A stretch of DNA of 64,000 nucleotides from Squalus acanthias (Eukaryota): assembly GCA_030390025.1 (NCBI GenBank), contig CM059427.1:182590001-182654000 (forward strand). Direction: 5' to 3'. Both the position numbers and the translations under genes were made by a program. The notes under the pieces are model-generated. The model ran no database searches, was not told the DNA's origin, and worked only from the letters and a program-made list of their open reading frames with translations. Numbering within the stretch: position 1 is the stretch's first letter; each line of letters opens with the position of its first letter. Positions 1-64,000 of the stretch are shown piece by piece.

Positions 1-1562
1 TCACCATTGCAGCTGGGGAATTTAAATTCAGTTAATTAAATAAATCTGGAATAAAAATCTAGTATCAGTAATGATGACCATGAAACTACCGGATTGTCGT
101 AAAATCCCATCTGGTTCACTAATTTAGGGAAGGAAATCTGCCGTCCCTACCTGGTCTGGCCTATATGTGACTCCAGACCCACAGCAATGTGGTTGTCTCT
201 AAATTGCCCTCTGAAATGGCCTCGTAAGTCATTAAGTTGTAGCAAATCGTGACAAAACACAATAAGAAGAATAAAACCACCCGGATACGACCTAGGCACT
301 GGCAGCGGACACAAAAACGGCATACCCAGCCAAATCAACAGCCTGACATAGTCTTCCTCACAGAATCATACCTTTCAGCCAATGTCCCAGACTCCTCCAT
401 CACCATCCCTGGGTATGACCTGTCCCATCGGAAGGATACCCCCACCAGAGGTGGCGGCACAGTGGTATACAGTCAGGAGGGAGTGGCTCTGGGAGTCCTC
501 AACATTGACTCCAAACCCCATGGAATGGAAGTGCAGGAAGAACTATGCAGGCAAAACTATGAAATGAGTAAAAAACATTGAATAATAATGAGTCCTCAAC
601 ATTGACTCTGGACCCCATGAAGTCTCATGGCTTCAGGTCAAGCATGGGCAAAGGAACCTCCTGCTGATTACCACCTACCGCCCTCCCACAGCTGATGAAT
701 CAGTACTCCTCCATGTTGAACACCACTTGGAAGAAGTACTGAGGGTAGCAAGGGCACAGAATGTACTCTGGGTGGGGGACTTCAATGTCCATCATCAAGA
801 ATGGCTCGGTAGCACAACTACTGACCGAGCTGGCAGAGTCCTGAAGGACATAGCTGCCAGACTGGGCTTGCGGCAGGTGGTGAGAGAACCAACATGAGGG
901 AAAAACATACTTGACCTCACCAATCTACCTGCCGCAGATGCATCTGTCCACGGCAGCATTGGTAGCAGTGACCACCGAAGTCCCGCCTTCACACTGAGGA
1001 CACCCTCCATCATATTGTGTGGCACTTCCACCGTCCTAAATAGGATAGATTCAAAACAGATCCAGCAGCTCAAAACTGGGCATCCATGAGGGGCTGTGGG
1101 CCATCAGCAGCAGCAGAATTGTATTGCATCACAATCTGTAACCTCATGGCCTGGCATATCCCTCACTCTACCATTACCATCAAGCCAGGGGACCAACCCT
1201 GGTTCAATGAGGAGTGTAGAAGAGCATGCCAGGAACAGCACCAGGCATACCTAAAAATGAGGTGCCGCCTGGGGAAGCTGCAACACAGGACTACATGCAT
1301 GCTAAACAGCGGAAGCAGCATGCTATAGACAGAACTAAGCAATCTTACAATCAATGGATCAGATTAAAGCTCTGCAGTCCTGCCACATCCAGTCGTGCAT
1401 GGTGGTGGACAATTAAGCAACTAACGGCAGCACGAGGCTCCATGAATATCCCCATCCTCAATGAAGGCGGCTCACCACCACTTTCTGAAGGGCAATTAGG
1501 GATGGGCAATAAATGTTGACTTTGCCAGTGACACCCACATCCCAGGAACGAATAAAAAAAAA
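1..1562 (+). mobile_element. Decayed CR1/L2-group LINE: 5' region, APE endonuclease remnant, internal deletion, then 3' tail
   Basis: PDIVFLTESYL, PGYDLSHRKD..RGGGTVVY, GDFNVHH, PWFNEEC and WWWTIKQL motifs split by frameshifts. Jumps at ~1464 to a 3' tail ending gaataaaaaaaaa; the same tail recurs at ~42935-43050. Confidence 0.8.
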
Positions 1563-2445
1563 ATGATCCTTTCCGCTAGGACACTGGTCCCAGCCCGGTG
1601 CAGGTGGAGCACATTCCATGAAATGAAACCCCTCCTTCCCACACCAGTCTTTGAGCCACGCATTAACCTTCCTGATCTGTCTATCCCTATGTCAATTAGC
1701 ATGTGGCTCGGGGAGTAATCCCAAGGTTACCACTCATGAGGTCCTGTTTTTTAATTTGGTTCCTAATTTGCGATATTCCCTTAGCAGGACCGCCTTCCTT
1801 TTCTTCCCGATCTCCCAAGATGGACGACAACAAACTGGATCTTCCCCTTCCCTTTCCAAGTTCCTGTCTACTCTGAGATATCCTTTACCTTTGCACCTGG
1901 TCGGCAACACACCCTCCTGGAATCTCGGTCACGACTGCAGAGGACATTATCTATCCCCTAATTATCGAATTCCCTATGACTACAATCTTTCTATTCTCTT
2001 TCTCCCCCCTTGGACTGCCTCCTGCTCCAGGTTACCATGGTTAGCATTCTGGCCATCCTCCTTGCAGCCTTCATCCTTATCCCCACAGATAGCACGCATC
2101 TCGTACCTGTTGGCTAGGACCAGTGTCTGTGGGACCTCTTTCTCTATCTCCCCTCGTTCCCCTTCCCCTGCAGACTGACAGTCACACTCTCCTCTTCCTG
2201 CACCAGTGCTTTCCTCTGAGATGTGACTGTACTCTGGAGAAAACTATCCAGATATTCCCCCCTCCCAATGTGTCGGAGTGTCTCGAACTCGCAATCCGAC
2301 TCAAGGACTCTGAGCTGGAGTGTCGCAAGGTAGAGACATTTCCTTCAGATGTGGCAATCCGGGAGAGTCTCGCTGTCCACAAACTCCCACATTTTACAGA
2401 CCGAACACATAGCCTGCACGATCATTTCTTGTTTTCATTTATTAA
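1563..2445 (-). pseudogene. CR1 LINE ORF1 remnant (zinc finger/leucine zipper plus SGNH esterase)
   Basis: Minus strand reads MCSVCKMWEFV... and VVIGNSIIRG...RVCCRPGAKVKDISE, similar to the ORF1 at 8455-8889. Disrupted by stops and frameshifts. Confidence 0.7.
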
Positions 2446-2853
2446 TGAATTTATTTTTTTGTAGTAATTTAATTCTAGAACCAATAGAAACACTTGGGGG
2501 TAGAAATTAGGTCGCGCCCCATTTGGGGCGCAAATATCGTCCGCGCGCAAATATTAGCGCCTGGCGCTAATTATCGGCACTGACAGGAAACTTCACTTTT
2601 ACCGCCCCGGGAGGTGAGTGGAGCGCTAAATTAGGCGCTGCACACCTCTCTTAAGGCGCAAAGGCCTAGGAGTGAGGCGCTAACTCAGCGCACGAGCGCA
2701 GCGCAGCTGCTGCCAGTTAGCGCGGGAACACAGACACACTGACGCCGGACACTTCTTAAAGCGGGGGGGGCCACTTGCTCCCCAGCCACACCCTGCTCAT
2801 TGCAGCCTTGAATCTCAGCCTGGAGAGACCTGTAATCCATTTTGCTGCCAAGA

Positions 2854-4925
2854 ATGGAGAGGGTGAGAGAACGCGCTCATCGCTTCACCGAGCGGGCCTT
2901 GGATGCTCTGGTTGACGCAGTGGAGCGCAGACGATGCATGCTGTTCCCAGAGAGTGGCAGGAGGCCTTTGCCACGCGAGTTCAGAAGAGTGTGGAGGGAG
3001 GTGGCTCAGAGCGTCTCCTCCAGGAGCATGGTGCCCAGGACCCATGTCCAGTGCCGCAAGAAGTTCAACGACCTCACTCGGGTCGTCAGGGTGAGTGGCT
3101 TTTTCTCAATACCTCTCCATCCCTCCATCTCAACCTCACTCTATGGCCAGAGGGTCTTAAAACCCCAATGCACAACACTCATCCAACACCTATGGCCCTT
3201 TCATCAAACACACACACACATTCCACACTTTGCATACAGTAAGGGCTATTCACCTATGGGAGGCACATCAGGCAAGACCATGGCTGCATATTGTAAGGGC
3301 TATTCACCTATGGGAGGCACATCAGGCAAGACCATGGCTGCATATTGTAAGGGCTATTCACCTATGGGAGGCACATCAGGCAAGACCATGGCTGCATATT
3401 GTAAGGGCTATTCACCTATGGGAGGCACATCAGGCAAGACCATGGCTGCATATTGTAAGGGCTATTCACCTATGGGAGGCACATCAGGCAAGACCATGGC
3501 TGTATATTGACTCAGATGCTGTCCTTTTTCTTGCAGGCTAAGCTGGCTCATAATCGGAGACAGCAGCAACGGACGGGTGGAGGGCGGCTTCAGCTGCAAC
3601 CCCTCAGCGATCTGGAGGAGCGCGTCCACAGGATTGTGGCAAGCCGGGTGATCGGTCCCGTCGCCACTGGAGACGCCGACCCCGTTGTGGACAGCAATGG
3701 TAAGGTCATCACCTTTTTGTCCTCTGTCCTTCCACTTGTCCCTCACAATACCAGCCTTTGACACTTTCAATCCAACTTGCTAACTCGCTGCACTTATTCC
3801 TCCCTTACTGCCACCCTGTCCTCACGCTAAAGCCACTCTTGTACCTCCCTGCTTTCAGATGGTGATTCACCAGCTGAGGAGATGGTCCCTGAAGCTGCCA
3901 CTGGGAGTGATGCTGCAGCTGAGGAGGAAGAGGAAGCCGGAGCATCAGTGCCACCCTCTCCCGAGGAAGCCCATGGCCACACTGGGAACACGCCTTCCCC
4001 GGAGGGGAGCAGGGGGGAAGGGGCTGATGATGGTGAAGTTCCAGGACCCAGCGGGCTGCAGCAACGCCATGGGGGGGGGAGGGAAGAACGGGGGAGCAGG
4101 GGGGAAGGGGCTGATGATGGTGAAGTTCCAGGACCCAGCGGGCTGCAGCAACGCCATGGGGGGGGGAGGGAAGAACGGGAGCCTTCTCCCCAGAGGGAGA
4201 GTATGCCAGACACTCCTAATGCAATGGACGCAGAGGAGGAGCGGATGATTGCAGAAATGAACAGCCAGGCGGTGGTCATGCACACTGAGCTCATGGGTGC
4301 AGTGGGAAGGGTGCCCGAATGCATTGAGGCACTGGCAAGGAGTGTGGAGCACTTCGCTGTAGCACAGGCGGATGCCACACTAAAGCTTACTGCTGCAATT
4401 CAGTCACTGGCTGCCAGGAACCCATCTGAGCCTGCTCTCATGCAGACTCAGATTGAGGCCACGCGAGCACTGACTGCTGCCATCCTCGATGGTTCGTGCA
4501 CATGTCCCCGGGGCTGTCACCGCGCCGCAGCAGGCCAGCAATCTGTTCTCAGGCAAATTGCTCCGGATGCTGAAGTGCTGCCCCGTGGGAGTGCCAGTGT
4601 GTCGGGCGAGCAGGGAGTTGCTGTCCTCTCTCACGATGACAGCATTCCTGCTGCCAACACTGTCACTTCTCCACTGCACTTGCCACCGCCTGTAGGACAG
4701 ACTGCTGCCGCCCATGCAGAGTTGGTGCAGTCTGCAGCCGGGCCCTCCAGGCCCAGAAGTGGTCGAGGCCGGCCTTCAGGGGCATCTGCAGTGTCAGGGT
4801 CTGACAAGCAGCAGCCTTCCACCAGCCTTGCTGCAGCCACTGAGGTCCCATTACGGAGGAGCAGTAGGGTTAGAAGGGGGGAAGTGCGCAAGGGAAGGAG
4901 ATCACCCTCGAAGGGCAAAAAGTAG
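2854..4925 (+). CDS. Harbinger Myb/SANT-like DNA-binding protein; exons 2854-3090, 3537-3699, 3859-4925; 488 aa
   Basis: Exon 1 encodes RAHRFTERALDALVDAVERRRCMLF...WREVAQSV...RTHVQCRKKFNDL. Splice sites AGG|gtgagt, ttgcag|, ATG|gtaagg and tttcag| join all exons in frame (237+163+1067 nt). Exon 2 has the typical RQQQRTGGG motif; the C-terminus is basic and NLS-like. Confidence 0.9.
3240..3509 (+). repeat. 5 x 54-bp tandem repeat in intron 1 of the Myb gene
   Basis: Unit taagggctattcacctatgggaggcacatcaggcaagaccatggctgcatattg; near-perfect, with one substitution in the last copy. Confidence 0.95.
4004..4182 (+). repeat. In-frame 87-bp (29-aa) tandem duplication in Myb exon 3
   Basis: GSRGEGADDGEVPGPSGLQQRHGGGREER occurs twice; copies start at 4004 and 4091. 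Confidence 0.95.
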
Positions 4926-5219
4926 GATGTGTGCCAAAATGCTGGTCATTTTTTTATTAAAGGCCGAGGTTCATGGCCCAACTTTTGTTTAGTGTTTTGG
5001 ACATTATCTCCAGGTTGTGAGAACCAGTTATGTTATTGACTGTTTTTTGGTGTTTATTTCTATGAGTTTCTCATGAGGAATTGACACACACAGAGTTTGT
5101 ACAATAAATAAGTTTCTGTATTCAAAATATACATGGCTGGTGGTTGGAATTATTGGTGCCTTGGCCGGCTTAGGGGTTGCGTGCTGGGTTGATTCGTGTT
5201 TGTAGCACTGGCAGGGGTC

Positions 5220-6380
5220 CTAGAAGCGGCTTGCTATTAGTCGTTGACGGACGGCCCTTGCAGTTTGACCATTGTGGGCCGCCCTCCTGCCTTGGTGCTG
5301 CTGCTGATCATCGTCCTCGGCCTGTTCCTCCTCTTCCTCCTCCTCCTCTTGTGGTGCTGCAAGGCCTGGTGGCATTGGCTGCGTCCTGAGGATTGCCATG
5401 TTGTGCAACATGCAGCACACCACTACGAATTTGGAAACTTGCTCAGGCGAGTACTGCAGGGCTCCTCCGGAATGGTCCAGACAGCGGAATCGTTGTTTGA
5501 GCACGCCGATTGTGCGCTCAATAATGTTCCTCGTTGCTTGTTGGCTTTCCTGGTACCGCAGCTCAGCAGGGGTGTTTGGCGCACGGAGCGGTGTCATCAG
5601 CCAGGTGCTCAATGCGTACCCCTTGTCCCCCAGAAGCCAACCAACTGGCTGATGCGGTGCCTCGAAAATTTCTGCCACAGTACTCTGGCGCAGGATGAAA
5701 GCATCGTGGCAGCTGCCCGGATAGTGGGCATTGACAGCGAGAATCACCTGTCTGTGGTCACAGACCAACTGCACATTCAAGGAATGGAACCCCTTTCTGT
5801 TCCGGAACTCCTCTGCATTCTCTCGCGGAGCACGCAAAGCCACATGCGTGCAGTCAATGGCGCCCTGCACCATGGGGAAGCCCGCTACCCTCGCAAAGCC
5901 CATAGCACGGTCATGCTGCTTGTCTGGGGTCATAGGGAAGGAGATGAAGTCTCGTCTCCTTGTGAAGAGGGCATTGGTGACCTGCCGAATGCAGCGATGC
6001 ACCGCAAACTGGGAGATATTGGCGAGGTCCCCAACAGCAGCTTGGAATGAGCCAGTGGCGTAGAAGTTCAAGGCCACTGTGACCTTCACTGCCACCGACA
6101 GAGACGTCCTGGACCTCAGCTGAGGCTGCAGATCTGGCTGCAGCAGGTGGCAGAGCTCAGTGACCACCTCCTTGCTGAATCGCAGCCTTCGCAAACACAG
6201 CTCCTCGGACATGTGGATGTAGGAGAGCTGTTCACGATATACCCTGGGAGGGTAAGCTCTCCTGTACATGCGCCTGATGGGCCTCCTCCGTCTGGCCATC
6301 ATTGCCACTCTCTGTCTGCGTCTCACTCTGCTCCGATTGAGCTGGAGCAGGACGACGCCCCCAATCATTGCAGCCCCCAT
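5220..6380 (-). CDS. PIF/Harbinger DDE transposase (HARBI1-like, DDE_Tnp_4 type), 386 aa, intronless
   Basis: GAIDCTH, FRNRKGFHSLNVQLVCD, PGSCHDAFI, LLGDKGY and RNIIERTIGVLKQRFRCL give an intact D-D-E triad. HTH-like region ALNFYATGSFQ; Arg-rich N-terminus. Confidence 0.95.
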   Translation of the reverse strand: MGAAMIGGVVLLQLNRSRVRRRQRVAMMARRRRPIRRMYRRAYPPRVYREQLSYIHMSEELCLRRLRFSKEVVTELCHLLQPDLQPQLRSRTSLSVAVKVTVALNFYATGSFQAAVGDLANISQFAVHRCIRQVTNALFTRRRDFISFPMTPDKQHDRAMGFARVAGFPMVQGAIDCTHVALRAPRENAEEFRNRKGFHSLNVQLVCDHRQVILAVNAHYPGSCHDAFILRQSTVAEIFEAPHQPVGWLLGDKGYALSTWLMTPLRAPNTPAELRYQESQQATRNIIERTIGVLKQRFRCLDHSGGALQYSPEQVSKFVVVCCMLHNMAILRTQPMPPGLAAPQEEEEEEEEQAEDDDQQQHQGRRAAHNGQTARAVRQRLIASRF

Positions 6381-6570
6381 CTTCTCTTTGCCAGAAAAGT
6401 AATGAGGTACAGCAACGAAAGTAGCAGCAAAGTTAGGATGAACTAGGCAAAACTACCTCACAAAGCGTTGAGTCAATGTAGAAGTCTCTCTCTCTCTCTC
6501 TCCGAATCTCTCTCTCTCTCTCAGAACGAGTGGTGCATAAATGTCGACCACAGAAAAAGACAGGAAGAGG

Positions 6571-6584
6571 CCCCCTTTAAATAG
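6571..6584 (-). promoter_or_regulatory. TATA-like box upstream of the transposase
   Basis: CTATTTAAAGGGGG on the minus strand ~200 bp upstream of the ATG; the tttaaatagcgc core is retained in the derivative element at ~51101. Confidence 0.45.
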
Positions 6585-6912
6585 CGCCCCCCCCAGCCCC
6601 AGACCGATTGATAACGTTCCAGTCTTCCGGTCGTTGGAAGCGCCAGGCGGTAAGGCAGGGGGCGCCACTCAATTTCCGCTCCGGGGCGCCCCAAGGGCGT
6701 TGCACCACAGAATGACGTCACAATCTGCGCGCGCAGGTGGTCGCAGCGGTAAGTTTTAGCGCCGCCGCACAATCTCAAGTTAAGTTCTCGAGCGGCGCAA
6801 ACAGCGCTGCGCCCAGGCGTTAGCGCCTTAACGCCCCATTAGCGCCCATTTAAGGCGCTAACGGGAGGCGCAACCAACTGAATTTTTACCCCTTGAAGTC
6901 TAGATTATATTT

Positions 6913-7150
6913 AGGAACATAGGAACAGGAGTAGGCCATTTAGCCCCTTGAGCCTGTTCTGCCATTCAATGAGATCATGGCTGATCTGTGGCCTAACTCC
7001 ATATACCCGCCTTTGCCCCATATCCCTTAATACCTTTGGTTAACAGAAATCTATCAATCTCAGATTTACAATTAACAATTGACCCAGCATCAATTGCTGT
7101 TTGCTGAAGCAAGTTCCAAACGTCTTCCACCCTTTGCATGTAGAAGTGTA
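6913..7150 (-). mobile_element. CR1 LINE 3' tail fragment
   Basis: ggaacataggaacaggagtaggcc...ccattcaat..gatcatggctgatc matches the reverse complement of CR1 3' UTRs elsewhere in the window. Confidence 0.75.
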
Positions 7151-7454
7151 GATGGAGCTTAGCTTGATTTTAAACTAATTGGTTATTAATTATTCAGAAT
7201 ATTTATTTATTTAACTATTTATTTATAGTTTATAGTTAAAATTAGAGTGTGGATAGTAAATTAAATACTTGGCTTAATTTCCTCGAGATCTGCTGCTCCT
7301 CACTCTGCGCTGACTATGACATTAATTTGAGATTTTTCTCTGGGTTTGTTTAACTGTTGGGCTGGGCTGTTGTGGGTCACTTTTTAAACTGTTCCGATTT
7401 CCTGCTTTTTATGCATTATCATTTTCTAAAAAATGAAATCAGCCTTCAATGTTT

Positions 7455-7912
7455 CTGAGTTGAGGATAGCACTCTCGTCTCTGAGTCAGAAGGTTGTGGG
7501 TTCAAGTCCCACTCCAGAGACTTGAGCGCAAAAATCTAGGCGGACACTCCAGTGCAGTGCTGAGGGAGCGCTGCACTGTCGGAGGTGCCGTCTTTCGGAT
7601 TAGATGTTAAACCGAGGCCCCTTCTGCCCGCTCAGGTGGACGTAAAAGATCCCATGTCACTATTTTGAAGAAGAGCAGGGGAGTTATCCCCAGTGTCCTG
7701 GCCAATATTTATCCCTCAATCAACATCACAAAAACAAATTATCTGGTCATTATCACATTGCTGTTTTGTGGGAGCTTGCTGTGCACAAATTGGCTGCCGC
7801 GTTTCCTACATTACAACAGCGACTACACTTCAAAAAGTACTTCATTGGCTGTGAAGCGCTTTGGGCACATCCGGTTGTTGTGAAAGGCGCTATATAAATG
7901 CAAATCTTCCCT
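7455..7912 (+). mobile_element. tRNA-derived Deu-domain SINE (SacSINE1-like), full length
   Basis: B-box ggttcaagtccc, Deu-like core aaagatcccatg...gtgtcctggccaa, and an L2-like tail gtgaaaggcgctatataaatgcaa. Confidence 0.8.
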
Positions 7913-8267
7913 TTTTTTCTTTGGATCTCACATTCTGTTCATGTAATTTTGTAGACTAATAAGATTCTGGAAAGACTGGTTCATTTGAACTGTTGTTTAA
8001 TTTGTATACCTTTCACATAACCTGCAGCCAAGATCAATTGGATACCTTTTCATTCTACATGCCACAAGTGAAAAAAGACTTTTTAAAGGGCAATTCATTC
8101 TAGATTACATTGTTTTGATTAACATTTAAATCACTACTGTAATCGTTAATTTTCTGTTGTAGTTGTCTGACCACTCAATGATCAATACAAGTACAAAATC
8201 AAACTGCACGGACTCCCCCTCCTATCCACTGCCTGCAATTTGTTACTAATTGCCCATAGGATATCTC

Positions 8268-8400
8268 AACAACAACAACAGCAACTTGTATTTATATAGC
8301 GCCTTTATATAGCGCTGCACAGGAGACAAAAAATTTGACACCGAGCCACCTAAAGAGAAATTAGGGCAGGTGACCAAAAGCTTGGTCAAAGAGGTAGGTT
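8268..8400 (-). mobile_element. L2 LINE 3' end fragment
   Basis: (aac)n tail plus the reverse complement of the L2 3' end seen at 61100-61248. Confidence 0.7.
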
Positions 8401-8454
8401 TCAATAGTTAGGGGAGCAGACAGACGTTTCTGCGGCCGCAGACGTGACTCCAGG

Positions 8455-8889
8455 ATGGTATATTGCCTCCCTGGTTCCAGGGTCAAGGATATCACTGAAC
8501 GGCTGCAGGGCATTCTGAGGAGGGAGAGTGAACAGCCGGAGGTCGTGGTCCATATCGGTACCAACGACATAGGTAGGAAGAGGGATGAGGTCCTGCAGGC
8601 AGAGTTTAGGGAGCTAGGAAAGAGATTAAAAAGCAGGACCTCAAAGGTAGTAATCTCTGGAATACTACCAGTGCCACGTGCTAGTGAGTTCAGAAATAGG
8701 AAGATAGAGCAGATGAATACGTGGCTGGAGAGATGGTGTAGGAGGGAGGGCTTTAGATTCCTGAGGAATTGGAACCGTTTCTGGGGGAGGCGGGACCTCT
8801 ACAAGCCAGACGGGTTGCACCTCAACGGGAACGGGACCAATATCCTTGCGGGAGGGTTTACTAGTGCTGTTGGCGAGGGTTTAAACTAG
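8455..8889 (+). pseudogene. CR1 ORF1 SGNH esterase domain (partial)
   Basis: CLPG, VVVHIGTND and DGLHLN motifs. Confidence 0.85.
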
Positions 8890-11296
8890 CTTGGCAGGGG
8901 GATGGGTACCTAAGTAGAGTCAATAGGGAGGGAAGAAAAACTGTAATTAGAAAACAAAAATGTAGAAAATAAATTGGAAGGACAGAGGAATCAAGGGCTA
9001 GATAGTAGTCAACAAGGAGGTTTGTCTGTACTAAATGGTATATACTTCAATGCAAGGAGTATAGCAAACAAGGCAGATGAGCTGAGGCACAGGTAGATAC
9101 TTGAGACTATGATATTATAGCTATTACAGAGATGTGGCTGAAAGAGGGGCAGGTATGGCAGCTCAACATTCCTGGTTGCAGGATTTTCAGACGGGCTAGA
9201 AAGGGAGGTAAAAAGGGAGGGAGGGTCGCGGTATTGATTAAAGAAACTATTACAGCTGTGAGGAGGGATGATATGTTGGAGGGATCGTCAAACAAGGCCA
9301 TATGGGTAGAATTGAAAAAAAAAAGGGGCGATCACACTGCTGGGAGTGTACTACAGACCCCCAAACAGTGAGAGGGAGATAGAAGAACAAATATGTAGAC
9401 AAATTTCTGAGAAGTGCAAAAACTATAGGGCAGTAATAGTAGGGGATTTAAACTACCCCAATATTAACTGGGATAAAATTAGTGTGAAGAGTATAGAAGG
9501 TGCAGAATTCCTAAAATGCATCCAGGAGAACTTTTTTAGCCAGTATGTAGCAAGCCCAACAAGGGAGGGGCTGGTTCTGGACTTAGTTTTAGGGAATGAA
9601 GCTGGGCAGGTAGAAGGCGTATCAGTGGGGGAGCATTTTGGTGCTAGTGACCATAATTGTGTTAGATTTAAGGTAGTTATGGAAAGGGACAAGGATAGAC
9701 CAGGAATAAAAATTCTAAATTGGGGAAAAGCAAATTTTGCTAAGCTCAGAGGGGATTTAGCCACAGTGGACTGGAAACAGCTACTTGAAGGTAAATCAGT
9801 GTCAGAGCAGTGGGAGGAATTCAAGGAGGAGATCCAGAGGGTTCAGACCAAATATGTGCCCTTAAAGAAAAAAGGTGGGACTAACAAATCTAGAGCCCTG
9901 GAGAAATCTAGAGACATACAGGGTAGGATAATGACAAAAAGGGAGGCGTATGACAGATACCGAGGGCTAAATACTCCAGAATCTTTAGAGGAGTACAGAA
10001 TGTGCTGGGGTGCAATTAAAAGGATATTAGGAAAGCAAGGAGAGAGCATGAAAAATTCTTGACAAGTAAAATCAAGGAAAACCCAAAGATGTTTTATAAA
10101 TATATTCAGAGTAAGAGGATAACTAAAGAAAGGGTAGGGCCTAGTAGAGATCATGAGGGTAATCTGTGTTTGGAGGCAGGAGACGTCGGTAGGGTTCTTA
10201 ATGAATACTTTGCGTCTGGTTTCACGAAGGAGAGGGTGAAGAAGACACTGCTATCAGGGGGGAGGAGTGTGAAATATTAGATGAAATAAACATAGTGAGA
10301 GAGGAAGTATTAAGGGGTTTAGCAGCTTTAAAAGTGAATAAATCCCCAGGCCCGGATGAAATGTATCCCAGGCTGTTAAGTGAAGCAAAAGAGGAAATAG
10401 CAGAGGCCCTGACCATCATTTTTCAATCCTCTCTGGCTTCAGGTGTGGTGCCGGAGACTGGAGGACTGCTAATGTGGTACCCTTGTTTAAAAAGGGAGAA
10501 AAGGATAGACTGAATAATTACAGGCCAGTCAGCCAAACCTCGGTGGTGGGCAAATTATTGGAAAGAATTCTGAAGGACAGGATAAATCTTCATTTAGAAA
10601 GACACGGATTAATCAAAGATAGTCAGCACAGATTTGTTAAGGGAAGGTCGTGTCTGAAAAACTTGATTGAATTTTTTGAGGAGGTAACAAGGAGGGTAGA
10701 TGAGGGTAGTGCATTTGATGTAGTGTATATGGACTTTAGCAAGGCTTTTGATAAGGTTCCACATGGCAGACTGGTCACGAAGTTAAAAGCCCATGGGATC
10801 CAAGGCAAAGTGTCAAGTTGGATTCAAAACTGGCTCGGAGACAGGCAGCAGAGGATAATGGTTGATGGGTGTTTTTGTGACTGGAAGGTTGTTTCCAGTG
10901 GGGTTCCGCAGGGCTCAGTACTAGGTCCCTTGCTTTTTGTGGTATATATCAATGATCTTGACTTGAATATAGGGGGTATGATTAAGAAATTTGCAGATGA
11001 TACTAAAATCGGCTGTGTGGTTGATGCTGAAGAAGGAAGCTGTAGACTGCAGGAAGATATCAATAAATTGGTCAGGTGGGCAGAACAGTGGCAAATGGAA
11101 TTCAATCTGGAGAAGTGTGAGGTAATGCATTTGGAGAGGGCTAACAAGGAAAGGGAATACACATTAAATGGTAGGACACTGAGTAGTGTAGAGGAACAAA
11201 GGGACCTTGGAGTGCATGTCCACAGATCCCTGAAGGTAGCAGGCCAAGTAGATAAGGTGGTTAAGAAGGCATACGGAATGCTTGCCTTTATTAGCC

Positions 11297-11984
11297 ATGA
11301 TGTGGAGATGCCGGTGTTGGACTGGGGTGGACAAATGTGAGAAGTCGCACAACACCAGGTTATAGTCCAACAGCTTTATTTGAAATCACAAGCTTTCGGA
11401 GCGCTGCTCCTTCATCAGGTGAAGTGAAGAGATGCATATAGGCACAGCATATATAGTCAGAGAACACTGCCAGATGATTACAGTTAATCTTTCTAACTGC
11501 CCTTTATCACACCTCGGCAGAGAGATAATCACGGCAATCAAAGGTGTGGATGGTGTCCAAACAGGTCAGTCAGGAAAACATTACATCAAAGACAATGAGG
11601 TGGGGTCACAAGAGGTCCATTGTGGCAGATGCTGGGATGTGTGTGGAAAACAAAAAACTGTTTTTGCTGGAAATCACAGCAGGTCTGGCCGCATCTGTGT
11701 AGAGAGAACAAGCCAACGACGACTCGCGTCTGGATGACTCTACGTCAGGTGGGGTTACATGTAGCGTGACATGAACCCAAGATCCCGGTTGAGGCCGTCC
11801 TCATGGGTGCGGAACTTGGCTATCAGTTTCTGCTCGACGATTTTGCGTTGTCGTGTGTCTCGAAGGCCGCCTTGGAGAACGCTTACCCGAAGATCGGGTC
11901 TTTGATGTAATGTTTTCCTGACTGACCTGTTTGGACACCATCCACACCTTTGGTTGCCGTGATTATTTCTCTGCCGAGGTGTGA
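11297..11984 (-). mobile_element. Penelope-like element (family A): GIY-YIG C-terminus, hammerhead motif and inverted terminal segment
   Basis: 11755-11895 on the minus strand encodes DLRVSVLQGGLRDTRQRKIVEQKLIAKFRTHEDGLNRDLGFMSRYM*. An 86-bp inverted repeat spans 11507-11592 and 11899-11984. Confidence 0.8.
11386..11422 (-). ncRNA. Minimal type I hammerhead ribozyme motif
   Basis: ucac-CUGAUGA-a-ggagc(agc)gcucc-GAAA-gc-UU-guga: stem I ucac/guga, 5-bp stem II, palindromic AAGCUU in place of stem III. Confidence 0.8.
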
Positions 11985-12110
11985 CCTGATTGAGGTGTAC
12001 AAAATTATGAGGAGCATTGATAGGGTAGATAGAAAGGAACTTTTCCCCTTAGTAGAGGGGTCAATCACCAGGGGGCATAGTTTCAAGGTAAGGGGCAGGA
12101 GGTTTAGAGG

Positions 12111-13350
12111 ATTGGCTATCTAACAGAAAGCAAAGAGTTGGGATAAATGGTTCATTCTCAGACTGGCAATCAGTAACTAGTGGTGTTCCACAGGGGTCAG
12201 TGCTGGGTCCCCAACTCTTTACAATCTATATTAACGATTTGGAGGAAGGGACCAAGTGTAACATATCAAAATTTGCAGATGATACAAAGATGGGAGGGAA
12301 AGTAGTGAGTGAGGAGGACATAAAAAACCTGCAAGGGGACATAGACAGGCTAAGTAAGTGGGCAGAGATTTGGCAGATGGAATACAACACTGGAAAGTGT
12401 GAGGTGATGCACTTTGGCAGGAAAAATCCTAGAGCAATTTATTATCTTAATGGCAAGAAACTGGAGAGTACTGAAGTGCAAAGGGATCTGGGGGTCCTGG
12501 TGCACGAAACTCAAAAGGTTAGTATGCAGGTGCAGCAAGTGATTAAGAAGGCAAATGGAATGTTGGCTTTCATTGCTAGGGGGATAGAATATAAAAATAG
12601 GGAGGTATTGCTTCAGTTGTACAAGGTATTGGTGAGACCGCACCTGGAATACTGCATACAGTTTTGGTGTCCTTACTTAAGGAAAGACATCCTTGCTCTC
12701 GAGGCAGTGCAAAAAAGGTTCACTCGGTTAATCCCGGGGATGAGGGGGTGGTCATATGAGGAGAGGTTGGGTAGATTGGGACTCTACTCATTGGAGTTCA
12801 GAAGAATGAGAGGCGATCTTATTGAAACATATAAGATTGTGAAGGGGTTGGATCGGGTGGATGCGGGGAGGATGTTCCCGATGACGGGTGAGACTAGAAC
12901 TAGGGGACATAGTCTTAGAATAAGGGGCTGCTCTTTCAAAACTGAGATGAGGAGGAACTACTTCACTCAGAGGGTGGTAGGTCCATGGAATATGCTGCCA
13001 CAAAAAGCTGTAGAAGCTACATCATTAAATAAATTTAAAACAGAAATAGACAGTTTCCTAGAAGTAAAGGGCATTAAGGGTTACGGGGAGCGGGCAGGAA
13101 TTTGGACATGAGTCTAGGTTCGGATCGGTCATGGCCCTGTGGGTAGTGGAGCGGGCCCAGGGACCGTGTAGCCTGATTCTGCTCCTATTTCGTGTGTGCA
13201 ATTCTGTTAGATGCAGGAGATGGTTCTGTGACAGATAGTAGATTGGCGGTTAGGATCAGATCAGCCATGATCTTATTGAATGGCGGAGCAGGCTCGAGGG
13301 GCCGATTGGCCTACTCCTGCTCCTATTTCTTATGTTCTTATGTTCTTATG
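12111..13350 (+). mobile_element. Young CR1 LINE, 5'-truncated (RT C-terminal half, 3' UTR, (ttcttatg)n tail)
   Basis: Open ORF 12200-13111 with FADD and RPHLEYC; octamer tail at ~13327-13350; closely similar to the 16626-19790 copy. Confidence 0.92.
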
Positions 13351-13406
13351 TATTGTGGGACACATCAGTTGCCGGTCCTGTTCCTGTTCTCACTGTATTC
13401 AAGGAC

Positions 13407-13957
13407 AGGGAAGAAATTCAGCTGCTTTGCGCGTCCCGTTAGCACCTGGGGGGGTGGGGGGATGTGGTGGTAACGGGCCGTTAAGGAGTTTGCGACCGGG
13501 CGCGGCTAATTAAAGGCACTGGTTTTCAGGTAGGCCAAACCTTATTTTTATACCAGTCTGGTGCCTGCTGAAAGTTTTCGATGCTTTGTTGCTGCGACAT
13601 GTCCAAGCCCTCCACTCTCTGAGAGTGTTTGGGGCTGTAATGGCAGTCGCGCAGGTCGCCTGGCAACACATAATTGAGCAGAAGTATGTTGTGCACCATA
13701 ATTGGCCCTTCCCTTTAAGCGAGGGAAGCAGCCTCCGATGCCGGTATCTTAGCACTCCACATTGTTCAGCGCTCTGCTGCTACTGCCCCGCTCTCACACT
13801 TTAGCGCCCTAAGAGAAGTGGTTTGTGCTTGATTTAGCACTCCACTTCCCTCTTGGTGCACTGGAGCTCAATTTCCCGGCAGGAGAGAATCATTAGCGCC
13901 TGGCGCTACTTTTCCTACTTTTCAAAAGTTAGTGCCCCAAACCGAATTTGTAGCCCT
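13407..13957. mobile_element. Harbinger-type MITE related to the 2497-6892 element
   Basis: Ends agggaagaaattcag and ccgaatttgtagccct; contains ttagcgcctggcgcta. No clean TSD. Confidence 0.6.
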
Positions 13958-14100
13958 ATATATACAGTTTTAACAGAACCCTTTTGTTTGAGATATTCAT
14001 ATAGGGCTCCCTCCTAATAACATTCCACCACTTTCTCTGAAGAGTCAGGGAAGGAAAGAAAAAACAATTGCTGAATCCACAACTAGATGGGTTGTGAGTG

Positions 14101-14495
14101 AACATAAGAACATAAGAAATAGGAGCAGGAGTAGGCCAATCGGCCCTTCGAGCCTGCTCCGCCATTCAATAAGATCATGGCTGATCTGATCCTCACCTCA
14201 AATCTAAAGAACACAAGAAGTAGGAGCAGGACCCGGCCACTCAGCCCCTGGGCCCGCTACGCCACCCACAGGGCCTCGACCAATCCAAACTCAGTCTCAT
14301 GTCCAATTTCCTGCCCGCTCCCCGTAACCCCTAATTCCCTTTACTTCTAGGAAACTGTCTATTTCTGTTTTAAATGTATTTAATGATGTAGCTTCCACAG
14401 CTTCCTGGGGCAGCAAATTCCACAGACCTACTACCCTCTGAGTGAAGAAGTTTCTCCTCATCTCAGTTTTGAAAGAGCAGCCCCTTATTCTAAGT
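14101..14495 (-). mobile_element. CR1 3' end fragment (same family as 12111 and 16626)
   Basis: (cataagaa)n tail; near-identical to 16626-17012. Confidence 0.9.
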
Positions 14496-14719
14496 TTGAA
14501 GGCTCAGAGGCATGAATCGCCAGGCTTGCTGAGAGCCTCCACTGCAGCTCACAAGTGGTCTTCAGCTCATTTTATAACTTAACTCTTTATCACAGTCCAG
14601 GATTACAATTGCACAGAGCAGGACAGGACTAACATTTCCAGCACGCACTCGGAGAAATGTACATTGAAGAAGCAAGAAAGATCAATAAATCCTGAGATTA
14701 ATAAAGATTGAAGTTCATT

Positions 14720-15034
14720 TCACAGAATCACAGAATCCCCACAGTGCAGATAGAGGCCATTTCGGCCCATCAAGCCTGCACCGACACATATCCCACCCTA
14801 TCCCCGTAACCCCACATAATTAATCCCCCTAACACTAAGGGTCAATTTTATCATAGCCAAATCAACCTAACCCGCACATCTTTGGACTGTGGGAGGAAAC
14901 CGGAGCACCCGGAGGAAACCCACGCAGACACGGGGAGAATGTGCAAACTCCACACAGACAGTCATCCGAGGCCGGATTGGAACCCAGGGTCCCTGGCGCT
15001 GTGAGGCAAGAGTGCTAACCACTATGCCACCGTG
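14720..15034 (-). mobile_element. HE1-like V-SINE
   Basis: V-domain ggaggaaaccggagcacccggaggaaacccacgcagacac (reverse strand), tRNA-like head and CR1-type (attctgtg)n tail. Confidence 0.85.
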
Positions 15035-15699
15035 TTTCTCGATCTGCTCTTGTGCTTAATGGGACTGTACATTTTTCCAGAATATTTGTTTTATGAAAAT
15101 TTAACACCATAAAGTGGCTCAATTATAGTATGTTCGTGTTGGCCATAACTCTTGGTCAATCCAGATCACTTCCCTTTGCAACAGCCTCAGAATTTATTTA
15201 GGCGGACAAGATTCTTTCTCGTTCCTTTGTAAAATTGAAAACTTAGAAGGCCCACTGCAAGATCCATTTTATTTTGTTTCCAAGCCTTTGCGCAGTGTGG
15301 TGCAGCGCTATCAAATATTAGTAGACGTCGGAGTTTTGCAGTAGCTGTCAGCTCTGTCACGCGCAGATCAATGCATGTCAGCGCAGGTAAATTAGGAGAG
15401 AGAGTTGTCTGGAGCCCTCTTGAAATTGATATACTTTCAAAAAAGCGCAGTTTCAGCAACAAGGGAAAAGTAAGGAACAGGCTGCATGAGAGGTGTGCTG
15501 TTAGCATCATTCCATTCATACCAACAGAAAGGGAGAAGCGGTTGTAGCCACACAGGGCACCGTTTGTAGTGGATGTATCTTTAATGCTGAGCTTGCTATT
15601 TGCAAAATCATCGCTCGTCTCTCGTCATGCAGAATCTGTAAAACGGGAATTCTGCATTTATCTACAGAATCCAGAAGAGTTATTCCCTCATACTCGTTT

Positions 15700-16200
15700 C
15701 GGGTAGAAGTCTGTCAGCGCTCGATTTTAGGCGCATAGGCGCAAGGTCCGCATGACCTGGGAGGGCCAAGGCCAGCTGGAAATCAGGCCTCAGTCCTCAG
15801 GCCTTATCAGAATAATCTGGGCAAGATGCCGGCGCCTCTCGTGCCTCCACAGGCCAGCTCGTCCATTTTAACCAGATGAATTTCGGGTCGCATGCCTCAC
15901 TGGGAGTGGTAAGTCCCGGGAGGGGGTGGGTGGAGTGGTAACGGGCGGGCGGGGGCTGAGCATGAGTACGGATGAGTCAGGGCAAACCACACCTGCTCCT
16001 CCTGGCTCCACAGGAACATTGTTTTATAAAAAAAAACATACTTTTTGGTGGCGGTCAGGCTTCGACCTCAGAAATCGCTGAGGAATTCCAGAGTCTGCTC
16101 CACTCATCAGAATCTAATTTCACAGAGGGGGCTTAAAACAGGAATTAGATATGCATTAAACATGGAAGGGGCCCAATGCCTGTTTTAGATGTACAACAGG
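15700..16200. mobile_element. GC-rich MITE-like element (unassigned; similar segments at ~33800-34820 and ~39100-39760)
   Basis: Shared ctgctcctcctggc(t/c)ccac-type motif at ~15992, ~34368 and ~39447. Boundaries approximate. Confidence 0.4.
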
Positions 16201-16214
16201 CCAACAGGCCAGGC

Positions 16215-16247
16215 GTTCTGACGAAGGGTTCGACCCGAAATGTTGAC
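16215..16247 (+). ncRNA. Minimal hammerhead ribozyme motif in a Penelope-derived repeat (family B, 16215-16312)
   Basis: guu-CUGACGA-a-gggu(ucg)accc-GAAA-ug-UU-gac. Confidence 0.7.
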
Positions 16248-16625
16248 TCTGTTTCGCTCTCTCGATGCTGCCTGACCTGCTGAGTGTTTGCAGCGCTTTT
16301 TGTTGTTATTTCAGGCCCAATATTGGGTCGGACATTTTTCAGGTATCCTTGGGACACAGGATACTGGTTGCTGAAATTGACCTCCTTGCGTCCTTTTTAC
16401 GCCTGTATGAAATTGCTCATATTCGGACATGTTTCCCAAAATATCACAGATTTCGGGGAGAAGGAGATTCCCTTTCTGCCCCCACCTCTCTTCTTGACTC
16501 GATTCTGATTCACATCTTTGATTTAGGTTACAAATTTTAAAATTCTGACTGGTTCATTGAGGACCAGGAGATTCTTATTGGCGTGATACTGCTGGCCATA
16601 AATCCATGGAACAACTGCTTGCTTA

Positions 16626-19600
16626 CATAAGAACAGAAGAAATAGGAGCAGGAGTAGACCAATCGGCCCCTCGAGCCTGCTCCGCCATTCAATGAGATCA
16701 TGGCTGATCTGATCCAACCTCAACTCTAAAGAACACAAGTAGGAGCAGGACCAGGCCACTCGGCCCCTGGGCCCGCTCCGCAACCCACAGGGCCTTGACC
16801 GATGCGAACTCAAACTCATGTCCAATTTCCAGCCCGCTCCCCGTAACCCCGGATTCCCTTTACTTCTAGGAAACGGTCTATTTCTGTTTTAAATTTATTT
16901 AATGAAGTAGCTTCCACAGCTTCCTGGGGTAGCAAATTCCACAGACCCACTACCCTCTGAGTGAAAAAGTTTCTCCTCATCTCAGTTTTGAAAGAGCAGC
17001 CCCTTATTCTAAGATTATGTCCCCTAGTTCTAGTTTCACCCATCATTGGGAACATCCTCACCGCGTCCACCCGATCAAGCCCCTTCACAATCTTATATGT
17101 TTCAATAAGATCGCCTCTCATTCTTCTGAACTCCAATGAGTAGAGTCCCAATCTACTCAACCTCTCCTCATATGTCCACCCCCTCATCCCCGGAATTAAC
17201 CGAGTGAACCTTCTTTGTACTGCCTCGAGAGCAAGTATGTCTTTTCTTAAGTATGGACACCAAAACTGTATGCAGTACTCCAGGTGCGGTCTCACCAATA
17301 CCCTATACAACTGCAGCAATACCTCCCTGTTTTTATATTCTATCCCCCTAGCAATAAAAGCCAACATTCTGTTGGCTTTCTTGATCACCTGCTGCACCTG
17401 CATACTAACTTTTTGATTTTCTTGCGCCAAGACCCCCAGATCCCTTTGTACTGCAGTACTTTCCAGTTTCTCGCCATTAAGATAATAACTTGCTCTCTGA
17501 TTTTTCCTGCCAAAGTGCATAACCTCACATTTTCCAATATTGTATTGCATCTGCCAAATCTCTGCCCACTCACCCAGCCTGTCTATATCCCCTTGTAGGT
17601 TTTTTATGTCCTCCTCACTCTCTACTTTCCCTCCCATCTTTGTATCATCTGCAAACTTTGATATGTTACACTCGGTCCCCTCCTCCAAATCGTTAATATA
17701 GATTGTAAAGAGTTGGGGACCCAGCACCGACCCCTGCGGAACACCACTGGCTACTGGTTGCCAGTCCGAGAATGAACCATTTATCCCAACTCTCTGCTTC
17801 CTGTTAGATAACCAATCCACCACCCATGCCAAAATATTACCCCCAATCCAATGATTTTTTATCTTGAGTACTAATCTTTTATGTGGCACCTTGTCGAATG
17901 CCTTCTGGAAGTCTAAATACACTACATCCACTGGTTCCCCTTTATCCACCCAGTACGTTATGTCCTCAAAGAACTCGAGCAAATTTGTCAGACATGACTT
18001 CCCCTTCATAAAGCCATGCTGACTTTGTCCTATTAAATTATGTTTATCTAAATGTTCCGTTACTGTCTCCTTAATAATAGACTCCAAAATTTTACCCACC
18101 ACAGATGTTAGGCTAACTGGTCTATAATTTCCAGCCTTCTGCCTACAACCCTTTTTAAATAAGAGTGTTACATTAGCAGTTTTCCAATCTGCCGGGACCT
18201 TTGCTGAGTTCAGGGAGTTTTGGAAAATTATTACCAAAGCATCCACAATTCCTACTGCCACTTCCCTCAAGACCCTAGGATGTAAGCCATCAGGTCCAGG
18301 GGATTTATCCGCCTTGAGTCCCATTATTTTACTGAGTACCATTTCCTTAGTGATTTTAATCGTATTTAGCTCCTCCCCCACTAGAGCCCCCTGTTTGTCC
18401 AGTGTTTGGATATTCTTAGTGTCCTCTACCGTAAAGACTGAAACAAAATATTTGTTCAGCATTTTTGCCATCTCCATGTTTCCCACCATTAATTTCCCGG
18501 TCTCATCCTCTAAGGGACCTATGTTTGCCTTCACCACCCTTTTTCTTTTTATATAACTATAGAAACTCTTGCTATCCGTTTTTATATTTTTTGCTAATTT
18601 ATTTTCATAGTCTATTTTCCCTTTCTTAATCAATCCTTTAGTTACTTTTTGTTGTCTTTTGAAGACTTCCCAATCTTCTATCCTCCCACTAACTTTGGCT
18701 ACCTTATATGTCCTTGTTTTTAGTTGGATACTTTCTTTAATTTCTTTACTTAGCCATGGATGGCTGTCATTTCTTTTACACCCTTTTTTCCTCAGTGGAA
18801 TATATTTATTTTGAAAGTTGTAAAATAACTCCTTGAATGAACACCACTGCTCATGTACCGTCTTACCCTTTAATCTATTTTCCCAGTCCACTTTAATCAA
18901 TTCTGCTCTCATGCCATCATAGTCTCCTTTATTCAAGCTCAGTATGCTTGTTTGAGAACCAACCTTCTCACCCTCTAATTGGATATGGAATTCAACCATG
19001 TTATGGTCACTCATTCCAAGGGGATCCTTAACTAGGACATTATTAATTAATCCAGACTCATTACACAGTACCAGGTCCAAGGTTGCTTGCCCCCTTGTAG
19101 GATCAGTTACATACTGCTCAAGAAATCCATCCCGAAGACACTCAATAAACTCTTCCTCAAGACTGCCCTGCCCAATTTGATTTGTCCAGTTAATATGATA
19201 TTTAAAATCCCCCATAATTATAGCGGTTCCCTTATTACATGCCCCAACTATTTCCTGATTAATACTTCTTCCAACAGAGTTGCAACTATTAGGAGGCCTA
19301 TATACTACGCCCACCAGTGTTTTTTTTCCCCTTATTATTCCTTATCTCTACCCAAACTGTTTCATTATCCTGATCTTTTGACCCAATATCATTTCTCTGT
19401 ATTACAGTGATTCCTTCCTTTATTAACATAGCCACCCCCCCTCCCCTTCCTTCCTGCCTGTCCTTCCTGATTGTTAAATACCCTGGCATATTTAATTCCC
19501 AAACGTTGTCACCCTGCAGCCATGTTTCTGTAATGGCCACAAGATCATACCCATACATAGTTATTTGTGCCGTTAACTCGTCAATTTTGTTACGAATGCT

Positions 19601-19790
19601 ACGTGCATTCAGATAAAGAACTTTCAAATGTGTTTTGCGACACTTACTTCCTGCTTTTTCCTTATTTAACACTTTACCTTTTACTCCATACCTTCTGTCC
19701 CTTCCTGACATGCTTTCCTCTGTCTCCCTGCTCAGGTTCCCAACCCCCTGCCACATTAGTTTAAATCCTCCCCAACAGCACTAGCAAACA
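16626..19790 (-). mobile_element. CR1 LINE with near-intact ORF2 (16816-19756; single frameshift at ~19320-19327), the last ORF1 codons and complete 3' UTR
   Basis: 152-aa ORF (YLNARSIRNK, AITETWL, RGGGV) followed by an 832-aa ORF (YRPP, GDF, SDH, RT motifs, FADD). Removing one A from an A8 run joins them into ~979 aa. Confidence 0.95.
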
Positions 19791-20032
19791 CTTCTTCTTG
19801 CAATCCTGTCTGTAATCAGCAGTTAAAATTGCCAACGGCCATTCAGGAGCTATCTGCTGGTGGTCAAATTAGAAACACCCTCAACGCAACATTGATAAAA
19901 GAGAACAAGAAGTCAAACCAAGTGGGTACATAAAATTCCAATCGAAACAATGGGATCCTATTTGTTGCTCTAAAAACAGAAAATGCTGGAAATACTCAGC
20001 AGGTCAGGCAGCATCTGTAGAGAGAGAAACAG

Positions 20033-20069
20033 AGTTAACATTTCAGGTCGATGACTCTTCGTCAGAACT
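20033..20069 (-). ncRNA. Minimal hammerhead ribozyme motif (family B)
   Basis: aguu-CUGACGA-a-gaguc(auc)gaccu-GAAA-ug-UU-aacu; stem II has one mismatch. Confidence 0.7.
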
Positions 20070-20151
20070 GGAAAAAGTTGAAGATGTAACAGGTTTTTAA
20101 GCAAGTGTAGGGGCAGGGAGAGAGGGGAGGGGAGGAAAGAACAAAGGGGAA

Positions 20152-21540
20152 GGTAATTATAGGCCGGTTAGTCTTACTTCGGTGGTTGGTAAGATAATGG
20201 AAAAGGGCCTGAGGGATAGGATTTATGACCATTTGGAAAGAGGCAACTTAATCAGGGATAGTCAACACGGATTCGTGAAGGGTAAGTCTTGCCTAACAAA
20301 TTTGATTGAATTCTTTGAGGAGGTAACTAAGTGTGTAGATGAAGGTAGAGCAGTTGATGTCGTATACATGGATTTTAGTAAGGCGTTTGATAAGGTTCCC
20401 CATGGTCGGCTCATGAAGAAAGTAAGGAGTTGTGGGATAGAGGGAAATTTGGCCGATTGGATAAGTAACTGGCTATCTCATAGAAGGCAGAGGGTGGTGG
20501 TGGATGGAAAATTTTCGGACTGGAGACCAGTTACCAGCGGTGTGCCACAGGGGTCGGTGCTGGGTCCTCTGCTGTTTGTGATTTTTATCAATGACTTGGA
20601 GGAGGGGACTGAAGGGTGGATCAGTAAATTTGCTGATGACACCAAGATTGGTGGAGTAGTGGATGAGGTGGAGGGCTGTTGTAGGCTGCAAAGAGACATT
20701 GATAGGATGCAGAGCTGGGCCGAAAAATGGCAGATGGAATTTAACCCTGATAAGTGCGAGGTGATTCATTTTGGTAGGGCAAATTTGAATAAGGATTACA
20801 GGGTCAACGGCAGGGTTCTGAGGAACGTGGAGGAACAGAGAGATCTGGGGGTTCATATCCACAGATCTCTGAAGGTTGCCACTCAAGTGGATAGAGCAGT
20901 AAAGAAGGCCTATAGTGTGTTAGCGTTTATTAACAAGGGGTTTGAGTTTAAGAACCGTGAGGTTATGCTACAACTGTACAGGACCTTGGTGAGACCACAT
21001 TTGGAATATTGTGTGCAGTTCTGGTCACCTCAGTATAGGAAGGACGTGGAAGCATTGGAAAGAGTGCAAAGGAGATTTACCAGGATGCTGCCTGGTTTGG
21101 GGGGGAGGTCTTATGAGGAAAGATTGAGGGAGTTAGGGCTTTTCTCTTTGGAGCGGAGGAGGATGAGAGGCGACTTAATAGAGGTTTATAAGATGATGAG
21201 GGGGATAGATAGAGTGGATGTTCAGAGACTATTTCCTCGGGTGGAGGTAGCTGTTACAAGGGGGCATAACTATAAGGTGCATGGGGGGAGATATAGAAGG
21301 GATGCTCGAGGTAGATTCTTTACTCAGAGAGTGGTTGGGGTGTGGAATGGACTGCCTGCTGTGATAGTGGAGTCGGACACTTTAGGAACTTTCAAGCAGT
21401 TATTGGATAAGCACATGGAGCACACCAGAGTGATAGGGAGTGGGATAGCTTGATCTTGGTTTCGGACAATGCTCGGCACAACATCGAGGGCCGAAGGGCC
21501 TGTACTGTGCTGTACTGTTCTATGTTTCTATGTTTCTATG
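20152..21540 (+). mobile_element. Young 5'-truncated CR1 LINE (third family), open RT ORF 20182-21453, (tttctatg)n tail
   Basis: Uninterrupted 423-aa RT ORF with QHGF, DFSKAFD, GVPQGS and FADD; octamer tail. Confidence 0.93.
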
Positions 21541-22847
21541 TGATAGGGTGGAAGGCAGGAGAGATTAAGAGACAAAAGGGATGATGGTGCAAGGCAAAAG
21601 GAGATGGTAATGGGACAAGTTAAGAAACAAAAGATGACTCTAGATGAAGAGTAAATGGCGATAGCAGAATCATCAACAGCTGACATGTGAGAGAGAGAAA
21701 AAAAATGATAGGGCCAGAGGTTGTGGTCTGAAATTGTTGAACTCGATGTTGAGTCCAGAAGACTGTAAAGTGCCTAATCGAAAGATGAGGTGCTGTTCCT
21801 CGAGCTTACGTTGAGCTTCTTTGGAACAGTGTAAGAGGCCGAGGACGGAGAGGCCAGAGTGGGAGTGGAGCAGAGAATTAAAGTGACAGGCGACCGGAAG
21901 CCCGGGCTATTTATTGCTCTTCTGCCTCCTATCCAAAGGCCATTAAAGTGCACAACTGTAGTTCTATCTTGCTGAGAATAGGTCTCCAGGTATTCCTGAG
22001 AGTCCAGAGATCTTAGCTTGTGTTGCTGTTGATAAGACTTTAAAACTGGAAAATGGGCTGCTAATTCAGCTGCCCCACCCCCAATTACCTCAGTCCATCA
22101 CTTCAGCATGACCATTTCCACCAGTAGCAGATTGTTTCATCCTTTATCAACAGGTGAAGAAGTAGAGCGACTGCATGAGACACTTACTGGGCCATGGTGC
22201 AGAACGGTTTGAATTCCTCCTAGTATAATGTCAACTTTATTACCAGATTTATATTATGTCCTGTTCTTAATTAACTGTGCCAATGGCAATTATATCATGA
22301 GATGAATCTCAGCTATTCTTCATTATCTCTTCAACCCATGATATTATCCAATGGAATAGTTTACAGTTTTAGTCTACAGAACAAGCTTATTAAAAGTAAC
22401 AGCTAAGTAGTAGCAAGAGACAATACAACAGCTTGCACTTTTTTAAAAGAACGTTAATATCCCTGGCCATAAACTGAATGAAATATGTGACACTTCATTG
22501 ACTCTACAGATAATACTAAACCTAGACTAGCATCTGTACTATAACTCTTATACATGGGTATTTGTAATTGCTGCACGAGATCACATCCATGAGTTGCAGT
22601 ACAGTGATACATGAGAACTTTGGCACAAGGCTGTCCCATTTATCGTTCTGAATCAGTAGCTTCTGGCTACAGAACTCCTGATCTAAAGTGGATTTCAAAA
22701 GCTGTCGATGCTGGTGACCACTCCCTTTAAAAATCCTCTTTTGGGTAATCTCCCTTCTTTTATAATTTGAAGATCGGATCAAGACAAAAGGTGTTTTTTA
22801 CAATCAAATACAGCTGTCATTGACGGTAGAGTTTAACAAGATCAGAA

Positions 22848-22968
22848 AGCAAATGCTGGAAATCTGAAATAATTGCAGAAAATGCTGGAAACACTCAGCG
22901 GGTCAGGCAGCCTCTGTGGAGAGAGAAAGGTCATTGACCCGAAACGTTAACCCTATGTTTCTCTCTCA
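22848..22968. mobile_element. Penelope-derived family B fragment with fold-back junction and partial hammerhead
   Basis: Reverse-orientation body joined to forward ggtcattgacccGAAAcgTTaac; gagagagaaa / tttctctctc inverted. Confidence 0.6.
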
Positions 22969-24730
22969 ACAAAATCAGACTGGTCTCCCAGACATTCTGG
23001 CTGCAGCCAACCAAGGTGACAAGCTGACACTTATGTAGATAGGTGTTAGGAAATGCTTCTGGTGAGAGCAACATAAATATTTCTGCAATTAAAAGGTATT
23101 AACAAAGAAAGGGCAGCCAGTTATCACGACAGCCATATGAAACTGCAATGTCTGTGGGCCTTGTTGTCCTCAAAAACGCAGTTTCTAGCCTTCACCTACA
23201 GAATGTGGATTTTAACTCAACCCTGAGACTCTTACAGTAATTTAAAATGGCCAGTTCCATCTCATAGATAATTAAAAAAAAATCAACTTACTTATAATCT
23301 AAATGTGATGAAACTGCCTATTTGCCTTATATGAGAAAGAGTGAGAGGAATTATTTTTGGCAATATTGTAAGGCACAGATTCAGCAATTGATACTTTTCA
23401 TCAGGGATCCCCATTCACTTAAAGTATTTAAGAAGTATGAATTTCCAGGATATGTTGTTATCGGATCTCCAAAGAGAAGATTACTGGGTTGTGAAGTGAA
23501 TTTGTTTTTATTTTAAAACTCTGCTATCTTCAAAGTTCTCAAGTTATTTTTCTTCAGAGGTCTTTTGTTATAGAACATTAAATAAAGTACTGACTGAGAG
23601 GGAACTGCCATAGCAACACAATGATGGACTAAAGTGCCAGGTCCTTAGTGCTAGATTGTAGGTTTTCCCTCTGTGATTCTACATGTCATGAGTTCTTAAT
23701 CACAACCATCTGAGGGTAGGGAAGAAGGGAGAAGTGAGTTGGATAAGTCCCACTACACCATGAAGAGATTTCATGACACTGGTTGGGAAATCTCATTGCA
23801 CATATGGTTAATGGGCTAGGTCCTATTATACTGGTTGGTAATACACAAGGCAAAGATTCAGAAGATGAAGTCTCTCCTAGTCGCTATCCAGTGACTCTTG
23901 CTAGGTGAGAAGAAGATTGTGCTTGGTTGCAACTGCTCTCCACAGTTGAATAGCCCGCCAACATTTACTATCTAAGCACATACATGAATCATGGTTGTCT
24001 GGGTTAGGTTCCAAAGAGTTGCAACAATCTGTAGCCCGGCAACAGTCAGCACATTGAGGAGAGGAAAGTGGGGGAATAGGAGAAAACAAAATCAAGGAAA
24101 GCTGTGTTGGTGAACAATTCACACGACACTCACGCAAACGGCCTGTTACTGCACTGTAATAAGTAATGGGAATAAAACAATTCCTACTATGTGCTGGGAT
24201 AGCTAAGATATGATAGAATTCGCCGTCTCAGAGGATGCCGTCATACCGACTTTGAAATGGACCGCAAGTTTGGGATTTCTGCACGCACTTGCACGTGCTC
24301 TAATTCCCGAGCTTGCGATCTGTCAAGTTATGTCGTGATAGATCATCCGCTCCGCCTTGGAAATCCCAATTGCTGGCACAGACTTGGGCTAATTGCCCAC
24401 CAACTACCCGGCAATTACGTAATTTTTTTTTACAGCTGATGCAAACAGACACAGGGCCTGCTTGCATCAGCGTAATGAGATACCTCAAAAGATCGAAAGC
24501 ATCGTTCGGCTTGTATTTAGCTCACTTAAAAGTGAAATTGGAATACTACAACAGATGGAAGCACCTGAGCTTCGTAGAATTGCGAAGAGCTTTCTTTGTT
24601 AGTTTGTTTTGTCTACACATTTTATTGAAATCCAATGTTGAAGCTTGGTGCTGTCATTTCGCCATTTTTTTCCCGTGTGGGGCAATTTGAATTCAACCGA
24701 TACTAAATCCCAAATAAAGAATGAAATATT

Positions 24731-25458
24731 GGCCCGAAAATTAGACCTAATACGTGAGAGTACGCACTGTGTACTCTCGCGTTTTAGGTCTCCAATCGTC
24801 GGTTTTCAGCATGCACTGCGCATGCGTGGGAAACCGGCACTTCGTGAACTCAAAAGGGGGCGGTTCCTAAGTGAACCGCGCGCGCTACAGTGCTTTGAAC
24901 GCGCAGGTAAGCATGGAAGATTTTACACATAAAGAAAGGAGGCGTAAGACCCTCTTTAAACAAGGTAAGTAGTTAATTAAGTATTATTTTAAAAAATTTT
25001 CAACAGGTTTATCTTTTTTAGAGACATTAAAGAAAGGTAAGTTTATTTTTATAACTTTTAAAAAGATTTTAAATTTTTTCAAAAATTTAAATTTTTGTTT
25101 AAAGTGGTTAATTTATTTAAATATAGTTATTTTATTAATGTGATGGTTTTTTTTTTAAATTTAATTGAGGTTTAGCTGTTCTTTTGGGGGTAAGTTGTAT
25201 TCATAGCTTTGACAGTTGTTCTGTCAAAACTATGAATGAAAGATGGTGTGCTGCCATTGGCTCTAACTGAATCACGTGATCCCACAGCTCGCACGAACTA
25301 ACTGCGTCTGTGGGTCACGCAAGCACTGCACAGCTGCATGTGGGACTGGCCTTGAAACTAAAGTTCGTGTGAGCCCGGAGGGAAAAGGTAGGCGCGCAGT
25401 GAGATATCGCGGGGAAGCCTTACCCCCGCAGGAACACTCCGTGTTTAATTTTTGGGCC
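24731..25458. mobile_element. Harbinger-type MITE nested in an older hairpin-rich element (~24220-25825)
   Basis: TIRs ggcccgaaaatta / taatttttgggcc; TSD ATT at 24728-24730 and 25459-25461. A second copy starts at 63468. Confidence 0.85.
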
Positions 25459-26547
25459 ATTAAACCTATATATTTATATCTTATTTCCTGACATTAAAGC
25501 TTTTAGTGCAACACTCAGCATGCCAGGTGCCAGCCTGCACCCTCCTTTCTCCTATAAGCCTGATGCAATGGTTCCCACATATCTGTCAACACTGTAAGAG
25601 GAAACTCGGTGCTTCCACTGATTGGAGCACCAGGCTCACGTGATCCCAGGTACGCTTCCGCATACGCTGCGCCCCTGGGATCCGTGGGCCGTTACACTGC
25701 CCTCGAGTACGCAGCGTCAAAGAGCAAGTTCGCGAAGGAGGGTCCCCATCAGGTAAGTTCTTTTTCTATTCGGATGCCGGCAGCGTACTCCGTAGGTACG
25801 CCGCTGACTGCAAAATATGCCCCATTATAACCAAGATGATGAGGATACAGGAGTCATTTGAGAACTGACTACATACTAAACTTGTCATGATTAGCAAAGA
25901 ACAAAGGTGCGATGTCTACTGTGACAATTCCAAAATCTTCTTTTCAATTCATTATATGATCCATACTTTAAATGGGTACTTGTTAATCTGCCTGAATTCA
26001 TCAACCATGGAAGGTATCACTCCTGTAGCAGTGAGAGAAAGCAGAATGAAATGTACAGAGGATGGTAAGCCACTCAGTTATTAAATTATCAACAAGTTCT
26101 TGTATGTTGACATTTATCTTGGTAAAGTAGAAGGATAGTTCAATTTTCCACTGAATATGTAAACAGTGAAGGGCTCATCCGCTTCTACAAAATAATTTAC
26201 TGGATTTTGACAAATGTTTCTGAGCACCAGTGTGTATGACATGGAGTGATGGGGCACTGGTTCTCACCTATAATACTCTACACCCTGAGCGATATTATTT
26301 GGATAGGGTTATAGTGTGTATTTTCTTCAGCTGTGCGCTGGTCTTGGAAGAGTGCACAGTAGGCTTTGTACCCACCTGAGCTATGCACAGATAGTCTCAT
26401 GCTAATGTTTGGATTTGTTCTTCAATTCCTCACTTTCTGACAGGAAATTTTCCAGTCATAGTGAGTGTGTCGATTCAAGGGTAGGATATAACCCTGCAGT
26501 GCCTATTTGTTATCCATTGCCTTTCCCTGGGAAAGTGACTAAGTTGC

Positions 26548-26830
26548 TTACCCTGCTCGGCAAAGCATCTGTACACTGCTAATTGATATTGCGGGTATCC
26601 CCCTTGGCAGCCTGGAATGACCAACAGGCATAAAAGTTAAGGAGATCTGTGAGCTTGACTGCCAGTCCCTGTAGTTCAGGGGTTGTCTGTGGGTTAGCTT
26701 GCAGCAGATGCACAATTCCGTCACTGCCTCCCTGTGAACCTTAGCCTGCAGAAGCAAATCTCTTCTGATAGTCCCAGGTAGCTGCTTCTGGGTTAGTAAA
26801 CATAGCGGGTATAGACAGACCATCTCCTGT
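26548..26830 (-). pseudogene. Decayed Harbinger transposase N-terminal remnant
   Basis: Frameshifted YTRYVY*PRSSYLGLSEEICFCRLRF..EAVTELC..LNFYA..SFQAA aligns by eye to the 5220-6380 transposase. Confidence 0.7.
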
Positions 26831-27363
26831 GCAGGTGACTCTCTCTCACCGCTCTTTGGCCTCCAGAAAAAAACTCAGGGATAGAGGAGCACTGTATACT
26901 CTACCCATTTTGAGAATTTTAGTTGCAGCAATCCAAATTCAAACAATTCACTTTAAGACGCTACTTCCTGAAAGGGCAGAACATCACTGTCTACTAATGT
27001 CATATGGGTGGAATAGGTGCATGGAACAAGTTAGGCGTTTGCATCAAAGAAGTTGCTCGCAAATTAATTTACATCAGATAGCATGTGTGAATGAAGCAAG
27101 CCCCCACATCATTTGTGTGACAGCACTGTGTACCCACTTCAAAGGTCTATTGGGAAATCATATGATACACGAGTGGAGTGGAGAGCCAGCAAAATGTGTC
27201 CCAGCTCCATTTTCCGGCCTCTGCTTGGCCCAAACTCATTGGTGCAAAAATATTTTCCTAGGAAGATGGCATATGGCTTCTAACAATTCTACAAAGAAAA
27301 TGTAAGCACCCTGTGAGCTTAACTCAAGCAAATGACTCTAAACAGTCACTATAGATATTCTAT

Positions 27364-29076
27364 CAGCTAGAAATACGTTATAGCCAAGAAATGGGCGGTG
27401 TTTAGACTAAAAATGGTTACGTAGCACCAGTTGAAAATCGTCTAGACTGCACGCAAAATTTGTCCTCGCTCCTCATTAAAATGATTGCTGTCATGATTCT
27501 AGTCTAAAAGCTCAAGCTCATTGGCATTACACTGAAAAGATGGACCAATATTGGGGGCAGTCTAAACACAAGCAATGATTGCCACAGGCTTTTTTCACTA
27601 CTTAAAGAGGAGGTCCATTGATGCTGCAGCACCTCATTCTCAGCAGTGTTGGGTTTACAGCTGCCTCAACAACCATAAGAAGAAGGACAAGGAGAAGGAG
27701 CACTTATTTACAAATCCTGATGGCAGATCTCCGCCCCAGGGAGAGAGCCTGGAGGTTTTCCGAGGAAGCTTTGGAGGCATTGGTTTTAGCGGTGGAGAGA
27801 AGGTAGGCAGTCCTGTACCCTCCAACTGGCAGGAAGCCCTCGCCACAAGTCTGCCAGACGATGTGGAAGGAGGTGGCACACCACATCACGGGCAGCACCG
27901 TGCTCCTCAGGACCTACACACAGTGCAGGAGGAAGTTTAACAAGCTCACACGGGTGGTCAGGGTGAGTGAAGGCTTAAACAAATGCTACATACCACCATC
28001 TGTACCACAAGATTGATACACTGCTCAATACACCACACCCTCAGCACTCAACCAACAACAATCTTTGCCTAGCAACACTAACACCCACATCTCACACCTT
28101 GCACACAATGACAGCTATTCAACTATGGCAGGCACAAGAGTCATTTGTCACTAGAATTCATGTGATATGTGTGATATGTTTATAGTTACATTTATTAAGT
28201 ATGTTTGGAATATTTTGTGGTCTCTCTCATTTTACCTTTGTGCCCAGGAGGACGCTGTGATACGCCGTGAGCCAGGGATTTGTATGATGGGGATGTGGTG
28301 AGCTACGGGGATCTGGGGTTTCATTTATGCGAATCGGCGTCTGATGAGCCGATTACGGACAGACTGTCCAGAAGGCCGATTGTCTTGCTGCCTCCGCCCT
28401 CCCTCCTGTTCCTCCTCCTCGTCCTCTTCCTCCTCTGCCTCGTTCTCTTCCTCCTCATCCTCCTCTGCCTCGTTCTCTTCCTCCTCATCCTCCTCTGCCT
28501 CGTTCTCTTCCTCTTCATCCTCCTCTACCTCATTGTCCTCCTGAGGTAATACCGCAATCCCGCAGCCCCCATGATTGTGAGGAATTGTTGTGAGCAGAAG
28601 CCATTAACAAATAATGAGTGACTTCTGCACTTGAATGAACACTCCCTGTCACCAAAAAAACTTGAAATAACTAAAGAAAGCTGTTTCAGTTGCAGGAAGT
28701 AGCAAACAGCCACTGAAACTGCAGAACCATGTTAGCTGCAGCTGATTGGGGATGGCACCTTTAAATATCGCTGCTGCAGCCTGCTTCCTGCTGATAGATG
28801 CCAGCTCTCCCTGTCGTTGTTCTGTGCTGCCGTTAAAGTAAGTGGCTATAATGAAGTTGGGAGATTGGACGTCCAGTGAGCGTTGCACACTGACTGGCGT
28901 CACGATCTCCATGATGCCGAGGTCCCTGGCGATTGAGTTTACCGGCAGTGCTACCGACAACACTGATATAGCGTGCTGCGCTGGAACCGGCATCAGCTGT
29001 CGTTACAGCTGTCAATGGCATTTTAGCGCCATCTTGTGGCGCAAACATGTGGCACAAACCACACAAATTTCTCCCC
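27364..29076. mobile_element. Non-autonomous Harbinger (copy 1): Myb exon-1 remnant (+) and transposase 5' end (-)
   Basis: RFSEEALEALVLAVERR...RKFNKLTRVVR|gtgagt; minus-strand MGAAG followed by an Arg-rich 27-bp repeat; ends aatttctcccc. Homologous to 56301-57856. Confidence 0.8.
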
Positions 29077-30764
29077 TGAAGCCTCTTACTTCTGACGGTC
29101 TTAAAGGTGCCCTCCCAATAAGTATTCACATTCTAATATTATGAACTATAGATTAGTCTGTTGCATTGCTACTATATCATCTTGTTTGTATTTCAATATC
29201 ATTCTTCAGAAGTCTGATCTAAGTAAATATTCATACAAGGATGTAGGATATTTCCCCAGTGTACATTTTTTAGGAGCATTGTGCCAAGAATGGAGTGTTT
29301 CTGACTTATACTTGAGAAATATTAATAGCAGTTCTAGCAAAAGAAAATCGATTCATCACTTTCTTCAGTTACAAATGTTCTAATTAATGACAGCCCTAAG
29401 TTTTGTGATAGCTGGAGCAAAGAATTGCTTGCTAAGTATAGTTGCTTGTGATGTCAGAAGACTAATTAAGGACTTCCTGGAGTAATTGCTTACGTAATCC
29501 AAACATAGAGGGTATATATATATATATATGTACAAGGGACTAAATACTGGAAAGTCTACTCCAGATGATCTAAAGTACTATGTAATGTTTCTAGTGGGAA
29601 GACTAATGGACTAACATTGAAATCTTCAGGACGCAATATGAAGTGGCAGTAACTCAAAGCAATGAAGCATGCATTATAGGCCCGGCCATTCCTTTACAAG
29701 TCTCCAGAATCAAATTCACAGTATTAAAAATGCTTGATGAGTTTAACAGCATCCTGCAGTCCATTCACACATGCTGGAGTTTTTATATGAAAAACTCCGT
29801 AATAATGTTCCCAATGTTTCTTATGGACATTTTTCAAACGTACATAACCTTGATAAGTTTTAATGCAGTTAGATATATTAATATAGGGAATAACAGTGCA
29901 CTTTATTATTGCTGCTACCATTTCAGGACAGTGCCCTAAATAAGCTGCATCTTTACTGAACAATTTATTTCCTTCCTCAGATAAATTCCTCACAACAAGG
30001 CGATTGCTGGCAATGAGCCTTCAGCAGTTAAACGGAGGCACGGCAAACATGATGAACAGCTGGGATGCATCGCACTACGGTATGATCAAATCATAAGAAC
30101 ATGAGTCAACCCGGCAGCATAGCAAACCAGCGTACTGGGCCACAGGTGCAGGTTCTCTCGTCTATGGTGAGTTTTCGATTGTAGCCCAGCCTTCTGGCAA
30201 AGTGAAAGGCCAAACAGATGAGAAGAACCCATTGACAATTTTGTGCCCCTCATTGTGGAGGCTGAGCACTGGAAACAGGTCAATCGCCCCATTATTCAGG
30301 GTAAGACCATGGTCTCACGGAAACCTTAAACAGGACACAGTAAATGAGAGAACAGGGAGCAGAAATGCAGTATAAGTTGAATATACACATAGGTATGCCA
30401 ATAATATACAGTTCCTATACAACAATAATCCTAAAATAAGCGTGGAAGCACAGTTTGGAATTTCCATAGTACATGTCTTGTGATCACTGCCCTAATTTAA
30501 CAAATTCAGCAAGAGGCCAGTACGCACATATATCTCTTGTATACTTGCCACTTTATCAACATCTCTCTTCCATATAATGGGGCTCCTTCCTTTATATTGC
30601 ACTCAGCCCACTAAATTTTCTGTGTTCTGCTTACATTTTGGACATAATCCCAGGATTCCTCATGCAACGGTTTAAGGAGCTTTTGTCACACTGATTCAAG
30701 AAGAACAATGTCTGTGGGCCATTCTTATACATTGGGTCTGGAGGTGGGTTTCCGCAGACACGCT

Positions 30765-32537
30765 GGCCGGAATCTTCCGGGATGGTAGCGGGCGCGATTG
30801 GTGGTGGGTCAGGTGGGAAAGTTGTTATTTTTGGGAGCGGGTTGGGAACGTGCTGTCATCCCGCCCCCATCGCCTTTCCCCCAGGTGCCTCTGTCATCGT
30901 GGAGCCGACTGGCTGTGGCGGGCGACCCAATTGAGATGATTAACAGGTAGTTTACAGGCACTTAAGGACCTTTTTTCACTTACTTTTTAAATATTCCTGC
31001 ATGGCCATGGGATTCATGCAGCTCAGGAAGCATGTCTGTCAACCTGAGGCGGGAGTTCCGTGGCCATTGCTCCAGCTGATTACTTGACAGTATCAAATGT
31101 ACAGTAAAAGCTCCACCTGACAGATGATCACTTTCCTCAGGCAGAAGCTGTTGCTCAGTCCATTTCCAGTACAGATTCTGCAGGCTGCAAGTGTTTCCAG
31201 CAAAGTCTCCATCCAGTCTCACCTCATTGGAAGAACTCTCTCACCATTGACAGAATGCTTCTGTCATCTGTACTTCACCTGCCATCTATTCCATCAACAT
31301 GGGTGCCATTTATACTGTCTCACTTTGGTCCTCAGAAACGGACCACGATGAGCCCCAACACCAGCAGCACCAGGCACACCAGCAGCACCAACAACAACAC
31401 CAACCTTCTCCGCAATCACCTGATGCAGCACAGGACAGAGGGCATCAGCACCCGAGCACATTGCTGCCCAGGAGGCCAGGGATGGCCTCACCACGGCCAG
31501 ATTTAGTTAACTTTACGCTGTACATCCATATTGGCAGCCACATGATGTGCCAGGTTGACACCACCCCACGACAACACCATAAAGCATCCCTACAATGACC
31601 AAGCCATTCCTTTCACACTCATCATCATTGCGGGGGGTACCGTTATGTCTCACCATTCACTGCAACTCACTAAGCCACTTCCAAAGGTGCACACAAATCT
31701 GTCCAAGACCGGAAAGATTTTTATGTTTGACACCACATTAACAGAAACTTTACATAAACATTGCATAAAACACCCAAGTGGCTACCCTTGTGTGTTGTTA
31801 GTTGGTATGATTGCACAAAGATGAGGGTGAGTGTGAGGGATGACTCGTGAGATGGGGATGTGATAATGTAGATAGAGAGAGAGGGATGAGTGGAGGTACA
31901 AGTTATGCTGGTGTGAGTAAGGATGTGCAGGAGTAGGGTAGGGAAGGCAGAGTGATGGGGATGTGATGAGAGGCACAGCAGGATGAAGTTGAGTGTGGCT
32001 TTGTACTAATGTTTCCTGATCTAATGAGATCATTGAAATGTCTGCGGCACTACACCCAGGGCCTCCTGACCACATCCCTGTTTGTGACCTCCTCTGCAAT
32101 CTGCAACCAGGCTGTCTTTGTCTCCTGGGGAGGTCTCTTTTGCCCATTGGATGGGAAGAGGACCTCCCTGCGTTCTCTGACTCCCTCCTTAAGCATATGG
32201 AGGGAGTTATTCGAGAACCTGGGTGCAGCCCTCTACTTCTGTGCAGTCATTGTCAGTGTCTGCAGCACTCCAATGCTGTAGTGCACTGACAGCACTATCT
32301 TAGATTAAACTTCAAATCTAATGTGGTCAGTGGTCCCTTTAAAGATCCTGGCTGAAAACGCATCATGAATGACATCATCAGACCTGCTCCATCTCATTGG
32401 ACCGGGTAACGCGCTGGATGGGCTTAATAGGCCCCATTAAGGTAAGTTCATTTTCAACAGTGGGATGGAGCCAGCAGAGGGTGTGACCCATCATGACCGC
32501 CCGCACCGGACCCGCCCAGGTAGGCAAAATTCTGGCT
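30765..32537. mobile_element. Non-autonomous Harbinger (distinct family): Myb remnant (-) and transposase-like start (+)
   Basis: Ends ggccggaat / attctggct; TSD GCT. 32011-32250 on the minus strand reads MTAQK*RAAPRFSNNSLHMLKEGVRERREVLFP...AWLQIAEEV...RPWV*CRRHFNDL. MGA start at 31299. Confidence 0.8.
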
Positions 32538-33393
32538 GCTGGCTCTGCTTTTACATGGAAGCCGAAAGGGAGCAGATGTGCTGTCCGACTCCCAGTATTT
32601 GTTTAACTGATACTGATCCTCTAATCCTGATGGCAACATCATAGATCCACAGTTTTGTCGGTCTACAGTTGCCGTCAGGATAAGGAAGCCAGGCATGTTT
32701 ACTTGTAGTGTAGGCAAGCGAGTGAGACCTAGACATCTAGTCAGCTACGCTCCTCAAGTGAAAAAGCATTTATTATTTTTTTCTGTACTATCTCCCATTA
32801 GCTTTCAAAACATTATTACTAGAGTGGAATAGAAAGGTTTTTAGAGTGCATTCCCACCAATCTCAAGGACCATCACAAGCTCAGTGTTTTGCAGTAACAG
32901 CCAGCATGTAAATTTGAGGTGATTTCTGTTGAAGGTAAAGTGCTTTTTTAAAACAGATTGACACTGAAATTTAAATAATGGACATTAGCAGTTCTTAAGG
33001 AGGACAGAACTGTCACTTCCAAAGACTTGATGAGAATTTTCAGTTTCCACTGACTCACTCAACTACCCTCGACTGATATTCTTTAATGGGTTGTTTTAGG
33101 GCCAAGAACATTCAATCATTATTTTAACAAACTTAGAGAAGACCTTAATAAACAACAAGGTGCACAGTTTTACCCCTTATTTAATATGGTCTTCAGAGAG
33201 AACCATGCAAAAGCGCTTCAGTGTTTTTTTTCCTTCCGTCTAATTCAAGTATCAGCTGAATAATTACTTTCCCAATAACCTTCAGAGTTGCTCGCACCAC
33301 CTTTAGGAACACAGAGTGCCTCTCTGAGTCTTTTATATCTGACAAAGCCGAGTCGAGTCACCAGAACGGTTTATGCCACAGAATGATACTTAC

Positions 33394-33494
33394 CTGTGAC
33401 TGGCATTCTCTTGTAGCTGCTTTTCTTACCACAGCCCGTCTCAGGAGATGACAGCAAGAGCTAACAGTGAAATAGCTCCGAGTCTGCTTATATA
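33394..33494 (-). other. Candidate host first exon with TATA box (coding MPVT+G, phase 1)
   Basis: TATATAAG at 33494-33487, agaATG at 33406, consensus donor CAG|GTAAGT at 33394/33393, in non-repetitive sequence. Confidence 0.4.
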
Positions 33495-36354
33495 TTTTTC
33501 CTTTGGTGTAAACAGTATTGACTATAATAATATTCTTAGGCAATTTTTCACATTCTTGAGGAGCTGGGTGGGGACAGGAGAAGCATCTTCAGAGGGAGAT
33601 GCGGAGGCTTTGGGAGGAGAGCGTGCAAAAGCATTTATTCTATTATTTTTCTTTCTTATTCACTCCATCTTTTCTCCTGAAAAAAGCAAATCAAGCTGGG
33701 GTAAGGTTCCACCGGTTTTACAACCATCACAAATGATAATTTCTCACGCATGAGCCCAGCCACACAGTTACAATTACGATGCAAAACCTTAAGACTCCAG
33801 TCCCGCTCAATTCCCGCCTGCCTCTATCTTAACGGGGCCTTTTTTGCAAAGGTTGCCAAGGCACCCACCTGATTTAGGCAGGAGCCTCACTAATACATGG
33901 CTTTTTAATGGCCCACTGAGTGAGGAGCCCCCCACAGGCACCCCGCTGAGCAATAATTGGCGAACAAGAAGATGTGGCTCTCTAAGATGTGTCAAAAACT
34001 TTCCATTGTGGAGCCAGGTGGAGCACCAGTGCTCCTCCCTGCCCCACAAGGAAGATATGGACTTCTGCTGCCCTCGGGCTCACCCCCTGCCCCTTCCCAC
34101 TCGTAAGAAAGCCCTCCCCCCCCACCCCTCCCACTGCGTGCGTCTTTTGGCCCTGACAGATTCCCTGCCTGGAGGTTAGCCTGATTAATAGGCTTGGATA
34201 TCAGTCGGGCGGGGAGCACAGTGTAGGCCACAGGACCAGGTAGGTCTGATCCCAGGGAGGGTGAGGTTCCGATCCCGGGATAGGGGTCTGATACCCAACC
34301 CTGGGAGTCTTTGTATGAGGGAAGGCTCTGATGGGAGGGGAGCATTGGGGGGCTGGGGAAAAGCACTCCTGCTCCTCCTGGCCCACAACCAGTGCTGTAA
34401 CGGGACTTACCCTCTCCCTGAAGCTGTCCTCGCCTTGCTTCAGCTGTCGGGTAGCCTGGGAAACCTGGCTGCCCACCGTAAAACCGGCAAAGCAAGTTAA
34501 ATCCGAGGCTGCCAGCCTCATTAACAAATTTAAAATGCCAACCTGCCTCCTGGGAGCCGGTTGGCCTGCCCACCCCTCGTCCCACCTCCGGAAAACCCGG
34601 AAGTCAGTGGGTTGGAGCCGGCTTCTGGATATGCTCGAAATTTTTCCCGATTTAACCCTCCACCCGCACCCAATCCCACAAGCTCACCCGTGTTAAAAGT
34701 TCCCCCCTTTATGCATGTTTTGGGAAGGGCAGCTGGCCGGCAGTGACACAAACTGATGATGTCAGGCGGGTTTAACGCTTGTTCCCTGTCCCTGCCCACA
34801 CGAATCCAGTTAAAATCCACCCCACCCACCCCCCCTCCCGAGTGTCAGCCATGGGGCATTACAGCTGACAAATATCCAGGAATGCATTTCCAACAGAAGT
34901 CACTGGATGGTGATGCAAAGAAGAAACCGTGGCTGATTTCCCCCCTCTTTATCGCAAGGTACCAACTGTCTAACACTGCCCTGGATGAATCTGATTAATT
35001 CAGTATAGACTGGCTATCTGACATTCAACCTTCCTATGGTATTGACTCACTCTCAACAGTAGGTGTATCTTGCTTATTGCTTATTGTGGGGGGTGGGGGG
35101 GGGGGTGGTGGCACTGAAGTTTATTGGTTTTATTGGTTGATTCATTCACAATAACCTCCATATTGTGAGTGGCTGCTGTCCAACAGCGTAGAAAGCGAGG
35201 ACATTCTGTACCTAACTGAGTTGGATGGGAAAATATTAAGCTCGATGCTAAAATCTTGAGAGTCAGAAGATCATTAGCTTTCAGAGTACTGAAGTGTTCC
35301 TTTGCATATTTCTTCATTCCCACTTACATAAGGTAGGCAGCATCAATTCTCTATACTCCTAATACTGAACATTATAACATTCTGGAAGGGTTTTGTGGAG
35401 CCAAAGGGCAGCAGATAAAATAACCAAAAATACAGGAACTGTACTGTGAGTCTCAATCTGGCATAAATGCTATTTTATTCCTCGGAGGGTTAAATTTAGA
35501 ATTTCTGTTGTTACTCCCAACACTCCAACTCAATACTGTGCCGAGTTGGGGTAGGGATATCATGGGGGCTAACTGAATGACACCTGAAACCGGCAGTTAA
35601 AATGGCACTGGGTGGCATTGGCACAGTAAGTATGCCAGCCCGATTTTAACCCCTTACATGGCCCGTTACCACATGGGGTGGGTTAAAAATCACCTCCAAC
35701 AACCAAAAAAGAGCCATGACCAGAAATAGTGCTTGACGATGAAGAGATTGGTTATAATCTAGAGGCAGTGTCCTGCCACCCCATCACCTCAAAAAAATTT
35801 CATTTTTGACCCTTTATTCAGTGCATTTTATAGAATCTTGGGATGTACTGTGATTCAACCATTGAAGCTAAAATTAATCTATTCTGGAAGAGTTACTGAA
35901 ATATTAATATGGCAATAAAGTAGTCGCGAGTAACTTCAGAATATCTTCAGTTTGCAATCAAATTTGACATGACCCCTCACTGGGAACAGAGTCCACTCAC
36001 TTCCTTTCTGTGCATTGCAGGGGAAGAAGAGGGAGAAAAGGGGTGAAAAAAATAGTGGTGGACAGTGCCAAGAATTGTAATTCCCTTACCAATTGGGTAT
36101 CGTGTGATCATGAGCTACAATGGGACCCATGTGTCCGTGAATGCACACACCTCCGCAGATGTGCACAAATGTGCAGCCTTTGCACACATTCAAATTGCCA
36201 GCCTCCACATACACATTCCAACTGCAGATACATGCACACATGCTTTAACTCTATGCATGCGCAGAGCTCAGGACATGCACACAAGCAAATTGCGGCGCAT
36301 TCTCGGGCAACTTAAGGAAAAGTGCCTACAGTCAGTAGGAAGCACTGAATTCTG

Positions 36355-36690
36355 TAGCACTCGTGCCTCTGACTCAGAAGGTTGTGTGTTCAAGTCCCAC
36401 TCCAAACACTTGAGCACCTAATCTAGGCTGATACTTCAGTTGAGTGCTGAGAGAATGCTGGACTGTCGGAGGTGTCATCTTTCGGATGAGATGTTAAACC
36501 GAGGCCCTGTCTGCCCTCTCAGGTGGACGTAAAAGATTACACGACACTATTTGAAGAAGAGCAGGGGAGTTCTCCCCAGTGTCCTGGCCAACATTTACGG
36601 CTCAACCAATACCACCAAGAACAGATTATCTGGTCATTTATCTCATTACTGCATGTGAGATGCAAATTGGCTGCCGCATTTCCCTGACCA
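36355..36690 (+). mobile_element. SacSINE1-like Deu-SINE, 3'-truncated
   Basis: Similar to 7455-7912. Confidence 0.8.
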
Positions 36691-36865
36691 AAACTTCAAA
36701 CTAACCAACCAGATAAGTAATGGATTTCCATAATGAACCATTTTCAGAAAAAAATGTACTAGTACAAGTGTTTTTTAAACTATATGCTCATTGCAAAGTT
36801 CCATTTACCTACACAACTGCTGGCTGCCTGGTCAAGAGTCACTGCAGGAGACAACTAATTGCACA

Positions 36866-38053
36866 TGCATGGATCCTGTGCATGGATCTTGTGCATAGAT
36901 CCTGTGCATGGATCCTGTGCATGGATCTTGTGTATGGATCCTGTGCATGGATCCTGTGTATGGATACTGTGCATGGATCTTGTGCATAGATCCTGTGCAT
37001 GGATCCTGTGCATGGATCCTGTGTATGGATCCTGTGTATGGATACTGTGTATGGATACTGTGTATGGATCCTGTGCATGGATCCTGTGCATGGATCCTGT
37101 GTATGGATACTGTGTATGGATACTGTGTATGGATCCTGTGCATGGATCTTGTGTATGGATACTGTGCATGGATCTTGTGCATGGATCCTGTGCATGGATC
37201 TTGTGTATGGATCCTGTGCATGGATCCTGTGTATGGATACTGTGTATGGATACTGTGTATGGATCCTGTGCATGGATCCTGTGTATGGATCCTGTGTATG
37301 GATCCTGTGTATGGATACTGTGTATGGATACTGTGTATGGATCCTGTGTATGGATCCTGTGCATGGATCCTGTGTATGGATCCTGTGCATGGATCTTGTG
37401 TATGGATCCTGTGCATGGATCCTGTGTATGGATACTGTGTATGGATCCTGTGCATGGATCCTGTGTATGGATCCTGTGTATGGATCCTGTGCATGGATAC
37501 TGTGTATGGATCCTGTGCATGGATCCTGTGCATGGATCCTGTGCATGGATACTGTGTATGGATACTGTGTATGGATCCTGTGCATGGATCCTGTGTATGG
37601 ATCCTGTGTATGGATCCTGTGCATGGATCCTGTGCATGGATACTGTGCATGGATCTTGTGCATGAATCCTGTGCATGGATCCTGTGTATGGATCCTGTGC
37701 ATGGATCCTGTGCATGGATCGTGTGTATGGATCCTGTGCATGGATCTTGTGTATGGATCTTGTGTATGGATCCTGTGTATGGATCCTGTGTATGGATCCT
37801 GTGCATGGATCCTGTGCATGGATCCTGTGCATGGATCTTGTGCATGGATCCTGTGCATGGGTCTTGTGCATGGATCCTGTGTATGGATCCTGTGCATGGA
37901 TCTTGTGCATGGATCCTGTGCATGGATCCTGTGCATGGGTCTTGTGCATGGATCCTGTGCATGGATCCTGTGCATGGGTCTTGTGCATCGATCCTGTGCA
38001 TGGATCCTGTGCATGGATACTGTGCATGGATCATGTGGATGGATCTTGTGCAC
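36866..38053. repeat. 13-bp minisatellite, ~91 units, consensus ATGGATCCTGTG(C/T)
   Basis: Directly visible; variants GGATCC/GGATCT/GGATAC/GGGTCT and GCAT/GTAT. Confidence 0.98.
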
Positions 38054-38444
38054 AAGATACTTAGAAAGAATTCTGGGGTGACCTCAGTGGAACAGCCAGG
38101 CCACATGGGAAGTTAGTTAAAAATGAGTTTGCACAGTTGAGTTGAAAGGTAAAACATCAACTGAAAATTTCACTTACAAATAGGAATTTCACCATGGGCT
38201 CTACTGTTCAGTCGAGAAGATAAAAAAACATGAATGATTTTTATGGAACGACTTTCATTCCTTAATTGAATTTTAGATGGAAAACAACTATGTGGCTATG
38301 ATTCATGAGCTGGAGAAAATCACTGAACTAAAATTTCCTAAGCAGCCCCAATGATACCGCTGCACAAATGAGAGAATTAAATTAAACAATAAATGAATGA
38401 CAAACAAAGCTATTACAACTCCAGTTCTTAGTGCCTCCGGTTAT

Positions 38445-38810
38445 TGGTTCAAGTCCCAATCCAGAGTCTTGAGCTCAAAAATCTAGCCTGCAGTTCTGAG
38501 GGAGTGCTGCACTGTAGGAGGTGCCATCTTTCGGATGAGATGTTAAACCGAGGCCCTGTCTCCCCCCTCAAGTGGATGCAAAAGATCCCATGTCACTGTT
38601 TCGAAGAAGAGCAGGGGAGTTAGCCCCAGTGTCCTGGCCAATAGTTAGCCTTCAATTAACATCACTAAAAAGCAGAAGATCTGGTCATTATCACATTACT
38701 GTTTGTGGGAGCTTGTTGTGTTTCCTACATTACAACAGTGACAAGACTTCAAAAGTACTTCCTGAGGTTGTGAAAGGCACTATATAAATGCAAGTTCTTT
38801 CTTTTCTTTA
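38445..38810 (+). mobile_element. SacSINE1-like Deu-SINE
   Basis: Similar to 7455-7912, with internal deletions. Confidence 0.8.
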
Positions 38811-38871
38811 TATTGTGACAACACTACTCAGCACATCATCTGCATCACCAGTAGGACCAACATCATCTTTA

Positions 38872-39004
38872 TACAAAAGCAAAATACTGCGGATGCTGGA
38901 AATTTGAAATGAAAACAGAAAATGCTGGAAATACTCAGCAGGTCAGGCAGCATCTGTGGAGAGAGGAGCAGAGTTAACGTTTCAGGTCGATGACCTTTCA
39001 TGAG
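38872..39004 (-). mobile_element. Penelope-derived family B terminal repeat with mutated hammerhead
   Basis: CUCAUGA-a-agguc(auc)gaccu-GAAA-cg-UU-aacu; core G changed to C. Confidence 0.7.
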
Positions 39005-39825
39005 GGAAAATAGGTAAATGTGTGGCATTCTCCTCTGTCAGAGATTGTGGAGACTCTGTTTATAGGTTGAATCATTCTCTTACACTGGAAAGCAGGGCGA
39101 CCAGCAGTTGAGAATTGGATGGGGGGTGGGGGGGGAGGGGTGGAGGAAATTGCCCACCCATTGGCCGTCTGAGGTCCACCTGACATGATTTTTCAGATGG
39201 GTGTTCCCACCCACAATAGAATCTTATTAAAATATTTAAATCAGGGTCCTATGCTGATTGTAGGACCCCAACGCCATTTTTGTGAGCCAACAGATAGAGC
39301 GTGCACTGCAAATGCTCCGCCCATTGGTACCAGGCGTTGAGTAGCCTAACCAATGGTCCTTAAAGTGACCGCTGGTGGCCACTCAGAAAACGGCCCCAAA
39401 AGATTGTTTTTACACTGAGTTTTGTGGGACCTGGAGGAGCATGAATACTCCTCCCGGCCCCACAAAAACCTTCAAGCCTGCTGTCAGCTACTCAGTGCCA
39501 CCCCCCACCCCCACCCCCACAAACACCCCCTTCATGTCCTGACTACTGGCTTGGCCCCTTGGAGGAGCCACCAGATTCTCCATCCCCCCCCCCAGCGGTG
39601 AGCTGCACGTGTAGGCTCACTGAGCAGTAGCAGCTTGACCACAACATTTTGATGACACCCGACTATCAGAATGGTTCAGACCTCTTGTTGGAGCCATTGG
39701 GTGAGGGTAGCGCGTTGCCAAATGGATGTGCGCTCCAGCTGAAAATCGTCCCAGCCGTGATAACATGCACGTCACTACGCAAAGGGTTACACCAATGAAC
39801 AGAAAGTAGCATCGTAATTCTAAAG

Positions 39826-40285
39826 AAAGAAAAGAAAAAGAAAGACTTGCATCTAAATGGCACCTTTCACGACCGCAGGACGCCCCAACATGCTTTACAG
39901 CCAATGAAGTACTTTTGAAGTGTAATCACTGTCGTAACGCAGGAAACGCAGCGGCCAATTTGCGCACAGCAAGATCCTCCAAAGAGCAATGAGGTAATGA
40001 CCAGATTATCTGTTTTGAAATAACAACAGAAAGCGCTGGAAATTGAGGGAATAAATATTGGCCAGGATACCGAGTAGAACGCCACTGCTCTTCTTTGAAA
40101 TAGTGACATGGAATCTTTTACGTTCACTTGAGAGAGCAGATGCGGCCTCAGTTAAACATCTCATTCGAAAGACGGCACCTCCAACAGTGCAGCACTCCCT
40201 CAGTACTGCACTGGAGTGTCAGCCTAGAGTTTTGTGCTCAAGTCTCTGGAGTGGAACTGTGAACCCACAACCCTTCTGACTCAGA
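39826..40285 (-). mobile_element. SacSINE1-like Deu-SINE
   Basis: Reverse complement of the 7455-7912 family. Confidence 0.8.
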
Positions 40286-41624
40286 GCCACAGTTTACACC
40301 CTGAAATAAAGAAACAAGGAGTTGAAAAATGTACCTTTTATCGCAAGTGTTTCATTCAGAGGTTGAGTGCAATGTGTACATTTTGTACTCTGTTGCAGAA
40401 ATTTGCCAGTGTCAGCTGGAAGGGAGACGTTTCAAGAATCATTCTTGTAGCTTTCTACTGCAGTCCCACAACATCTTCTTGTTTAGCTGCTGCATTACTA
40501 ACTGCATGGACTGCAGATCACCTCGAGGTTCCCGAGGCTTATGATTAACATGCAGTATTATGTTTGCGTTCAAGAATACAGACGATTTCAATTAAATGAA
40601 TAACGGATAAGTGCACAATATTCCTAAGCTAATAAAGTTTATATCATTCCTTATCAACACCCACACTTGTGGTGCCTACTAAATTTAGCACTGTGTTTCT
40701 TCAAGTACTTTGTAAGGGCAGCGATAGAGATCATTAAAAACCTGTCAATGGTTTGCAGCTCTGCTCTACATTACCTCTTGCTCCTGTGCAGGAGAACTTA
40801 AAGCAAGCTGAAATTGATCAGTTTCTAATGAAGTAGATTTGTCAGCTGCTTTCCCATTTGAAGGGTGCAGGTTGTGTTTCTTCTCCTGGGCCATGAGCCT
40901 GCCATATTACCATTTGTGTCAGTGCAGGAGGAATGAGGTGCCATTGAGTAAATACTCAGCAAAAATTAATTAGCATGTCGAAGGAATGCAGCCTCAAGTG
41001 ATGTGGAGATCCCTTAGGGTGGATCACCATGCTGGTATCTGAATCTGTAGAGATAGGCAGATCCTGAAACTTCCTGAGCCCATACCCCTCAGTGATTCCT
41101 TTAGAGAGAATAAAATATCTGGACGTTGCTACATCATTAGAAATCAGGATGTTGGAATCATCAATGCTCCTTTTTGATGATCCCTTGTTGAACATGGACA
41201 CTGGCCGGCTTATTTATGGAAAAGTGAAATGTTCCCACAAGGAACAGAGCAGCACTGGGAACAGCAGCAGTGATACTTGGATCACATCTTGCAAAATAGG
41301 CAACAAAAAACCTGGCAGAGTAAATGTAGGGTGAAATACTAACGTGAGAGCCCATATATTATTATTATGGTGGAGTTAATCCTATGTCCTCACCCCACAC
41401 CAAGCTATTCTAACTTACTATGATATCAGGAAAGCAGATCATGTCTCTGGATAACTGAGCAGCAAGGAGCAGGGAGCCTATGGATTTTTCTTCCCTGACT
41501 CCGGGGTGCTGAGGATGGAAGTGCTCCTACTGCTGCCCAGGCCGGGATCAGATAACTCAATACAGTTCAGGATCAAACCTGGTGCCTATGGCTCGGTTAC
41601 TCACTATGCAATTAGTGAGTGTGC

Positions 41625-41908
41625 CAGCTGTGGCTCAGTGGTAGCACTCTCACCTCTGGGTCAGAAGGTTGTGGGTTCAAGCCCCACTCACAGAGCACAA
41701 AATCTAGGCTGACATTCCAGGGCAGTACCGAGGGAGTGCTGCACTGTCAGTAGGTGACGTCTTTCAGATGAAACGTTAAACTGAGGCCTCGTCTGCTCTC
41801 TCAGGTGGACATAAAAGATCCTATGGCACTATTCCGAAGAAGAGCAGGGGAGTTATCCCCGGTGTCCTAGCCAATATTTATCCCTCAATCAACATCACTA
41901 AAAACAAA
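41625..41908 (+). mobile_element. SacSINE1-like Deu-SINE, 5' part
   Basis: A box tggctcagtggt, B box ggttcaagccc, Deu core. Confidence 0.8.
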
Positions 41909-44214
41909 TTCTACATGATCACAACTGAGTGGGAAAAAAAGTAAATGAATTTGAGGCTGAAGAATATCTACACTACTCAGGCTCACTTGTCCATTGTGCG
42001 GCCTGACACTTGATGGATTATGTTTACCTTCTCCACAGTTCCAAGTTATACAATATTTATTTTCTTCCTCCTAAACCAGACCTTCAAGCCCCAGTGAAAT
42101 CGTGACACTCCATTTCATCTGGATGGTTTACAAGCAGCAAAATAATTTACCTGCTGGAAGTCGCATCAGCACTTTGCATGGTTTCCTGTGTCGCCCACAT
42201 GCTCCAAAGAGGTTTGTTTTACTCTCTCTGCTCTGTGTAAAGATTACAAATCCCGCTCCCATATTCTGCAAGCCAAACATCTGGAGGCAGAGTGGTTGCT
42301 TGGCTGCAGCAATTGTTATAAGCACTCGGTACTTATGATTGATAAGATGAAACATTTCATGTAAAAGGGCTGCATTAAATATTTGCATTTTCAATCATGA
42401 ACGTAGAACATGCAAGATTCTCAACTCATCAGTTTGCAAACAATTTATTTATTTTCTCGGATTCCCATTGTCCAAATCCCATGGATCCCATCATTGTAAT
42501 CTAAACAATGCCCCCAGGGCTAAAAAAAATAATTTCATCAAACCAGATTTATCTTAATTAAAAGACAACGGCTGCCTCTGTATAACTACAATACAGGCAG
42601 AAAACAAGCATTTTTAATTGTAGATAGTGAAGTAAGACAGTAAAGCTCAGCTGCTTTAGAATGTAAACATTGCGCGTTTCAGATACAGCAGACGCACGCT
42701 CAATTCCATTGGGTAGGCATAGTTTAGGCAGTAATGATCTTATATCAAATAGAGTTAATGGTTAGCTTAAGGGTTTCAACACGCTGGAGAATACAATTCA
42801 TTTCCGAGTCTGTTTTTGGATTTTATGCAGAAACCAGCAGATTATCTCGGGGGGTTTCCTTATATTACGTTTTATATAATAAAAACTATTTGTGCTTTTA
42901 AAGCAGTTTTTTGTTCCCCACAACGAATGCAGCTGTTCAAGAAGAAGGCCCACCACCACTACCTTCTCAGGACAACTAGGGATGGGGATGGGCAATAAAT
43001 GCCGGCCTTGCCAGTGACGTCCACATCCCAGGAGTCAAATTTAAAAAAAAGTTTTTAGCCATTTGCAAGGATGTTGGCAATTTTAAATTACAAGTCTCAT
43101 TTTTTGCTTATTTATTTTATATGAACCTAAGCTTGGGGATAACATCAGGTCATATCACAACATTTCTTGATGTGATTTAGTAATTAAAAACAAAAACAGA
43201 AAATATAAAGTCATTGATGGGATTAACTTGGGCAACAAAGAAAAAAGAAAAAGAGACCGCAAGTGCCGGGAATCCTCAATAAAAACAGAAGGCACTGGCA
43301 GAAGTGTCGCTAGAAAGAAAAGACACGCTAACGATTCGAGAGTCTATCTCCATGAGAATTAAAATCCGAAAAATAATCAAGCATTTGAGCAAGGTGTGAA
43401 AAATGGAGAGGATGGGAGGGGGAGGAGCAAGAGACATTCCAATCACAGAGTTCTGGTTCATCTGCAAATTGCCTGTTGAAAACTGTTAATCATGTAAAAG
43501 ATCATCATTGACACAGTCCCCAGCACTTACACCACCTGCACTTATCACGGACTGCCACCTATATCGGGCAAATGGCATTAACCATTTGACATCACCGTAG
43601 GCGTCATTTACAAAGGCACCATTTAAAATATAGCCAGCTGGTTCGTGCCGTTCAGTACTTATCAATTTAAAAGCTCCTCTGATTTCAGATAACGTCAGGT
43701 CTTCAAGCAGCTTCAATCAGCTGTTCGTACTGTTAACAACTACAGGAGGCAGTGGAGACTTTGGGCAGCTTCAATCAGCTGTTTGCTCTGTTAACATATT
43801 ATGGTTTTACCATCCACTGTGTACAGCGGGCAAATCGCGTTAGCACGAACGCGGACTGTACATCCCTTAAATGTAACTCTTTTGTCCGAATCCTTTCTGT
43901 GGAAAAATGGTCCAAACTCCCTTAAACCTGACCGAAGGTTATGCATCGGAGATGTTAACTTATCATTTCTTTTTACAGATGCTGACTGACGTGCTATGCA
44001 TTTCCAGCATTTTCTGAATGTATTTACGATGGGATCTCACTGAAGGAGTACCTTGCTCCGAATCAGTGAGATTTTTATGTTTCGAAAGATCAGTGAAGTA
44101 GAACAGCATGGTCTTATCCACTACATTAACTCCATCATCAATACAATCCCCTCAATTAAATGCAACTCACGTGTGGAACAATTTCAATAAAAAGAAACAC
44201 TCAATCCCCAGACA

Positions 44215-44625
44215 ATGTGAAGTGATGCATTTTGGAAGGAAGAATGAGGAGAGGCAATATAAACAAAATGGTACGATTTTAAAGGGAGGAGCAAGAACAG
44301 AGAGACCTGGGGGTTCACATATAAAAATCTTTGAAGGTGGCAGAACAAGTGGATAAAGCTTGTTAATAAAGCATATGGGGGTCCTTGGCTTTATAAATAG
44401 AGGCAGTGTACAAAAGCAAGGAGGCTATGCTGAACCTTTTTTCATGCAGTGAGTTGTTGTGATCTAGAATGCACTGCCTGAAAGGGTGGTAGAAACAGAT
44501 TCAATAGTAACTTTAAAAAGGGAATTGGATACATACTGGAAAAAGAAAACATTTCAGGGCTATGGGAAAAGAGCAGGAGAGTGGGACTAATTGGATAGCT
44601 CTTTCAAAGAGCTGGCACAGGCATG
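44215..44625 (+). mobile_element. Old CR1 3' fragment with internal deletion
   Basis: CEVMHFGRKN motif and gaatggcctccttctgtgctgtatgattct tail. Confidence 0.75.
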
Positions 44626-45351
44626 ATGGGTCGAATGGCCTCCTTCTGTGCTGTATGATTCTACGCGAGTAATGGTGATGGAGGAAAGTGATGCTGTGAA
44701 GCCCATCATAAAATATTTAAGCACGGACTCTAGGTAGAGTGGGCATTAAGGGCCTAGTGGTCTTTTCTTGCTCTGGATATTCTTGCACCAAAACTAATTA
44801 AGATGATCTCATCGCCTTTTATTTTCTCCAGTAACCAATAAATGAAGCTCACTTTTAAAAGGCTCTGAAGCCATTAGCTAAATGAACAGGTATTTATTTT
44901 AAGCGTAATCACCCAGCTTCACACTTTGGTAATGAATAGTAGCAAAGTCACGCCCTTCAACTAAATATAAAATCATTGACAGGAAAATTACCCATTTGGA
45001 AGCCTGATTGTGCTTGATTTACAATTATCAAAACAGCTACAGGAGCTGAGTGAGAATGATGGACAGCAACAAGTGCCAGACAGAAGTGTTGTTAAGTGGG
45101 TAGTATTCCAAATATGTTAGGAAGAACCAATGAGTTGTTTGGAGCTGCAAATCCCTCCCAGATATCACTGATTATGCATCATACTTCAAGATACAATTTT
45201 AATACATTTAAATTCAAATTTTCAGGCTAATCACCGAACCAACTAATTATTTTCCCTCCTAGGAAAGTGTCAGCTTGGCTTAGTTGGTAGCACTCTTGCC
45301 TCTGAGTCTGAAGGTTATGGGTTTAATCTCCACTCCAGACTTGGGCACATT

Positions 45352-46114
45352 GGGCCAAAATAGCGGCATCTCGCCGTCTGACAGTCAGCGGCGCACGAAC
45401 ATTTGCACTTGCCCATAGACTTTCTATGAGGTTCTGCACTAGAACACACTGTAAATTTGCGATGCAAAAAGCACAGCGCCCTCTATAGGGCATCCGGGGC
45501 CTGTGTGAACAGGGCAAACAACGGTGTATCTCCTTAACCAATCAGATTGAAGAATCGTTAATCAACCAGTAAGTGTAAGTTAGAATAATGAATTCAATGT
45601 AAAATCAGGTACAGAAAGCAAAATAAAGAGAGGGGAAGAAGGATTGGATTAAGAGAAAGAAAGATAAAAGGGACAGCAAGAAAAGTTAAAAAAAAGTTTT
45701 CGTTAATTTAAAAATAATCTCCGACAATAATTAAAATCTGAAGGAATGAGAGTCCACACTTGTTAGAGTTAATTTTCAGTGCCAGAGAGGTTGTTTGGCA
45801 GTAACAAAGACTTACCCCGCCGTTAATAGGGTGCTTACACTGGAATGGACAAGCCCTAACTTTTACTGGCGAGTTTAGTTCGTTATGTATCAGTCCCGCA
45901 CCTTCACGCCGTTCAATGTATTTGAATGGTGAGTCAGACGGTGAGATACTGTTATCACGCAGCTTATTGGGGAGGAGGGTATCTCGGACAGCAACTATCT
46001 AATTTCCGCTTTTAACTGCACTTGGGCGATTGCCGGAAGTTGCTGTCCAATTTCCATGTAAATAACAGTGAACACTGTTAGCCACACTCTTATTTCTACC
46101 ACAAAATCTGGCCC
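45352..46114. mobile_element. Harbinger-type MITE (related to 47364-48796)
   Basis: Ends gggccaaaat / aaaatctggccc; shared ccaatca, gccagagag and gacagcaact..agttgctgtc segments. Confidence 0.7.
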
Positions 46115-46373
46115 GTAATCTATGCTGACACTTCAATGTAGTACTGAGGAAGTGATGCACTATCAGAAGTGCCGCTTATGGATGAGATGTTACACATTTT
46201 CCCATTTAGGTGGATAGAAAAGATCCCATGGAACTGTTCTAAAAGAGCAGGAATTCATCTTGGTTTAACCAGCAATCTGTCCTCAACCAATATTACAAAA
46301 AAAAACTGGTTATTCATTTGCTGTTTGTAGGACGTTGCAATTTGACTGCTGTGCTTGCCCACATATCAACAGT

Positions 46374-46536
46374 CATGATGCGGAGATGCCGGTGTTGGAC
46401 TGGGGTGGACAAAAGTGAGAAGTCGCACAACACCAGGTTATAGTCCAACAGTTTTATTTGGTGAAGTCACCTGACGAAGGCTTGTGATTTCAAATAAAAC
46501 TGTTGGACTATAACCTGGTGTTGTGCGACTTCTCAC
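46374..46536. mobile_element. Penelope family A fold-back mini-element
   Basis: Same terminus as 11297; perfect 46-bp inverted repeat (46415-46460 / 46491-46536); flanking acata(t/a)caacagt duplication. Confidence 0.8.
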
Positions 46537-47363
46537 ATAACAACAGTGACTACATTTTACAGGTAATTCATTGGTTGTGAAGTACTTTTGAATGTCTTGA
46601 GAACATGAAAGGAACTATATAGATGCAAGCACTTACTTTATTGCTCTGAATATGTTCTCAGATATTGAATTGGATACTTGGATGGAGGGTGTGTGCAGAT
46701 GACATTATGGTGGAATTGGCAAGTATAGGTGACTGAAGGATATGAATGGCATGCATGGTATAAAAACATGGCAAAGTGTGGAGATTGCATCCTATTATGA
46801 TCAGGTGAGATGTGTTGTGAGGTATGGCAAAGGCAGACAGAGAAGAGTTTCATGCCATCAGTCTGGGCTAGATTTGAATCAACGTGCCCAAGGTGAAAGG
46901 ACTGTGTGCTAACTCACAGCTCTATTGAGTCTCTCAGAAGATGGTATTTGAAGTTACTGTGAAAGGATGGACCTGACTATGTGGTGGGTAGTGTCCTGAA
47001 GACATTAATCTGTTTCTAGTTGTGCATCAAGGAGCTGTAAGAGAGGAAAGGGGACATCATGCTGTGCTTCATAATAGTATTATTAGAGGTAGGTGTCTGT
47101 AATCTCTGCATTAGATAGTTGTGTGTGTTAGAGCTGGGTAGAGGTGTTTATTGCTGCAAGAGACATTTGTTGAATGAGGTCTGTGCTTCATGTAACAGGT
47201 GGCTATTATGAACTCCTGACTGAATACAAATACGTGTTACTACCAGGGTTAGACTATGCAAACTGTAGGAGCAAGTGCTGATGTTTTGAGATCTTTGGCT
47301 CAGCAGAAATTGTATGTGCAAATTAAATTGTCTGTGATAAATGAATATTGTACAAAACATATA

Positions 47364-48796
47364 GGTCCAGATTTTGCGGTCAGCAGTGAAGTGACGGCAC
47401 TCGCCGTTGACCTTGAAGAAAGCTGCCCACAAAGTTTTAACGAGCTCTGTTGTGTTGATTTCCCCTTTTCCGATGTGACTTTCAATCTGGCGCCATCGAA
47501 AGAGATCTGTGGTGCCTAGCAACAGTGATGTCATCAAGCAGGCTGAGCAGCCAATCACATTGAAGAATTTTCACAGCAAACCAGGAAGTAAAAAGCAGGT
47601 TTTATCATTTTACAGAATGTGAAATAAAGATTGGGACATACACAGGTAGAAGCTGAAATATCATAAACCAACTTAAAAATTTGTTTTTTATTATTTTAAA
47701 AATCTATGGAAATTTCATCATGGAATGAAAGGAATGACACTCCATAATATAAAATTAGTTTTTCAGGGCCAGAGAGATTGTTCAGCAGTAATTATGACTT
47801 AGTATACTGTTAAAACACTTCATTCAACAAGACTTAACTTTTTCAATGGTTTTTACAGTAGAATAGTGTGTAAAAAGTTGAAGTTCACGTCAAATCAGTG
47901 ATTTCTAATTGATTCCATCTGTAAAGACTGCAACAGTGCACCCTGAGGAGGAGCAGGGTATCACTGACAGCAACTTCTGGATTTCCACATTTAACTGCGC
48001 ATGTGGGGACACCAGGGGGGGCAAAATTGGGTCGCGCCCCCTTTGGGGCACTAACTTCGCCGGGGTGCTACTTTTAGCGCCCTGAAAAAGTTTGCGCCCC
48101 CACGCCCGAAATTCACTGGTAGCGCCCCAAGAGGGAGGCGGGGCGCTGCTGAAAGTGCCCCGCCTCCCTCTTGGGGCGCTGCGAGTGAACATCGCGCCGC
48201 TACGTGCAGCAGCGCCATGCGCTGCGGCACATCGCACCGTGGTACTGCAGGCCTTCCTCCCCTTATTAAAGGGGAGGGGACCCGGGGCCCAGCTGAGCCA
48301 CCAGGGATCGGAGTGCCGGCAAAAGAGCGGGGGGGGCGGCACAGAAGGCCGGGGACAGCAACGGGGGCAGGTGCTGGCAGGTGGCCAGCAACAAAAATGT
48401 CCGCCCGGCACCTCCCCTTTAATTTGCGCCGCCCCGACTGCAGGTAGGCCCCCCTGACCCCATCGGACATAGTGTCTGGCAGTAAGTCAGGGGGCGCTAC
48501 TGAAGATCGCGGCCAGGGTGCTGTGCACGCCGATGACAGTCATCGCTGGAGGCGTAGCGCTGCGGGTCGCTAACTGTTACCGTCGCCGCTAACCTTCCAC
48601 TGAATTTTGCGGGAGGCGTTAGCGGCGCCACGCCCAGGCGCTAGTTGCTTTGCACCCCGTTAGCGCCCACTTAGTGTGCTAATGGGAGGCGCAAATCAAC
48701 CGAATTTTCCCCCCCAGAAGTTGCTGTCAGATTTACAGAGTAATGAGGGGTGAACGCTGACAGTTTCGCCGTAATTACAACCGCAAATTCCGGGCC
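47364..48796. mobile_element. Harbinger-type MITE hosting a nested MITE
   Basis: TIRs ggtccagattttgcggt / accgcaaattccgggcc; TSD ATA. Confidence 0.8.
48016..48714. mobile_element. Nested Harbinger MITE with ends related to the 2497-6892 element
   Basis: TIRs ggggggcaaaatt / aattttcccccc; TSD CAG; subterminal ggtcgcgcccc.tttggggc and gggaggcgcaa shared with the autonomous copy. Confidence 0.85.
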
Positions 48797-48881
48797 ATAA
48801 ATTCTGATGACCTTTATAACATGAATAATTTCATCAGCTTAGTACTTTCATATGATTTCACAACATTTTCCAAAGTGCTTA

Positions 48882-49175
48882 ATTCTGGCCTCTTGCGCAT
48901 ACCCAGTTTAATCGTCCCACCATTGGTGGCCGTGCCGTCAACTGCCTAGGCCCTATGGTCTGGAATTCCCTTCCTAAACCTCTCTGCCTCTCTACCTCTC
49001 TCTCCTCCTTTAAGACGGTCCTTAAAAACTACCTCTTTGACCAAGCTTTTGGTCATCTGCCCTAATTTATCCTTATGTGGCTTGGTGTCAAATTTTGTTT
49101 TATAATGCTCCTGTGAAGTGACTTGGGACATTTTACTACGTTAAAGGTGCTATACAAATACAAGTTGTGGTTGTT
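48882..49175 (+). mobile_element. L2 LINE 3' fragment
   Basis: Matches 60950-61248. Confidence 0.8.
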
Positions 49176-50537
49176 GGGCCAAATGGCCTGTTTCTGTGCT
49201 GTAAATACTGTGTAACACTATGTAATATCAGATCTACCTTTAGGTCTGCCTCCTGTTGAACTTACACTTACTGTAACTGGTGTTCGACTGACTTATATTT
49301 AGCATTACACAATACATATATGTGGGTTGAAAACAACAACTTCTGATGTTTAAACATAAAGTACATGATGACCAGTAGCCTAGCACTATATCCTAGTTCT
49401 AGCTGATACTCCTGTTGCATTTTTTAATGCAACTTTTTGGATTGCAGTCCACCAGTAATTAAAATAAAATATATATTTTAAAAAAAAGCCCAGAACTTAC
49501 CTGAGAACCACTGCAAAGAACAGACGTGGAAGAGTTCCTGTTCATCACAAATTTACACAACCTCTGGACAGTGACATCATAGCACACACTGGTGACTTTG
49601 CTGCTTGTGTTATTCTCACAGCTCATTCAATGTGTAAAGACTGCCTCCAGAAGGGACCTGCGGTGTATCCTCTATCTAGTCACAACATAAGGCCTCTGTA
49701 CAGCTTTACATCAATTCCGCTTGATAGCCAAGGTCACCTTTGTTCAGCTCATAGTAATCCCAAATGCACCTTTTATGTGGCATTCTACAGGGAGCGTTTA
49801 AACAGATGAAATTCATTTCAATCAAACCTGTCCACACGATTACAATTCCAGTGAATAACCAAAGTGAAATGCAAACCCAGCGTCACCACGACGGTTGGGA
49901 TTTAGTGCGAGCACATAATGGAGTGACTGTAAATGGAAAAAGACAGAATATCAATAGGTTCAGGGTGAAGTGTTGGCGAAAGAGACAAATCTGACAGCAC
50001 CACTGAGCCTTGTAGCTTTAGTAGAGAACAGAGAAACTGTATTGCTACAAGTATACACCAGTATATTTCACTGGAGATATAGTGAAAAGATACAACCTCT
50101 CGCTTGGGCATTCAGCCAACATTGTCATGAACGGCTCAACCAAGAGTGCAACATCAGCCTCAAACGTAGTGGAGTACCATATGTCCATCGTAAGACATTG
50201 CTTATTGCTGAGGGTGTTACAGAATAGGTGCAACAGCCTCGATTTTAACCTGGGGTGGGTTTGGTGTGGATTGGGGGGGGTGGTACAGGAAGGGGCAGGA
50301 AACGAGTGAGGTGGGAGCCATTTTAACTGCCGGGTCTCATTTTAATACTGCAGCTCTGTCTCCTGCCCGAAACTGGTGGGAACTTGAGCACAGAGCTTGG
50401 AGACAGAGCTCAGTGAACGCAATTGGAGTGGATCGCAAGCAGAGTGGAAGAATTTGGTGAGAGCAGGAATCGGTGGAGAGGAGGAAGGCGTTTGAGACAT
50501 CTAACTGAAAGGCAGGAGTGGAGCCACAGAACCCAAG

Positions 50538-51418
50538 GGGGGAAAAGTTCAGTATCGCCCCGTTTGGGACGCCACTATCGGCCGTGTGCAAAGTTTAGCG
50601 CCTGGCGCTAATTATCGCCTCCGACTGCAAACTTGACTTTTATCACTCCTAGAGGTGATTGGAGCGCTAAATCAGGCGCTACACATCTTTCTTAAGGCGC
50701 AAAGGCCGAGGAGCGAGGCGCTACCTCAGAGCGCTGGCGAAGCTCATGTGATGTCAGTCAGCAATGGAACTGGCGCCGGCCACTTCTTAAAGGGGAGGGT
50801 CGATCTTACTCTACATCCACACCCTGCTCATTGCAGCCTTGAATCTCGGCCTGGAGAGACCTGTACATCAAATCTGTTGGAAAGAACAATGGAGAGGCCC
50901 AGGGAAAGAGCTCAGACTGCAGCACCCATATTCTCTTCTAAATCGATGCAAGGAAGATCAAACCAGAAAGAACCTGCAAAGTGCTGCTCAGTACCCAAAA
51001 CTCTTCAACACAGCTTTGAATATCCCCTGCAGTCTCTCTCTCTCACTCAGAATACGTGGTGCAAAAATTTCACTGACAAAAAAGGCAGGAAGCGGTCGCC
51101 TTTAAATAGCGCTCCCCCAGTCCCTTCCTGACTTCAAAACGCTCCCCTCAACCTGTCATTGCTAGCGGCAGGTGGTAAGACAGGGGGCGCCACTCAATAT
51201 CCGGTCCGGGGCGCTACCGGGGTGTTGCACTCTCGACTGACGTCACGATCGGCCGGCGCAGGAGATCGTGGCGGTAGTATTTAGCGCCACTGCAAAATGT
51301 CTAGTTAATTTTGTGAGCGGCGCAAAGATCGCCGCGCACGGGCGCTAGTTGCTTTGCACCCCATTAGCGCCCTCTTAAGGCGCTAACGAGAGGCGCAATC
51401 CAACTGAATTTTTCCCCC
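50538..51418. mobile_element. Internally deleted non-autonomous relative of the 2497-6892 Harbinger
   Basis: TIRs gggggaaaagttcag / ctgaatttttccccc; TSD AAG. Colinear with 2497-2879 and ~6365-6892; keeps the MERPRERA start. Confidence 0.9.
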
Positions 51419-51664
51419 AAGGAGTCTAAGTTAATAGGCCCAAGAGCAGACCTGCGGGATAGCGAGAGGAGCGGCTGGAGATAAAAGTAGGCCCGAGAGC
51501 CAAGAGCCCGGAGGAACGCGAGCGTCAGGGAGCGAGGTGAAATAAAACCTAAAGTGTCGTCAGCATAAGGGAAGGAGCTGATTGGTGAGTAGCCGGTGAT
51601 TGTTTATTTTTAAAGTCTTGAGTTTATTTCTGTTAAGTTAATTAATAGTCTATTAAATTGAGGC

Positions 51665-51958
51665 ATGGCAGGGCACTTCAGTCCTGTGGAATGCACATCT
51701 TGTCCCATGTGGGAACTCCAGGATGCTTCCCGTGTCCTGGACAACCACATGTGCAGGAACTGCCGTCAGCTGGAGGAGCTCAAGCTCCAGGTTTTGAAGA
51801 TTGAGCAGCAGCTGGCGTCACTGTGGTGCATCCGCGAGGCTGAGAGCTACGTGGATAGCATGTTTCAGGAGGTGGTCACCCTGCATTCTCTCTGTGTGCA
51901 GGCAGAGAGAGAATGGGTGACCGTCAGACAGACAAGGAGGACCAGGCGGGTAGTGTAG
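51665..51958 (+). pseudogene. CR1 ORF1 N-terminus (C4 zinc finger plus leucine zipper); 5' UTR upstream interrupted by the MITE
   Basis: ECTSCPMWE...HMCRNCRQLEELKLQVLKIEQQLASL. Confidence 0.7.
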
Positions 51959-52507
51959 GATTAGGAATCAATGACTGTGAAAATAAATATTTCCTGGCAT
52001 CGAACCTAACTCTTTGCTTTCATATTTTATACTCATCAATTCCCTGTCTAGCTCAAATAAACTATTCATTTGGACAGCATCTATTCCCTTAATCTATTCC
52101 CCCTCAATCTTATCTCTTCGAAGCCTACATTTATTCAAGGAAAAAAGCCTCAATTCCTTGAACCAATCTTAATAGCTCAGATCTCTAAGACTGGGTATCA
52201 TTTTGGTGCCCTTCTCTGGACCTCCTCCAGAGTCTAATATCCCCTTCTAGGTGTCAGGACCAAAACTGGACATTGTACTCTAAATGTGGCCATACTGAAG
52301 GGATAATTACAAGTCCTAGCCCTTTCAGACTACCCCAGATCAGGTGTATTCCCCAGACGTTCACTTTCAACTAAAGTTAGCGGTAGCCGAATCCTAGAGA
52401 TGCTTAATTGGGTCTAAAAGTCAGACTACCTCTCCCTAAAGGAAAGAAACGGCCTGAAGATGTTACCATCCTCTGGATAGCACTTTTAACAAGTTTAACT
52501 CGTCTGT

Positions 52508-52938
52508 AACATAGAAACATAGAATCTAGGAGCAGGAGTAGGCCATTCGGCCCGTCGAGCCTGCTCCACCATTCAATACGATCATGGCTGATCATCCAAA
52601 TCCAGTACCCTGTCCCCTACTTTAATCCCCACAGTACACATATCCCACCCTACCCCCGTAACCCCACGTATTTAATTCCCCCTAACATATCCCATCCTAT
52701 CCCCATAACCCCACATATTTAATCCCCCCCTAACACTAAGGGTCAATTTATCATAGGCAAATCAACCTAACCCGCACATTTTTGGACTGTGGGAGGAAAC
52801 CGGAGCACCCGGAGGAAACCCACGCAGACACGGGGAGAATGTGCAAACTCCACACAGACAGTCACCCGAGGTCAGATTTGAATCCGGGTCCCTGGCGCTG
52901 TGAAGCACCAGTGCTAACCACTATGCCACCGTGTTGCC
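52508..52938 (-). mobile_element. CR1 3' tail (52508-52620) adjoining an HE1-like V-SINE (52625-52938) with an internal ~48-bp duplication
   Basis: V-domain identical in part to 14720-15034. Confidence 0.8.
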
Positions 52939-52949
52939 CTTCCGGATAT

Positions 52950-54167
52950 TATGAGGGTCCGGAAAACCACCCCAGAATTCTGCAACTCCTCACTGAAGAG
53001 TGTACAGAAATTGAGTTTGCGAGATTGATACAGAAATACTCTTTGAGACAATTTTAAAAATATATAGATTTATTAAAGAACCGACATTTAGTTAACAGCT
53101 GGTATGGCAATCGCAACTTTAACCGTTCAAAATACAAATAGCTTACATTTCTTATCAGAGATCCTTATTCTCAAATCTTAACTTCGTTACATTTCCACGC
53201 TTCTACTTATTTCTTAATCCAGAATATCCACCAAAATCAAATACCTTGATTACCTGAGACTCAGAGTTGTAGGCCTACAGAGTGGTTCTGAAGGCGAGAA
53301 TCGCTCTGCCCCTTCCCAGCGACTTCTGACTCTCTATCTGAAAAGCTCTTATTTTTATACTCTTTTTTAGTGGTATATTCTTTGAAGTTTTCTACTGATT
53401 TAAGCTAATTGTCGCTAGTGATACTCTATTGAATTCCTTTCTATTCTTACTGTCATTTCAGCTGCCAACTTTTAGAATTCTGTCTCTACCTTTAGGTGTT
53501 TCAAAAACGTATCATTTTTATGGTTATTGTCAATTTATCTATTTGATGCTATTCTTAGGAAGTCTTTCTATTGAATTCTTAATATCACTTAACTGCTTGT
53601 AAGCCAGACGTCGTGACTCCGTGGTGTTCCAAGTTTAGCACATAAACAATGTGATTGCTTGGTGTCATCTATTGATATTATATTTTCAAAGCCTCTCTTT
53701 AGGTATCTTTTACAATCTGTAAATCAAAACCACTTCTCTTAGGGTGTTTACTTGTTTTCTTGCTATCTCAATTGGTTGCATATTTAATTGTGTTTCCTGT
53801 CTTATTTGATGTTACTTTATGAAGGCATATGGTTGTTTAATGTTCTAAGTTTCTGTTTCCCTGAGTGTTAGCTTATAACACTTTACTTGGGTCATTCCAT
53901 TGTGTTTCTCCCAAACTCCAGACCTTCTGGAAGCGCCAATGGTTTGCTTCAATAGGGGCATTGTTTTTGTGTTTACAACCATCTCCCATTTCAAAGCTTG
54001 TGGTGTTTTACAGCTTTTGTTAACACTTCACCTTATCTCAGAAGCCTGTATTGTGTTTGCAGCCTGTGTCGCCGAGGCTTTCCAGACTTTTAAATGTCTT
54101 GTATTAATAATATCAAAATCTGTTCATAGGATGATGTATTTCTTGGAATATGGCTTATTCCATTACA
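52950..54167 (-). mobile_element. Probable solo LTR
   Basis: Ends (ta)tgaggg...ccattaca, flanks atat/atac; minus-strand TATAAAA (~53355) upstream of AATAAA (~53070); AT-rich, no ORF. Confidence 0.45.
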
Positions 54168-56300
54168 ATACAAGTGTCTTTCATAAGGTAGATATATCAT
54201 GCGATTTTAACCCTTCCCGCCCGGCGGAATTTGGACGTGTGGGCAGTTAAAATCGCCTGTCGAGGTGCTGCTGTCTTCCAGTAGGTTCCGATTCTAACCT
54301 TCTTCTCTGAGCAGGCGAGAGGGACACCCGCCGGATGCCGGCAGGGTCTTTCTTTAAACATGCAGATTGGGCTCCGGTGACATCATCAGGGCTCGACTAC
54401 TTTTGCACCGTTCCGCTGGAAGTGACAACAGATACTGGAAGCGCCCGTCCATATGAGGCAGTGATGACAGAATTAAATTCTACGTCAATATTTTCTGTTA
54501 TTACCACCTTGCTAACCATGGGGATCCAGTGTGGCTCAGTGATGCAGAAAGCCAGAAAAGATTTTACTGTCCAAATCAGGATGAAATACTTGTTTGAAGA
54601 CAAGACGAGGGAAGACTATGTAGGCTGAAGGTAAATATATCTACAGAGATTAGGAGAGGAGTTATTGGCTAAAGTGGTATCAGGTTGTCAGAGAGGAGAT
54701 GTATCTTATTTTATTCATAACATTACTTCACTCAGATAGATTTTGTATTGAAATCCTTTATTGCACAGACTGAAGCCTGAAAGGAAAGGGCCAGTATTGG
54801 AATTATGAGGGAATGATAAAGCTGATTGATCACTGCTCCCTACTGACTATGTAGAAATGAAAAGAACTTTAGGATTATAGGATTACAAGTAATCACACCA
54901 TGTCTTAATGAGACTGCTGACCTGAATCTCAAAAGTTCACTCAATATTTAATTTGATTCCCAAGTCATAAACTTAAGGTGTTGGCAACAGCTTTATATCA
55001 CACATCTGATTGGGTACAGTCATATCAAAAGCCCTTAACTACCCATGGAGAATGGACTCCACTCAGACTACTAGTAATAATCCATCAAATCCATTTCTTG
55101 CAGTGTTGTACAGCAGCTTCTGTTCTGTCTGTTTCAGTTTTGTCAGTTTATCATTACATACATGATTAAAACCTTAGCCTCCTTAAATAATCTCTGCTAT
55201 TTTTCAGGCCCCCTCAGTCTCTGCATACACCCTCTGTCCAATACCTGCTGGCAGAGATCCAGTGTAAGGGGCACAATTTAAACAAAACAAAATGTACACT
55301 CGCATTTCATCGTGTTTGCTGTGTGGACCTTACATTGGGCTTTGGAATATTGCCCGTCTCTGAACCCCTGGAGCCCAACACAAGCCAACATAATGCAACC
55401 ACAAGGATTGTTGTGGTTCAAGGAGAAGGCTTGAACCAGAGAGAGAGAGACTCTGTTGAGCATTGGGCAAGAGGGCAGAGGGAAGAGAGATCCTGTTGTG
55501 GCAGATCAAGAAAGATCCTGTTGAAATCAGAGAACTAAAGAGATATTCTGTTGCAGGATGGTGGATGTCGACTGTTAGGACTTAGCAAGACCACATTATA
55601 AAACAGCATTTCCTCCAAATTATGAACAACATCATGAGATATTGTTCTAGGTTTCTCTTTAATAGATACAGACAAAGGAACTTTATGATCTTCTTTCAGA
55701 AATACAGAACAAAAATGAATGACTAATATAGTCAAAAATGTTTCATTTCAAATGGATGTTAAAGATTTCTATAAACCAAATATTGAATACAGGAACATGT
55801 TATCACACCAGTAATGAAACCACAGAAATCTAGTAAACTAATTATAAAAGTACTGTTCACAGTCACCTAGCAAACTAAAAATATCAGCATATCCAATTCA
55901 GATGAAATGGGAAAATATTGTCCCAATTTTGACACACACACACTGTAGCTGATGCAAGTTGTAGAGTATGTCAGTATCCTATTCTCAGTATAAGGATAAC
56001 ACTAACTTGAAGTGCGGTGAGCGCGAAGTTATAGTGTAGTAATTTTAATTTTAGAATTCTGAAACCAGCTAGATGGACTGCAATAGTTTTACTGTCCTAT
56101 ACACTCCTGTGCTCCTACCTTTTGTGGAAGTTCACTGGACCTTGGCTGTTGATTTCTCCATGTTACATTGCATAGGTGTTATGGTAAAACAGGAACAATA
56201 GATTGTCCCTCACTGCAGGCATTCACATGAATACAACAAGCTTGAATTTGATGACAGATAGAAAAAAAATGAAACCAGCCTATTTTATCCAAAGTCAAAT

Positions 56301-57856
56301 GGGCTAGAAATTCATTATAGCCAAGGAATGGGCAGTGTTTAGACTAAAAATTGTTAAATAGCGCCAGGTGAAAATCGGCCAGACTGCACGCAAAATTCAT
56401 CCTCACTCCTCATTAAAATGATTGCAGTCATGATTCTAGTCAAAAAACCAAAGTTTATTGGCGTTACACTAAAATTATGTATCAATATCGGGTGTAGTCT
56501 AAACGCAAGTAATGATTGCCCCAGGCTTTTTTCAGTACTTAAAGGGGAGGTCTTTTGGTGCTGCAGCACCTCGTTCTCAGCATTGTTGGGTGTACAGCTG
56601 CCTCAACAAACATAAGAAGAAAGACAAAGAGAAGGAGCACTTCCGAGGAAGCTTTGGAGGCATTGGTTTTAGTGGTGGAGAGAAGGCAGGCAGTCCTGTA
56701 CCAACTGGCAGGAGGCCCTCGCCACAAGTCTGCTGGACCAAGTGGAGGGAGGTGGCACACCACGTCATGGGCAGCACTGTGGTCCCCAGGTCCCACACCC
56801 AGTGCAGGAGGAAGTTTAACGAGCTCACACGGGTGGTCAGGGTGAGTGACTGCTTCAACCAATGCTACATACCACCATCTGTACCACAAGCTTCACACAC
56901 TGCTCAATGTACCACACCCCCAGCACTCACCCACCAACAATCTGTACCTAGCAACACTCATACCCACATCTCACACCTTGCACACAATGGAAGCTCTTCA
57001 AATATGTCAGGCGCAAGGGTTATTAGTTATTAGAATTCATGTCATATGTGTGATATGTTTATAGATACATTTATTAATGGTATTTGGAATATTTTGTGGT
57101 CTCTCTCATTTCACCTTTGCGCTCAGGGGGACGCTGTGATATGGCGTGAGACAGGGATTGTATGATGGAGATGTGGTGAGCTATGGGGATCTGGGGTTTC
57201 ATTCATGTGAATTGGAGTCTGATGAGCTGGTCATGGACAGACTGTCCAGAAGGCCGATTGTCTCGCTGCCTCTGCCCTCCCTCCTCTTTCTCCTCATCCT
57301 CCTCCTCCTCATCCTCCTCGTCCTCTTCTCCTTATCCTCTTCCTCCTCATCCTCCTCTGCCTCATCATCCTCCTGACCTAATCCAGCAATCCCGCAACCC
57401 CCATGACTGTGAGGAATTGTTGTGAGCAGAAATCTTTAACAAATAATGAGTGACTTCTGTGCTTGAATCAACACTCCCTGTCATCAAAAAAACTTGAAAT
57501 AACTAAAGAAAGCTGTTTCAGTTGCAGGAAGTAGCAAACAGGCACTGAAACTGCAGAACCCTGTCAGGTACAGCTGATTGAGGAAGGTGCTTTTAATTAT
57601 CACTGCTGCAGCCTGCTTCCTGCTGGTAAATGCCAGCTCTCCCTGCTGTTGTTCAGCGCTGCCGTTAAGGTAAGTGGCTAAATCCAATGTTGGAGATCGG
57701 GTGTCAAGTGAGCGTTGCACATTCACTGACGTCACACTCTACATCATGGCAAGCTCCCTGGCGATCGAAGTTACTGGTAGTGCTACTGACAACATGTGTG
57801 TGTGGCGCTGGAACCGGCATTAGCTGTCGTTACAGCTGTCAACGACATTTCTCCCC
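56301..57856. mobile_element. Non-autonomous Harbinger (copy 2 of the 27364-29076 family)
   Basis: Starts gggctagaaatt, ends atttctcccc; WREVAHHV...RSHTQCRRKFNELTRVVR|gtgagt. Confidence 0.85.
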
Positions 57857-58547
57857 GAAAAACTTATCAACAAGTTTAGAGTCATTCCTTGAATTTCCTA
57901 ATGTGTAGTGTATACATGAAGTTAGAAAGTCTATAGATTATGGTTTGCTTCAAAAAAATCTATCGATTAGTGTTCACGATTTATCAACAGGGAATGAACA
58001 GAGTAGCCATTTTGTTTGTCAGTGAATTTTAACCGCAGGTTAATTAGGTTGGAGATTGTTGACACAAGTCCTGATCTTGATGACTAAGTATTAATAAAAG
58101 CCTTGCTGTTTGCTATTCATTAGAATAAATGCTAGGAATGGGGAAAATAGAATAATTGATTCACAACAACTTCATGTAAATAGCCTTGTTAGAACACACA
58201 GAATGCTGGCTCCCTAAAGGCCTTGTTACAATGAATGTTAAGTGCACTTATTAGATTTCTTTTTAAAAGCTATCTGCTCATGAAGCCTTAAATGCATTGC
58301 ACACAGTTGGAGAGGATACATTCAATTAATACACTTAGTGAAATATAAGATTCGGTTGTATCATTCGTTCCACATGTGACATAACAGCATTTGATCAGTG
58401 ACACTGATAATGGAGTGCTACTATTGCTATGCAGCAGGTGCTGAATCTTGCTCAGAGACCAACTGAAGTCATCACATGTAACAGCATTGTAAGTGTCTTA
58501 GTGTAAATCATAAATGTGGTCTTTTAGAACAAATTCAGTAGACATAG

Positions 58548-59056
58548 ATTTGACTATTCCAACGCACTCCTGGCCGGCCTCCTATCTTCCACCCTCCATA
58601 AACGTGAGGTCATCCAAAACTCGCACCAAGTCCCATTCACCCATCACCCCTGTGCTCACTGACCTACATTGGCTCCCGGTTAAGCAACGCCTCGATTTTA
58701 AAATTCTCATCCTTGTTATCAAAACCCTCCATGGCCTCACCCCTCCCTATCTCTGTAACCTCCTCCACCCCTACAACCCTCCAAGATATCTGTGCTCCTC
58801 CAATTCTGGTCTCTTGGGCATCCCCGATTTTAATTACTCCACCACACCAAGGGCCTAAGCACTGGAATTCCCTCCCTAAACGTCTCCGCCTCTCTTTCCT
58901 CCTTTCCTCCTTCAAGACGCTCCTTAAAACCTACCTCTCATCTGCCCATATATCTCCTTATGTCAAATTTTGTTGATAACGCTCCTGTGAAGTGCCTTGG
59001 GATGTTTTACTACGTTAAAGGCGCTATAGAAATACGAGTTGTTGTTGTTGTTGTTG
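58548..59056 (+). mobile_element. L2 LINE 3' fragment with (gtt)n tail
   Basis: SPITPVLTDLHWLPVKQRLDFKIL motif. Confidence 0.85.
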
Positions 59057-59665
59057 AGGAGAACTACACAGAGGCGTTTATTGTGTAACTGGGCATAGCA
59101 ACCAAGGGAAACCTTACTCTAATGTCTTTAATGAGTAAGCATCTGTTCCCTAAAGAACAAGGTGAAACTATAATCCTAGGTAGGTAGAATAAAACGCTTC
59201 CTGTTCATTTTACCTGTAGGTCCTCCACTGCACAAATTCAAGTGTTGTTTGTCACATTTAAAAGGCATCTCAAAGTGTTGCCATTAATATTTTACTACAG
59301 ATGTTATCTGTAAAGTGCTTAGTGCTTACCAAGAAATAATGTCACTTTCTTGTGCAATGACACATTCGTTTACAGGCAAGAAATATGCATCGAGCATCAT
59401 TAATTAATTAGCCAGCAATTACCACTGCAGTGTCCCGCAGGTGCAGATGTAATAGTCAATACTGTCATTAGACACTCTAACTCTATTTACTGATAGCTGT
59501 GAGCACACTGTGTAAGGCAACAAATGGAAACAACATTAACTCTTCAATGCTGTGTTGCTCACAGGATAATATTTTGCCAATAATACAGCTACATTTTTAA
59601 AACTTTTTTGTACATGCATTTGGACAATTAATTTGCAATAATGCATAAATTATCAAGACACCGAG

Positions 59666-61248
59666 GGCTGAGTTTTCTGGCTCCCATGTTAGCTGACATT
59701 GTTAACGGTTCCCTCTCCTCAGGTACTGTCCCCCATTCCCTCAAATCTGCCGTCATCAACCCTCTCCTCAAAAAAACAACCCTTGACCCCTCCGTCCTTG
59801 CAAACTACCGCCCCATCTCCAACCTCACTTTCCTCTCCAAAGTCCTTGAACATGTTGTCGCCTCCCAAATCCATGCCCATCTTTCCCGCAACTCCATGGT
59901 TGAATCCCTCCAATCAGGTTTGCACCTCTGCCACAGTACTGAAACGGCTCTCATCAAAGTCACAAATTACATCCTTTGTGACTGTGACAAAGGTAAACTA
60001 TCCCTCCTCGTCCTTCTTGACTTGTCTGCAGCCTTTGACACGGTTGACCACTCCATCCTTCTCCAACGCCTCTCCACCGTCGTCCAGCTGGTTGGTACTG
60101 CACTTGCCTGGTTCCATTCTTATCTATCTAATCGTAGCCAGAAAATCACCTGCAATGGCTTCTCTTCCCGCTCCCGTATCGTTACATCTGGTGTCCCCCA
60201 AGGATCTAACCTTGGCCCCCTCCTATTTCTCATCTACATGCTGCCCCTTGGTGACATCATCCGAAAACACAGCGTCAGTTTCCACATGTAAGCTGACAAC
60301 ACCCAGCTCTACCTCACTACCACTTCTCTCGACCCCTCCACGGTCTCTAAATTGTCAGACTGCTTGTCCGACATCCAGTTTTGGATGAGCAGAAATTTTC
60401 TTCAATTAAATATTGGGAAGACTGAAGCCATTGTTTTTGGACCCCGCCACAAACTCCGTTCCCTAGCCATTGACTCCATCCCCCTCCCTAACATCTGTCT
60501 GAGGCTGAACCACACTGTTCGCAACCTTGGTGTCATATTTAACCCTGAAATGAGCTTCTGACCACATATCCACGGCATAACTAAGACCGCCTATTTCCAC
60601 CTCCGTAACGTTACCTGTCTCCGCCCTTGCCTCAGCTCATCCGCTGCTGAAACCCTCATCCATGCCTTTGTTACCTATAGACTTGACTATTCCAATGCTC
60701 TCCTGGCTGGCTTCCCACGTTCTACCCTACGTAAATTTGAGGTCATCCAAAACTCAGCTGCCTGTGTCCTAACTCGCACCAAGTCCCATTCACCCATCAC
60801 CCCTGTGCTCGCTGACCTACATTGGCTCCTGGTTAAGCAACACCTCGATTTTAAAATTCTCATCCTTGTTTTCAAATCCCTCCATTGCCTCGCCCCTCCC
60901 TATCTCTGTAATCTCCTCCAGCCCACAACCCCCCGAGATATCTGCGCTCCTCTAATTCTGCCCTCTTGAGCATCCCTGATTATAATCGCTCAACCATTGG
61001 TGGCCGTGCCTTCTGTTGCCTAGACCTTAAGCTCTGGAATTCCATGCCTAAACCTCTCCACCTCTCTACCTCTCTTTCCTCCTTTAAGATGCTCCTTAAA
61101 ATCTACCTCTTTGACCACACTTTTGGTCATATGCCCTAATTTCTCCTTATGTGGTTCGGCATCAAATTTTGTTTGTCTTATAATACTCCTGTGAAGTGCC
61201 TTGGGACATTTTACTACGTTAAATGCGCTATATAAATACAAGTTGTTG
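59666..61248 (+). mobile_element. 5'-truncated L2 LINE (RT domain to 3' tail), inactivated
   Basis: NYRPISNL, HSTETAL, LLDLSAAFDTVDH, GVPQGS and LNIGKTE; stop codon at the YADD-equivalent position (taa gct gac aac). Confidence 0.92.
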
Positions 61249-61567
61249 AATGGATTCCTTACAGAGACCCCACAGTACAACCTGAAGGATCAAACCTTCC
61301 TCGCAAACAGTGGGCAGCCATCAACCGCATCAGAACCGGTCATGGTAGATGCTGCTACCTTCTCCATAGATGAAAGATTAAAGCATCCCCATCATGCGAC
61401 TGTGGAGCTCCTAATCAGATCCTGCAGCACATCATTGAGCACTGCCCTCAGAGGAAATTTGCAGGCAGCCTACAAGATATCCACGCTGTTACACCAGAAG
61501 CTTTGGCCTGGATATCTGACTTAGAAATTGACATTTGATTTGCTTTGCTACTACCATACGAAAGAAG
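61249..61567 (+). mobile_element. Vingi/Ingi-like LINE 3' end
   Basis: 61278-61538 encodes QPEGSNLPRKQWAAINRIRTGHGRC...SPSCDCGAPNQILQHIIEHCP...LAWISDLEIDI* (CCHC); tail ccatacgaaagaag; TSD aagttgttg. Confidence 0.75.
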
Positions 61568-62429
61568 AAGTTGTTGTTGTTGAGTTAGTAAAATCAGAAT
61601 GTAATATTGCTCTGCAGACGAGAATGCTCCAGTTTTGATTCCCAGTCAATGCCAAGTGAGGCTTTACAATTTACCTTGACTAAGGCAGTATCTCACTCCC
61701 AATTTCTATCTAGTGATTCCTGCTGGAAGAGTGCTATTGTGTGGATGTTGGGTGAGAACAGAGTCAGATGCAGTTGTGAGGTCCTCCACAGTTGAATAGC
61801 CCACCACACTGTCTAAATACATACTTTAAGAATAGCAACACGGACAAGTTACTAAATATCACCCAATGCCTATGAAACTTTACCTAGCAGGAGTCAACAC
61901 TTTCATGAGAGGTAGGGAGAGTTTATAAGCTATGCAAATTCTTCCAATTAAACAGATATTAAAAAGGCCCAATTTAAATTAGTGAAAAGATTAGTATTAT
62001 AGTTTGGCTTTTTGCCTAGCAGTTTTAATCCATGCAGAAACAAACTAGCAATAAAAATATACTTAGAAAAATGACAAAGATTTGGTTCAGCCCACAAGAA
62101 TTTCAAATATCTTCTCCACAGCATATATTTCTCAGAGTCCAATAAACTGCAAGACTTCCAGACGCAATGGGGGGATCTTTAAGGCAATGTGTATTTGCAA
62201 CACCAAAGCTCTGATTGGTCCCTTTGGATGACAAAACCAGATTTCTAATTGGTCCCCTTGGAAGCCAAGACACAGCCAACAGTTTGTTTGGATTTGTAAT
62301 TAGATCCTGCCTGCCTGAGTAATCAAGTACTTTGCAATGTGCAATTTGATCCATTCAGTCTGACTGCCAGGCTCCTGACAGAGCTCACAGTACTGCTTTC
62401 AGAGAAAAGACAGGGCTCACCCCCACGGG

Positions 62430-62740
62430 ATAGGACCTTCTCTCCCCCCAACAAGTTCCTGACCCCACCCAACAAATTGCTGACGTTCCCCCACCCCCGA
62501 GTACCTGACCTTCTCCCTCACCCAACAAGTACCTGACCTTTCTCTCCCCAACAAGTTCCTGACCTTCTCCCCACCGCCTCCCCCCCCAGATTCCTGACCT
62601 TCTCCCCCTGAGTTCCTGACCTTCCTCCCCACCCAAGTTGCTGACTTTCTCCCCCTGCCCAAGTTCCTGACCTTCTCCCTCCAACAAGTTCTTGATCTTC
62701 TCCATCCCGCCCTAATCAAATTCCTGACCTCTCCCCCTGC
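62430..62740 (+). repeat. Degenerate ~27-30-bp pyrimidine-rich tandem repeat (aagttcctgaccttctccc core)
   Basis: About 11 visible copies of the ctgacctt core. Confidence 0.75.
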
Positions 62741-63467
62741 CCATAGATGGAGCATTTTGTGTGGGTCACAGATTGTTAACAGGTTTATTGGGTACAAAGT
62801 TACTCATGACAGTGTCATGACTTCTGGATTTCGTCCAGTCCAATGATATCACTTGCCGCACATGCACCGGGTTTTCCGAGAATTCAACCAGGTCTAGGGA
62901 GAGGAGAGGGAGAAAGTGGTGCAGATGTATAGGGGTGCGGGTGGGGTTGGAAGAACGTGATCCACATCTAACATCAGGAGGAGAATGTGATCCGTCTTCC
63001 CATCTGAATCACGTTCTCGGTCTCAACCCCCCACCCCCCTCCCTTTAGGCCTGAATCACGTTCTTCCCCATCCCCACTGTTCTCTCTGTGTTCTTCCCCC
63101 CACCCCCCCACCCCAGTTCCTGAACTTCACTCCCTCCCGAGCTCCTGACCTCCTCTCCCCGCTTCGATCTCTTCTCCTCTCCCCCTTTGATCCCCTCTCC
63201 TCTCCCACCCCCCAACTCGCTCTCCTCTCCCCCTCCCACTTCAATTCCCTCTCCCCACGCCCCATCCGATCCCCTGACCTTCCCTACATGGAGCCGAGGA
63301 AAGCATAGCAGGCCGCAGCCATTGTACCGTTGGGCACTGCGCATGTGTGACCGGATTGTGTCCGTGTGCGCAGTACAAAACGGGTGTGCATGCGCAGAGA
63401 GAGTCAAAAAAGTGGTGCAAATAGTCACTCTGAAAAATGGCACCACCGAAGGGCCACTTGAATCAAT

Positions 63468-64000
63468 GGCCCAAAAATTCGGCCCTTCCCGCATGAGTAC
63501 TCAGTGTGTACTCACCCGTATTCCTTCCCGAAATGCCGGTTTCCTGCATGCACTGCGCATGCGTGGGAAACCGGAACTTCCGGTATGGTGAAGGGGGCGG
63601 TTCCTAGGTGAACCGCGTGCGCACTAGAGGCTGCGCGCACGCAGCACACTTAGATTTTTTTTCAGGTTTCTACGCGAGGGTAAGTATTGAAGATACTACG
63701 CTAATAAAAAGGAGGCGTAAGACCCCTTTTGAACAAGGTAAGTGGTTTATTAAGTATAATTTTAAATTTTTTTCAACAGGTTTATCTTTTTTAGATACTT
63801 TAAAGAAAGGTAAGTTTATTTTTATGACTTTTAAAAAGTATTTTAATTTTTTCAAAAATTAAAATTTTTGTTTAAAGTGGTTAATTTATTTAACTATAGT
63901 TATTTTATAAATGTGATGGTTTTTTTAAAAATTTATTTTAAGTTTAGCTGTTCTTTTGGGGCCGATTTCAATTCATAGATTTGACAGGTCTCCTGTCAAA
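63468..64000. mobile_element. Second copy of the 24731-25458 MITE, running off the window end
   Basis: TIR ggcccaaaaatt; colinear with 24731-25230. Confidence 0.85.

Follow-up and report, generated by a model that had tools for sequence, protein, structure and literature searches.

A structurally complete two-gene Harbinger-type transposon of an elasmobranch

The two-protein mechanism of Harbinger transposition is described in PMC2836001 and PMC9710019. The stretch of shark DNA analysed here (64 kb in all, referred to as the window) contains a Harbinger-type element of 4,396 bp (positions 2497-6892). It raises the question of whether a two-component transposon has survived complete, how far it has decayed since insertion and whether its native proteins might still mobilise it. 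On the sequence evidence, we consider it probable (roughly 0.85) that the element, which has decayed little since insertion, represents a two-component Harbinger of the PHIS superfamily from an elasmobranch, full-length and of autonomous type.

Ends, insertion sites and relatives in the window

The element is bounded by terminal inverted repeats (TIRs) of 12 bp that start with GGGG and agree at 11 of 12 positions, with one mismatch. On the left, the TIR GGGGTAGAAATT (2497-2508, plus strand) directly follows the target-site duplication (TSD) TTG at 2494-2496; on the right, the element closes with AATTTTTACCCC at 6892, the TIR (6881-6892) reading GGGGTAAAAATT on the minus strand, and is followed by the second TTG (6893-6895). 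The TIRs and perfect TTG duplication of the preliminary description are thus both borne out. A 3-bp match of this kind has a chance probability of p=0.017, and exact matches to a degenerate TIR pattern occurred only twice in the 64 kb, both at the element ends. The target half-site AAACAC lies just before the left TSD (2488-2493), and AAGTCT (AGACTT on the minus strand) follows the right one.

No near-identical copy was found in the window, the closest being 78% identical and only at its ends. A search for an empty site within the 64-kb window found none, the two flanks had no joint paralog there, and an Rfam search of the window gave 0 matches. Debris of LINEs and transposons surrounds the element, and the long ORFs of the window yielded no host gene. 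A LINE frame of 841 aa is still open in the same window.

Two non-autonomous relatives, both on the plus strand, carry perfect duplications of their own: an internal-deletion derivative of 881 bp (50538-51418; AAG), both ends of which are ~78% identical to those of the element, and a more distant one of 699 bp (48016-48714; CAG). All three two-ended elements therefore show perfect 3-bp NWG duplications (TTG, AAG, CAG). The TWA duplication of PIF/Harbinger sensu stricto was found at 0/3 sites, and the CWG duplication of NuwaI strictly at one (CAG) of the three sites, which are too few to give a consensus, the TTG of the element fitting CWG at two of three bases. The three insertions share an extended palindromic target, NRACNY-NWG-RNGTYN. 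Over their six half-sites, 24/36 positions agree with AAACAC, the half-site of Harbinger3_DR, a level that none of 200,000 random draws attained; the comparison was prompted by the element's own left flank, which contributes 6 of the 24 matches. The p-value for NRACNY is no held-out test, since the pattern was defined after all six half-sites had been seen. The target analysis did not include the elements at 13407-13956, 27366-29076 and 56301-58036, for want of a clean TSD or of one end; beyond the right end of the 27-kb element comes CTG-AAGCCT, one base away from the target pattern. These target data, comprising two relatives with perfect duplications and a palindrome resembling the Harbinger3_DR site, are new. 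Since all three insertions lie in a Harbinger3_DR-like palindrome, the element presumably works like the NuwaI/Harbinger3_DR type.

The subterminal regions are CpG-rich on both sides. The left one (2509-2853, plus strand) holds four WRGCGCY motifs and a TATA-like CTTAAA at 2755, the TTAAAG core of which is invariant in three relatives; the right one (6507-6880, minus strand) holds six WRGCGCY motifs and the TATA-like TATTTAAA at 6583-6576, oriented toward the transposase gene. WRGCGCY, a motif picked after inspection of the ends, occurs 10 times in their 743 bp compared with a background of 0.29 per kb, and its subterminal copies are candidate Myb-binding sites. Both genes have promoter-like and poly(A) motifs in the right places. 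A bacterial promoter scan gave nothing usable, and a bacterial model is irrelevant to a shark host.

The transposase and Myb/SANT genes

Two convergent genes lie between short TIRs beginning GGG. The transposase gene (5220-6380, minus strand) is intronless and runs as one open frame of 386 aa from the ATG at 6380 to the stop at 5220. Its product contains Pfam DDE_Tnp_4 (PF13359; E 5e-38, above cut-off), and D176, D252 and E288 (first codon bases at 5855, 5627 and 5519) align with the homolog consensus, as expected from the open frame with all three catalytic residues reported earlier. Only 52 of the 109 homologs that span these sites keep the complete triad. At conserved columns (80% threshold) the transposase differs at 2/92, the homolog median being 12%; it ranks 2/111 for retention at this threshold, joint 1/108 at 70% and only 25/116 at 90%. 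Its sequence is unusually well preserved. Two residues within the helix preceding E288 are atypical, namely N277Q (codon CAG at 5552, two base changes away from an Asn codon) and H280Q (codon at 5543). Q277 was seen in 0/115 homologs, 104 of which have N; Q280 occurs in 4/117, with H in 96.

The closest transposases are elasmobranch, the best among the matches listed having 65% identity at 90% coverage; in the protein collection the best identity was 65-66%, again among the matches listed. Sharks or rays account for 112 of the 120 transposase homologs listed, in agreement with the cartilaginous-fish origin proposed before. A transposase tree, built without reference NuwaI, NuwaII or PIF transposases, contained several elasmobranch clades that span species on short branches and so have the look of domesticated genes; the element fell in none of them, and no other species contributed a close ortholog of it to the tree. 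Among solved structures there was no meaningful relative, with one low-complexity match (E 0.013).

The Myb/SANT gene, on the plus strand, comprises three exons and two GT-AG introns and encodes 488 aa with no internal stop. Exon 1 (2854-3090; 79 aa) encodes the trihelix domain (Pfam PF13873, Myb_DNA-bind_5; E 1.3e-9), and its splice donor is common to two decayed paralogs (at 27962 and 56841). Intron 1 (3091-3536) holds a 54-bp tandem array (5.2 copies, 98% alike; 3231-3509). Exon 2 (3537-3699) and intron 2 (3700-3858) precede exon 3 (3859-4925, including the stop), which encodes an acidic linker in which 87 bp (29 aa) are perfectly duplicated in frame (4004-4177), a conserved putative helical region (about 4218-4580) and a basic C-terminal tail, a candidate NLS. 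The helical span is 84 aa compared with 100-129 aa in 7/7 relatives (16-45 aa shorter).

Splicing was assessed by comparison with 75 related proteins. Of the homolog alignments, 67 run across junction 1, 62 of them ungapped, and 24 across junction 2, of which 14 are ungapped; the exact acceptor of intron 2 is less certain because it is sited in a low-complexity linker. Exon 2 on its own matches 7/75 Myb homologs and exon 3 has local matches in 5/75, while homolog P0124 aligns across Myb residues 11-485 at 35%. Read-through of intron 1 as an alternative product matched 0/75 homologs and was rejected. Exon 3 alone gave 0 matches at E 0.001 among 8,000 candidates from a large protein collection, and an exon 1 search with 'longer' lengths gave one match among 158 candidates. 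On these comparisons, junction 1 and the exon-3 frame are strongly supported and junction 2 more weakly, so that the in-frame, three-exon gene of the preliminary description holds, with that gradation. AATAAA motifs at 5103-5108 (plus strand) for the Myb gene and at 5053-5058 (minus strand; a second at 4953-4958) for the transposase gene are, as motifs only, candidate poly(A) signals, given which the two 3' UTRs would overlap.

Decay since insertion and present activity

Because both frames are open, little decay can have followed insertion. In a neutral-decay simulation (400 runs, with assumed indel and CpG rates), everything stayed intact in 3-11% of runs at 1% divergence, in 0-1% at 2% and in 0/400 at 3%, which suggests neutral decay of roughly 1% or less; this bound is loosened by ascertainment, since the copy was noticed for being intact. 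A 'young' copy is not necessarily a recent one: given a mutation rate in sharks of 7e-10 per generation, 1% divergence corresponds to ~14 million generations, and with a rate ten times higher the figure would be 1.4 million. CpG-rich ends had been read as a sign of youth. The richness is real (observed/expected 0.84 on the left and 1.07 on the right, compared with 0.36-0.42 in flanking DNA), but it is no evidence of youth, given that an equal level (0.84/1.05) is found in the 78%-identical internal-deletion relative (50538-51418). The polarity of decay (14 vs 8, p=0.29) was not significant. What stands of the claim that the copy is young and natively intact is its intact structure and limited decay; the CpG argument falls away and recency is not implied.

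We see about an even chance that the copy is an intact-looking fossil, its family immobile and the copy itself silenced or dead through missense or in-frame damage, with open frames persisting because shark DNA changes slowly. The numbers of generations given above allow for this, the 841-aa LINE frame likewise survives in the window, and the remaining Harbinger copies found there are all deleted or decayed. N277Q and H280Q may be lesions, as may the reduced Myb helical span and the duplicated 29 aa; however, N277Q takes two base changes to arise from an Asn codon and so looks more like a trait of the family than like decay, few of the 111 homologs retain conserved columns as well, and the TSD, splice sites and DDE triad are intact. 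A fossil state would concern activity and is compatible with identity as a two-component Harbinger.

That the element is active now, or was very recently, with native proteins able to transpose, is possible though on the unlikely side. Every sequence-level requirement checked was present, including well-placed promoter-like and poly(A) motifs for both genes, but Q277 and Q280 near E288 are atypical, the CpG evidence does not discriminate, and neither the 64-kb window nor the protein collection holds a near-identical copy. The more specific proposal that the native proteins would transpose unmodified, preferring the ~15-bp palindrome NRACNY-NWG-RNGTYN as insertion site, we regard as doubtful. 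It is very improbable that a co-domesticated transposase and Myb gene pair was kept open by host selection without mobility: both PIF genes have been co-domesticated in insects (PMC9710019) and short-branch elasmobranch clades in the tree look domesticated, but the element lies outside all of these, is surrounded by remains of LINEs and transposons where the long ORFs showed no host gene, and keeps the TIRs, perfect TSD and target palindrome that are absent from the domesticated pairs in PMC9710019.

For the element as a two-component Harbinger, the Harbinger3_DR and Ping/Pong models suggest a mechanism in which promoters in the ends would transcribe both genes inward. The Myb/SANT protein would bind the repeated subterminal GCGC-core motifs as well as the transposase, carrying the latter to the nucleus and to the element ends, where the DDE transposase would cut the element out and insert it at the preferred palindrome with duplication of 3 bp. 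The short, deleted relatives found in the window may also owe their mobility to transposases of this lineage.

Known systems and significance

A Harbinger DDE triad, a Myb/SANT second ORF and short TIRs with a 3-bp TSD, the features of two-ORF PHIS elements, are all present, and the TIR length (12 bp, within 12-61 bp), GGG start, size (~4.5 kb) and two ORFs all fit NuwaI. Zebrafish Harbinger3_DR (NuwaI-2_DRer) belongs to the NuwaI group of the PHIS superfamily (Han et al. 2015, PMC4482050), has 4,204 bp and the same TIR length, and by description has in common with the shark element the GGG start, a DDE_Tnp_4 transposase with a Myb_DNA-bind_5 protein and a 3-bp TSD ending in WG. Its palindrome half-site AAACAC (PMC3016246) is matched exactly on the left flank, whereas the right half-site is RAGTYK in the shark lineage and GTCTTT in Harbinger3_DR. 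The TSDs (TTG, AAG, CAG) differ from the strict CWG of NuwaI, the Myb protein has 488 aa instead of 221, and the shark copy is open as found while Harbinger3_DR was reconstructed. No shark is among the NuwaI hosts (PMC4482050).

PIF/Harbinger sensu stricto, including rice Ping/Pong and mPing, likewise has two genes, a 3-bp TSD, an extended target and MITE-like deletion derivatives (PMC2836001), but a TWA TSD in a 9-bp target; natural activity is proven for Ping/Pong, unlike for the shark element, which is known from sequence alone. Elasmobranch 'putative nuclease HARBI1' models (Pristiophorus, Heptranchias, Mobula, Narcine, Carcharodon and others), with transposases up to 65-66% identical, are annotated as genes, and about half are without the full DDE triad (52/109 keep it); in Pristiophorus model P0006 a homologous Myb part is fused to a transposase. 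Domesticated HARBI1/NAIF1-like genes are marked by the loss of TIRs and TSD, both of which the shark element keeps, and by orthologs present as single copies in different species. Coelacanth LatiHarb1 and the Pleurodeles Harbingers, likened here by description, are also vertebrate, Myb-carrying and abundant, with reported transcription, in other hosts.

Novelty had been overstated: bony fish were already known to carry elements of this kind, and two intact ORFs were catalogued, at family or consensus level, for 88 PIF/Harbinger, 11 NuwaI and 22 NuwaII families in animals (Han et al. 2015, PMC4482050). Earlier surveys described sharks or elephant shark as lacking Harbinger/PHIS elements (PMC4482050, PMC9179366), and later shark genome papers give Harbingers only as a repeat class at superfamily level (PMC8455134, PMC12498223). 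The present copy supplies the full anatomy, both proteins and the target motif for an elasmobranch lineage. So far as we know the literature, the sole vertebrate Harbinger with demonstrated transposition is a reconstructed one; an open native pair, accompanied by ends that match and by MITE-like substrates of natural origin, therefore offers an inexpensive way to test the two-protein mechanism and the extended target specificity, and the element would make a good assay candidate. Should its native proteins transpose, it would be, to our knowledge of the literature, the first animal element of its sort needing no reconstruction, a direct way to learn which part the Myb protein and which part the transposase plays in recognising the ends and choosing the target, and a basis on which to develop a sequence-selective integration tool. 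If inactive, it would be an ordinary well-preserved transposon and a gauge of how long open frames last in slow-clock genomes.

Structure and coding capacity

The transposon (2497-6892, 4,396 bp) is bounded on the left by TTG, followed from position 2497 by GGGGTAGAAATT, and on the right by AATTTTTACCCC, finishing at 6892 and followed by TTG. Its TIRs are 12 bp long with one mismatch, the flanking 3-bp TSD is perfect, and a degenerate TIR pattern scanned across the whole 64-kb window matched exactly only at these two ends, confirming the element proposed in the preliminary description. The transposase gene (6380-5220, minus strand) is a single open frame of 386 aa that matches Pfam DDE_Tnp_4 (E 5e-38), and the consensus catalytic columns of its alignment are occupied by D176, D252 and E288, as had been claimed. 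The transposase and Myb genes are convergent. A TATA-like motif lies near either element end and AATAAA motifs between the two stop codons, all seen as motifs only.

The three-exon Myb/SANT gene described earlier also held up: exons 2854-3090, 3537-3699 and 3859-4925 (plus strand, GT-AG introns) join into a predicted stop-free product of 488 aa, with a Myb_DNA-bind_5 domain (Pfam) in exon 1. We compared the splice model with 75 related proteins, 74 from the homolog search plus P0006, a Pristiophorus model with the Myb part fused to a transposase. The spliced product matched 70 of them, exon 2 by itself seven and exon 3 by itself five; one relative (P0124) aligned across Myb residues 11-485 at 35% identity. 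Junction 1 was spanned by 67 alignments (62 ungapped), read-through of intron 1 had no match among the 75 proteins, and the donor site is kept in two decayed paralogs in the window. The predicted junction 2, inside a low-complexity linker and ungapped in 14 of 24 crossings, is less certain than junction 1. The basic C-terminus is a candidate NLS. The helical span measures 84 aa versus 100-129 aa in seven of seven relatives, and exon 3 contains a perfect 29-aa duplication. Two further Myb relatives (P0122 and P0123) carry two or three tandem Myb modules, which suggests Myb-gene duplication or fused gene models.

Target sites and other repeats

Two non-autonomous elements in the window have ends in common with the transposon: 50538-51418 (881 bp, internally deleted, ~78% identity at either end) and 48016-48714 (699 bp), flanked by perfect duplications of AAG and CAG, respectively. 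The reconstructed sites are GAAACAC-TTG-AAGTCTA for the transposon, AGAACCC-AAG-GAGTCTA for 50538-51418 and GGGACAC-CAG-AAGTTGC for 48016-48714. NRACNY, a pattern drawn up once these sites had been inspected, describes each of the six half-sites. The zebrafish element Harbinger3_DR has the target AAACACCWGGTCTTT with half-site AAACAC (PMC3016246). Our six half-sites agree with AAACAC at 24 of 36 positions, a score reached by 0 of 200,000 random draws, with six of the 24 matches lying in the flank that had prompted the comparison. The test omits three decayed elements (13407-13956, 27366-29076 and 56301-58036) with no clean TSD or end. This target preference is an addition to the preliminary description. 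WRGCGCY, a motif picked after inspection, occurs 10 times in 743 bp of element ends versus 0.29 per kb elsewhere, and is a candidate binding site for the Myb protein.

LINE and transposon debris make up most of the window, in which the Harbinger lineage is dense (~8 pieces over the 64 kb). The elements at 27366-29076 and 56301-58036 are deleted 1.7-kb Harbingers of another family, 82% identical to each other; both retain the first Myb exon, including the splice donor, and an acidic tract resembling the transposase C-terminus, and their frames are broken. Further Harbinger debris comprises a MITE-like element (13407-13956), a decayed transposase fragment (26528-26816) and a Myb exon-1 fragment (32020-32220). 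LINE pieces related to the open LINE ORF2 at 16819-19341 lie at 8398-13343, with a GDSL-esterase-like ORF1 fragment at 8398-8886. There are also a 13-bp satellite (36866-38052; 91 copies, 90% matches), an unclassified repeat in two copies (24722-25228 and 63459-64000; 77% identical) and a SINE-like repeat, presumably a shark SINE, in five copies (7467-7922, 36355-36683, 38439-38774, 39826-40286 and 41642-41910; 80-86% versus the first).

Age and relatives of the transposase

The CpG-rich ends had been counted as a sign of youth. This argument fails, because the 78% deleted relative (50538-51418) has equal CpG observed/expected ratios (0.84 and 1.05, versus 0.84 and 1.07 in the element) and the polarity of decay was 14 versus 8 (p=0.29). 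Open frames throughout are better evidence. We simulated neutral decay under assumed rates for indels and CpG. At a divergence of 1%, the two frames, the splice sites, DDE and the termini all remained in 3-11% of 400 runs; the share fell to 0-1% at 2% and to none at 3%, a bound that ascertainment loosens. However, at the epaulette shark mutation rate of 7e-10 per base per generation (PMC10587355), 1% divergence corresponds to ~14 million generations, or 1.4 million if the rate is tenfold higher. The window holds another long open frame, an 841-aa LINE ORF2 with endonuclease and reverse transcriptase (16819-19341, minus strand).

Among 3,045 candidates, 361 proteins matched the transposase at E <= 1e-20. 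Of the best 120, 112 carry shark or ray names; among these listed matches the closest is from Pristiophorus (65% identity across 90% of the length) and none is near-identical. The host is therefore likely to be an elasmobranch. With column conservation of at least 80% as the threshold, the transposase departs at 2 of 92 columns, which places it second of 111 (median 12%). It departs at 5 of 136 columns when the threshold is 70%, sharing first place among 108, and at 1 of 31 when it is 90%, where it comes 25th of 116. Just 52 of the 109 homologs with all three sites covered retain DDE. Shortly ahead of E288, Q277 is found in 0 of 115 homologs (N in 104) and Q280 in 4 of 117 (H in 96). These residues, the short Myb helical span and the 29-aa duplication may be family traits or damage.

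The protein tree also contains five clades with short branches, made up of 'putative nuclease HARBI1' proteins from different shark/ray genera (P0009/P0012; P0019/P0023; P0039/P0040; P0004/P0005; P0008, P0015, P0017, P0020, P0024 and P0027), with the catalytic E missing from nearly all members. These clades are candidates for Harbinger transposases domesticated specifically in elasmobranchs, and may be of greater novelty than the transposon described here. That the element is itself a domesticated gene pair rather than mobile is unlikely, since it retains TIRs and TSD and falls outside every such cross-species clade.

Affiliation and activity

The element functions in the manner of the NuwaI group of the PHIS superfamily, which is defined by TSDs of the form CWG, TIRs that are 12-61 bp long and open with GGG, ~4.5 kb length and a transposase plus Myb protein (PMC4482050); HARBINGER3_DR is entered there as NuwaI-2_DRer (4,204 bp, 12-bp TIR, 343 and 221 aa). 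The likeness is one of features and membership is not assigned, because the TSD is TTG, with AAG and CAG at the relatives, and strict CWG occurs at one of three sites. PIF/Harbinger in the narrow sense has a TWA TSD, unlike the element.

Intactness is not new, as in the tally of Han et al. 2015 both ORFs are intact in 88 PIF/Harbinger, 11 NuwaI and 22 NuwaII families (PMC4482050). The same paper states that PHIS is absent from sharks; Etchegaray et al. 2022 report none in elephant shark and urge a check of other cartilaginous fish (PMC9179366). PIF-Harbinger is already reported as a repeat class in whale shark and grey reef shark (PMC8455134, PMC12498223). Our literature search, made with few subscription papers and with neither Dfam nor Repbase, found no published full-length elasmobranch Harbinger and no natively active animal Harbinger; an earlier description may exist. 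Ping and Pong were termed the only naturally active members as of 2010 (PMC2836001), and Spy elements, which belong to this superfamily too, are active in their native form (PMC11304231). Further sources cited are PMC8151067, PMC3787270, PMC12637253, PMC3750513, PMC5741667 and PMC10288884.

The element has two genes, defined ends, a 3-bp staggered insertion, a target preference and deletion derivatives. By analogy with Harbinger3_DR and Ping/Pong (PMC2836001, PMC9710019), both proteins would be needed for transposition: the Myb protein would bind the subterminal motifs, and would also bind the transposase and carry it into the nucleus, and excision would be mostly precise. We consider it rather unlikely, at roughly one chance in four, that the native proteins are able to transpose. 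Of the preliminary interpretation, the complete two-gene Harbinger structure stands and the reading of CpG-rich ends as youth does not. The element is a further Harbinger-type transposon of a known sort, and what it adds is the target-site motif.
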